64,000 nucleotides of DNA from the NCBI RefSeq assembly GCF_009914755.1, contig NC_060932.1; one strand, 5' to 3'. Numbering within the stretch: the stretch's first letter is position 1; every line of letters begins with the position of its first letter. The position numbers were made by a program, and so were the translations under genes. The notes below the pieces were generated by a model. The model was not told the DNA's origin and did not search any database. It saw only the letters and a list, made by a program, of their open reading frames with translations. This DNA is from the human T2T-CHM13v2.0 reference genome, Homo sapiens. Shown here one piece after another: positions 1 to 64,000 of this stretch.

Positions 1-2450
1 GACAACATCATACTGAATGGGCAAAAGCTGGGAGCATTTCCCTTGAAAATCATCACAAGACAAGGAAACCCTCTGTCATCACTCCTATTCAACATTGTAT
101 TGGAAGTCCTGGCCAGGACAATCAGGAAAGAGAAAGAAATAAAGGGCATCTAAATAGGAAGAAAGAAAGTCAGACTATCCCTGTTTGCAGATGACATGAT
201 TCTATATCTAGAAAACTCCATAACCTTGGCCCTAAATCTCCTTCGGCTGATAAACAACTTCAGCAGGGTTTACAGACACAAAATCAACATACAAAAATTA
301 TTAGCATTCCTGTACACCAACAACAGCCAAGCCAAGGGTCAAATCAGGAACACAATCCATTCACAATTGCCACAAACAGAATAAAATACCTAGGAATACA
401 GCTTACAAAGGAGGTGAAAGATCTCTACAATGAGAATTACAAAACACTGCTCAAAGAATACTACCCAAAGCAATGTACAGATTCAGTGTTATTCCTATCA
501 AATTACCAAAGAGATTCTTCACAGAAATGAAAAACACTAGTTAAAAATTCATATGGAACAAAAAAGAACCCAAATAGCCAAGGCAAAAAGAATAAAGCTA
601 GAAGCAACACATTACCTGACTTCAAACTATACTGCAGGGCTACAATAACCCAAAGAGCATGACACTGCTACAAAAGCAGACACATAGACCAAAAGAACAG
701 AATAGAAAGCCCAGAAAGAAGCCTGCACATCTACAACCATCTGACTGTCAACAAAGCTGACAAAGACAAGCAATGGGGGGAGGACTTCCTATCCAATAAA
801 TAGTGCTGGGATAACAGGCTAGCAATATGTAGAAGATTGAAACTGGACCTCTTCCTTATATCATATACAAAAATCAACTCAAGATGGATTAAATATTTAA
901 ATGTAAAGCCCAAAACTATAAAAACCCTGGATGACAACCTAGGCAATACCTACCTAGACATAGGAACAGGCAAAGATTTCATGATGAAGATGCCAAAACA
1001 AACACAATGAAAGCAAAAATTGACAAATGGGATCTAAATAAACTTAAGAGCTTCTGCACAGCAAAAGAAACTATCAACAGAGTAAACAGACAACCTACAG
1101 AATGGGAGAAAATATTTGCAAACTGCATCTGACAAAAGTCTAATATCCAGAATCTACAAGGAACTTAAACAAATGTACAAGAAAAAAACAAACAACCCAA
1201 TTAAAATGTGGTCAAAGTGTAACCAGTGGAGGGCCTTGACTATGAGTCATCCAGGTTCTTGGCATTTTAAACAAAGAATTGGACAAAATACACAAAGAAA
1301 CAAAAGAATTAAGCAAAAAAAAGTATAGATTTATTGAAACAAAACTATACTCCACAGAATGGGAGCGGGCTTGAGCAAGTGGCTCAGGAGCCCAGATTAC
1401 AGAATTTTCTGGGGTTCAAACACTCTCTAGAGGTTTCCCATTGGTTACTTGGTTACATCCTATGTAAATAAAGGAGTGGCCCGTGACCAGTCTGACTGGC
1501 TCTAGGAGGGGACCAATCATTGGCTGAAGCAGAGTTACAAAGTTACATATGAAGACTTGGCCCACAACCACTCTGATTGGGGTTTTCCTTTTGATTCAGT
1601 TCTAGGAAGTCAGCGAGAACCAGCTTTAGGTTCCCCGCATCCAGACCCTATTCTTTTGCCTCAAAAGAACATGAACAGACGCTTTTCAAAAGAAGAGATA
1701 TATGTAGCCAAAATCTTATGAAAAAAAAGCTCAACGTCACTGATAACTAGATAAATGCAAATCAAAACCACAAAAGTAAAAAAATAACAGATGCTGGCGA
1801 GGTTGTGGAGAAAAGGGAATGCTTATATTCTATTGGTAGGAGTGTAAATCAGTTCAACAATTGTGGAAAGCAGTGTGGTGATTCCTTAAAGAGCTAAAAA
1901 TGGAAACATCATTCAACCCAGCAATCCCATTACTGGGTATATATCCAAAGAAATATAAATTGTTCTATCATAAGGACACACGCACGCATATGCTCATTGC
2001 AGCACTATTCACAATAGCAAAGACATGGAATCAACCTAAATGCCAATCAATGGCAGATTGGATAAAGAAAATGTGGTACATATACATCATGGAATATTAT
2101 GCAGCCATAAAAAGAATGGAGATCATGTCCTTTGCAGGAACATGGATGGAGCTCGAGGCCATTATCCTTAGCAAACTACTGCATGAATAGAAAACCAAAT
2201 ACCACATGTTCTCACTTATAAGTGGTAGCTAAATGATGAGAACACACGAACACAAAGAGAGAAACAACAGACACTAGGTCCTACTTGAGGGTAAATGGCA
2301 GGAGGAGGGAGAGGACACGAAAAAAAAATAACTATTGGGTACTAGCCTTAGTACCTGGTGATGCAATAATCTATACAATGAACTCCTGTAACATGAGTTT
2401 ACCTATATATCAAAGCTGTACATGTACCCCTGAATCTAAAAGTTTAAAAA
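1..2450 (+). mobile_element. L1 (older L1PA-type, ~L1PA13-16) 3' half of ORF2 plus 3' UTR, degenerate; interrupted by an LTR at 1218-1663
   Basis: ORF fragments match L1 ORF2 ([12 protein letters not shown] at ~181-215; PAIPLLGIYPK...IAALFTIAKTWNQPKC at 1900-2190). Typical L1PA 3' UTR ends in an A-rich tail near 2450. Internal deletion near 460. Confidence 0.92.
1218..1663 (-). mobile_element. ERV1 solo LTR, MER51-like
   Basis: TG...CA termini with 4-bp TSD AAAG (1214-1217 / 1664-1667). Reverse complement begins tgaggcaaaagaatagggtctgg, as recalled for MER51. Confidence 0.85.
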
Positions 2451-2974
2451 ATGAAAAAAGTTTTTTAAAAATGCTGAGAAGGATACTTTTTAAGAGAAAA
2501 ATATTTAAAATAGCCAGATAAATAAGAGACACAAAGATGAGAATACCCACTGATTTATGAAAATTAATGTAAACCAGAATACAACTAAATGTTATATAAG
2601 TGCAAACAAAAACAAAACAAACAAAAATTGTGAACCTAAAAAAATAAACTTCAAACATGAAGGTTAAAAATTTTCAAACAAAAACTGAGGTTATTCCTCA
2701 TAAGCAGAATTCTACTACAAAATAATATTTAAAGGGAATTATTTACACTGAAGGAAAATAATCCCAAGTAGAAATTCAGATTGACATAAAAGAATAAAAT
2801 TTGCCAGAAATGGTAATTATATGTATAAATATGAAAGACATATTATTTATGTTTCAAAGGTAATTTAAAATAACAAAAATAACTATATTGTGAAATTAAT
2901 AGTACATGAAGAGGTAAAATATATGACAAAAATGGAACAAAGGACAGGAAGGAGTAATATGGCGATATACCATT

Positions 2975-4310
2975 TTTTTGGTAATAACTTTATTGAGGTG
3001 TAATTCACACAGCATACAACTCACCCATTTAAAGAATACAATTCAATGGTTTTTAATATATTCAGAGTTGTGCAACTCTCACCACAATCAATTTTAAATA
3101 TTGTCTTCAATTCAATAAGAAATCCTATACCTTTTAGCTGTCACCCTTCTACTCTTCCCATCTCCATACCCAGGCCTAAGCAACCACGAACCTATTTTCT
3201 ATCTGTATAGAATTTCCTATTGCAGACTTTCATATGAGTGGAATCATATGGTATGTGGTCTTTTGTGCCTGGCTTTTTTCACTTAGCATAATGTTTTCAA
3301 GATTCATTTATGATGTAGCATGTTGTATTAGTCAGGGTTCTCTAGAGGGACAGAACTAATAGGATAAATGTAGATATAAAAGGGAGTTTATTAAGGAGTA
3401 ATGACTCACATGATCACAAGGTGAGGTCCCACTACAGGTCATCTGCAAGCTGAGGAGCAAGGAAGCCAGTCTGAGTCCCAAAGCTGAAGAACTTGGAGTC
3501 CAGCACAGTAGAAAGATGTAGCCTGGGAGACTAAGCCAGTCGAGTCTTTCCACATTCTTCTGCCTGCTTTTATTCTGGCCACGCTGGCAGCTGACTAGAA
3601 GGTGCCCACCCAGATTGAGGGTGGGTTTGCCTCCCTCAGTCCACTGACTCAAATGTTAATCTTCTTTGGCAACACCCCCACAGACACACCCAGGAACAAT
3701 ACTTTGCTTCCTTCATTCCAATCAAGTTGACACTCAGTATTAACCATCACACATGTATAAGTACTTAATTTATTTTTATTGCCAAATAATATTCCATTAC
3801 TTGGATCTACATTTTATTTGTCCATTCATCAGTTGATGGAAATTTGACTTGATTACACTTTCTGGCTATTATGAATAATGCTGCTATGAACATTTGTGTA
3901 CAAGATTTTGTGCAAACATGTTTGCCACTGTCATGCCTACATAAGAGTGTAATTAATAAGTCATATGGTAATTCTATGTTTAGCCTTTTGAGAAACTATC
4001 AGACTGCTTTTCAAAGAAGTTGCACCACTTTTACTTTCCTGCTGGGAATGTATGAAGATTCCAATGACTGTATTCCCTCATAAAAATCTTGTTGTCTGTC
4101 TTTCTGATTGCAGCCATCCTAGTGGGTTTGAATTGGTATGTCACTGTGGTTTTAATCTGCATTTTCTAATGGCTTATGATGTTGACTATCTTTTAATGTG
4201 CTTATTGGCCATTTGTATATTGTCTTTGAGAAAAAGTGTATTCAGATCATTTGCTCATCTGTATATTGGGTAACTTGTCTTTTGATTACTGAGTTGTAGG
4301 GGTTTGTTTG
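2975..4310 (-). mobile_element. L1MB-type 3' end, interrupted by an MLT2A LTR
   Basis: Starts 'aactttattgaggtgtaattcac...', typical of an antisense L1M 3' UTR. Continues after the LTR with 'ctattatgaataatgctgctatgaacatt'. Confidence 0.8.
3324..3751 (-). mobile_element. MLT2A (HERV-L) solo LTR, internally deleted
   Basis: tgtattagtcagggttctctagagggacag...ttaaccatcaca, with 5-bp TSD CATGT (3319-3323 / 3752-3756). Confidence 0.92.
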
Positions 4311-4364
4311 GAAGTATACTTTTTTCATGTCCTTGCATTGTACAAAAAAAATGGTATAAGATTA

Positions 4365-6165
4365 CAGGAATACCTCAGAGATTGAAGGTTTGGTTCCAGA
4401 CTACCACAATAAAGCAAATATTGCAATAAAGCAAGTCATACAATTTTTTTTGTTTCCCAAGGCATGTAAAAGTTATTTTTACACTATACAGTAGTCTATT
4501 AAGTGTGCAATAGCATTATGTCTAAAAATAGCAAACATACCTTAATTTTAAAAATACTTTATTGATTAAAACATGCTAATAATCATTTGAGCTTTCTGGC
4601 AGTTGTAATCTTTCTGCTAGTGGAATGAATTGTAATCTTTTTGCTTTGATGTTGGTGGCTGCTAACTAATCTCAATGGTAGTCACTGAAGGTTGGGGTGA
4701 CTATGACAATTTCTTAAAATTCTTAAGTTTCTTAAAATAAGACAACAATTACGTTTGCCACACCAATTGATTCTTCTTTTCCTGAAAGATTTCTCTGTAG
4801 CATGTGATTCTGTTTGATAGTATTTTACCCATAGTAGAACTTCTTTCAAAATTGGAGTCAATCATTTCAAACTGACACAGCTTTATCAACTAAGTCTGTG
4901 TAATATTCTAAGTTACTTGTCATTTCAACAATGTTCAAAGCATCTTCACCAGGAGTAAATGCCATCTCAAGGAAACACTTTCTTTGTTCATCCATAGGAA
5001 GTAACTCCTCATCCAAGTTTTGTCGTGAGATTGCAGCAATTCAGTCATGTGTGATGGAATTAAGCTGCGCTTCTAGTTCTTTTGCTATTTCTACTACATT
5101 TGCAGTTACTTCCTCCATTACAGTCTTGAACTCCTCAAAGTCATCCAAGAAGGTTGGAATCAACTTCTTCCAAACAACTGTTAATGAGGATACTTTGCCC
5201 TCCTCCCATGAATCATGAATGTTCTAAAAGGCATCTAGAATGGTGAATCTTTTCCAGAAGCTTTTCCATTTGCTTTGCCCAAATCCATCAGAGGAATCAC
5301 TATCTATGCAGCTATAGCCTTACAAAGTGTATTTCTTCAATAATAAGACATAGAAGTCAAAATCACTCCTTGGGCTACAGAATGGATGTTCTGTTAGCAG
5401 GCATAAAAGCAACGTTCATCTCTTTGCACAGAGGTCTTGGGTGACCAGGTGCATTGTCAACGAGCAGTAATATTTTGAAAGGAACATTTTTCTTTCTGTA
5501 GGTCTCAACAGTGAACTTAAAGCGTTCACTAAACCATGCTGTAAACAGGTATTCTCTCATCTAGGTTTTGTCTTTCCATTTCTAGAACACAGGCAGAGTA
5601 GATTAGCATAATTCTTAGGAGCCCTAGGATTTTTGGAATGGTAAATGATCATTGGCTTCAACTTAAAGTCACCAGCTGCATTAGCCCTTAACAAGAGTGT
5701 CAGCCTGTCCTTTGAAGCTTTGAAGGCATTAACTTTTCCTCTCTAGCTGTGAACATCATTCCTCTTCCAATAGAAGGCTGTTTCATCTACACTGAAAATC
5801 TGTTGTTTAGTGAGGAAACCTTCATCATTTATCTTAGTGAGATCATCTGGATAACTCACTACGGCTTCTACATCAGCACTTGTAGATTCACCTTGCACTT
5901 TTATGTAATGGAGTTGACTTCTTATCTTAAATATCATGAACCAACCTCTGGTAGCTTCCAATTTTTCTTCTGAAGCTTCCTTGCCTCTCTCAGCCTTGGT
6001 AGAGTTGAAGAAAGTTAGGGCCTTTCTTTGGATTAGGCTTTGCCTTAAGGACATGTTGTGGCTGGTTTGGTCTTCTATCCAGACCACTGTAACCTTCTCT
6101 ATAGGAGCAATAAGCCTGTTTCATTGTCTTATTATTTGTATTTTCACTGAAGTCACACTTTTAAT
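4365..6165 (-). mobile_element. Tigger1 DNA transposon fossil, 5'-truncated
   Basis: TA followed by TIR-like caggaatacctc. ORFs 5743-6087 (VWIEDQ...RGWF...IKVQGE) and 5375-5560 (FKILLLVDNAPGHP) resemble the pogo/Tigger CENP-B HTH and DDE transposase regions. Confidence 0.92.
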
Positions 6166-8297
6166 ATTTTTATCTTATTAAATTTATTATACTTATTTAT
6201 TAGCTAAAAATGTAAGTTGCAAACTTCAAGGAAAACAAAAAAGTAAAAAGAAATATAATTGACATACTAAGAAAGGTGATAGAATAAAATTATACAAAAT
6301 GCTCAATTACAACCAGAGGAGGCAGAAAAAGAAAAAAGGAAAATCAAAGAACAAATATATAGAAAATAGTTATAAACATAGTAGACATTAATACAACTGT
6401 ACCAATATTCACTTTAAATGTGAATAATCTAAACGCACCAATTAAAAGACAGAGATTATTAGAGTGGATTAAGAAAACCATAATCATCTTTAAACTGTCC
6501 ATAAGAAACCCATTTTAAATATAAAGACTAAGGTGAGTCAAAAATAAATGTGTGGATAAAGATATACAATACTGTAGTAGTTGATATTATGTGTCAACTT
6601 GGAGGATAATTTTTAAAAAGATTGACAAACTTTGAGTAAGCAGAGTACCTTCAACAAGGTGGGTGGGCCTCAACCAATCAGTTGAAGGCCTGAATAGACG
6701 AAAAAATTGACCTCCTCAAGCAAGAGGGAATTCTTCAAAAGAATACCTTCACACCTCATACCATCAGCATTCCTGGGCCTCCAGTGTGCCAGCCTTCATA
6801 CTGGAACTGTACCATTGGCTCTCCTGGGTCCCCAGCCTGCTGGCCTACACTGCAGATTATCTACTTGCTAACCTCCATAACCATACGAGGCGATTTCTTC
6901 CAATAAATACACTCATATACTCTCCCTATTGGTTCTGTTTCTCTGGAGAATCCTGACTAATATAAATTTTGGTACTAAGTATGCTTCTAGAGAAACAGAA
7001 CTTTAAGGATAAATTTACTGAATTTTGAAGGGATTTCTGAAATCTGTTCCTTAACTTTATTAAATTTAAAAACAGTAATGACTATTTCTAGTAGTAAAGA
7101 AAGCACTGATAGTCCGTGGCATGCTCTGGCAATAGAGATATACTACTAAATATCATCAATAGATACTCCTAATCAAACACTTTTAAGAAGCAAGAGGACC
7201 CAAGTGACTATGTATATAATACTTTCAAACATTTTTGTCAAACTAATAAGTATAGTAAGATTGACTGGTTACTCCTAATGTTGCTGGACAAAGTAGGGAA
7301 AGAAAAGGATGAGATCGGTGGTTCAAATTCCCAGCTCAAGTGACATATAAATGACCTGATAGCTTCCATGTCTGACCTGAAGGAGGCCCTTATCTGCTGT
7401 AGCCTTAGGGCTGAGATTGATGAAAGTCAATCCCAGAGTCTTATTCTATGAGTGACTGATTTACAAAGCAAATTGAATTCCCAGCCTTGTAGGGTGTCAA
7501 CTGTTAAAGCACAATCTGGATATGGATAAGTGTCTTTGCCTTCCTCTGTACACAGTTGCACTGCCAAAACAACCATCCATGGACTTACAGATTCCTTAAC
7601 CACCATCATGGTATTTTACTCAGCATTGTTTTTGAACAAGGAATTCACTTTAGAGCAAACAAAGTATAGCAATTGGCCCACGTTCATGGAATTCCCTGGT
7701 CTTACCATGTTTCCCACTCTCCTGAAGGAGCTGGCTTGATAGAATGACAGAATGTCTTTTTAAAGATTCAGTAACAGCACCAGCAGGGCTATGGCAAGAT
7801 TCTCCAGAAGTCTGTATATGCTCTAAATCAATGTTCAATATATGATGCTGTTACTCCCATAGCCACAATTCATAGGTCTAGGTACCAAGAGATGGAAATG
7901 GAAGTAACATCATTCACCATTACCCCCAGTGACCCACTAGCAAAATTTTTGCTTTCTATCCCCATGACATTATACTCTGTAAGCCTAGAGGTCTGAATCT
8001 TAAAGGGAAGAATGCTTCTGCGAAGAAACAACAATAATTCCATTGAACTGAAAGATAAGATTGCCACCTGGCTATTTGGGATTCATCATGACTCTGAGTC
8101 AACAAAGAATAGAGTTATTGTGGTGGGTGGAGTGATGGATTCTGACTACGAAGGGGAAACTGGACTGTTACTCTGTAAGAGAAGTAAGGAAAAGTTTATC
8201 TGAAACACAGGAGATCCCCTGCAGTGTCTCTTAGTATCACTGTGCCCTGTGTCTAAAAACAATGAAAAACTTCAACAACTCAATTCAAGTAGGACTG

Positions 8298-8374
8298 CTA
8301 TGGTTCATACCCTTCAGGAATAAAGGTTTTAGTCAGTCCTTCGGGTAAAGAACCATGATCAACAGAGATACCTG
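8298..8374 (-). CDS. Exon 8 (last coding exon) of putative 325-aa spliced ORF; antisense ERVL-internal sequence
   Basis: Acceptor cgcttgccttcAG. Reads (S)GISVDHGSLPEGLTKTFIPEGYEP-TAG; phase matches exon 7. Confidence 0.5.
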
Positions 8375-8753
8375 CTGAAGGCAAGCGAATACAGAATTGC
8401 TAGTAGAAGAAGGTAATTATGAATACCAGCTATGACCATGTGACCAATTTCAGAAATGATAACTGTAATTGTCATGAGTATTTTCTCCTAATTTTGTTAT
8501 GAATATGTTTGTGTATGTGTGTGTATCAAATATCTGTTTTCCTTACTCTCTTAGCCCCTTTTCATGTTATATGAAATGCATTTATAGCACCAGATTTAAA
8601 TTACATGAGATCAAGGAAAATAGTATACATCATCTAAGGACGTTCCATCCTCTTCTGAAAAAAGGGGTAGTATGTTTTTGGTTGTACCATGTTAGGTGGA
8701 AATATGACCTTAGTATTGTTTTCATTCAGGTATTAAGTATAGTTTATGGGTGC

Positions 8754-9482
8754 TATTATGGACTGAATGTGTGTTCTCCTCCAAAATGTACATGTTGAAG
8801 CCCTAACTCCCAATGTAATGGCATTTGGAGGTGCAGCCTTTGTGAGTTGTGTCTTGGATGTTGAATCCCTTCATAGTGCATTTGGATTGCTATAACAAGA
8901 TACCATAAATTGGGTAGCTTATAAACAACAGAAATTTATTTCCCACAGTACTGGAGGCTGGGAAGTCCAAGATCAAGGTGCAGGTAGATTTGGTGACTGG
9001 TAAGGGTCCTCTTCCTGGTGTATCAATGGACAGCCATCTTCTCACTGTGTCCTTACATGAGGGAAAGGATGAGAGATCTCTCCAGGATCTCTTTTATAGG
9101 GGCACTAATCTGATTCATGAGGGCTTCACCCTCACAGCCTAATCACCTCGCCAAAGACCCATCTCTTAGTATCATTACCTTGGGGGCTGGAAATTCATTA
9201 TATAAATTTAGGAGGGATATAAATATTCAGTCCAGTGCCACCCCTCAGAATGGAATTAGTTTCCTTATCTGAAGAAGAGGAAATACCAGAGCTCTTTCTT
9301 TCTCTCTCTTTCATATGAAGACATTGTGAAAATGTGGCAATCTGCAAGCCAGGAAGAATACCTTCACCAAAAACTGAATCTACCAGCACCTTGTTCTTGC
9401 ACTTCCCAGTCTTTAGAATTGTAAGAAACAAATGTCTGTTGTTTAAGCCACCCAATCTATGGTATTCTGAGCTGACTAGACA
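8754..9482 (+). mobile_element. MaLR LTR (MLT1A-like) inserted in the ERVL internal region, itself interrupted by an opposite-orientation MaLR LTR (~8850-9238)
   Basis: 5-bp TSD GGTGC (8749-8753 / 9483-9487). MLT1 motifs 'ggactgaatgtgtg..ccaaaat..catgttgaagccctaac'. Inner antisense LTR has 'aaacaacagaaatttatttcccacagt..ggaggctgggaagtccaagatcaagg'. Confidence 0.8.
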
Positions 9483-11966
9483 GGTGCTAAGTTGATAAGA
9501 GGTGATCTTATGATGATTGATAAATTTTGTATGTCAGTTTGGAGGGTGTTTTTGGATAAGATTAACACTTAAATCAGTGAACTTTGAATAAGCAGAATAC
9601 TCTCCTTAATGTACATGGGCCTCATCTAATCAGTTGAAAGTCTAAATGGAATAAAAAGACCAGCCTCCTCAGTCAATAGAAACCTTCCCACCAGACTTCC
9701 TTTGGACTAGAACTGCACCATTGGCTCTCCCTGGATCTTAAGACTACCAGTTCACACTGCAGATTTTGTACTAACCAGCCTTCATAATGAGCAAGAGAAC
9801 TCATTCTAATACATCTGTTTCCTTGTATATGTATGTGCCATTGGTTCTGTTTCTCTGAAAAATTCTGAATAATGCTAAAACATATTAAGACTAATCAAAA
9901 GAAAGTTGGAGTAGCTATATTAATTTCAGACAAAGCAGACTGCATAACAAGGAAAGTTATTGGGAATAAAGGGGAATGTTTTATAATGTTACAGAAGTCA
10001 ATTTTCCAAAAAGATTTAACAATCCTACATGTTATACTATCTAGCATTTAGATATACCTGTACCTAACAGCAGAGTCAAAATACATGAGAGAAAAAGAAA
10101 TAATATAATTGAAAGGAGAAATGGGGAAAATCCACTATTATAGTTGGAGACTTCAACATTCCCATTTCAGTAATTGATAGATCAAACAGACAGAAAATCA
10201 GTAAGAATATAGTTGGCCTAAACAGTACTATCAATCAACTTGATCTAATTGGCATTTATGGAATGTTCCATCCAACAAGAGCAGAATATACATTCTTCTC
10301 AAGTTTACATGGAACATTCGCAACCCCACTCCCTGCTACAAAAAAAAAAAAAAAAAAAAAAAAAAAAACACATTCTGGGCCATAAAACACACCTTAACAA
10401 ATTTATAGGAAGATAATACTATAAAAGTTGGCTCCCACACCAAGTGGAATTGAAGTAAAAATCAATAACAAAAAGATAATTGGAAAATCCCCAAATATTT
10501 GGAAATTAAACAACATACTTTTAAATAACATGTGTGCCAAAGAAAAAAAAACTTTGAAATTTTAAAATATTATCAGTTAAATTAAAATAAATGTGCAATT
10601 TATCAAAATTTATGGGATGCAGCAAAAGCAGTGGATAGGAGGAAATTATTAGCATTAAGTGCAGATATTAGTAAAGAAGAAATATCTAAAATTAATCGTC
10701 TAAGCTTCTACCTTAGAAAACTAGAGAAAGAAAAGCAATTTAAGCCTGAAGTAAAAGGAAGAAAAGAAATAATAAAATTAGAGCAGATTAATAAAATTGA
10801 AAACAGAAAAACGAGAGAGAAAAAAATCCTCCCCAAAATCCAAAGCTGATTCATTCAAAAAAATTAATAAAAGTGATGAACTTATAGCCAGGCTAATCAA
10901 GAACAAAGGAGAGATGACATTTATTATCAATGTGAGAAATGAAAGAGGGATAATCACTACTGAGCCCAAAGACATGAGAAAAACAATAAAGGAATACTAT
11001 TAACATTTCTATGCCTACAAATTTGATAACTTAGATAAATGGGACAAATTTCTTGAAAGACATAAACTACCAAAACTCACACGAGCATAAATAGATAGTC
11101 AGCAAAGGTCTATATCTATTGAAGAAATTGAATCATAATTAATAAACGTACAAAAAAGAAAGACTCATGTCCTGACAATTACACTAGTGAATTTTACCAA
11201 ATATTTAAGTAAGAGATGATAGTTTTCTACAGCCCAGAAAATAGAAGCATATGAAAAAAATTCCTGACTCAGACCAATATTCTCCATGAACATAAATGCA
11301 AAATGCACAGCAAAACACTAGTAAATTGAGTCCAAAAAGGAATCAAAATAACTACACACCACAACAAAGTGGAATTTATTCCAGCTATGCAAGGCTAGTT
11401 CTACATTTGAAAATTAATCAATATAATCCACCACATCAAAAGGCTAAGGAAGAAAAACCATATAATTATATTAATGGATGCAGATAAAAGGGATTTGGCA
11501 AAACCCCGTATCTATTCATGACAAAAACTCAGAAACTAGAGATGGAGGATAGCTGCCTTACCTTGTTAATAAACATCTACGAAAAACCACAATTAGCATA
11601 CTTACTGGTGTGTTAGATCAGAAAAAAGGCAAGAAAGTTACCTCTCACCACACTTCTTTTCACCATCATACTGGCGTCCCATCTAATGCAATAAGACAAG
11701 AAAAGAAAAAGTATACAGATTGGAAAGAAAAATAAAGAAAACTGTCTGTTTATAGATGGAATGATAGTCTATGTGGATAATCCCAAAGAATTAGCAAAAA
11801 TAACCATCTGGGAACTAGTAAGTGAGTACAGCAAGGTGTAGGATACAAGGTTAAAACACAAAAGTCAATTGCTTGCCTGTATAGCAGCATTAACCTATTG
11901 GAATTTGAAATTTAAAGGCAATACCATTTGCAATAACACCAAAAAAAAAAAAAAAAAAATACTTAG

Positions 11967-12280
11967 GGCCGGGCGCAGTAGCTCACGCCTGTAATCCCAG
12001 CACTTTGGGAGGCCGAGGCAGGCAGATCACGAGGTCAGTAGATAGAGACCATCCTGGCTAACACGGTGAAACCCCGTCTCTACTAAAAATACAAAAAAAA
12101 AAAAAAAAAAAAAAAAAAATTAGCCGGGCGTGGTGGTGGGTGCCTATAATCTCAGCTACTCCGGAGGCTGAAGCAGGAGAATGGCGTGAACTGGAGAGGC
12201 AGAGCTTGACGTGAGCCGAGATCATGCCACTGCACTCCAGCCTGGGCAACAAAGCTAGACTCCATCCCAAAAAAAACACA
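11967..12280 (+). mobile_element. AluY with expanded central A-linker
   Basis: Y-diagnostic 'gagaccatcctggctaacacggtgaaacccc' and 'atggcgtgaac'. Flanked by an aaa(t)acttag TSD-like repeat. Confidence 0.92.
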
Positions 12281-13876
12281 AAACTTAGGTATAAATCTCA
12301 CAAGATATGTGCAAGGATACATATGGGATCTATATGCAGAAAACTACAAACTCTGATGAATAAAATATAAGATCTGTATAAATGAAATAATATTTTATGT
12401 TTATGAATTAGAAAGCTCAAAATGGTTAACATTTCAATTATCTCCAACTTGATCTATAAATCAGTGCAATCCCAATCAAAATTCCAGCTATTTTTTAGAT
12501 ATTGACAAACTGTATCTAAAGTTATATGGAAGAGCAAAACACCTAGAATTTTCAATACAATACTGAAGGACAAAATTGGTGGACATGATCTGCATGACTT
12601 CAAGACATACTATAAAACTACAGTAACCAAGACAATGTGATATTAGTGTGTTAATCGACAAATAGATCAACGGTACAAAAAAGAATGTACAGAAGTAGAA
12701 ATGCACAAATATAGTAAACTGATCTTAGACAAAAATTCAATAGAAAAAAAAGATAGTCTGTTCAACAAATGATATTGGAACAATTGGGCATCCATAATTA
12801 AAAAAAAAACTCTGGACACAGACCCTATTCTTTCACAAATATTGATTCAAAATGAATTATAGATTTCAATGTAAAATGAAAAACTATAAAACTTTAGAGA
12901 AAAACATGAGAAAAATCCGTGGATTCAGTGATAAATTTTTAGATACAACACTAAAAACACAATCCATAAAAGAAAAATTGTTAGGGTGGGCTTTATTAAA
13001 ATTAAAAATTTATCTGTGAAAGTCACAATTAACACAACACACAAGCCACGGACTAGGGGGAAGATATTTGCGAAACACAGTAAGATAAAGTCTTTGTATC
13101 CAAAATATGTAAAAAACACTTAAAACTCAGAAATATTAAAAAAAATTAAAAATGGATAAAAGACCTGAGCAAACCACTCACCAAAGATGATAAACATATG
13201 GAAATTAAACACATGAAAAGTCGCTCAGCATCACTTGTCATCAGGGAATTCCAAATGGAAACAGCAATGTGATACCACTGTACACCTATTAGATTGGCTA
13301 AAATTCAGAAACTGAGGACAACAAATACAGATTTCTTACAATTTCTTACAAAACTAAACATACTTTTATCATAAAATCTAGCAATCATGTGTCTAGATAT
13401 TTACCTAACTGATGTGAAAATGTGTCCAAACAAAAATCTGCACATGAAGATTTGTAGCCATTTTATGCACAATCGCCACAAAAACTGTGATGCATCACTC
13501 CTAATCATGAAAAAACACCAGACAAACTCAAATTGAGAGAAAGTCTGCAAAACATCTGATCGGTAATCCTCAAAACTGTCAAGGCCATAAAAACCAAGAA
13601 AAGTCTGAGAAACTGTTACTGCCAAGAAGGGCCTAAGGATACATGGCTAACAAATGCAATGTGGTACTCTGGGTGAGAAACTGGAACAGAAATTAGACAT
13701 CAGGCAAAAACTAGGGAAATCTGAATAAAATATGGACTTGGTTCATTAATTGTAACAAATGCACCATACTAATGTACTATGTTAATAATAGGTAAAACAG
13801 GATGACAGATATATAGGAAATTCATGCATTATCTAACTTTCGGTAAATCTAAAGCTGTTCAAAAATGTAGCAGTTT

Positions 13877-14180
13877 GAGCCAGGCACAACGGTTCATGCC
13901 TATAATCTCGGCACTTTGGGAGGCCGAGCTGGGAGGATTGCTTAAGTCCAAGAGTCCAAGATCAGCCTGGGCAACATGCAAAACATGGTCTCTACAAAAA
14001 AACACAAGAATTTAGCTGGGCATGGTGGCATGAATCTGTAGTCCCAGCTACTCTGGAGGCTGAGGTAGGAAGATGATTGAACCCAGGAGATTGAGGATAC
14101 AGTGAGCCATGATTGTGCCACTGCACTCCAGCCTGGGTGACAGAGTGAGACCCTGTCTCAAAAATAAAAATAAAATAAAA
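13877..14180 (+). mobile_element. AluJ
   Basis: Dimeric Alu with J features (ggaggattgctt, gagccatgattgtgccactg) and an (AAAAT)n tail. Confidence 0.9.
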
Positions 14181-14584
14181 TTTGGAAATGTATTTTAAAA
14201 ACACACAAGTTATAAAAACTAAACATACAGTGTGCAGTCACAGCAGTGCACAGAGGGAAATTTGTAGCTTTAAGTGCGTATAGTATGTTGCTAAGAGTTT
14301 AAAGTCAATGTACTTAGAAAAAGAAGAGCTAATTTTAAACTCAAAGTAAGTAAAAGAGAAAAAGAAGTAATGAAGACAATAGTTCATGGAAAAATAGTAG
14401 GGAAAAATCAATGAAGCCAAAGATTGTTTCTTTGAAAGAGCAGAAAAATTTATAAAACTTTAACTACACTAACCAAAAAATAAAAGAAACAAATTCCTAA
14501 TGCAGGAAATGAAAGATATCCTTTTAATAGATAATAAAGGAATATATGAAGAATTTTATGAAAGCATGCCAGTATAGATAGCAG

Positions 14585-14811
14585 TAGATGAATAAATTAT
14601 AGAAAATTTCAAATTACCAAGCTGATTCAGGAAGAAATGGAAATTTGAAGTAGTGGCATGTCTATTGAAGAAATCAACCTAATAAAAAAACCATCAATAG
14701 ATGAACAAATTACTAGAAAATTTCAAATTACCAAGCTGATTCAGGGAGAAATGAAAATTTGAAGTAGTGGCATGTCTATTAAAGAAATCAACCTAATAAC
14801 AAAAAACCATC
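14585..14811 (+). repeat. Two-copy ~113-bp tandem duplication
   Basis: tagatgaa..aaatttcaaattaccaagctgattcagg..tgaagtagtggcatgtctatt..aaccatc at 14585-14697 and 14698-14811, with few mismatches. Confidence 0.92.
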
Positions 14812-15070
14812 TTTAAAAAAAGACCTCTGTGTCCAGATTTTTTCATTGGCCAATTCTACCAAATATGTTTTAGAGAAAAAAATAACAGAAAGTTTATATA
14901 ATCTCTTCCAGAAAATGAAATAGTAGGAAACAGTTTCCAACTTATTTTAGCATTATCCTGATACTAAAGTCAGATAAAGAAAAATAAAAGAACACTACAG
15001 ACTAAATTTTCTTATGAAAATAAACAAAAATTTTTGACAAAATATCGGTAAGCCTAATCCAGCAATACAT

Positions 15071-15137
15071 AAGTAATTGAGGTTTTTGTCATTTAAAAGT
15101 GATGGAGAAAACCACAATTATTTTTGCACCAAATTAA
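15071..15137. mobile_element. MADE1 (Hsmar1-derived MITE), one end truncated
   Basis: aagtaattgaggtttttgtcatt...aaaaccacaattatttttgcaccaaattaa matches the recalled palindromic MADE1 consensus. Confidence 0.8.
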
Positions 15138-15742
15138 TAATATGACCATGTAGTTTCATTTTAGGAATGCAACATGGTTTTAATATTCGAAAATCAGTGT
15201 AATTCACCCGAAGTCAGTGTAATTTATTTAAAAAATGAAGAAGAAAATTATGAAATCATCTTGATAAACACAGAACAAGTATTTGGCAAAATTCAACACA
15301 CATTCATGAAAAAAAAAAAGCTCTAAAGAAAGTAGAAACTAAAGAAGACTTTCTCAATCCAATAAAAGGCATCTATACAATTTATGACTAAGGTCATATT
15401 AAATGTTGATCACCCCTTGGCCAAGAGAAAATTATCAAATATGACAATTCTCTCCATTAAAAATGAAAAACGCAAAGAGGCCAACTTTGAAAATATTGAT
15501 CAGTTTGCCACCATTAAAACCAGAAAAGAAAAATTATAATAAATTCTGGTTTGGGTATCAAAATAATGTCTTAACAGAAAATAATATTGTGAGTTTTAAA
15601 ATATCCACATTTCAATTTTTCAGTATTTTAATTACTTTCATGTTCTGGAAAAAAACCTTTTAAAGATACACTAAAACAGATTCCGTTCCTTCTAACCCTT
15701 TATGGGGGTTCTTTTTCTGGCTCTAGTTGTTTTTTTGGTGTG

Positions 15743-16029
15743 TTTTTTTTGAGATGGAGTCTTGCTCTATTGCCCAGGCTGGAGTAGAGTGGGGTGATCT
15801 CGGCTCACTGAAATCTCCACCTCCCAGGTTCAAGTGATTCTCCTGCCTCAGCCTCCTGGGTAGCTGGGATTACAGGTGCACGCCACCACACCCAGCTAAT
15901 TTTTGTATTTTTGGTAGAGACAAGGTTTCACCATGTTGGTCAGGCTGTTCTCCAACTCCTGACCTTGTGATCCACCTGCCTCGGCCTCTCAAAGTGCTGG
16001 GATTACAGCTGTGAGCCACATACATGGCC
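15743..16029 (-). mobile_element. AluS
   Basis: Full antisense Alu dimer after a T tract. Confidence 0.92.
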
Positions 16030-16055
16030 AGTTCTTTTTTAGGTTGTTTCCTCAC

Positions 16056-16246
16056 ATGCACTGCTGATCAGTCCTCTTTTATATACTCGAAGAGATTCCT
16101 CCGTAGGTGTCCAGAATTCTCTCTCTGCGTGGCTCTCTCCGCCATACTCTGCCTGGCAAACTCTGGCTACCTTGGCTCCCAGCTCTGTCTTTAACCCACT
16201 GATCCCTGTCTGGGTTCCACCTCTGCTGCATTCAGAGAGGTGGGTT
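16056..16246 (-). CDS. Exon 7 of putative spliced ORF; spans an MLT2 LTR end and old L1-like sequence
   Basis: Acceptor ctgtttctttgaAG, donor GTgagg. 191 nt open: (L)[10 protein letters not shown]...KRGLISSA. Confidence 0.5.
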
Positions 16247-16880
16247 CTTCAAAGAAACAGAACCAATAGGAGATACAGATAGATAGATATGTATATAGAT
16301 AGATGTGTGTGTGTGTGTATATATATATATGTATGTATAAAATATACATGAGATATAATTATATGAACATATATGAGATATAAAAGATACGTTATATATA
16401 ATACATAGAAGAGATATTTTGTGTATTTATTTATTTTTGTGAAGATTTATTATTTATTATGAAGAATAAACTCATACAGTTAAGGTGGCTGAAAACTCCC
16501 ATGCCTGAAAGCTAGGTCTGCAAGCTGGAGAGCTAGGAAAGCCTCTGGTGTAATTCTAGTCTGAGTCTAAAGGCCCAAGAACCAGGGAAGCTGAGATAGT
16601 AAATTTCAGTGCAAGGGCAAGAGGAAACTGATGCCCCAGCTTAAGCAGGCAGGCAGGAAAGTGCTGAATCTTCACTTCCTCCCCTTTTTGATCTATTCAG
16701 ACCTTCAGTGGATTGAATAATGCCTGCTCACACTGGAGAGAGCAATCTACTTTACCAAATTCATCAATTCACATGTTAATCTAATCCTGAACACCCTCAA
16801 AGATATACAAGGAAATAATGTTTAATCTGGGCACCCTGTGATCCAGGCAAGTTTACATATCATGTACATGAACCACTATA
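16227..16880 (-). mobile_element. MLT2-type (ERVL) LTR with internal (GATA)/(TG)/(TA) simple repeat
   Basis: 'gggttcttcaaagaaacagaaccaatagga' start; also 'tctgcaagctggaga', 'gcaatctactttac' and 'aataatgtttaatctgggcaccc'. Confidence 0.75.
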
Positions 16881-17761
16881 CCCTCCCTGCTCCACAGCCT
16901 GGAAATGTGCTCCAGGGTGTCATCAGGGTAATCATAGGACTCAACTAATTCATCACCTCCCTTCTCTGGGGATCACCGCCCTCCCTTGCTTGATGCATAA
17001 CACCTTGAGACCTGTGCTTGCACACATTAATATTTTATCAAGATTCTCAGTTGTTTCAGGTGAAAGAGTAAACCCAGTCCTTGTTACTCCAGCTTGGACA
17101 GAAGCAAAGCCTCCAAAGTCTACTTTTGATATAATCACATTTGGCCATATTTTGCTTCATAATGTGTGCATTTTAACTAAGGAATGTATTCTCATATAAG
17201 AGATTTCATTTTTCACACTCAGTCCACCAGGAATTTGTTTCTATGCATGATGTGAAGTAGATTTCTAAGTTTGCGAGTAGGTTTTGTGTCAAATAGAACT
17301 TGACAACACTCTAGTTTTGCCTCTATAATTGCCATGGGTCTCTGGGAGCTTCCTTTCTTTGATTCTGTGTTCCTATTGGTAAAAAGGGCACAATAACACC
17401 CACCTTATGGTATAATTATTTAAATAAATGATATAGATCCCTTCCTGTGTACAGTGCCAGGTATAAAGTAGATGCTCAAAAATGCTGGTTTCTTTTTTGA
17501 GCTCATCCCAACACTAGGAGTTATTTTCTGTAACTTGTCTATCGTGTGATAATCTGCTAATGTTTGGCTTCTTAATAAACCATGTGGTCCATCTGTTTTG
17601 CTTTCTGAGATATTTCCGGAACAAAGAGTGGGGCCAGCCCATAGTAGGCTCTCTGTAAATATTTGTTGAGTTGCTGAATGAGTGCCTCCTCTTCCCACCT
17701 CACAGCATTCATCTCTGCCAGCTAATGTATGCCTTGATGATTAATGATTATCAAGAACAGC

Positions 17762-18153
17762 TGCCGTGGTTTGAATGTGTCCCCTCCAAAATTCAGAGGT
17801 TGCCAATGTGGTTGTATTAAGAGGTGGGAGGCCTTTAAGAGGTGATTAGGCCATGCCGGCTCCTCCCTCGTGAATGAGAAGAAGGCTCTTACAAAAGAAG
17901 CTTCATTCAGTGTTTGGCTCTCTTGTCCTCCTGCTTTCTGCCATATAAGGTTATACAGCATTTCTCACTTCCAGAGGATGTAGCAACAAGGCATCATCTC
18001 AGAAGCAGACAGCAGCCTTTGCCAGACATGGAATCTGCTGGCACCTTGATCTTGGACTTCCCAGCCTCCAGGACTGTGAGAAATAAATTTCTTTTTTTTA
18101 TAAATTGCCCATTCTCAAGTATTTTGTTACAGCAGCAAAAACAGACAAAGACA
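17762..18153 (+). mobile_element. MST-family MaLR solo LTR
   Basis: tgccgtggtttgaatgtgtcccctccaaaattca...cagacaaagaca, with 5-bp TSD ACAGC (17757-17761 / 18154-18158). Confidence 0.9.
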
Positions 18154-19117
18154 ACAGCCTAAGGTATAAGGTTGATATAATTTTATGCACAATTTTTGAA
18201 GGAATAAACAAAGGCCAAAGTTATTTTTTTTAATTGTTCAAAATTTGTAACAGTGAAAATACCTTAAGCCCTAGTAACTACTACCCCACAGGAACCATCA
18301 GGGATATTTGAACTAAATATCAACTGGACACATAGTCCTCCCCAGTTCTAGCACCCAGTAGAGTAGGAAGCCAAATTACCTTGCCAAGGTCTTGCTGTAG
18401 GCTGAGAAGAGGTAGGTGTGGTTTTTAGGGAAAGAGTCATGTGTTCATTGTGGCTGGAGAGTGAGTGGGGGGCAATGGGAATGCATGGAGGAAATATGAG
18501 TGGCTAAAACGTTTTCCTTCCTTCTACAGTGCACAATCTACGAATGTGTCTGAGCCCTTGCTGCCACATCTAAACAAGTCAACTCCAAATAAGGAGTAAC
18601 TTAGAAATAATGGAGAACACGGAAATGAAGCCTAAAGAATGATAAATGTTTCTTCCTAGGTTAAATATCAGCTAAGAAGCAATAATGAAATCCTGCCTAT
18701 CTCTCCAACACTGGCACAGAGAAAGAAACTTATCAAAAAAAAAAAAAAAAGGTGGGGGAGAGAGAAAGGAAAAACTAACATCCACAAAGCTCTGTGGGTT
18801 TGGATTGGCTGTAGCAAGAATCATTAATTTTCCCTAGGAATGATCAAGAGTGTCATTAGGACCCATTAAACATCACCTGACAGGGAATGGGGAGTACCAG
18901 GAGGAGGATGCACTCTCTCCCTCCCTCCACGATTGCATAATCAATGCAGACGACTCCAACTTGCTCCCAGAATCTTCTCCCCCAATTAGCACCAGCCTGG
19001 AGCCTCTCACATTCCATCTTTTACCTCTTCTTTCTCTTTTTTTTTTTTTTTTTTTTTTGAGACAGAGTTTCGCTCTTTTCTTGATTCTTTCCAACGGGGA
19101 TAGAAACCTATCCTCAC

Positions 19118-19176
19118 AGTGGAAGGAGCCCTATATTTTCCAGGACAGCCGCTTTGGAATCCGAAAGGCTGCTGGA
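19118..19176 (-). CDS. Exon 6 of putative spliced ORF
   Basis: Acceptor cttttgcctccccAG, donor GTgagg. 59 nt: SSSLSDSKAAVLENIGLLP. Confidence 0.5.
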
Positions 19177-20060
19177 CTGGGGAGGCAAAAGAGGCATTGA
19201 AGAGCCTTTTTGTTCATGTATTTTGTCAACAAATTATTTTGGACTTGGATGTTAGGGTTGCCTCACACATGATTCCTGCCCTCTCTCTCTTCTTTTATTC
19301 TCTTCCCTCTAAGTCCCTCCTTCCCACCCACCCCTGCCTGCCTCACTGACAGATCCCCTCTCTCCCTCAGCCTTCTCCTGTCTCCCCATCTTATTTTCTG
19401 TCCCTTTAGATGAGGTCACCCTGACTGGATGAAGGACACGGGGCTCAGAAGAGGTCAGACATTAGCACTGCTATAACTGCAGTGCTACCGAAACTGGGCA
19501 AACCCATCCATCACCAGCTCCACTACTCCATTAGGCCTCCCATGAAATATGCCCTGCTCTGAATCGCACAGCCATACATCTCCCGGTCTAGACACCTTCC
19601 TGTTGTATGAAGATCAATGCTGCTCGGTTATGCATCATGTGTCATGCAGTAGCCCTCACTCTAATAACCGTGTCTATTCTCTAGTCTGCAGTATAAATTA
19701 TGGCACTGGGAAAGTACTATATTATTCAGCAACCTTGGTCACTAATGGATTATTGGGTTTATTGGTTGATAATGTGAGCTCCCTTTCCTCCTTCTATCTT
19801 TCTTTTTTCTTTTTCTCATTTTTGGCTGAATCTCACTCTTATTTTATTTATTTCTCTCTATTTTTATTTTATTTGGTTCAAGTTTGAGTGATGGCTGCTT
19901 TAGGCTTCTGTCAACATACTCCTGCATCAAACCCCTAAAATGATGATGCTCTAAAATAAGCCCAATTAGGAAGACTTCTCTGTGATCCCCTATTAGATAA
20001 TGGACTGAGTCCAGTGAAGGTTGTTTGGCCTTCAATTTCCCTGGGTTTTGGTTGAGGTGC

Positions 20061-20359
<299 letters not shown>

Positions 20360-20744
20360 TAAGGTGCCTTTTAATTGAAGGGCACTTTTAGGGAACCAAA
20401 TGCAGTTTGGGCCCCCAGCAACCTCTAGCGTCCCATGGGGCTCAGTCTCATGAAACCCCTTTCTGCATTCCTTCTCTCCACTTGTCTTTCTATCCTTTGA
20501 CGACTTATATTCAGTGCTGCTGGACGCTGATAATTGTGATTGCAACACTGGCTCTCAGTTTTTCCTTTCTGTAAAATGGGTGAGAGAGGGAGAGCGCACA
20601 TCAACAGAAAGAAGGAAAAATTAAATTATAGTAAAGAACTTGGAATGTAAAAGTTGAACTTTTGGGGCATGTTAACTCTAGGAAAAGTTGGATTATCTGA
20701 CATTCTGAAACCACTGAAATTTTATATTAAAAATTACAAACTTA

Positions 20745-20912
20745 ATTAGCCAGGCATGGTGGTGCATGCCTGTAGTCCCAGCTACTCAGGAGGCTGGGGG
20801 AGGAGAATTGCTTGAGCCCAGGAGTTCAAGGTTGCAGTGAGTTATGACTGAGCCACTGCACTCCAGTCTGGGTGACAGAGCTAGACCCTGTCTCAAACGA
20901 AAAGAAAAAAAA
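20745..20912 (+). mobile_element. Alu right monomer (AluJ/FRAM-like)
   Basis: aattagccaggcatggtggtgcatgcctgtagtcccagc...gaccctgtctc followed by an A-rich tail. Confidence 0.85.
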
Positions 20913-21474
20913 GACAAACTTTTATGCAGAAATAAGACTTTAATACTAGAACTGTGCAAAGATAGGCTAGGCTTCCATGAGAAAGAACTCTGTCACCAGA
21001 ATACAAGCCAAGGATGGCCATTTAGAAATGGAGCAAAACTCAAACAACTGAGGAAAACTTAGGCAAGATGCCATTTCAAGTCTTGTCCAATCTTTAGGTT
21101 CCATATTTTATCATACATATGACAAATAGCACTATTTTGATACATTTTTAAGGAAAAATTATTTTAAATACTAATAAGAATCAGGGGAGATTAGATCAAC
21201 CATCAAGGTTAGGAACCCTCATTTTTGCAGCCTGCTACTTCCTATCTGGGCAAGAGCGAAACCAGCACAGTCGATGCCCCTTCTGGGTACTTTCTCTCCT
21301 TATGTTTTTCTTGGTTTTGCTTATGAACATAGCAGCAGTGCAGAGTTAAGTCTCAGGTGTCCCTGAACAGAGAAGAAACAAAGGGAGCCGATTCTAAGCT
21401 CTCCATCTGATCCTCAAAACTTGGAAAATTGACTCATTTATTTCCCAAATTCACCTGAAACCTACTGGCAAAAC

Positions 21475-22003
21475 TGTATTAGTCAGGGTTCTCTAGAGGG
21501 ACAGACCCAACAGGATAGATGTGTCTATAAAGGGGATTTTACTGAGGAGTATCAACTCACATGATCACAAGGTGAAGTCCCACAATAGGCTGTCTGCAAG
21601 CTGAGGAGCAAGGAAGCCAGTCCGAGTCCCAAAACCTCAAAAGTAGAGAAGCCGACAGTGCAGCCTTCAATCTGAGGCCAAAGGCCTGAGAGTCCCTGGC
21701 AAACCACTGATGTAAGTCCAAGAGTCCAAAACTGAAGAACTTGGAGTCCAATGTTCGATGGCAGGAAGCATCCAGCACTGGAGAAAGATGAAGGATGAAA
21801 GACTCAGCCAGTCTAGCCCCTCCACATTCTTCTGCCTGCTTTTATTCTAGCTGAGCTGACAGCTGATTGAGGGTGGGTCTGCCTCTCCTAGTCCACTGAC
21901 TCAAATGGTAATCTCCTTTGGCAACACCCTCACAGACACACCCAGGAACCATATTTTGCATCCTTCAATCCAATCAAGTTGACAGTCAATATTAACCATC
22001 ACA
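21475..22003 (-). mobile_element. MLT2A (HERV-L) solo LTR; hosts exon 5 of the putative ORF
   Basis: TG...CA termini with 5-bp TSD AAAAC (21470-21474 / 22004-22008). Same family as 3324-3751. Confidence 0.93.
21561..21777 (-). CDS. Exon 5 of putative spliced ORF (exonised MLT2A LTR)
   Basis: Acceptor ttcatctttctccAG, strong donor GTgagt. 217 nt open: (S)AGCFLPSNIG...VLGLGLASLLLSLQTAYCGTSPCDH. Confidence 0.55.
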
Positions 22004-22164
22004 AAAACCATTCTCTGACTCCATGGTTTCCTCCAGACCCCCGAGTCCTCATACACTGGGGTTGGAGGAGCCCTGCACAGGAGAGCCAGATGGAGCCCTG
22101 CTACTGCTTCTGGGCCTCAGGGTCTGAGTGTGTTTGATGTTTATATTTTTGGCCCTTTTAAATA

Positions 22165-23180
22165 AAATTAATATACTTTATTTTTTAGAGCACTTCTAAG
22201 TTTATAGAAAATTTGAGCAAAAGTGCAGAGAATTCCCTTGTTCCCCCCCACCCCCCGCCACCTGCCTCCTCCACAGTTTCTGTTATTAATGTCTAACATT
22301 AGTGTAGTACATTCATTACAATTGATGAGCCAATATTGATATATTATTATCAAGTAAAGTGAGTAGTTGCTATTAGATTTCACTCTGCATGTGCCTTCTA
22401 TGGGTTTTGACAAATGTGTAATAACATGTATCCAGTTATAGCATCCTACGGAATAGCTTCACTGGCCTAAAAATCCTCTGTGGTCTGTCTATTCATTCCT
22501 TTCCATCCACAGAACCCTGGCAACCACTGAGCTTTTTACTGTCTTTATAGCAGACAGCATATATATATATATTTTTTCAGAATGTCACTTTTTTTCTCCA
22601 GAATGTCATTTTCCGGCATGTCATATCCTTGGATCCTTGCATGTCATCACACAGCATGTAGCCTTTTCAGACAGGCTTCTTTCATCTAGTAAAATGCATT
22701 TAAGTTTCCATGTCTTTTCATGGCTTGATAGCTCATTTCTTTTTATCATTGAATAATATTCCATTGTCTGGATGTACCACAGTTTGTCCATTCACCTACT
22801 GAAACACCTTAGTTGCTTCCAAGTTTTGGCAATGATGAACAAAGCTACTATAAACATCATGTGCAGGTTTTTGCGTGGACATAAATTTTCATTTCATCTG
22901 GGTAAATACCAAGAAGCATGATTGCTGGATCATATGGTAAGAGTATGTTTAGTTTTTTAAGAAACTGCCAAACAATCTTCCTAGGTGTCTGTACCATTTT
23001 GCATTCTCACCAGCAATGAATGAGAGTTCCTGTAGCTCCACATCCTTACCAGTATTTGGTGTTGTCAGTTTTTGGATTTTAGCCATTCTAATAGGCGTGT
23101 AGTGGTATCTCATTGTGGTCTTAATTTGCAGTTCCCTATGATGCCTGATGCTGAGCATTTTTTTCCTATGCATACTTGCC
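22165..23180 (-). mobile_element. L1MC/MD-type 3' end
   Basis: 'tactttattttttagagca..aaaatttgagc' terminus. ORF 22949-23182 (ELQIKTTMRYHYTPIRMAKI) is the L1 ORF2 C-terminus. Confidence 0.85.
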
Positions 23181-23227
23181 ATTGTTGTTGCTCATTTTAT
23201 TATCATTTTCCAGGTTGCTACCCACTT

Positions 23228-23870
23228 TGTAACCAGGCCCTAAGACTTCCAATATCTCTAGAGAGCTAGTAAATGAAGCTACCCTGGGCAAAGGTGGTCA
23301 TTTCAAGGGAGGATGTTGGTAGAAGTGGGGAAAGAAGAGGAAAAGTAAGATGTGTGAGATGACTAAAATGGCCAGGACGATTTCTAATGCTTTTTCCTTT
23401 TGCTTTTTAGTGCCATGACAATCCTGCTAGGTAGATGTTGCTATCACTATTTTATAATTAAGCAAGAGAAATTTCGAGTTAAGTAGTTTACCTAAATTAT
23501 ATAATACGTAAGTATGAGAGCTGGGTTTCAGACTCTTGCTTGTCTTATTCTAAAGTCCATCCACTTTCCACTCTGATATGCGCTTTTTCAGGAGTAAGAG
23601 GCCCAAGAAAGGAACACACTCTCAGCCCTGGCTTCCTTCTTCCCGACTTCTTTCAGGGTCCCAGAGGTGAAAGAGCCAAAAGGAGAAGGAGGCAGATATC
23701 TGGAGCAGAGCCTGGAACACACAGGGGATAAGAGATTCTGTGCTGGAATGGGGAGAGGGAAGGCAAGAAATCTTGTAACCAGAGCTCGTACAAGCTACAA
23801 ACAATCTTGCCGCTTCTCTATTTCATTGCTGTACAATGAACCCCAAGATCTTAGCCTGAAAGGCTCTGTG
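23228..23870 (+). repeat. Left arm of a ~643-bp inverted repeat (contains a MIR-like segment at ~23410-23570)
   Basis: Reverse complement of 25097-25740 along its whole length, roughly 88-90% identical by eye. Confidence 0.96.
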
Positions 23871-24104
23871 CTGAGATGAGGGGGTAAACCAAGAAAGAGC
23901 CTGGCTTTGCCCCAAGCTCCCTCCCAGGAAAAGTTGATGCTCAGATGGAATCTATACCAGCCTCCATGGCCCAGGATACAGGCACATTCTCTCTCCTCCC
24001 GCCTCTTATCAGCCCTGAAGTCCCTGGTGAAAAAATATCCCATTGCCTAAGGAAGCCTCAGTGAATGCTGTCTTCCCATCTGCATACAGAGAGTCTGGAA
24101 GTAC

Positions 24105-24238
24105 CTTTGGAGGGCTTCTGGGAACAGGAAGCCAGCCTGTTGGACTGGTTCAGGAACAGACCACAGCAAGGAATGACGCTGACTCCTCATGGACCAGCTC
24201 CCCACTTGCTCTGCTGCCCCACTGAGCCTGGAGCTCAT
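24105..24238 (-). CDS. Exon 4 of putative spliced ORF (inside the inverted-repeat spacer)
   Basis: Acceptor cagcAG (weak pyrimidine tract), donor AG|GTac. 134 nt: MSSRLSGAAEQ...PEALQ. Confidence 0.5.
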
Positions 24239-24635
24239 CTGCTGGTTGTTTGAACATGACAGTCATCTGTCTCCCTAATTAGAAGATGTCAGATTTCTCC
24301 AATCTGTACTTGAGATTTCCTGAGGAATCACAGAGGTGCCCACCTGGAGGAAGCACCTCAGTATCTGAGGAGGGCAAAAGAGGCTCCAAGGCCCCATGTT
24401 CCAGTGACCTCCCCCCATGCATTCCAGAAGTTTGGCCATATAGCCCTTTGGCCCTTCTGTGCCTCAGTTTCCTGTCCTCTAAAAGACAAGAAAGTGGTGC
24501 TCCCTAATTCCCTCCCCACCCTCCCACCAGAACCAAATGTGTCACACTGCTTGCACTTCTCCGAGGTGACAAACAATTTCAGTGGAAACTGCTTCCTATA
24601 GGGGAGCAATTTCTGTTTACATATGTGGTGCCCAC

Positions 24636-24782
24636 CCCCTGCAGAAATGCTGGCTGCCCGTGGCCTGGCTGCATTATCAGGAGAATGTCACAAGCCACGG
24701 CTTCCATCCTCTGCCAAGGGAACAGATTTGCTGCCTGCTTTGAGGACAAATCCTTTAGCAGAGGTAAGCCCTGGCATGGGTC
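24636..24782 (-). CDS. Exon 3 of putative spliced ORF (inside the inverted-repeat spacer)
   Basis: Strong acceptor ctctctcacttttctttttccctcatAG, donor GTgggc. 147 nt: DPCQGLPLLK...PAFLQG. Confidence 0.55.
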
Positions 24783-25096
24783 CTATGAGGGAAAAAGAAA
24801 AGTGAGAGAGAGATAAAAAAGCTGCCCCTAAGTCAAGGCCTGAGCAATTAAAGTAAAAACAACTTGGCTTTGGAGTGATGGGCCAATATGACGGCTCAAC
24901 ATTCTCTTTAATCTCTGCCCCAGAAGGAGGCACAGGAATGGACTCATGTTCTAGTAGAAGCAGAAATAGGAAAGAACTTGTGATCAAATGTCCCTGGTCC
25001 ACTGAAGCCACAAAATGAACTAAGCATCTAGGCATGAAATGGGTTTGCTGGTGAAGGTATAGTCAAAACCAGGACAAAACTGAGACAGCAAGTAGA

Positions 25097-25740
25097 CACA
25101 GAGCCTTTCAGGCTAAGATCTTGGGGTTCATTGTACAGAGATGCAATAGAAAAGTGGCAAGATTGCTTGGTAGCTTGTACAAGCTCTGGCTACAAGATTT
25201 CTTGCCTTCCCACTCCCCATTCCAGCACAGAATCTCTTGTCCCTAGTGTGTTCCAAGCTCTGCCCCGGATAACTGCCCCCTTTGCCTTCTGGCCCTTTCA
25301 TCTCTGGGACCCTGAAAGAAATCGAGAAGAAGGAAGGCAGGGCTGAGAGGGTGTTCCTTTCTCTGGCCTCTTACTCCTGGAAAAGCGCATGTCAGAGTGG
25401 AAAGTAGATGGACTTTAGAATAAGACAAGCAAGAGTCTGAAACCCAACTCTCGTACTTACACATTATGTAATTTAGGTAAGCTACTTAACTCGAACTTTC
25501 TATTGCTCATTTATAAAATAGTGATAGCAACATCTACCTAGCAGGATTGTCATGGAACTAAAAAGGAAAAGGAAAAAGCATTAAAAAATGTCCTGGCTGT
25601 TTTAGGCATCTCACACATCTTACTTTTCCTCTTTTTTCCCCACTTCTACCAACATCCTCCCTTGGGATAACCACCTTTGCCCAGGGTACTTTCATTTGCT
25701 AGCTCTCTGGATATACTTGAAGTCTTGGGGCCTGGTTACA
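25097..25740 (-). repeat. Right arm of the ~643-bp inverted repeat
   Basis: cacagagcctttcaggctaagatcttggggttcattgtacag...gaagtcttggggcctggttaca mirrors 23228-23870. Confidence 0.96.
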
Positions 25741-26102
25741 TGCTCATTCCACCTGTCTTCAAGCTAGCCAGAGCTGTCATTTTCCCTCAGAACCTCTCTG
25801 GATGACTAAGAGGAGAAAGGGGTGTGGCTATCAGGGGTCTGCAAACCCAGTTTGAAAATTCCTGGGCAGCTTATATCTCCAGGAGCCAGACAGCAGCTAG
25901 GATCTGGGCAATTGGCTGATAGGAGCTGCTGGCTGCCCCTCCCTCTAAGACACAGCCTTGGCCCCACCTCTGATATGCCAATCAGATAGGAGCCCTGTTA
26001 CAAGGCACAGTTCAACTGACTTTTATGTCCCATCAAATTCAAGTTCATTTGTCTTCCCCCTTTACCACCCTATCCCCAAACCTCACCCTCAGGTGTATCA
26101 AT

Positions 26103-26105
<3 letters not shown>

Positions 26106-26135
<30 letters not shown>
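26106..26135. repeat. (CA)n microsatellite
   Basis: About 15 perfect AC units. Confidence 0.95.
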
Positions 26136-26137
<2 letters not shown>

Positions 26138-29100
26138 ACCTTAGAAGAAGACGGGTGAAGTTTTAGGAAACCAAGGGCTTGGCCAGAGAATGGGAGTTTA
26201 TAAATATGTTTTATATGACTTGAGAATGAGCTAGCCTCACTTAATTAGGGGCATACCAAATTTCCTCAGCAGGGAGCTAGACCTGGGAAGAATGTGAAGG
26301 AACACTGGGAGACTGAAATGAGGGCATAAAGTCCTACTGGAAGGTGCATGATTTTTAGTATATTTCCAAAAGAAGGAAGCAAATTCATCTACAAAATGAG
26401 CCACTTACCTTCAACCTGACAGGCTGTACTATTACCTTGATTGTGTGGTCCATCCAGCTCCACTTTAGCCCACAACATGGCATGCATGATACGTAAGAGA
26501 TATTGACTACAACGTTGGAAACCGAAGAAAAATCACTCACCTCTGCTCCCTTGGCCCCCTTCTAGAGCATGTTTTCCAGACTCTGCACACATTTTCAGTT
26601 TATGTCTACATCAGAAAGCCTGGGCAAAATTATTCTCTGTGCACACCAGGTTCAAAACACTGATTCCAAATGTTCCTGGCTTAGTTCTGGGTCAGAACAT
26701 TTTATGGTCAATTGGGCTTCTTTCTCCTTACAAATTCCCACACCTAAAAGTGTCCCAGTGGTATTTCTGCCATGTAGACTCAGTCTCAAGTAAAATGAAT
26801 CGGGTCCCTGGATAGATGAAAATAGCACTGGGTTAAGTTACTCCAATACCCTCAAAAGTAAATAAATAAATATAATTAAATAATATTTGGGAGATCCTAA
26901 GACTAGAATTTTTTTTACAAAACTGTTCCATACATAAGCAGAATATGCATGTAAAGAAAATGTGGGAGAGGAATCTATTCCAGAAATCTATGCATGATAA
27001 TAAAGGCAGGTATTGAAGGAAAAAAATCTATTCTGGCAACCTGAGGTTACAAAATGAACCAGGAATCTAAACTGGAAATGTAATCACCTCTGAGTGGTAT
27101 ATGTTTTACAAGCAAATACTTATTCTTGTCATCCATTCCTGTCCCTCAAATTGAGGCATACTTGTATTCTGGAAAGCTGGAATCCCGGAAGCTTTGAAAC
27201 AAGGCTGACTTGGACTCTAATCCCAAATCTGATAGGTACTACTTGTGCTGCCTTGGGCAAAAACCTTGAAGATTTCCAGTTTCCACAATTGGGCAACAAG
27301 GATACTAACATCTAAGATTAGGCTATAATTGCTTAATACAAGGAAACTGTTATGATGATAATAACAATAATAACATTGTAACATCATCATCATCATTAAT
27401 AGCACCATTGTTAATTATAAGACAGTTATTCAAATAAAATAAAGGTCACAATTGAGGTTTTAAGGAAGTGAAGGAGAAGATAGAATCTGTTCCACAATTT
27501 TACACTTTCCTCAGGTCACTCTGATCTCTTGAAAATAAATTTCATGATTGGAGAAAAGAGCACCTCATAATGAATGTTAATAAACAGGACTGCAACTTCA
27601 AAATCCACATAAATTAGACCAAAAAATGCAAAAAGACATGGAAGTACAGAGGATCTCCCTTAGTCAATGCTGCCAAAAATGCTATTATGTATTCACCCAA
27701 CTGGAGTTCCTTCTAACAAACTGCCACTGAGCATATGGCTACCTTGGGCATTTTTTCATTATCCCAGAGTGTGTCTGCAGTCCCATGTCGGTAAACTCCA
27801 TCTGTATCTCTGTCAATGGAAGAAATTTCCATCAGGAAATATCAGCAGGCATCAGGGAAAGACCTTTCCAATTTACTGAGATCGAAGGAAGTAACTGCAG
27901 GGTTCCCCTCTCTCGCCTCCCTTTTTCTCCAACTCCAGCCAAAAAATGTCTTGTTTTCTTTCCCAAAGATTATCCCATCGCCCACCCCTGCCTGCTCAGG
28001 GGGAGTCTCTGGATGGTCCTTGGGCACATGGTGCTGCACGTGATGTACTAGTTGTATTCTGGGTCACCCAGCCCCTTCAACTCACCACTTAATAGGAATA
28101 AAGAGAAGAGCAGGCGAAAATGGACCTCCCACTTCTCTCAGATGCTGCACCAAGAGAATGCAAAGAGAAACAGCTCTGGGTGCTTTGTTGCTGTTGCTCT
28201 AGTTATTTTAATCTCTTCATGCTGCACAGCACCCATCAGGGACCAAGTTGCAGGCAGGTTTTAACATCAAAGGCAGTGATGAATGTAATGTACCCTTCTG
28301 GGCAGGGCAGGAGCCCTTGCTGGGCAGTGGGTTGGGTTGGGGGAAAGGAGGGTGCAGGGGTGAGGCAGGTAAGTGAGGGAAGCATGCACCAGTGATTAAA
28401 TGTGGGAGCAAGAGCATTAAAAAATGTCAGTCCCAGGCTCCCTTCTGTGTATCTCACAGCCTGACCATTACATCTCAGTTGCATATTGAATGTGACCCTT
28501 ACATTCACAATGCTTCCCCGATATTTTTCACTGTAGACTTAGACAACCATCATGTCAATGTACTAGTTTAAAAGTTTAATATTGACTATGCTGCTTTTAG
28601 AAAATAGACTCAGGGTCAGAACAGCCCCATTTCTCTATTCTCTTCCCTCTCTATACCCCAAATAAGAGCAGATCAATGGCAGAGATGAAATAGATTGCAT
28701 ATTGACATTCCTGGGGATAATTTCTCCATATACAAATATGTCAATTTATCTCATGTATTTATTTTTTAATTTACTTACATGTAGATTTATATGAAGGATA
28801 TACTTAAGCCTCCAATTACCCATGTCAACATTATAGCTCTCCATCGCCCTGAGAGGAATGAACTGGGAAAAACGTTCACTATTTTGAAAATCCCATTAAT
28901 AACACAGGCCCCATTTGGGTGTTATTTGCAATGAGAGTCTCATTGAAAAAAGAACCTCCAACCAATTATCTTTGGACTTTATAGAACTTTGGACTTCCTA
29001 GAACCTATGAAGTTCATAAAAACTAATTGTAATTCTTCCTGAGTCCAAAACAATGGAAAGAAATACTTGGAGTAGGATTTTACAAGTTTATCTACTTAAA

Positions 29101-29654
29101 ACAAAACAAAACAAAACAAAAATGGAGCACTGGGAAAATGTTAGCCAATTACAGTATGCATTTGTGTATTCATACCCATAAATATCCACCAGCAGAGGAC
29201 GTCACAGGTCTAGCCCTCTGCCATGAATGTCTAAGTTCCTACCACGCATCTCAGGCCCATACACTGGAGAGAAGGGGAGGGGGAAACCAAGCCAAGCCCA
29301 GCAACGGAAGACACAGCACACTCTCATCCCAGCCTTCATAGACCCCTTTCTTACAGTACATCAGAAGTCACTAGTAAAATTAAAATTCTTTCTCAACAAG
29401 ATATGCTATATTCTCACCTTCAGTTGGATATTCAGAGTGAAAACTAGAATAACAATTCACCATTGCCCTGGCCCAAAGCACATCCAATCTTTTTCCCCCA
29501 ACTCCCATATCATTTTGGCAAAGTATCATAAAACTGCTACCAAAGCCGAATCTATTTCTATAGCTAGCTATCCATCTACATATCTTCATTGCCTACAAAA
29601 TAGTAAATATAAATGCTTTTGCATTTTTATTTGTTCTAAACCTACCCTCTTTTT

Positions 29655-29978
<324 letters not shown>

Positions 29979-30629
29979 AATCCTACCCTCTTTTTAAGGT
30001 CCAGCTCTCTCATTTTGGAAATAACTTCTTCCTCTGAACAAGTGCAGTGCTCACTGTTTATATCTCTAATTATTCTTATCTCTTTCCATCTCATGATACA
30101 TTCACTTATATTCATGTCTCATTTCTCAAAGGGAAAATATTCCATTTCTTGAGTATAAAATCCATAGCTGTTCCTTCTCTGTACTTCTACAACACCTACT
30201 TTTCTTTAACATTTAGAAGGCCCCCAATAAATGTTGTTTGTATCAGTGAACAAATAAATAACTTTCAATTATGCTAAATAAATGCAAGGTATCATTTATA
30301 ATATAGAAAAATGCATGTTCTATCTACGCAGGTGGATGTAAAATGACAACGTGACTCTAAAAAATAGAAAAAACTTGGCCTGGGCATGCACGGAAAAACA
30401 AATATAAGGGGCTCAACAGGAACAAACTGCAAAATCCCAAGCTCTCTTCTATCTGCAGCTGTCCCTTCTCTTGAAATTACTTCTTGCCACAGTGATATAG
30501 GACTCGCACTGCTCATTGGGATACACAATCCATCTTCAGGAGCCCATAGTCACAGGAAGAAGAGAAGAGGAAAAAAATTCCTAAGCACATTTCACCCATT
30601 GGTTTTGATCCTCAGCCAAGGCCGTCCAC

Positions 30630-30708
30630 CTGCAAAAATTCCCCAACTATCACATTTCTACTGCTTTGGCTGATAACGAAGATAATTGTTTCATCCACTT
30701 TGTCAAAG
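30630..30708 (-). CDS. Exon 2 of putative spliced ORF
   Basis: Acceptor ctcttttcatttcAG, donor CAG|GTggac. 79 nt: (G)FDKVDETIIFVISQSSRNVIVGEFLQ. Confidence 0.5.
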
Positions 30709-30719
30709 CTGAAATGAAA

Positions 30720-31060
30720 AGAGGGCAAAGCAAAATGATGCCATCACAAATCACCAGGCTGAGACAGCAAAAGAGGGACAAGATAGCAACTTCATTAAGG
30801 GTTATGTATTGTGCCATTAAGTTGGCAGGGGGGTCACCTTTTCTGTCACACCCGGCCTCTGTGATGCATTGCCAGCTCTTCTTTCCAATAAAATTAAACG
30901 GAGATGTAAAACTGATTAGGGCCATGTTTGCTTCAGCCTGTGGCAAAGGGAATGGTACAGGGAATAATTGATATAAGATTGCAACTGATGCATAATGACA
31001 GCAATTTCTCTTCCTGGTCATTTCATTGCTGACCTTGCCCATTAAAATAAGCTCAGCTGC
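30720..31060. promoter_or_regulatory. Candidate conserved non-coding or enhancer element
   Basis: Repeat-free and dense in homeodomain-type TAAT/ATTA cores (cttcattaag, gccattaagt, ctgattagg, aataattgat, gcataatgac, cccattaaaa). Conservation is inferred, not measured. Confidence 0.45.
30852..30925 (-). CDS. Exon 1 (coding part) of putative 325-aa spliced ORF
   Basis: ATG in a strong Kozak context (gcaaacATGG). Reads MALISFTSPFNFIGKKSWQCITEA; donor GG|GTgtga; 143-nt intron 1. Confidence 0.5.
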
Positions 31061-31735
31061 CTTGGAGAAAGAGACACTTCATTTCCCATCACCCTGTGGC
31101 CCCATGGCATCTCCCATTTCCCCCAATCACCAGCCTTCACCAAAACAACATAGCTAGAAATGCTGCAAGCTAGAGATTTGGAGAAGCAGCTGGTTCACAT
31201 GGATATGCATTGCAGATCCTTCATGCCACTGATAGCATGAACTCCTTGACTCCCCAAATGGTGGCTTCAGACAATTCTATGCTTCACTAGTTTTTAAATC
31301 CTGCCATGCTGAACATCAGGTTATTGGCCCGTTTGGTCTGAGCCTCAGACTCACCACATGAGGACCTGTCTGTGTATTCTGTCATTGCTGAGGTATGGAA
31401 GCTACTGTAAGCATAGAAATGACTGACTTTATCCTCACAATAACAAATCATGTCTTCTAATGCTTTATGAACTCAACAATTTAGACAGTCTCCATCCAAA
31501 GCGTACCCATTATTCAATCAACAAATATTCATTAGAGGTCTATTAGGTACCAAGCACTGTGCTAAACATTGACAATAGACAGTTATGTCCCTGCCTTCAT
31601 GGGGCTCACAGTTGAGTGGCATTTTCCACTGGAATAATATGGATGGCTCATGTGTGTTGAATGTTTATTATGTGCAAAGCACTATTCTATGCAATTTACA
31701 TACATTAACTCATGTAATCTTCATAGTACCAATAA

Positions 31736-32152
<417 letters not shown>

Positions 32153-35100
32153 AAGAACCGTTATTTCAGATGCCATGAGCTGAAGCCAGGAACTAAACGT
32201 GAAAAAAAATATTTTATTAATTTTTTTTGTTTTTCTCTTAATTCATTCCCCAGCCTGGTCAAGTCACTGATATATTTTATCCAGCCTTCAAGAAGACAGA
32301 GTATGTATTCATCAAAGGGAATTCATGCTAGAATCCTGTACTTTCCTATGGGTCAGGACTGCCAACAACAACAACAACAACAAAAGTCATGTATATTCCA
32401 GTTAATAAACATTTAATTTCATATAATATAAAATCATATACTGTTTTCTTTCTCTTTATTTCACTTGATGTCTGAGATTGGTGTTTCCATGGTATATCCA
32501 GATAAATGAGCAAAGCTTATGGGTTCATCTCACAAATGTCTAATTTCAGTGTTGAAATTAGACCCCATGATGTTGGGGGTCAAGATCATGGCAAACAGCA
32601 GTGAAAAAAATCTGGCCAACAAGGCATCCAGAAACAACTCCTGTCACCCGTATTCTCAACCTAGCTGAAGGGACGTGGACTATATGACTCCACGATTCTC
32701 TTGCCTTTGTCGGGAATCCCAGCAGTTGGGAACACGCAGATAAATATTAAATATGACCTAGTCGTCACAGTGACCTCTGTGGCAGTGAAGGGAGATCTAT
32801 TACTTCAGCCTCTCTAACAGAAGCTTGCAACCTTGATCTGTTTGTCCGCCTGTCTGTCCAGCTGTCTGTCTCTGTCCCACCACTTTCTAGGCTGTGATTG
32901 GGTCCAGGGATTACAGTGGCTCTGGGTGGGAAGCTTGTAAATGACAAGTAACAGATGCTCTGCCAAAAAAGTGATCATACCAGAAATGGACTAAGTTAAA
33001 CCAGACTACATCCACCCACCCCATCTCACCATGACCCCACACCTCAGGAAGGAGGAACGCCTTAGAAGGCTTTGTATAAACGAAGACAGGGCTGTGCACA
33101 CTTCCCACTCAATGACTCATGCATCATGGAATTAGAGGCCCCAACCATGCACTCATAAACAGCAAATGGAAAACAAACACACTGAGCACGCCCACAAGTG
33201 TCGTTTCCTTCCTCCTCCCCGCCTCACCTACACACTCCCACCATCCAGGCCCCAGGCCTCTGTGCTGCAAAGTCCAACCGGGGGGACTCTGTGAATGCTG
33301 GGATGATTAACGCAAGCTGGCTGCAAGAAGGAGACCCCCAGGATGAGGGATGCCACTGGATCTGAGATTGCCCTGGGAGTCAGGATTTTTCCCACACAGG
33401 GAGATCATCAGAGAGAAACCTCCTCTTTGCGTCAACTACAATCACAGACAACTTTTTCATTATATGACACATAGACATGGTATGCTTGCAGCCATAATGA
33501 CATATAATCCCTAAAACATTTTTATGAGGTGAGTGGTATTAGCCTCACTTTACAGGAAATGAATGAAACCTAGGCTCAGAGATAGGCTGGAGGCCACACA
33601 GCACTGAGGGATGATCTGCCTCCAGAAGAAAAGAATTTCCACTACTCCATGGGAGAAAAGGCAAATTTGTCTGAGTGCAAACTCACATCATATCAGCCTC
33701 TCTGACCCACTCAGGACTGCTTCCCAGTCAATGGTCAAGGAAACAGGCAGGAGCCTCCACCTCCTACATCTACCCCACGCCTGCCTTAAATATTCTCAGG
33801 AAGCCAAGAATTCACTTCCCTTCCCTCCACCCAGGCAGGCAGGGCCTATATTGGGCTGGAATGCGAAGGTAGCCAGGGAAACAGAGCCCATGGCTAGACG
33901 TTATCAAGGGCCTGCGGCCTGCATGGCTCCTTAAGAGAAACAGGATGGGTGGAAGATGTTCATTATTCAGATCCTCATTAACAAAATTATACTTACCTTG
34001 AACCTGCTCCTGCAGAAAACAGACTGGGATGGAGTCCATTGCCTCACCTTTCCCCAAGCAATGATGCTCAAATGGAGGTGGCAGGCCTCCTCTCTGTCTC
34101 ATTCCCCATCTCTCTATTCCAATCCCGCTCTTACTATGTGAATAAAAGATGGCCTCATCTAAAAAGAAAGAAAAGAACAAGCTTAGGGAAGAAAATATCT
34201 AAAATAAAAGGATTCATCCCAGCAAGAATACCTGGAAGCCTCATGGCTAGCAATGCTTTAAAGAAAAACAAACTTTTATTATTCAGTTAACAAATGAAAG
34301 CTTTAAGTCTTAGCAATGTACTGGCCAGGAGGGAATGTGAAGATGAAGAAGATACTTTGCTTGTCCTTAAAGAGTCCTACTGGGTGTTTCTCAGTGCCTT
34401 CCAGGGACAGTTGCTGCACACTCATCACACACTGACACGCGCCCTCTGCCTTGACTGTTAGAACTGGAGCCAGAAACACAAATATGTGGATTCTGGAACT
34501 GGAGTCAGAAAAAAATGTGGAATACAGAATTCTCACAAGGCCCCTTTTGGCGTTATTCTCTAAGCCAACATGGCACCAAATTCCTGGAAACTGCTCCAGA
34601 GTACCTTCTCCTACACCCTTACTTAATTTGCCAAAACCCTGTGGCACATCAGAATCTGCCATGGGGTTTTGCAGAGGCTGAGTAGTGGGCTGAACCCCCC
34701 ATTGCACTCTGACCAGATAGTACAGCCCCTTCTTCATCTATCAGTTAGACTCAGAAAGCCATCATGTTGAATTTGGAGGAACGGTTTTCCCCTGGCAAAA
34801 TAGAAACCACTTTTGAAAACCACTGAAGAGGTTATCTGAGCTATTTTCCAGCTCTGATATTTAGTGACATAGGATTGTTTTCTGTGATTAAAAGTCCACT
34901 TGTGTAGGGTCAGTGCTCACCGACAGATTTTCCCAAAACTCTCCTTACCTCCTGCAGGAGATTGTCATCATTGAAGGAAAATAGCAGAGCCAAGCCCCTC
35001 AGTTGCCCGGACCCATGTAACTGACAGTGGCTGACTCATTCAACAAATATTTACTGAGAACTGCAGCATGACAGCAGTGTGCCAGCTGTTGACTTCGTGA

Positions 35101-36621
35101 GAATTGAGAATCGGCTCCATGGAAACTCCCCACAGCCCGGGGCTTAACAGCACTTTAGGTCAGGTTGACCTGGTCTCCAGCCTGGGCTCATTGTCTGTGC
35201 AACCACTGAAGGTTGCTCACTCATTCTGAGCCTCAGTCTCCTTGTCGGTAAGAATAATGTTGTGAAGATCCATGACAGTCTTACTGAGTAGCGTAGTGAG
35301 TGTGAAAACACATAGCACATACTAAATGCTCAAAAAAATGTCATGATGACTACTGTCATAAAGTTCAGTTGCTTACTATCTCTCCCCAGAACTATCTCAA
35401 CTCTCTATAAACTGGTATCTCTGACTTCCGTTATCACCCTTCCCCTTCATCTTCTGATTGGGCCAGAGGGATGGCTCTTCATTCTTACTCATGCTTGAAG
35501 GCCAAATTCAAATGTCATCCCTTCTGCTAAGGCATTCTTAATTCTAAGACGCAAAATTAAACTTTGAGATTCCCAGTGCATACTTCTGTTTTTTCCGTTA
35601 TAGCATTTGATACATTATATACATTGATTTATGCAGCAAATATTTATTGAGTGTCTGCCAGGTGCCAAGCCTTGCTCTAATCCCCAGGGGATACATCAGA
35701 GACACCTAGACAATTGCTTGTTTGTGTCTCAGTCTCTGATCTCCCAGTCCCCACAGGGTGAGAAAGAAGGAAGCGGCATTCCTCGGCTTAGCTACATGTC
35801 TCAACCAATGTGTTCAACGCGAGTTTTCTCAAATGGGCAAGCGAATCTGATAGCTATACCTGTGGTCACTGGATCTGCAAGAGTGGATGTACAAAAGCTG
35901 CCTTCCTACTGTGGTTTGAGAATCCACAGGCGGCTGGAAAAACCTTGAGTTGCTTCTCACAACCCATGGATTGCGTCATCCCAGCCTTCAGCTCCACACC
36001 CTGCATCTGCGGCTAGGAACTGAGGCAGGAGAGAAAATCAGGGAAGAGAAAAGAAGGCACGGTAGAGGTTAACACAAGTTTTAAACTTTAAAATTTGATG
36101 AACGGCTAGCGGCCTATGGAGACCTACAGGAATCCTAAGTTAACATCAGGTGCACACACCTGGGGCCTTGTGTTTGGTCCAGCCACTTGGATCATGCCCA
36201 TGGACAAGCCCCTGGGAGAGACTGCAGCTCCAGACTCTTCCAAGAAGACATTAGCAAGGATTTATATTTCTGCTCCAGCCCCCTCTCACCTTCTGGCATT
36301 TGGAAAAGACGTCATAGGAGCCAGCCTGGCCACAGGGGAACAGCAGCAAAAGTGGGGGACAAACAGAACAAAGAGAGGTCAGCTGATGTGCAACAGCCCT
36401 CTCCCCAGAGGATTCCTCCTCTCACACTCCAATGCCATTTAAGGCAGAGCCAGGGAACAAAAGAATAACAGGGAATGAACTAAGTGGCTAAAATATTCCA
36501 ATCCCCAAATCTCATTATCAGCTTGTTGCATTGCTGGGACACCTGTGGTTAAAGGCAGAGAAGCTGATGCAGCATCTACAGGAAACATGAGGCCAGCACA
36601 GGTCATGAGTCAAAAGCTTGA

Positions 36622-36624
36622 GGT

Positions 36625-36660
<36 letters not shown>
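36622..36660. repeat. (TG)n microsatellite
   Basis: Near-perfect TG run. Confidence 0.95.
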
Positions 36661-36661
<1 letters not shown>

Positions 36662-37789
36662 CTCATGTAGAGACACACAGTCAGGGAAGATGTTTCAGGT
36701 CTACTGTTTCCATTGTCCTTCTTCAGCTAAATAACAACTGATAGTAAGTTGGGGGTTGGCAAGAAAAAGGAAAAGGAATGAATAAAATATTGCCATGGGT
36801 GGCTTGAAGCAAAGCAAATCCAAGACCCCCCAAAGCAGCTCAGCTGCTCTCAGAGTTTTCTTAGAAAGGCAACCACCAAGAGTGGCATTCCAGCACCCTT
36901 CTGCTTGAGGGTAATAATGGGCACAGAGAGCTCTATCACCATTGCTTCCAAGGTGCAAGCGCTGCTCAGAAAAGATTCTTACCAAATCCTTCACGTTTCA
37001 GATAACATCTGTAATCTGATGTTACTTTTCACCTAGCTTTGTGCCTGATAGAGAGCAAGTACTTGGCACGGACTCATTGAATACGTGAATGAATGAATGA
37101 ATGAGTGAGTGAGTGAATGAGATCAGGGGAAAGCTGTTTGCATCAGAAAACATTAAGGCTGAGTATGGAGGGGAGAAAGGGAGGTCATAAGGATAAGAGG
37201 CGCTGGAGCCACCGAGTTCTTAATCAAATAAATGGCATGGTATGGGTATGGCCCCTTTGTCATTTGCAAGTCACGAGGGGAGCTACAGATATATAAGACA
37301 TCAGCCTGTCCTCAGGGAGCATATGATCCACAGCCAAGGGCCAACGTGTGCACAAATGATGGTGAACAAAAACAACAATGGTCACAAAAATCAGCACAGG
37401 GAAAGTGCCAGCAACAGAAGCCCCAGTAAGAAATAGTGCAGGACAAAATGTAGGTGTCAACAGCAAGGTCTTCTAAATTGCAAGGGCACTTTTATTTTGG
37501 ACTCTGGTAGCAGGGCAGAGAGGCTCCAGGAAGTGCAGCACCCAAATATCCTTTCAGGTGGCAGGAGGACAGCTGGAACCCCTGGCACCACAAGGTACCT
37601 TTCCGTCCCCCATTTGCTTGCCAGTCCTGCCGACTCAAAGAGTCGGGCACTAATCGTGGAGGGATTTTTGTAATGTCTTTATATAGATGAGTTAATGTAA
37701 AGGCTTTCCAACATAAGCATGTTTTTCTGTTCCTTCTCTCTGACCTTGGCATTTTCTTTCTCCGTTCCAGGCTCAGCGCTGTCCTGTGG

Positions 37790-38350
37790 CCAGGTTTGCC
37801 TCTCATTTGTCAATGTTATTATTGAATTTTCAAATGCCAGTAGTACACATAAATCAATGGCTTTCTTCTCCCTACTGGCATATCCCTGCCACATGTGGTC
37901 ATTCATTTTTTTAATAAGTCCTCCTCTCTTTTCACCCATTTATAAAAATGCATCTTGTTCCCCCACCACCGTCCATCACTCGGTGAGCCCAGCTATTTGT
38001 TGCCCCTGAGTGCTTATTCATCAACGTTTTCAAAAGCAAAATCACTCTTCGCCTCCTGCTCTTATTGTGCCATCAATCTTGACTGGAGGATCAATAAACT
38101 TCGCTTCTGCAATTTCCCCTCCACCCCTTCGGAGCTGACTCTCTCCAAAGTGCAGTCTTTTTATTTACATTTTTAACTGATCATCAGCAGAGGGGGGACG
38201 GCGGTGTCAGGGAAGCGAAGGGCTTTCATTTGCTCCCGAGGCAGCAATAACCATCCATGCATCGGTCATTTAACACGGTAACCCAGTGAAATTGATACTC
38301 GACTCTTCCCTGCCCAGGGTCCACCCGCGTAAATCATAACCAGAGGAAAC
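37790..38350. promoter_or_regulatory. Candidate conserved enhancer-like element
   Basis: Repeat-free with locally retained CpGs. Repeated ATCAAT/ATTGA motifs (aaatcaatgg, ccatcaatct, ggatcaataaa, aaattgatac), a forkhead-like tatttac and a CTCF-like tcagcagagggggg. Confidence 0.45.
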
Positions 38351-39942
38351 AAAAGCCCTGCCTGAGCAGTGTGTCTTGCCGGCAGGCAGGCAAGGAACGA
38401 GGCTGAGTGACTCACTCTCTCCAAGTCTGGTTGGAGGAGAGGCACATGGTTTCCAGGAATTTCTTTGCATTGTTTTATATGTATTAAGGGAAAATTAAAA
38501 TAAAAGGATCTGAAGTGTTGAGAAAGGAGAAGAAGGCTGAATTTAAAATGGGCAGACATATAAGGCCAGGCTAGCAAAGGGGCCTTGAATTGACTGGCTC
38601 ATTAAATCTCCTCGAGGCTTGTAGACACATCGAGTTCACAGGGCTCTTGCCTGCTGTTAATGCTTGCAGAGAGATGGGCAATGTCCAAATTGCAAAGCTC
38701 CACGAGGCAAGTGAGTCGCCTATGAAGTCAGAGGGATTTTTGTTTAACCCGCCCTAAGAGCATTTCCTCAAGTCTGAACTAAAACACAAGTAAGATAATA
38801 TGGATTTGACACCCCAACATCCACTGAGGATTAAAGCATGTTGTCTTTCTTGGTTTGGTTTTTCCATTACTATTTAAATTTTGAACTGCTTTAGGGCTTC
38901 CAGGTAGTGAGGTTGGCTAACCTAGTCAGGAAGCTTGCCAGCTGATCACTAAGTACTGTAAAGTGTTAATGGTACCCTCTCTCCCACCACTAGTGTTCTC
39001 AGCTTAATGAAGAATGATACAGATGAAGGGAAGCTGGGGAAAAGAACTCACCCCTTTTGCATACCTACCCTGCTCCAGGTGCTCTGCATCTGCCACCGTG
39101 CAGATTGTTACAGCAACTCACCAGGTAAGTTCTGTGCCCATGATTCAAGGCTGGGTAAATTGCCATACAGAGATTAAGCTATGGGCCCAAGCTATAAATT
39201 TTGAATACAGCTCTCTGATTCCGAAGTCTTTTCATTACCCAATACTATCTCAAGTCCTCAGGAGTCATCTGACTCGCACCAGGGAAGTCCCCAAAGGAGT
39301 TCTATGGAGAGTGCCTGTAACTGATCTAAGAGGACAGCCTCCTTTTCCACCCCCAGAGCCATCAAATTCCTGTCATAGGTTTTGGTGACAAAGGAAATTC
39401 AGGGTTCAAGAGTTAAAGCAGCCTCAGGAGTCTGGCATCCAAGACCCAGTAGGGCTGGAGGAAAGCAATGCATTGCATGATGGATGATCTATTCCAAAGT
39501 GGAGGTGGGGTGGCCACTGCTCTTGAGGAAGTTGCTTCCCTTTCCTGAGCCTCAGTTTTCTCACCTCTAAAATTACGGAGTTGGACTCCAGGATGCCTAA
39601 GGTCTCTCATAGATGTGAAATTGCTATAATCCCTTCAGTGTTTCCATTAGCATTTTCGGCAAAGGTACGTAGCTTGGAATACACAGAGCTGATCTGAGTA
39701 TGGCATCTTTAGATATGAAGCCCTCACTGTCTTCAACTCTGTGGGGCCCAAGAGTGCCAAGATCAGAGAGAGTTTGCAGTGGCACTTTACAAATACATGC
39801 TGACTTCCCTCTTTAATCTCTTCAGTTATAATATGGGAGCAATCAGATTTGATGAAGACACTGCTTTGGGGGCTTTAGATATTTGGATTCATATTTTTGA
39901 ATTTTAAGGAGAAGTAAAGTTTTGAAATAAAAATATAAGATG

Positions 39943-40228
39943 GGCCGGGCACGGTGGCTCACGCCTGCAATCCCAGCACTTTGGGGGGCCAAGGCGAGCA
40001 AATCACAAGGTCAGGAATTTGAGACCAGGCTGGCCAACATGGTGAAACCCCATCTCTACTGAAAATACAAAAAAATTAGCTGGGCGTGGTGGCAGACGCC
40101 TATAATCCCAGCTACTGGGGAGGCTGAGGCAGGAGAATTGCTTGAACTCAGGAGGCAGAGGTTGCAGTGAGCCAAGATGCACCACTACACTCCAGCCCAG
40201 GTGACAGTGCAAGACTCCATCTGAAAAA
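39943..40228 (+). mobile_element. AluS
   Basis: Full dimer whose tail runs directly into the AT-rich VNTR. Confidence 0.92.
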
Positions 40229-40672
40229 ATATATATATCCACATATATATATAATATATATATCCACATATATATCATATACATCCACATATATATGATA
40301 TATATCATATACATCCACATATATATGATATATATCATATACATCCACATATATATGATATATATCATATACATCCACATATATATGATATATATCATAT
40401 ACATCCACATATATATGATATATATCATATACATCCACATATATATGATATATATCATATACATCCACATATATATGATATATATCATATACATCCACAT
40501 ATATATCATATATATCATATACATCCACATATATATGATATATATCATATACATCCACATATATATCATATATATCATATACATCCACATATATATCATA
40601 TATATCATATACATCCACATATATATCATATATATCATATATATCATATATATCATATATATCATATATGAT
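40229..40672. repeat. AT-rich 30-bp VNTR (atatat[g/c]atatatatcatatacatccacat)
   Basis: Eleven exact-length units at 40291-40620, with degenerate flanks and 9-bp atatatcat units at the 3' end. Confidence 0.96.
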
Positions 40673-43351
40673 AAATAAAATCTTTGGGGCCTAACATAGT
40701 GTTGTCAACTTTTTACTAGGCTACATGAGGGCAATAATAACTGATGACCTACTGTCACCATTTTATCACAATGAAAGAACATTTTAACTCCCCAACGTTA
40801 AAAAAGGAGGCAATCACTAGAGACACGTACCAGTCCACAGACTATCATTTAACAACTGGGCTAATCCCACTTACTTACCAAACTAAAAATGGTATGTTGT
40901 CCCAAGGAGCGAGACTGTGTAGTGAGGACCATGCTGATGATAATCTCATCTATGAGTTGCCTGCTTAGTGCACAGCTCACTAATTAATACACACACATTA
41001 CCTTGTTTTTATTATTAAGTACATAAATCTCTGTCCCTTCAAGGAGACTATACGTACCTTAAATACTGGGGCCATGTCTTCCCTTGGGTTTTTCATCACC
41101 AAGTAGAATTAATCTTGTTATTGGGTTGGACCTCTCTGAGATTGGAGGATGAGCTCATTTATGTGGCTAAACTGAGCAGATGGTAAGAGTGGGCTGAGGT
41201 GAAATGGAAAGGTTCCTGGAGGTCATGTCAGTTGAACCTATGAGATATACAAGCAGCCAGGTCCAGAGCTCTGGGCACAGCCCCTGGGCAGCTTGTCCAG
41301 CCACTTCCTAGTCCCCCTAGAGCCCACAGCTATCACTCGTCTAGACAGGGCTGCTGGGGGAATCACGGAACCGAGAGATAATAGAGATTCTGGCCAGGGA
41401 AATCTAGAAACACCACTGCCTGTGCCTTGCTTACCTTGTGAGAGTGATGTAAGGAGAAACAGGACCCTCAATCAATTACCGTCGGCTCCAAAATGGCTGA
41501 CTTTAGCGAACACAGCAGAAGATGCTGGCTCATCAGCTCTGTGTTCTAAGTTGATCCCAGGAAAGCACTAGAAAATACACTACTTTGCCTGAACAGCAGC
41601 CAAGCTGTCAATCTTAGGGCTGCTTCAGTCCTGGGCACCAGGCTTATGTAACTTCAACTGTTTTGCTAATAGACCAGAAATAAACAATGAGTGACTGGTC
41701 ATTTTTAAAAGCCAGCTCCCTTGCAAGGGAAAGAGAGAGAAAGCCAAGGGGCTGAGGGAGGAAGTGCCTGCCAAGGTAATAAATACAAACCAAAATCTCC
41801 AACATTTTGTGGTTTGACAATTGATTAACTAATTTGAGGCAACAAGATTTAGTGTTCCTGCAGATTAGTGTCGAAGGGGTAATTATAGCAAAAGCTCCCA
41901 TCTTCAAAGACCGTGGCTGCTGCAGCTCCTCACGGGCCAACGCTGCATTAAAGCCCACATATTATGACCCAGAGACACAAAAGGTTTTTTGGAACACGTC
42001 CCTTTTCAGCTCTGCGTGCTGGGCTTGCTCTGGAAAGGTCATTTGGTGCCTTATCAGCATAGACAAAATCCCCTGCCTATAATGTATGTGTTTATTCTCA
42101 AATTAAATATATTAATGTATTATTTGTTCTTAAAATGTCATGGAATAGATAGTGAGCTTAGCCGTCCTGGCAGACCTTTGAAGCTTAAAGAGTAATGTAA
42201 TAATAGTACATTAATCCATAGGCCGTTCAGTCATCTCCCTGTGGAGGCCCCAGCCTCTGGTACATGCTCCAAAATGCTGGATTTTCTGCACATGTTCTTA
42301 AAAGTCTATTTCTTTAACAACAGCTGGCATGATAGAGCAGGTTTTACTGAAGCTAAGAAAAGGCAGGTACCTCTATTATTTAGGTGGAATAATCTTACCA
42401 TGAACTTGAAAACAGGCAGTGACCTATGTGCTCCCGGGTAAAAAAAAAAAATTAGGGAAATTGGAAAGGGAGCCTAGAAGCAATAGAACTTTCTTTCTTT
42501 GCCAATCTCCTTTGGCCAAGTTTTCATAGGAAGCATGACTGAATGTGCTGTGTGATCCCAGCTTAGGGGCCTGGAGATCAGATTGGCCCAAGAGGTAGTA
42601 AATGCAACTGCAGTCAACACAAGCACACACAGGGCTTAGGTAGGGCCTTGGCTTGGTGCTGCCAGTCCCTCGATGTTGGGAGACACAGACATGAAGGAAA
42701 GTGGAGGCAGAAGATTTTAAACCCACACTTCCTTGCATCTGCTCCAGCAAAAAATAAACGGGTCTGCTTAGGTGTTATTGAAGTAATTCTACTTCTGTAC
42801 TTGGACCACTCCATTATTCTTAGTTCTGGTTTTGTAGCCCCAATTCGATTGGACCTTGAACTGGATTCTAGTTGCATCTCCACTTCCTGCCTCATCCCAA
42901 CCTGATATCTGTTGATGTGTCCACTTCCAGCTCTGACCTTGGGATCCAAGCCTATGTTTCATGAGTGTTCCAGGTTGAATGCTGGGCTACATCTTCACTC
43001 CTCTGGGTTTACTGTTGGGCTTCTCCATACCAAGTAGCTAAAAGTCTTAGGTAGGGTCCTCTGGAAGCTGACTCTAAGAGGTGCATGATTAATCAGAAAG
43101 CTATCTACCCCTAAGGAGGCAAGGAAAGCAGGATTGAACAGAGGGGAAGCTGATCTGAAATTAAGGCTTCAAACCAGTCCTGGAGCTTTGGATCTTGGAA
43201 GGCCCTTGAGAATTGTCCTAAACTAGGGAAAAGGGTCAGGTCTTTCTATCCCTGCACTTGTCAATCATTGGCCATCCCTCTGGGGAAGGTGCAACTTGGA
43301 CGAAGCAGTTCCCTGGGCAGCGCAATTCCCAGCAACTATCCATCTGTCAGC

Positions 43352-43399
43352 AGCCAATGTTCCCAAGAGCCAATGTTCCCAGGAGCCAATGTTCCCAGC
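43352..43399 (+). repeat. Three-copy 16-bp tandem repeat, within probable old MaLR-like sequence
   Basis: agccaatgttccca(ag/gg/gc) x3. Confidence 0.9.
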
Positions 43400-43564
43400 A
43401 GCTGGGGGAGAGGCATTGGCCCAGAAGAGGGGCTCTGCCCAGGAGAAACGTCACGGTATGCACTACTTGTAGCGCTCTCTCCTGTTGGATGCCTCCAGAC
43501 TACCCTTCAGCCTTTTCCTGAGAAATTAACCAGCTTTCTATTCTAACCAACAGTTCTGTCCCTC

Positions 43565-43582
43565 TGCTGCCCTCTGGTGGCT
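43565..43582 (-). promoter_or_regulatory. Candidate CTCF binding site
   Basis: Reverse complement agCCACCAGAGGGCAGca closely matches the CTCF core CCASYAGRKGGCRS. Confidence 0.6.
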
Positions 43583-44359
43583 ACTGATACAACTACCCCC
43601 AACCAGTAAAGCCCCTTTGACCCCATGTGCCAAAGTGTGGGTCCATATTGCGCAATGTGCAGTGAGAATTGTTGACCACCAAGCTCTCCTTACAAGTCAG
43701 TGGGCACCAGCAAGATGCCGAGATGTCACTGACACTGAAGAGAGCCTTCTCTCCATGTTTTTCTTTCACTCTGTCAGCAAATGGAATTACATGCCCCTAG
43801 ACCTTCATTTCTTTAAGTCTTGAAGGCTTTGGGGTCTTTAGGAGGTTCCTGATTAAGATAGATTACTCTTGGGATGGTGGCAACATTATTTCTTATTAAA
43901 TAGTTTCCTGGTAGGATTCGTTGAGAGCACAACTTTCAGGGAATAGAATGTGAGATATGAGAATAGAGAGGAATCAGTTACAGATGTTCACTACTTGTGC
44001 ATAGCCAGAGCTGCCCGATGTTGATTGGATGGCATTCCCTGCTTTGCAAACTATGGGGAATATCTGTTTTTCAGGAGGCAAAATTAGGTATGATGTAAAG
44101 GGAGAAAGGATCGGAGTTACTGGATCTGTCTTCAATCCCCAGTTCTGCCACTTACTGAGTATGTAGTATTGCAATTAACACTACACAATCACTTATCCAG
44201 GGATCAGTTTCTGCATCTGCAAAATGTGATAATACCTACTCAACAAGTTGTTTGCAGGAGATTAAATTTGGTGCACATGTCAAATCACATTGCAAAGTGC
44301 TGTGTTATTCAATAACTATCAGAGCAATCAGAGACCAATTTTAAGACATTTTATGGTGA

Positions 44360-44693
<334 letters not shown>

Positions 44694-46035
44694 CTGAGTG
44701 CTGTTAATACAAACCTCAACCTGACATACCAAGTCTTCTGCAGATTCAGGTAAGTCCATCCAGAGAGGGAAAGGATTTCCCATAACAATCACTAAAAAAC
44801 ATGAATAACAGGCAGCTGTGAAGATAATTTAAGTTTAAAGATGCAAATGTTACTATGAACCTTGCTATACCTTTGTATATTCTCAAAGTTACTTACTGAT
44901 GTGGAGGCAGGAGGAAATCTTTGGGGAATGGTACACTCTTCCACCAGGCTTCAGGTAAAGCTGGGATGTGTGTCAGTTGGAACGTGGGCTGTGTGCTCAC
45001 CCTAGAAAGGTCCACTGTCCTCAGCAAGTGCTTCCCAACTGGTGGGCAAACTGCAGTTTTGTTTTTTTTTTTTTAATGTAGAAGATATCTCAGTGACAGA
45101 ACTGAATCATCAGACTGTTGAGATGTATTGAGAAAATGTTTTCAATCAATAATGTACTTGAAACAGGTGAAGTTAGGGATGAAGTTATGTCCTTGGACTG
45201 GGTGTCTGGAAGTAAAATCATCACTGACAGTTCACAAGGATGCACCCAAAGCCCACCAGGTTATAGTGACATCACACCTCTCTAACACAGAATGGGATAG
45301 CAAGAGAAGGCTGTGTCCTCCCATACATAATCTTTATAAGAAATGTTGTAAATTAATTTTTAAAACTAACCCTCAAGTGTATATATGTACATATATCCAC
45401 ACATACCTATGTACAATATACAACCCCACATATGTCACATATATGCCCGATACTCAACTGACAACAACAAATATTAAGAATGCGAACAAGAATCAGAAAG
45501 AAGTAGGAAAATATGTCTGAAAATCTAAAATACATTATCACAAAATCGAGCTTCCAACGTGCTTATCTGATGCCTCACTCCAAATAGATGTCATTTTAAA
45601 AGTTAGAAGGAAAAGAAAATTTAAAACTGTCAGAAAAGTAACTGAAACTGAAAGATACTGAAAGAATAATGAAAACTGAAAGAAACTGAAAAATAATGCG
45701 TGTGTATAAGCGTGCATGCACATGTGTATGAAACAGTCATGGGAACTCAAAAGAAGCCATTTACAGTCAGGCCAAACACCTACAAGAGGTCCTGAAAACA
45801 TCCTAACGTCACCATGCAGTAAAACAACTGTCCCATTAATGATGTTGAGGCAGTAGGAAGCACTTGACATATGTTTGGTGCAGGGTACTTTGTTTAGGCA
45901 GAAATGAAAGTGAATAATTTAGTTCAAAATTATATTCATTGATAATGCTTTTTTTAAGTTTGTATACAGAAGAGAGTAAAACTTCAGGTGTCATAAAAAT
46001 CTACAAGTGTAGAGTATGTCATTTTCCCAAAGCTG

Positions 46036-46081
46036 GTGTGTGTGTGGGTGTGTGGGTGTGTGTATGTGTATATGTGTGTGT

Positions 46082-46112
<31 letters not shown>
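46036..46112. repeat. Compound (TG)n(AG)n microsatellite
   Basis: Imperfect TG run followed by ~14 AG units. Confidence 0.93.
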
Positions 46113-46117
<5 letters not shown>

Positions 46118-49100
46118 TCCAAGAGCACTACTTTTACCAAAGAGATGAAGAAATATCTTATGACTAGAACTGAAATGCATATTTCTGTAGATAAGTGAAA
46201 ACAAGAGTAAATGCTGGTGCTACATCTGCTCCAGGGTCCACTCTGTTACCATCAGTGTTCTTAGAAAATTCCCAAATATAAGCAGTCACATGGAAATGAC
46301 ACTGTTTGTCAAGAGACAGGAAGCCGTTTTCATTGAATCCACAGACATCAGTGGATCAGATTCTTCCACAAACCATCTTCTGGATCTCAGTTTGTTTATA
46401 TTTATTTATTTATTTATTTATTCAGCCAATAGGAAGATATGGGGGCAAATGTCAAATATTTAAATATTTTGACACTGACCATGGTGAGAGCTACAATTTT
46501 CATAGATTATTTCCTTTCTGAAGCAGCCAGCACAAGGACCCCAGGAAACAGCAGAGCTTTTGTCTCCATAGCAGTGACCAGACCTGCTTGTCTCAAAAGG
46601 GTATGGAAGGTATTAGTCCATATTCCTCACTTCTCCGCATCCACAGCCACTGGGGGGACTGAACTGAACTCCAGAGGAGCTGGGCCAACTAGAAAGTGGG
46701 GCCTATTAAAACACAGAGAATAGGGCAGCATTAGAGGGAAACTATTATCATCTTTTTCCTTTTTGCAGATTTTGCTGAACCTAGGCCTTGTATAATAATA
46801 GAGACTCCAGAATAATCTAAACCGAGGGCCATCCCCCAAGTCACTTTGCCAGCCAGGCTTGAAGAAGAGCTGTCCAGAAACAGCCAGGATTTCAACCCTG
46901 TAGCTGGCAGCAGGCACATCTACATGATGGCCGAGGGATAGGAGAGGAGTCTTTTCCCACATAACCCTTGTTCGTGGAACCATAAAGGTCACAGAAAAAA
47001 ATACCAGGCTGAGATCCTTTCCTTCTGTTTCTGTAATGGTATTAGCAACGACTCTTTCTTACTCAATCGCACTCCCAAAGGATTTTCAATAAACTTTTTA
47101 TGTGCCATAACTGTTACATTAAATAAAGCTGAAAGTATTGAGTAAACCGACTGTAAATCACTTTAGATGCCTTGGAATTACATTAAGTGTGAGAATTATA
47201 GATCTTTTGCTGCTTGCAGAAACAGAGAAACGACAGAGCCAGGGATTTTTGTGCTGCCAGCCTTTTGAAGATTTTTTAAATTATTTCTTTATGCTCCATG
47301 ACAGCCATCTCTTGTAAATGACTTGTTCAGGGGCAAATGAGGGGCAGGGAGGGGAAGGAAGAGCAGTTGGGTTGGGGCTAGAAGGGAAAAGATGCCTGGC
47401 AAAGGGGAACACAGGAATAGCCTGGGATTTCTCTCCCTTTCAGACTCTGTTACTACGGGCTTGAACTTTTCGTTTTAAAAAACATTTTCAGGTTTGTACA
47501 TTTTTAATGAAATGATGATGGATGTGGGCCAAACAGTGTTTTGCGGGGTGCGTGTGCATGTCCATGAACGTGTGCTTTTCCCTGGCTTCCGAAGCCTATT
47601 CCATTCCATTCTCTCCAGCTGTTATTTTTGTGAAGTTAAATCCCTTGCTTTTATGGTATTCCTGTTCAGTCATCTTCCCAAGGCCTTACAGGGTCAGGTC
47701 TGTGTTTTAAAGGGAATTGTCAGACTGCTGGAAATGGAGGAAGTTTGGAGGGAATGTTGATAAAAACGGAAATCTCTCAGACTGATGCTCCACAGTCCCT
47801 CCTTTGATGTCCAAGCAGGTTTGATTTTGTTTGGGGAAACAATTTAAGGCTGCTTTCCAACTGTCTGCATGGTTTTTCTCATCGTCCAGTCCCAGCAACA
47901 AACTAATAATCCGGGGCTGGTGACATCAAGGACTAATGCCACAGGAATCAAAGTGATGTCGGGAACTTACAGCCGGCTTCCCTTCAAGAAGAGCAGAGGC
48001 TAAAAGGAATCGACGTCATGCCAGACATGGGCGTGGCTGATGAATAATTCACAGAATTTCATAGAAAGGTCAGAGGCAGGGTTGTGGGGGGAGAAGAAGT
48101 CTCAATTTATGTGCCCCAATCTAACACTGGGAAGCATCAGAAGCCAGAGGATACCAGAACACTAAGCTAACCTGTGACCTATTAATTTATCTTATGTCAA
48201 CTGCTAAAGACCATATTACTATGTTGTAATCTGTTATTTTTTAAAAAAATCAAAAAGTAAAAAGCTTTGCTTCAGCCAGTCCATGGATATGTAAGTACTG
48301 GGGACTAGTATGTCACTCCTGTGACCTGGGCTCATAATTGGAGCTGGGGAGACCAGATAACCTCACTGCAAATAGCAGAAAGCAGTCAAAGAGGCAGTGA
48401 AACACAGAGAGGATTTGATAGTATAAGTCATAATGCTGCAGGAACTTGGAGAGGGATATCGATCAGAGGGAGCAGAAGTATTCATGGAATAGGAGCTACC
48501 CAAGCCTGTGCTTATTGGATGGACTCTTCTATAGCTTATGGAGAAGTTTCAGAGGAAAGAAAGCAGCAGTGAGAAGTGAATGGCTGCAGGATGTTGAGGG
48601 ATACAGAGGGGAAGGAGAAGGGAGCCACTGAAGCCAGCAAGGTGGGGTGGGGTGCAGGGATGCCTTGAACACCAGGCAGATCCTGTAGGCCCAAGGAAAT
48701 AGAGCTTTCTCTAACAAGAAAAAGCAAAGAAATCAATGTTTATGTGAATTTCTACCAACATTCTGGCCACTGGCCATGGCACCAGTTATAGCAGCCTTGG
48801 CCAAGAATTGCATCTAAGCCAACAAGAGGCTAAGGTTGAAATGGAAAGGGCTCTTGCTGGAAAAGCCTGTGAGAGAGACCAGACCACAACACTGGGGAGG
48901 CAACAGAGGAAGAGGAGTAGGAGAGAAGGTGATGCTGCCTGTTCCCCAGCCCTTACCTCCCCTGGGAGGCCATGCAGTGACATCAAGTTAGACCATGGAG
49001 TGTCGCTTGCCCCAAAGCACTGGCCTGGGAACCCCAAGATCTAGGGTTTAGCTTTGACGCTGACACTGATTGGTTATATGACACGGAGCAAATTACTGTG

Positions 49101-49789
49101 CTGATCTAGGGGCCTCCACTAGAGGTTGGACGATCTGGGAAGTCATTTTCAACTTGAACTGTTCCAATTGCTGCAGCCACTTCGCCTTGCTCTGTTCCTA
49201 AATAACAGGCCAGAAAGAAGAGAGCAGAGCCCACTTCTTTGGCGGTGGGACCAAAGGCCACGATGAGATCTGCTATCCAAATCCATCCATATCGAGTCAG
49301 AGAAAGTGCTTCTTCATTGAGATTTCTCCACTGCCTACTAACTGAGCCTTTGTTTAAGCTGCCCCAGAGCCTTGATATCCACTTTGTAAAATGATGAAGC
49401 AATTAATAAATGGAAGTGCCTGCAGTTACGAGGGCTGGTTATCTCCTGGGGGTTGCCCTTATCCACTATGACCAGTTTATTCATCACCAGTGGCAGTGCA
49501 GGTGGGTTCACAGATCTCAGTCACCCTGTAATTTAGCTTGAGGAGCCAGAAAGCCCACGTCCCAGGTTCTCCCTGACTGTCCCCAGAGGCCACTCTCAAA
49601 ATAACATCCATGTGCACTGCAAGGTTCATGGTGACATCAAGACTATAAGAAAGTGTAAATACATGTGTTAAATTTTTAGTGAACCAACAAATGAATGAAT
49701 GAATAAGAGCAAATTCAGGATGGATCCTTAAACAGAGTGGATTCTGAATAAGACAGCCAGCACTATTCCATACCCAACACCTCTGCTTA

Positions 49790-50110
49790 CTATACAGATA
49801 TGGAGACAAAATATGTGAAAACTCAACAAATATTTATTGGGGCCTACTCTGAGCCAGAAACTGTCTGGGCTGGAATATAAAACAGTGAGTAAAAATGGGG
49901 AAAGTACTGGCTCCATGGCGTCACATCCCAGAGGGGTGACAGTAACTGAATCAGTTTAACACACAAATGCAACCATTTCAGAGAGTGAGGAAGACAATCC
50001 CTAATTTGGGGGATGGGAGTGGTAACGGGAAGGCAGGACAATGTAGGACAGGCAGCCAGGGAACTCCCCATGAAGGAGGTCACATCTGAGTTGAGGTCTT
50101 AATGGGGATC
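49790..50110 (-). mobile_element. L2 3' fragment
   Basis: 'caacaaatatttattggggcctact' and 'gaaggaggtcacatctgagttgaggtctt' are typical antisense L2 motifs. Confidence 0.65.
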
Positions 50111-50189
50111 AGATACTCTACCTCCCAATTCTATCAATATTTAGGTCCAAATCTTCTTTTCCAGAAAGTCACTCCAAACACTTGCTTTC

Positions 50190-50400
50190 CAGTCTGGGCA
50201 ACAAAGTGAAACTGATTCTACAAAATGTTTTAAAAATTAGTCAGGCATAGTGGCACATGCCTATAGTACCAGCTACTCCAGAGGCTGAGGTGGGAGGATC
50301 ACTTGAGCCCAGGACATCAGGGCTGCCGTCAACTATGATTGCACCGCTGCATTCCAGCCTAGGCAACAGAGAAAGACCCTGTCTCTTAAAAAAAATAAAT
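50190..50400 (+). mobile_element. AluJ, 5'-truncated
   Basis: cagtctgggcaaca...aaaattag...ggaggatcacttgagcccagg...gaccctgtctc plus an A tail. Confidence 0.85.
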
Positions 50401-52181
50401 GCTTAGTGCAATTATTTCTGTATATGGATGATGGATGATGAATTTAACATTAGAATCTCAACTCAAATAAATGATGTACAATAATTATGAGAAACAAAAA
50501 CAAAATACTATTTCCAGGAGAAGCACATCTCTGGGCATCCGCACATGCCCACGTGAGCAGGTCACATTCCAAACTCTTCAGCACCCCTGGAGAAACAGGA
50601 CCAACAGCCCTGTCCCCTGCAGAAGTCCTGTGCAAACCACCACGCCTCCCAGAGTCACATTCTGATGAGGAAATCAGTAGCAGAAAATGCTCCCAACGGG
50701 AACCCCTTCTGTTTTGCTGATCTTGTAAATCATCTGAATTCAACGTGTCACAGGCATGTCTTACAATACACAAGATAATGCCCAGATTTTGTAGTGCAAA
50801 AGCATATTAACCTTTGTGGACTCTAGCAGGGTTCCGACAAAGAATGTCTGGTAAAAACTGCAGGGCTCATGGTAATTGCTTGCCATGCCGGTAAACGATC
50901 CAGAGCTGTGTGAAGATAACAAGAAACTGCTGAAGGCAAGTCACCTGGGTTTTATTATGCTCACCCTAAAAAATAATTAGCAATGCCTATGAAATCATAC
51001 TGTGAGGAGTTTGTAGGGCTTTTTTTTCCAAGAAGGAAATTATAACCTACCTAGCTTTCCTTTGTACAAGGAGATTTAGGGGCTGTGTGTGTGTGCGTTT
51101 CCCTGACAAGCAAAGATAAATGGAAAAGTTGATGTTAAAAAAAATACCATGTCAGAAGCAACGAGAGGAGTGCTCATTGTAAACACAGCTGTTACCCCCA
51201 CTCTGTCCAAGCCAGGACAAAGCCACACCCAGGAAGCTGACCCCCAAATCCTCTATGCTGCTGTGTGAAGGTGGCATCTTTGAGAAATATAACTTCTGTT
51301 TAGTTAATAAAATGTACGTTTATGCCCTAGTATATGCATATTCCATCCCCTTTTGACCGGGAAAAAAAAAAAACAATGAAAAATGTTTTCTAACTCTTCA
51401 GCGCCCACTTCCAAAATAAAGTGGGCCAGATGCTGAGACCTCACATTGCTTGGTGGCCTTGGCTTGCCCAAGGGGACTGGAAATTGTACCCAATCTTGCA
51501 TAAGAGAGAAAGTTCTACCCGAAGCCTGAGCAAACCTCAAGACCAGAGGAGGCCACCAGAGCTTCTGCAAGAGGCCCGAGTGTCCCACAGGAGTCCTCAG
51601 CACTGCACACCTCAGTCCCCCTGAACTGTCCAAGGCCACCAAGCAACCCGAGGCCTCAGCATCTGGCCAGGTTCATTTTGGGAGTGGGCATTGGAGAGTT
51701 AGAAAATATTTTTCATTAGTTTTTTTCCCAGTCAAAGGGGGATGAAATACGCATATTCTAGAGCATAAACACACCTTGTATTAACTAAATGGAAGTAAAA
51801 CACCACCTTCACAGAAACATGTTCATTTTCAGCACATAGACTAGATTGTCCTAGCAGTTCAGCAGGTTTTGAATCATGAGTTTGATGAGTAAAAGTCATG
51901 TTCAGATTGTTTATTCCCTGAAACTCCTGGACACTCAAATCTCCAGAGGAGAGGGTGGCTGCTTAGCACAGAAAGTGTCTGAACCTCATTGCTTTTTGCA
52001 AAGAAGGAAAGGAGCTGAGCTTTGGTTCCAGCACAGTAAGAGTGTGAGGCAGGAGAGGGCTGTCTCCTCCCTTGAGGTGGCCACAAGTTGCCTCTCTGTG
52101 GAAAGAGCTCACCCTCCAAACCAGGAGAATGGAGTGGTGTCTCATCTGCCAGGGCAGAGTTGGTCCACCTTAGGTAGTCCC

Positions 52182-52544
52182 TGTATTAGTCCGTTTTCAT
52201 GCTGCTGATAAAGACATACCTGAGACTGGGCAATTTACAAAAGAAAGAGGTTTATTGGACTTACAGTTCCACATGGCTGGGGAGGCCTCACAATCATGAT
52301 GGAAGGCAAGGAGGAACAAGTCACATCTTATGTGGATGGCAGCAGGCAAAGAGAGAGCTTGTGCAGAGAAACTCCATTTTTAAGACCATCAGATCTCATG
52401 AGACTCACTCATTATCACAAGAACAGTGCAGGAAAGACCGGCCCCCATAATTCAATCACCTCCCACCAGGTTTCTCCCGTGACATGTGGGAATCAGGGGA
52501 GTTACAGGATGAGATTTGGGTGGGGGCACAGCCAAACCGTATCA
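52182..52544 (-). mobile_element. THE1 (MaLR) solo LTR
   Basis: tgtattagtccgttttcatgctgctgataaagacatacc...cagccaaaccgtatca, with 5-bp TSD GTCCC (52177-52181 / 52545-52549). Confidence 0.94.
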
Positions 52545-52697
52545 GTCCCTAACACCTCTTGGCCTCAGATCCTCATGCACTAAGTGAGAAGGCCGGGCTG
52601 CATGGCATCATGGTGTCTCACTTTGGTGAAGAGTGAGGACTTTGCAGTGACCCTCACCTACCTCCTCTGACTGTTTTTTTCGAGCACGTTAGGAGAT

Positions 52698-53093
52698 TGT
52701 ATGATCTGCCTGAGCTGCCATAACAGAGCACCACAGACTGGTGGCTTCAACAGCAGAAGCTGATTTTCTCCCAGTTCTGCAGGTTAGAAGTCCAAGATCA
52801 AGGTGCTGGCCAATTTGCCTCCTGGTGAGGACCCTCTTCCTGGCTCTTAGAAGGCCACCTTCTCATTGTGTCGTCACATGGCCTTTCTTCTGAGTTCATG
52901 AAGAGAGAGCAAAAGATCTTTCCCTCTTTCTCTTCTTATAAGGCCACCAGTACCATCAGAATGGGTCCCCACCCTTCTGACCTCATTGAACCGTTATTAC
53001 TTCCTGAAAGCCCCATCTCCGAATACAGCCCCTCAAGGGGTTAGTGTTTCAATGTCTGAATTTGTGGAGAGGGACACTGTTCAGTCCATTGCA
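52698..53093 (-). mobile_element. MLT1-type MaLR LTR
   Basis: 'gctgccataaca..caccacagactggtggctt', 'gaagtccaagatcaaggtg' and 'ttcagtccattgca'. Confidence 0.82.
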
Positions 53094-53899
53094 AACATAA
53101 ATGTTATCATTTCTATTTCCCAGATAAAGCAAAGTTCAGAATAGCTCACTGACTGGAGATCAGCCAGCAAGAGGATGGCAGAGGAGGGCCTGAGAACCAG
53201 GGTTCCTGGCTCCAAACCCAGTGCCCGGCTGTCTAAACCACAGTGCTTTGTTTGAGCTCAACAACCGCAGGATTCTGAGCGGCCTGGGATGATCACCCTC
53301 TGCCCAGACTGTTTTTTGGGTCAGCACAAAGCAGCCCCAGGTCTTCTCCATTATAGCCCAGACCAGCAAGGGGAAGAGGGCAGCTCCATGTTCCTTCCAG
53401 CCTCTCCCCTGCTTGCCTCTTCCGTGTTGATGACTTCAGCTCTGAAAATTCCCTTTATGGCTTCAGACATCCCTGCATTACCCTGTGAGAGGCATTTCTG
53501 CATGGCCGGGGCTGATAATTTATTTACTTTTGCTAAGTGTTCCTTTACAGGGAAGGGGAGGAGGGTGGGGTGAAAGGAAGACGGGTCGCTGTCTTTGAAA
53601 AGCCAACTCATAAATGTTCAGGTACGTTCCTTTTTCTGTCGGCTAAGCAGCTTTCCCAGCCAAAAAAACAATCACACTGCTAGCATCTCCCAGGTCTTGA
53701 GAGAGCAGACGTATTTTATCTCTCCTTGGTGACGGCTCTGAGCAGCTAATGCTCTTGCATTTTAAGCTTGAATAGATTTTGGTCTCAGGCAGCTATACTT
53801 TGTTGCTCCTCCTGTAAAGGTCTTTGTGGCCCTGGAAAATAAAAGAAACAACCTTCGAGGAAGTTGAAGCCTTCCTCTGCCTCAAGGCACTTCCCTGGA

Positions 53900-54401
53900 T
53901 GTGGCAGACACTATTGTTTGACTATCTAGAAGCCCTAATCTTTTCCTTTGCCCTCTCACATCTCCCCTTGTAGACAGGGGTGGCCCATGTCCCAGCTCTG
54001 ACCAATGAGACGGAAGGGGATATCTGATGGGGAATTCTAGGAAAGGCAGGGTTTTCCTAATAGAGACTTTTGAGGAGAATGCCTGTTGCCCTGATCCATA
54101 CTAATTTGGATGGATCAGGGTGACAGGCTTTTGAATATGGTTGAGATGCTTGACACCACAGCAGCAATTTTGCAGCCATGAGGCAACAAACACAAACAAA
54201 CAGCCAATATTCTCAAGAGGGCAGAGTTGAAAGATGGAAAGAGGCTAGACTTTTAATGACAAATTTAAGCTGTTGAATTAACTGTGAGGTAGCTGCCTTT
54301 AGAATTTTTTGCTATGTAAACAATTTAGGTTTTTATATCATAAAATCACTATTTAATAGGATTCATGTTACTTGAGGCCAAAAGCACTCCAAACTGATAC
54401 A
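53900..54401 (+). mobile_element. Old MLT1-type (H-K) LTR
   Basis: tgtggcaga...; 'gcagcaattttgcagccatgagg'; ends 'gttacttgaggccaaaagcactccaaactgataca'. Confidence 0.6.
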
Positions 54402-56581
54402 CTAGATCACAGGATTGGTACTGTTGCCAAAGAGAGTTCACCTCAACTTTTAAAAAATACTCTTAGGATTGATTCTTTTCATGATGAATCCAGTGCTGGC
54501 AAGTACCAGAAAGCAAAGCAGACCCCTGGTCACCCTTGCAAGACAAACCAGCAGAGCTCCTTCTCTCTGGAGCATCTTGTGACATCAGCTATAAAACTCT
54601 TGCATGGAATTGTATTATACCTTGGGATGACACCATACACTTACCTTGATGAATATTTTGAGGAAACTCTCTATGGCCTTCATCACCACATCCATTGTAG
54701 GGTTGTTGCTGAGGACATTGTATTACAATGTCTACCGTGTGAGGATCCTGGCATATATTTTTCTGGTTTTAGTAATAAGTCAGTCATTACCAGGCTGAAG
54801 AATATGTTTCACTGGGCCTTGAGTCATCAGAAAATTGTCCCCACTCTCCTGTTGGGATATAGCTGATACCCTGGACGAGGAAATTTCACCTAAATTGTTT
54901 TTTTTTTTTTTTGAGAGCCACCCTTTGCTGACTGAGTGTTCTTGAATTCCCTTCTTTCATAGCTGGACTGAGGATCTTCAACTCCTTTTATCCCAGACGT
55001 GACTGTCAGGGAGGGGCGATGGTGGTGATTGGAATCAAAGTGGCACCATGCCAACAAGGACTGATAGCGATTGCCCAAGTCTCTGTTTTGGGGAGCAGAC
55101 AGGGGCCTGCCTCTCAGTGATAGGACACATGGAGGTTCTCATTGTTCTCAGGTGATGTCTGGGTAATGCGAAACTGATCAGATTCTGGACAGATGGACAT
55201 CAGAACACCTTTACTCTGAGCCTGGGTCTAGTAACTCCTCTTATGTGATCTGACAGCAGAGAAATAATTTACAGGTGGCTGATTTGAATAGCAGTAATGC
55301 TTCATGTGTCATCAGTACAATTTCTTTGTTGTTTGCATTGGGTTCACCATGGAGACAAGGAAGAAGCAGAGAGTCTCTGGGCTCTGGAACTTCAAGAATA
55401 CAATCATGTGACAGATAAGGAACCTGAAGCCCAAAACACAGGAGTACGTAGGGAGCCTGCAGTTGGCACAGAGCACTGGCCAGAGCCAGTGTTGCTTACT
55501 CCCAGTCCAGTGCTCTTCCACCATGAGGTCTCACCAGAAACAAATTCATGAAGTAAATCCTGTGTCTACTCACTTCTTGATAATGCCAGAGGCTTTAGGC
55601 AGTGAAGGGCACATTCCCCCTACGGAATGAAAGGTCTTCCTCTTCTGAGTCTTCCATACTCCCTGATGTCCTCATTTTCAGCAATCCTGACTCTTGTTAA
55701 GATGGTCTCAAAATCCCTTCATTAATCTTAACAACACTTCTCTGTTGCCCCCGTCTTGTTCCATTGTTTTCTTGGTGCATTATGTAAAGGTCATGGAGAT
55801 TGATAAAAGTCACAAGATACCATATCTGAAGGATGACATTCCTGGGTAGGGATAGGAAGGTTAACATGATAGCAGAAGAGAGAGGTTTTGCAAATATGAC
55901 AAGGACCCTGTGTTTTCAGAACAAATAAATGTTGCTGGAAGTAGCTTACTCAGAGACAATTTTTTCATGTGATCAGTAATTCTCATGGTAATTATCATAA
56001 TAAGAGCAATATGTTTCCCTATGTCTCCTTTATTAATATGAATAAAAGGAACTCAGGAAGTGATGCAAATCAGGCCTCAGACTCTTTGTTAGAGACCTGG
56101 CCCATGTGGCCCCTGTCCTGCAATTCAAAGTCTCTTTCTGTTGAATCCTGTCTCAAAGAATATTGCCAACATTCTCCCGTTTACACAAGCCTAAAGCCAG
56201 GGAGTCATTATTTGTCTCCAATTTCCTTCATTTCTTCAACCAAGCCATTCTACCTCCTAAATTGTCCTTAAGTACTTCCCTTCCTTTTCTTCCCAATGTC
56301 GTCAGTCTGTTTCAGGTGTACTAACTCCCCTCCTGAGCTATTGCAGGTGTTTTCTGCTGGCCTCCCTGCTTCTGGGGGTATCCTTCTTTCCTTCTCATGT
56401 AGTGTCTCTGCTTGAAAAGCCGTTGGTGTCTTCCCATCGACTGTGAAACCAGGGTTTCCCAAACTTCTCCGCTGAGGCACCTTGAAAACAGAAGAGCGTA
56501 CAGGGTCCTGTAGACAGAGTGGCACCCCATGTTGAGAGGGATGACACAAGTTGCAAACTGCTATTTTAAAACGGCACTTAA

Positions 56582-56725
56582 GGTTGGGCGAAGTGGCTTA
56601 TGCCTATAATCCCAACATTTTGGGAGACTGAGGCGGGCAGATCACTTGAGGTTAGGAGTTCAAAACCAGTCTGACCAACATGGTGAAACCTCGTTTCTAA
56701 TAAAAAATAATAATAAAAATAAAAT
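56582..56725 (+). mobile_element. Free left Alu monomer (FLAM-like)
   Basis: Left arm only plus an A-rich tail, with its own TSD aaaa(c/t)gg(c/t)acttaa (56568-56581 / 56726-56739). Confidence 0.85.
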
Positions 56726-58138
56726 AAAATGGTACTTAAAATCTGTCTTTCTTTCCAGATGGCATGTGTTTGGATCTGGTAGAAGGCATGAACATGAAGA
56801 CACTATATTACATATTGTTATGAGGGAGGTTTTAGGACTGACATCATGGAAAGTGTAATAAATAAACATTGTTGGGTGAATAAGTGAAATAAAGATACAG
56901 CTACAACGTATTTTCCCAACTAAAGACACACAAAAAAGAAAGAAGTTGAAATCAGCACAATGGACTCAATGTAAGAAAAGACCCTCTGTGCAAGGCCAGG
57001 CAACATTGGCACAGGCTGCCTTGTCAACATGGACTGATTGAGAAATGTATTATTGGTCATGTAGTTTTATGCTGCAGACTCTAAGCTGAGTTAGAAACAC
57101 ATTTCCACATGGTAGAGTAGGACTTAAATACTCAACTTTCTCTGCCAGATTTCAGAATGCAAACACTGTGCCAATAAGCATAGCAGGGGGCCATCCCCAA
57201 ACACCACAGATGATACCTGCAGATGCACACCTTTATTTTTCTCTGCTAACTCTCCTTTCCCTCATCCTTTTACAGACCACAACTTGCAGCTCACAACACA
57301 ACAGGAAGCTTAAAGATGCTTTGCTTGCTAAAGTGGAAGGCTGAAAGGAGCAGAACCAGAAGAGTGCTGGAGAGATGGATGTGGGTGGCGTTTGTTTTAT
57401 GTACTTACAAAAGAAGAGCTGCAAGTAGCATATGAATCTCCGGTTCAATTAGACAAACTTGTAGAGAAGAAAAAGAACTTCCTCAAGAAACTGACCACCA
57501 CCCTGGAGTGGTTAAGAATTGACCACTCAACAACGCTGGATTATAGCAAATAAATTTTCACGTTAGATTGTTAAAAAAAAATAGTGAACCCTTACACAGC
57601 ATTTGTTATGTGTCATGAGTTTTTCTGAGTTTTTCATATAATAGCACAGTTAATCTGTATCAAATCTTTGAGTTAGGTACTGTATATGATCTCTATTTTA
57701 TAAATGCAGTAACGGTAACCCAGAGTTTGTTTGTTTTAATGGCATGGCCAAGATCACGCAGTAAGTGACAGAGTTAAGGTTTAAACCCAAAACATGTGTC
57801 TCCAGAATCTCTCCTCTAGTAGGGATTCCCTCCTAGAGGCGGGATTCTGGAGGCAAATGCACCTCCAGAACTAGTAGGTTTAAACCCAAACCATATGGCT
57901 CCAGAATCCCTCCTCTTAACTAGTAGGCAAATGCACCTCTGAAAATGAGGAGCCTAGACAGAGGTCAAGTACCCTCCATCCACCATGTCTGCTGGTAAGC
58001 AATGAACCCAAATGGATTCTACTCTCCTTTAGCTAATGATTCAAGTAAAAATAAAGAACTAAATAATCAGCCAATGCAAAGACAGTGGAACATGAGTGAA
58101 AAGAAGCAGTATTTGGAATATGAAAACGGAGAACATAT

Positions 58139-58603
58139 TGTTAGCAAAACAACAGAGGTTCGACCTAGGTCCTGATGCCCGTAGCACAGAATACCAATCA
58201 CTGAGATGACTATTTCCAGGGAAGAAGTTTTTAATCGGGTGCTGCATCTGAGGAGAATGAGAGATCACTCTCAAATGCATTTCTTTGACCAACTAAAACT
58301 GGAATTTGTATATCAGGGAAGAAATGTAACTGTGTATGGGAAAACAGAAATTAGGAAGGGGTAAGGAGTTGGTAAACAGGAATCATGATGAGTAAGGGGT
58401 CTGTCATGCCATTGACTGTACACATGATCTGGTGAGTTTCAGTCCCTGGATACCACCTGGGAGGCCTGAGCATGAGTTTCCTGAGGAATGAACTCAGATA
58501 AGGCAAAAGTAAGTTTCAAGCTTTAAGAACATGAGGGTCATTTTCTATGTTTATCCAAAAGAACAGTAAACATCAGTTCTATGGGACATTTGGGCCAGTT
58601 TCA
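58139..58603 (-). mobile_element. ERV1 (MER4-group, LTR26-like) solo LTR
   Basis: TG...CA termini with 4-bp TSD ATAT (58135-58138 / 58604-58607). Reverse complement begins tgaaactggcccaaatgtcccatagaactgatg. Confidence 0.82.
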
Positions 58604-58609
58604 ATATAA

Positions 58610-59700
58610 TTAAAAATGATTTTTCACAAGACTAAGTAAATTTAAAACTTAGAAGACATTAGCATGATAATCTGAGAGCTATGTAAAACAGAAAAGGAAA
58701 AATAAAGATATGGGTGCAAAAGAGAAAAGATAAAATAAAGATAGAAAAATTAAATGATAAAAATAGAGGGAAAATGTAAAGAAGTAAAACTCATTTCAGA
58801 TGCACAATAGAGCCAGTGATGAGCAGAATGAGCATTGCAGAAAATGGAATCAATGAAACTGAGAAGAAACTAAAGACATACACCCTCAATACAGAGAGAA
58901 AAGAGAAAGAGGAGAGAGAAACTGACAACTAAGGAAGAAAGAGAACAGAGATCCAGCCTGAATTGATCTGGGGGAAAAGAAGAAAACCTGAATAACAGGA
59001 ATAGAGGCAACAACCAAAGTAAAGTGGATCTTTAAATCAGCATCTTCATAAGAGAAGAGCTCATTGACTTCTGAAGAGAAGAGTCCCATAGATACATTGA
59101 ATTTCAAGAAGAAAAAATCCAATAGGAATCCAGGGGGGACAATAGGTTTACTTCAGACTTTTCCTTCCAGTTATGAAGTAAAAAGTAAAGGAGTTGTATT
59201 TACACAGTTTAGAGGAAAGCAGTCTGTAGATCAAGAATTCTATATTCAATTAAGCTGTTACAAAATGGGAAAAGAAATGCCCCTGCTCAGAAAATATGTA
59301 TCAGTTATAAAGTTTGAGAAATCTAACTTGAAAACTAAACTGAGAGATGACTCAAAACAAAGCACTTCTGAATAGAAAACTCATAGACTGAGAGACTTAG
59401 AGATAAATCTTAAAGTCAATTATATAGTATAAAAATAACTTGCAAATTTGGATTCAAATGTTAACTAAAAATGCAACAACTATTATTGATGTAGATTGAT
59501 ATACTGATAATCAATTTACAAATATGGGAAAGTGGAAAGAGGATGAGGGACGTAAAGCACTAAATTTCTTTTTATACTAGAAAGAGTCCAAAGATATTTT
59601 TAACTTTGATAATTAGAGAGCTACAAGCTTAAGTGTTAATGGATTAAATTAAAAACAATCAATATCAGAGATTGTGTTAAGAAAATAACAGTATACAGAA
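58610..59700 (+). mobile_element. Very old L1/HAL1-like ORF1 region
   Basis: A-rich, coiled-coil-like decay 'gcagaatgagcattgcagaaaatggaatcaatgaaactgag' and 'caagaattctatattcaattaagctg'. Confidence 0.55.
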
Positions 59701-60496
59701 TGTGAAAAAATAATGTACACGCAAAAGTTTGTGTGACCACAGAATCCACAGAAAGCCACATAAAGAGAAAGTAGGCCATTTTACCGAATTATTTGCCCAG
59801 AGAATTTTGCGAACAGTGAGGTGTGGAATCTTCTATCTGTAGCAATTTATTTCAAAGGCTGTCCTATGAAAACTCCCCAAATTAACTTCTTAAGAATTAG
59901 ATTACAGGGGCATGCTATTTCCCATTCAACTGGACAGTTTGACTCCCTTGAGGAAAGTTCTACTTCTCACTGTACAAGTTTGCCCCACCCCCAAGAAGTC
60001 AAGGTCTTCTCTGTGCTCTCTGGGTACCACAGGAACGACCCTTTTCTGCTGTTCCCCTGCTTTCTGCTGGGTGAGTTTCCCACCAAAATACAAGCAGCTA
60101 CACCGGTGAGAATGCTACCCCATTGTGAAGCAGATCACAACTAAGAAATCTTATTATTGAATAAACCCCCACCTTTCCCCTCTCCCCAATCTAATTTTAG
60201 GCTCTAAAAACAGTTTAAAGAAATTTGTGAAAAAGTGGAGGTAAACACCACCATCTGACTTCTCTCAAGCACACCTCTCACTCTGCTATTCTGGAACCAA
60301 GATCTATAGCAAACCTATTGGGTATCAGAAAATGATTTTACCTTCCACTGAGACAGGCTTCCAAATTACTAAGAAAAAACAAAAAACAAAAACAAAAACA
60401 AAAAAACCCTAAAACACAGTTTACATAACAAAAGAGAACAAACAGAGAAACTAGAAAAGCTGCACAAAGCAAAAAGCATAGAACTACATAATAGAG

Positions 60497-60811
<315 letters not shown>

Positions 60812-61504
60812 CTAAAAATGAAAAGCAAAACAACACAAACCCAAAGAACATAAAACTAGATAATACAATGAGGAAAAGCTGTGACTATAAAAATGAAAAG
60901 AACAGTTATCTGTTTTAAAGGAAAAGACTCTCAAATTTGTTTGAGTGACAAAACCTACATACTTTTGCATTACTCATTGAGTTCTTTGAGATCGCAAAGA
61001 AAATGCTTTTAACAAAGCAGTTCTCTTCAGTGATAGAGGGTCTATTTCAAAGACATAGAGGAATGTGATGTTGCCTCATCTGCTACAGAGTTACTCCGGA
61101 TGCTAATGATTCCAGATTTCAGGAAAAAACAGGCCAGTAACCTTGTATCATCTGGGACAGAAATCTGAGATCTAGAGATCTAATTTACAATACATAACGA
61201 ATTAATGAACAGTCAGGAAATTTTGTTTCCAAACGAAAAAGCAAACTACACAAATTAAAGCAACAACATCAACAAAATCTGTTAGAAATATCAGCAGAAA
61301 TGAATGGAAATCCAATACTGATGTGAGCTGTTAAGACATTACCATGTATATATCATCCCATGATGAATAAAGAAGATAAGATATAAATATGCACAAAAAG
61401 AATTTTAATAGAAAAATTTCTAAGTATCATACCAATTTTATTGACAAAATGATTCTGAAGTTCATCTGAACAAAAAGAAACAATTTAAAATTTCTGCAAA
61501 ATTC

Positions 61505-62610
<1,106 letters not shown>

Positions 62611-64000
62611 CATTCTACAAAATTCTAAAAGAGTAATGAGAAGAAACAAATATTAAAATAAATCCTAAAGCTGCAGTTATTGAAAGTGTGTGGAATTGGT
62701 GGATGAATCAAAGAAAGATTAATGAAATACAAGAAACTGCACTGAAAATACCATATATGTAATACTTTTTAAATTTATTTACTATCAAATATATCCACTT
62801 TGTGTAACAATAAAATTTATTTGATATTTAATAAAAATATGTAAGTAGATATATTAATGAGACAAGCACACTAGTAGTATATTTTAATATTTAATGAATT
62901 TAATATAATTTAATAAAATATAATAAAGGAAGCAATCACCAATGCAACAAATGATAATGAAGAAAAATACCTAAGGCTGTGGAGGAAAATATCAATTTAA
63001 ATTCCCACTTCACATTAAATGCCTGACACATAATAAGGGCACAATATATATTTGTTAAAAGAAGAAATGAATAAATGAGTGAATAATATATTAAGTTCTA
63101 GATGGATTAAATACTTGGCAAACCATAAAGCACTAGAAGAAATTACAAACATATATTGTATCAATCTCTAACTGGGAAAAGCCTTCCTAAACATAGAAAT
63201 GATGGATGAGAAAACAAAAGAAACATTCACTAACACTGATTCTATGGTAGTTTAAATCTCTCTCTATCAAAAACCACCAAACTAGGAAAATAATTGCCAC
63301 ACAAATATGGCAAACAATGGATCAACATCTTTTATTTCTAAGAGGCTCTTGCAAATCCAAAAGACAGAGACAAATACTCCAGTGGAACTCAAGCAAGAAC
63401 TTGAGATGATTCTCAGAAGTAGGAAGACAAATGAACAATAAATGTATGAAGATAAGTTCAACTTCATTTGTTATTTAAGAAATGAAAAATTAAACAAAAA
63501 CACAAGAATAATTCAATGTTTAAACATTCTGTCAAGAACCCTCATCTCCAAAAAATGTACATATACATAAAATTTGACACACCATTGTAGGGTCTTAGAC
63601 CTGTACATGTCATGCCAACAACCAGGGGAACCTAGATTCAGAATTTCTATAACTTCATGCTAACCGACGGATAGCGGAGATGCAGAAAGATGGACATTTT
63701 ATATACTGCTGGTAGAAATATATATTTATACATTTTTGAAAACCTTTTGATAATATGTATTAAAGGCCTCAAAAAAATATATAATTTATTCTTGATATAA
63801 ATACTTTTTAAGAAAGTCTCAAAATCTGTTAAGAGCACAGTGATATATATGCAAAGATGTTCATTATAGCATTATTTATATTAACAAAAAATGTTAGTTA
63901 GTTAAATTCCCAAAATAAGGAAGAGTTTAAATAAATTATGTTACATATTTAAGACAGGTTATTCCACCATAATAATGTTTTTCAAGAATATTTGACATGG
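62611..64000 (+). mobile_element. Old L1ME-type ORF2 3' region (continues from ~61360-61504)
   Basis: 'gacaaaatgattctgaagttcatctgaa', 'agttctagatggattaaatactt' and 'gcaaagatgttcattatagcattattt'. Confidence 0.7.

What the first reader, a model, noticed from the sequence alone, without database searches (positions are those of the whole stretch)
23228..25740. 643-bp local inverted repeat encloses exactly two exons: candidate circRNA, exon-loop-out or inversion switch
Seen: arms 23228-23870 and 25097-25740 are reverse complements (~88-90% by eye) around a 1226-bp spacer. They include perfect blocks of ~40 bp, one at the inner ends. The arms are not a pair of independent SINEs: they are mostly unique sequence, and both carry the same degenerate MIR-like segment, so this is a local inverted duplication. 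The spacer holds exactly exon 3 (24636-24782) and exon 4 (24105-24238) of the minus-strand ORF, with the arms ~310 and ~230 nt from their splice sites. Established: intronic inverted repeats flanking exons promote back-splicing and skipping and form ADAR substrates, and inverted repeats can mediate NAHR inversions and gene conversion. Inference: a transcript here would fold into a ~640-bp stem presenting exons 3+4. Back-splicing would give a 281-nt circle with junction CCCTCCAAAG|GACCCATGCC. Skipping or inverting the cassette frameshifts the ORF (281 is not a multiple of 3), so it could act as an on/off switch.
Basis: partly seen in the sequence, partly recalled or inferred. Interest (0 to 1): 0.85.

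Follow-up and report, generated by a model that had tools for sequence, protein, structure and literature searches.

The report
Old intergenic inverted duplication, no exons
A real 643-base inverted repeat around a 1.2-kb spacer in a human chromosome 8 gene desert is most likely an inert leftover of an old local duplication, and nothing supports the two "exons" it was said to enclose.

Summary
Arms 23228-23870 and 25097-25740 are reverse complements: 582 matches, 61 mismatches and 1 gap column, 90.4% identity, K2P 0.10. The spacer is 1226 bp. In the whole T2T-CHM13 genome the arm has only these two copies and the spacer one. So this is a local inverted duplication, not a SINE pair or a transposon family.

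The differences are spread evenly (chi-square P 0.78). The 45/42/40-bp perfect blocks are what random placement gives (P 0.45), so there is no gene-conversion signal.

If the region were transcribed, about 602 of 644 arm bases would pair.

The functional reading rests on two "exons" that have no support:
- RefSeq annotates no gene here.
- There is no Pfam match or paralogue.
- There is no CpG island in the 64 kb.
- AG|open frame|GT intervals of this size occur about 63 times per kb on each strand, and 119 times in the spacer alone.

Transcription, back-splicing, RNA editing and inversion polymorphism could not be tested here.

Verdict: an ordinary old (tens of millions of years) inverted duplication, probably inert. 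Interest is low.

The parts
23228..23870 (.). Left arm of the inverted duplication (643 nt)
   Evidence: 90.4% identity to the reverse complement of the right arm; only two copies in the genome.
25097..25740 (.). Right arm of the inverted duplication (644 nt, one extra base)
   Evidence: the sequence beyond 25740 is unique, and homology to the left arm stops at the arm end.
23871..25096 (.). Unique 1226-bp spacer with no internal symmetry
   Evidence: one copy in the genome. (no self-complementarity, no match to the arm).
23385..23600 (.). Its partner is at 25368-25583 (93% identical).
   Evidence: One search found only the two arm copies genome-wide. Identity as a MIR is not confirmed by any tool and rests on resemblance by eye and recall.
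24636..24782 (-). Claimed 'exon 3': a 49-codon open stretch with AG/GT at its ends. Judged a chance open frame.
   Evidence: geometry and frame. (no family, no paralogue). (119 such intervals in the spacer); acceptor-like tract is pyrimidine-rich (18 of 20, top 0.6% of AG sites), and the donor is ordinary (5 of 9 matches, 42% of GT sites score as well).
24105..24238 (-). Claimed 'exon 4': 134 nt, open. Judged a chance open frame.
   Evidence: the acceptor is ordinary (10 of 20 pyrimidines, 55% of AG sites score as well), and the donor matches 7 of 9 positions (top 4.4% of GT sites).

Best explanation
This is a small, old, local inverted duplication in intergenic DNA, a 'long inverted repeat' of unique sequence.

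A 643-bp stretch was copied in reverse orientation 1.2 kb away. Two origins fit (inferred): replication template switching or fold-back repair, or a ~1.9-kb inversion with a staggered break at one end whose fill-in leaves inverted copies at both ends.

The copied stretch already carried an old SINE-like piece. It lay 38-45 bp from the end of an already resident L1 fragment.

Since then the two copies have drifted apart neutrally to about 10% divergence. By recalled primate calibrations this is roughly 30-45 million years, so the repeat should be shared by apes and Old World monkeys.

Today it most likely does nothing:
- It is not in a known transcript.
- The 'exons' are chance open frames.
- The 1.2-kb spacer and 10% divergence make cruciform extrusion negligible and homologous flipping rare.

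Shown: the structure, its uniqueness, the even spread of differences, the lack of coding signal, and the folding potential. Inferred: the origin mechanism, the age, and the present inertness.
For: Structure and copy number:
- collinear over 643/644 nt with one indel, 90.4% identity.
- the arm has 2 copies in the genome and the spacer 1. The same search tool did recover dispersed repeats at 81-85% identity for the neighbouring L1 piece (9534 candidates, 40 scored). A transposon family of similar age would therefore have been seen.

Neutral drift:
- Differences per ~107-column bin are 12, 8, 10, 9, 14, 9 (chi-square P 0.78).
- The longest perfect run of 45 is reached in 45% of permutations.
- Ts:tv is 42:19. 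Six of the 62 differing columns are CpG transitions.
- CpG o/e of the unit is 0.13, typical of unconstrained methylated DNA.

No gene:
- The hub annotation lists none in the window.
- no protein family, no paralogue.
- exon-like intervals occur at chance frequency. They are in fact about twice as common as in mononucleotide shuffles everywhere in the window.
- no CpG island.
- no Rfam family in 21000-28000 above its gathering score.
- 0 papers mention the nearest lncRNA, LOC105379377.

Stability (passages read in PMC10164571): recombination induced by inverted repeats falls steeply once the spacer exceeds tens of bp and as the arms diverge.

Commonness of the class:
- PMC11794170 (passages) counts 627,791 inverted pairs of 200 bp or more at 80% or more identity in T2T-CHM13.
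- A second unique local inverted repeat lies in this same window at about 51300-51790.
Against: - No expression, editing, population or cross-species data could be consulted, so inertness is an inference from absence.
- The acceptor-like site of 'exon 3' is in the top 0.6% of AG sites for upstream pyrimidines. The donor-like site of 'exon 4' is in the top 4.4% of GT sites.
- RefSeq enhancers lie 7-10 kb away (32910-35227, hub annotation) and could drive unannotated RNA.
- The arms sit at the lower edge of inverted repeats known to mediate human inversions, not below it. Those are more than 90% identical and 654 bp to 24.2 kb in PMC6748972 (passages). Validated cases go down to 140 bp in PMC13629690 (passages).
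- The genome search scores only its best candidates and skips very common words, so 'two copies' is a lower bound in principle.
Confidence: 0.8

Rival explanations
1. The repeat lies inside an unannotated RNA polymerase II transcript (a lncRNA, or read-through or enhancer-associated RNA). The ~600-bp stem brings cryptic splice sites together to give a 281-nt circular RNA or a skipped form, or it simply makes a long double-stranded RNA that is edited by ADAR or diced.
For:: about 602 of 644 arm bases pair, with helices up to 61-62 bp, on either strand; one strong acceptor-like and one good donor-like site. It is established, by my recall, that complementary intronic repeats promote back-splicing and skipping. 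I saw only the listing and start of abstract of bioRxiv 10.1101/2021.02.28.433292. RefSeq enhancers lie within 10 kb (hub annotation).
Against: No gene is annotated in the window on either strand. There is no CpG island. The other two splice-like sites are ordinary. 119 equivalent 'exon' intervals lie in the spacer on each strand. No coding signal. One search found no Rfam family. The ORF on which the 'on/off' logic depends has no support.
Confidence: 0.08
2. The arms still recombine (NAHR), so the 1.2-kb spacer is a polymorphic or recurrently flipping inversion in humans or other primates.
For: Arm length and identity (643 bp, 90.4%) touch the lower bound of repeats reported to mediate human inversions (more than 90%, from 654 bp; validated cases with repeats from 140 bp). 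Just after the duplication the arms were identical, so early flips are plausible.
Against: The longest identical tract is now 45 bp. By my recall this is well below the uninterrupted identity that efficient mammalian homologous recombination needs. Differences are spread evenly and show no exchanged or converted tract. Nothing would be switched, since no gene spans it. PMC13629690 does not mention chr8 or 8p11 in its main text. Its supplementary table could not be seen.
Confidence: 0.04
3. The 2513-bp unit is one ancient DNA transposon with 643-bp terminal inverted repeats, not a local duplication.
For: The overall shape (long terminal inverted repeats around an internal region). About 10% arm divergence is similar to the age at which, by my recall, DNA transposons were last active in primates.
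Against: No other copy of the arm or the spacer exists in the genome. The same tool finds 81-85% identical copies of the neighbouring L1. The spacer has no transposase-like frame. No target-site duplication is evident at 23227/25741 in the sequence.
Confidence: 0.02
4. The palindrome is kept by selection (a structured DNA or RNA element), with arm-to-arm gene conversion slowing divergence, so it is older than 10% divergence suggests.
For: It has persisted intact, with a single 1-nt indel in 643 nt. The MIR-like part is 93% identical against 90% overall.
Against: There is no clustering of identity. Perfect runs and bin counts fit random placement. Mismatches disrupt the stem throughout, and one genome cannot show compensatory changes. 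CpG depletion is typical of neutral DNA.
Confidence: 0.04

Closest known systems
Long inverted repeats and small inverted duplications of the human genome (as catalogued by Lirex and IRF, and in the genome-wide inverted-pair maps of PMC11794170)
   Same: Two reverse-complementary copies on one chromosome, at least 200 bp and at least 80% identical, with an internal spacer. It meets the search criteria of PMC11794170 and Lirex's identity threshold of more than 85%.
   Different: Most catalogued pairs are Alu or other transposon pairs at a median identity of 84% and tens of Mb apart. This pair is unique sequence, adjacent (1.2 kb), and arose by one local event. At 643 bp it is below the 1 kb used to define segmental duplications. 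I could not confirm that this pair is listed. The one supplementary file held has no matching coordinate.
Intronic reverse-complementary matches that drive exon circularisation (for example inverted Alu pairs flanking circRNA exons)
   Same: Complementary arms flanking a 1.2-kb segment. The predicted stem is far longer than the 30-40 nt that, by my recall, suffices in minigene tests.
   Different: Those lie in introns of expressed genes around real exons. Here there is no annotated transcript and no supported exon.
Inverted repeats at the breakpoints of human polymorphic inversions (the HsInv set; PMC6748972, PMC3961182, PMC13629690)
   Same: Inverted copies bracketing a segment that could flip by non-allelic homologous recombination. 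Size and identity are near the lower bound reported.
   Different: Breakpoints in validated cases map to stretches of high identity, for example 782 bp at 99.9% in HsInv0209. Here the longest identical tract is 45 bp. No alternative orientation is known.
Inverted duplications left at inversion breakpoints by staggered breaks (described in Drosophila and Anopheles; recalled, and PMC1952172 seen only in a search listing)
   Same: An A - spacer - A' architecture with unique-sequence arms directly abutting the spacer.
   Different: That origin needs an outgroup with the uninverted, unduplicated state, which is not available here.

Membership tests
Local inverted duplication / long inverted repeat | Two reverse-complementary copies close together on one molecule, far beyond chance | tested here: met
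   643/644 nt, 90.4% identity; best of 23 inverted pairs in the window.
Local inverted duplication / long inverted repeat | The copies derive from each other, not from a dispersed repeat family | tested here: met
   only the two arm copies exist in the 3.1-Gb genome. One search shows that the tool does detect dispersed families at 81-85% identity.
Segmental duplication (classical definition) | At least 1 kb and at least 90% identity (definition quoted in PMC11794170) | tested here: not met
   Identity of 90.4% is met, but the length of 643 bp is below 1 kb.
circRNA-producing locus with flanking complementary repeats | Complementary sequences in the two flanks able to pair | tested here: met
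   602 of 644 bases pair across the arms in the minimum-free-energy fold.
circRNA-producing locus with flanking complementary repeats | The enclosed segment contains real exons of a transcribed gene | tested here: not met
   No gene is annotated (hub annotation). There is no coding or homology signal. Exon-like intervals occur at background frequency. Only indirect tests were possible, because no RNA data were available.
circRNA-producing locus with flanking complementary repeats | Back-splice junction reads | not testable with these tools
   No RNA-seq or circRNA database is on hand.
Inverted-repeat-mediated polymorphic inversion | Inverted repeats of sufficient length and identity at both breakpoints | tested here: inconclusive
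   At 643 bp and 90.4% it is at the lower edge of reported cases, but the longest identical tract is 45 bp.
Inverted-repeat-mediated polymorphic inversion | Both orientations observed among haplotypes or species | not testable with these tools
   Only one human assembly is searchable and there are no primate genomes.
DNA transposon with long terminal inverted repeats | Multiple related copies, target-site duplication, transposase remnant | tested here: not met
   (no other copy). (no matching flanks at 23227/25741). (no transposase-like frame).
MIR SINE (segment 23385-23600 and its partner) | Similarity to the MIR consensus | not testable with these tools
   No repeat library is held. Searches found no other copies, which is expected for very old SINEs.

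The most novel reading that the evidence does not exclude
The region is crossed by an unannotated, perhaps tissue-restricted, transcript, for example one driven from the enhancer cluster 7-10 kb away. The unique-sequence 600-bp hairpin then acts as a dedicated long-dsRNA locus in human cells. It would be an ADAR, MDA5 or Dicer substrate, or a driver of a 281-nt circle from cryptic exons. It would have been kept since the anthropoid ancestor.
Probability: 0.04. Interest if true: 0.6.

Novelty: new member of a known kind. Interest (0 to 1): 0.12.

Why it matters
As it stands it matters little. It is one more small inverted duplication in a gene desert.

It is a clean example of a unique-sequence inverted repeat whose age can be read from arm divergence. 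It could therefore serve as a marker for dating, or as a test case for how such duplications arise (template switch versus staggered-break inversion) once primate assemblies are compared.

It would become interesting only if RNA crosses it or if the spacer orientation varies. A 600-bp non-Alu double-stranded RNA, or the smallest and most diverged repeat pair still mediating inversion, would be noteworthy.

The check also shows that chaining AG...GT-bounded open frames by eye in intergenic human DNA yields 'exons' at about 63 per kb.

Tried and rejected
- Extension of homology beyond the arms, or hidden symmetry in the spacer: none.
- Other copies within the window: none for the left arm. The right arm has one 47-nt 72% match at E 0.044, taken as chance.
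- Confirming the MIR identity: not possible. No repeat library is held, and the genome search returned only the two arm copies.
- Rfam: only sub-threshold hits outside the unit. These are mir-562 at 22921-23017 (32.9 bits against a gathering score of 100) and mir-598 at 27351-27406 (24.1 bits against 69).
- Pfam on the claimed exons: one sub-threshold hit, Duc1_FFAT_like, at E 0.039.
- Pfam on 95 frames of 60 aa or more in 16000-33000: two sub-threshold hits, DUF7649 at 21152-21346 (E 7e-4) and ACAS_N at 24065-24250 on the + strand (E 3e-3). No hit reaches its cut-off.
- Protein search of 'exon 3' against the genome: the locus itself, plus one E 1.4 match.
- Gene-conversion signal from run lengths and bin counts: none.
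- Microhomology or target-site duplication at the four junctions: read by eye. Nothing convincing, and after about 10% divergence this is not informative.
- Looking the pair up in the catalogue of PMC11794170: the one supplementary file held has no matching coordinate. The full pair lists were not available.
- Looking for a chromosome 8 inversion in PMC13629690: no 'chr8' or '8p11' in its main text. Its supplements are not held.
- Paper search for LOC105379377: 0 papers.
- Transposon with long terminal repeats: rejected on copy number.
Full report
**1. The observation**

The window is human (T2T-CHM13 chr8:37,386,001-37,450,000, per the hub note).

The repeat finder on 22500-26500 reports two collinear inverted pairs:
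- 23228-23801 with 25167-25740 (574 nt, 90%)
- 23798-23870 with 25097-25169 (73 nt, 92%)

They form one repeat interrupted by a single 1-nt indel. A gapped global alignment of the left arm (643 nt) with the reverse complement of the right arm (644 nt) gives the following:
- 582 matches, 61 mismatches and 1 gap column, 90.4-90.5% identity
- 42 transitions and 19 transversions
- Kimura distance 0.1025

The spacer is 1226 bp.

It is the longest and most similar of the 23 inverted pairs of 100 nt or more within 10 kb in the window. The others are a self-complementary AT-rich tandem array, pairs in stretches that NCBI masks as repeats (71-85% complementary, probably SINE pairs by my recall), and one further small local repeat.

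**2. It is a local duplication, not a repeat family**

- Searched against the whole 3.1-Gb assembly, the left arm finds only itself and the right arm.
- The spacer finds only itself.
- The same tool, given the left flank, returned 40 scored matches out of 9534 candidates at 81-85% identity. These belong to a dispersed L1-type repeat that ends at about window 23182-23190. A transposon family of similar age would therefore have been detected.
- The right flank is unique.
- Homology does not extend beyond the arm ends. The spacer has no internal symmetry and no similarity to the arms. No part of the unit recurs in the window (one 47-nt match at E 0.044).

I could not confirm the MIR identity because no repeat library is held.

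**3. How the arms have evolved**

- The 62 differing columns are spread evenly along the arms: 12, 8, 10, 9, 14 and 9 per ~107 columns, chi-square P 0.78.
- The longest perfect run (45) is reached or exceeded in 45% of random placements of the same number of differences. The ~40-bp perfect blocks therefore carry no information about gene conversion.
- Six differences are CpG transitions. The unit's CpG observed/expected ratio is 0.13.

This is the picture of two copies drifting neutrally.

A pairwise distance of 0.10 lies between the human-Old World monkey and human-New World monkey genome distances as I recall them. I therefore infer an origin roughly 30-45 million years ago.

The neighbouring L1 copy differs from its relatives by 15-19%. 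That is about twice the arm-to-arm distance. The L1 was probably already in place, 38-45 bp from the breakpoint, when the duplication happened (inference).

**4. The 'exons'**

- AG before 24782 and 24238
- GT after 24636 and 24105
- open frames of 49 codons and of 44 codons plus 2 nt
- 281 nt in total
- 314 and 234 nt between these stretches and the arms

Nothing marks these as exons:
- RefSeq annotates no gene in the 64 kb (hub note).
- The peptides match no Pfam family above cut-off (one hit at E 0.039).
- The longer frame around 'exon 3' has no relative anywhere in the genome in six frames (the locus itself plus one E 1.4 match).
- Of 95 stop-to-stop frames of 60 aa or more between 16000 and 33000, none reaches a Pfam cut-off. 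Two have sub-threshold hits.
- Stop-to-stop frames of 49 aa or more number 541 in the window.
- Intervals of the form AG | 120-200 nt open in some frame | GT number 4008 on the plus strand and 4048 on the minus strand, about 63 per kb. There are 119 on each strand of the spacer alone. Five mononucleotide shuffles of the window give 1681-2274.
- No 500-nt stretch of the window meets CpG-island criteria.

By crude site measures, each claimed exon pairs one good site with one ordinary site:

| Site | Measure | Share of sites in the window scoring at least as well |
|---|---|---|
| 'exon 3' acceptor | 18 of 20 pyrimidines upstream | 0.6% of AG sites |
| 'exon 3' donor | 5 of 9 consensus positions | 42% of GT sites |
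| 'exon 4' acceptor | 10 of 20 pyrimidines upstream | 55% of AG sites |
| 'exon 4' donor | 7 of 9 consensus positions | 4.4% of GT sites |

The statement that the repeat 'encloses exactly two exons', and the frameshift-switch logic built on it, are therefore unsupported.

**5. What the structure could do if it were transcribed or single-stranded**

Folding the 2513-nt unit as RNA gives these values:
- MFE of -1452 kcal/mol for the plus strand and -1509 kcal/mol for the minus strand
- 602 of 644 arm bases paired with the other arm
- uninterrupted helices of up to 61-62 bp
- for comparison, -440 kcal/mol for the spacer alone and about -175 to -182 kcal/mol for each arm alone

Such a stem would be an ample substrate for back-splicing, ADAR or dsRNA sensors (established knowledge, recalled). 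All of this needs a transcript, for which there is no evidence here and none that I could look for. Rfam finds nothing in 21000-28000 above any gathering score.

At the DNA level, passages read in PMC10164571 state two things. Lengthening the spacer from 12 to 100 bp lowers recombination induced by inverted repeats about 300-fold. Divergence lowers it exponentially. With 1226 bp and 10% divergence this repeat should be stable in duplex DNA.

**6. Could it be an inversion switch?**

Not excluded, but unlikely.
- PMC6748972 (passages) reports 24 human inversions formed by recombination between more than 90% identical repeats of 654 bp to 24.2 kb.
- PMC13629690 (passages) includes validated cases with repeats down to 140 bp.
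- 643 bp at 90.4% sits at the lower edge of this range.
- Where breakpoints were refined, they fall in stretches of very high identity, for example 782 bp at 99.9% in HsInv0209 (PMC3961182). Here the longest identical tract is 45 bp.
- The even spread of differences shows no exchanged tract.
- With no gene across it, a flip would switch nothing known.

Flips soon after the duplication, when the arms were identical, are plausible but leave no trace in a single genome.

**7. Origin (inferred)**

Two standard routes give A-spacer-A'.
- A replication template switch or fold-back repair copies 643 bp in reverse.
- An inversion of arm plus spacer with a staggered break across the arm leaves a copy at each end after fill-in.

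The junction sequences show no convincing microhomology or target-site duplication. After this much divergence, that says little. An outgroup lacking one arm would decide between the two routes.

**8. Comparison with what is known, and novelty**

This is a member of a known and abundant class. PMC11794170 (passages) counts 627,791 inverted pairs of 200 bp or more at 80% or more identity in this same assembly. Most of those are transposon pairs far apart. Lirex and similar tools catalogue 'long inverted repeats' with over 85% identity.

This pair is less common in being unique sequence, adjacent, and from one event. The same window holds a second such case at about 51300-51790.

It is too short to count as a segmental duplication. 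I could not verify that this particular pair is listed anywhere. Its supplementary pair lists, and the supplements of PMC13629690, were not visible to me and may bear on this.

**9. Verdict**

The structural interpretation is supported, and the functional interpretation is not.

Best explanation: an inert inverted duplication some tens of millions of years old (confidence 0.8).

| Rival | Confidence |
|---|---|
| Transcribed hairpin or circRNA locus | 0.08 |
| Selected or converted palindrome | 0.04 |
| Still-flipping inversion | 0.04 |
| Transposon | 0.02 |

Interest is low (0.12).

Noticed in passing
window 51300-51790: A second unique-sequence local inverted repeat. The repeat finder reports arms 51366-51479 and 51613-51726 (114 nt, 82%, 133 nt between them). 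The genome search extends the match to about 140 nt at 80%. By eye the complementarity runs from about 51300 to 51788. No other copy exists in the genome. It is older than the main repeat. It is either another small inverted duplication or a very old hairpin-like mobile element whose family is no longer detectable.
   Followed up: partly
window 40268-40668: An AT-rich minisatellite: a 30-bp unit in 13.5 copies with 98% matches. It is partly self-complementary, so it shows up as many zero-spacer inverted pairs. It belongs to a dispersed family of similar arrays on many chromosomes (190 matches, 873 candidates, 70-83% identity, many on the X). Such AT-rich palindromic arrays could be fragile or length-variable, but this was not examined.
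   Followed up: partly
window ~22600-23190 (minus strand): An L1-type retrotransposon fragment. Its frames resemble the end of L1 ORF2 (by recall). It is 81-85% identical to thousands of copies and ends 38-45 bp before the left arm. A sub-threshold Rfam mir-562 match lies inside it at 22921-23017 (32.9 bits against 100).
   Followed up: partly
window 26106-26135 and 36623-36660: Dinucleotide microsatellites, (AC)15 perfect and (GT)19. The first lies 366 bp beyond the right arm.
   Followed up: no
window 27351-27406 (minus strand): A weak Rfam mir-598 match (24.1 bits against a gathering score of 69, E 0.16). Probably chance.
   Followed up: no
window 29227-29907 (plus strand): A 227-aa stop-to-stop open frame, among the longest in the window (maximum 233). 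It has no Pfam match. It overlaps a stretch masked as repeat (29594-29984) and a 25-bp tandem that looks like part of an Alu by my recall. Taken as chance.
   Followed up: no
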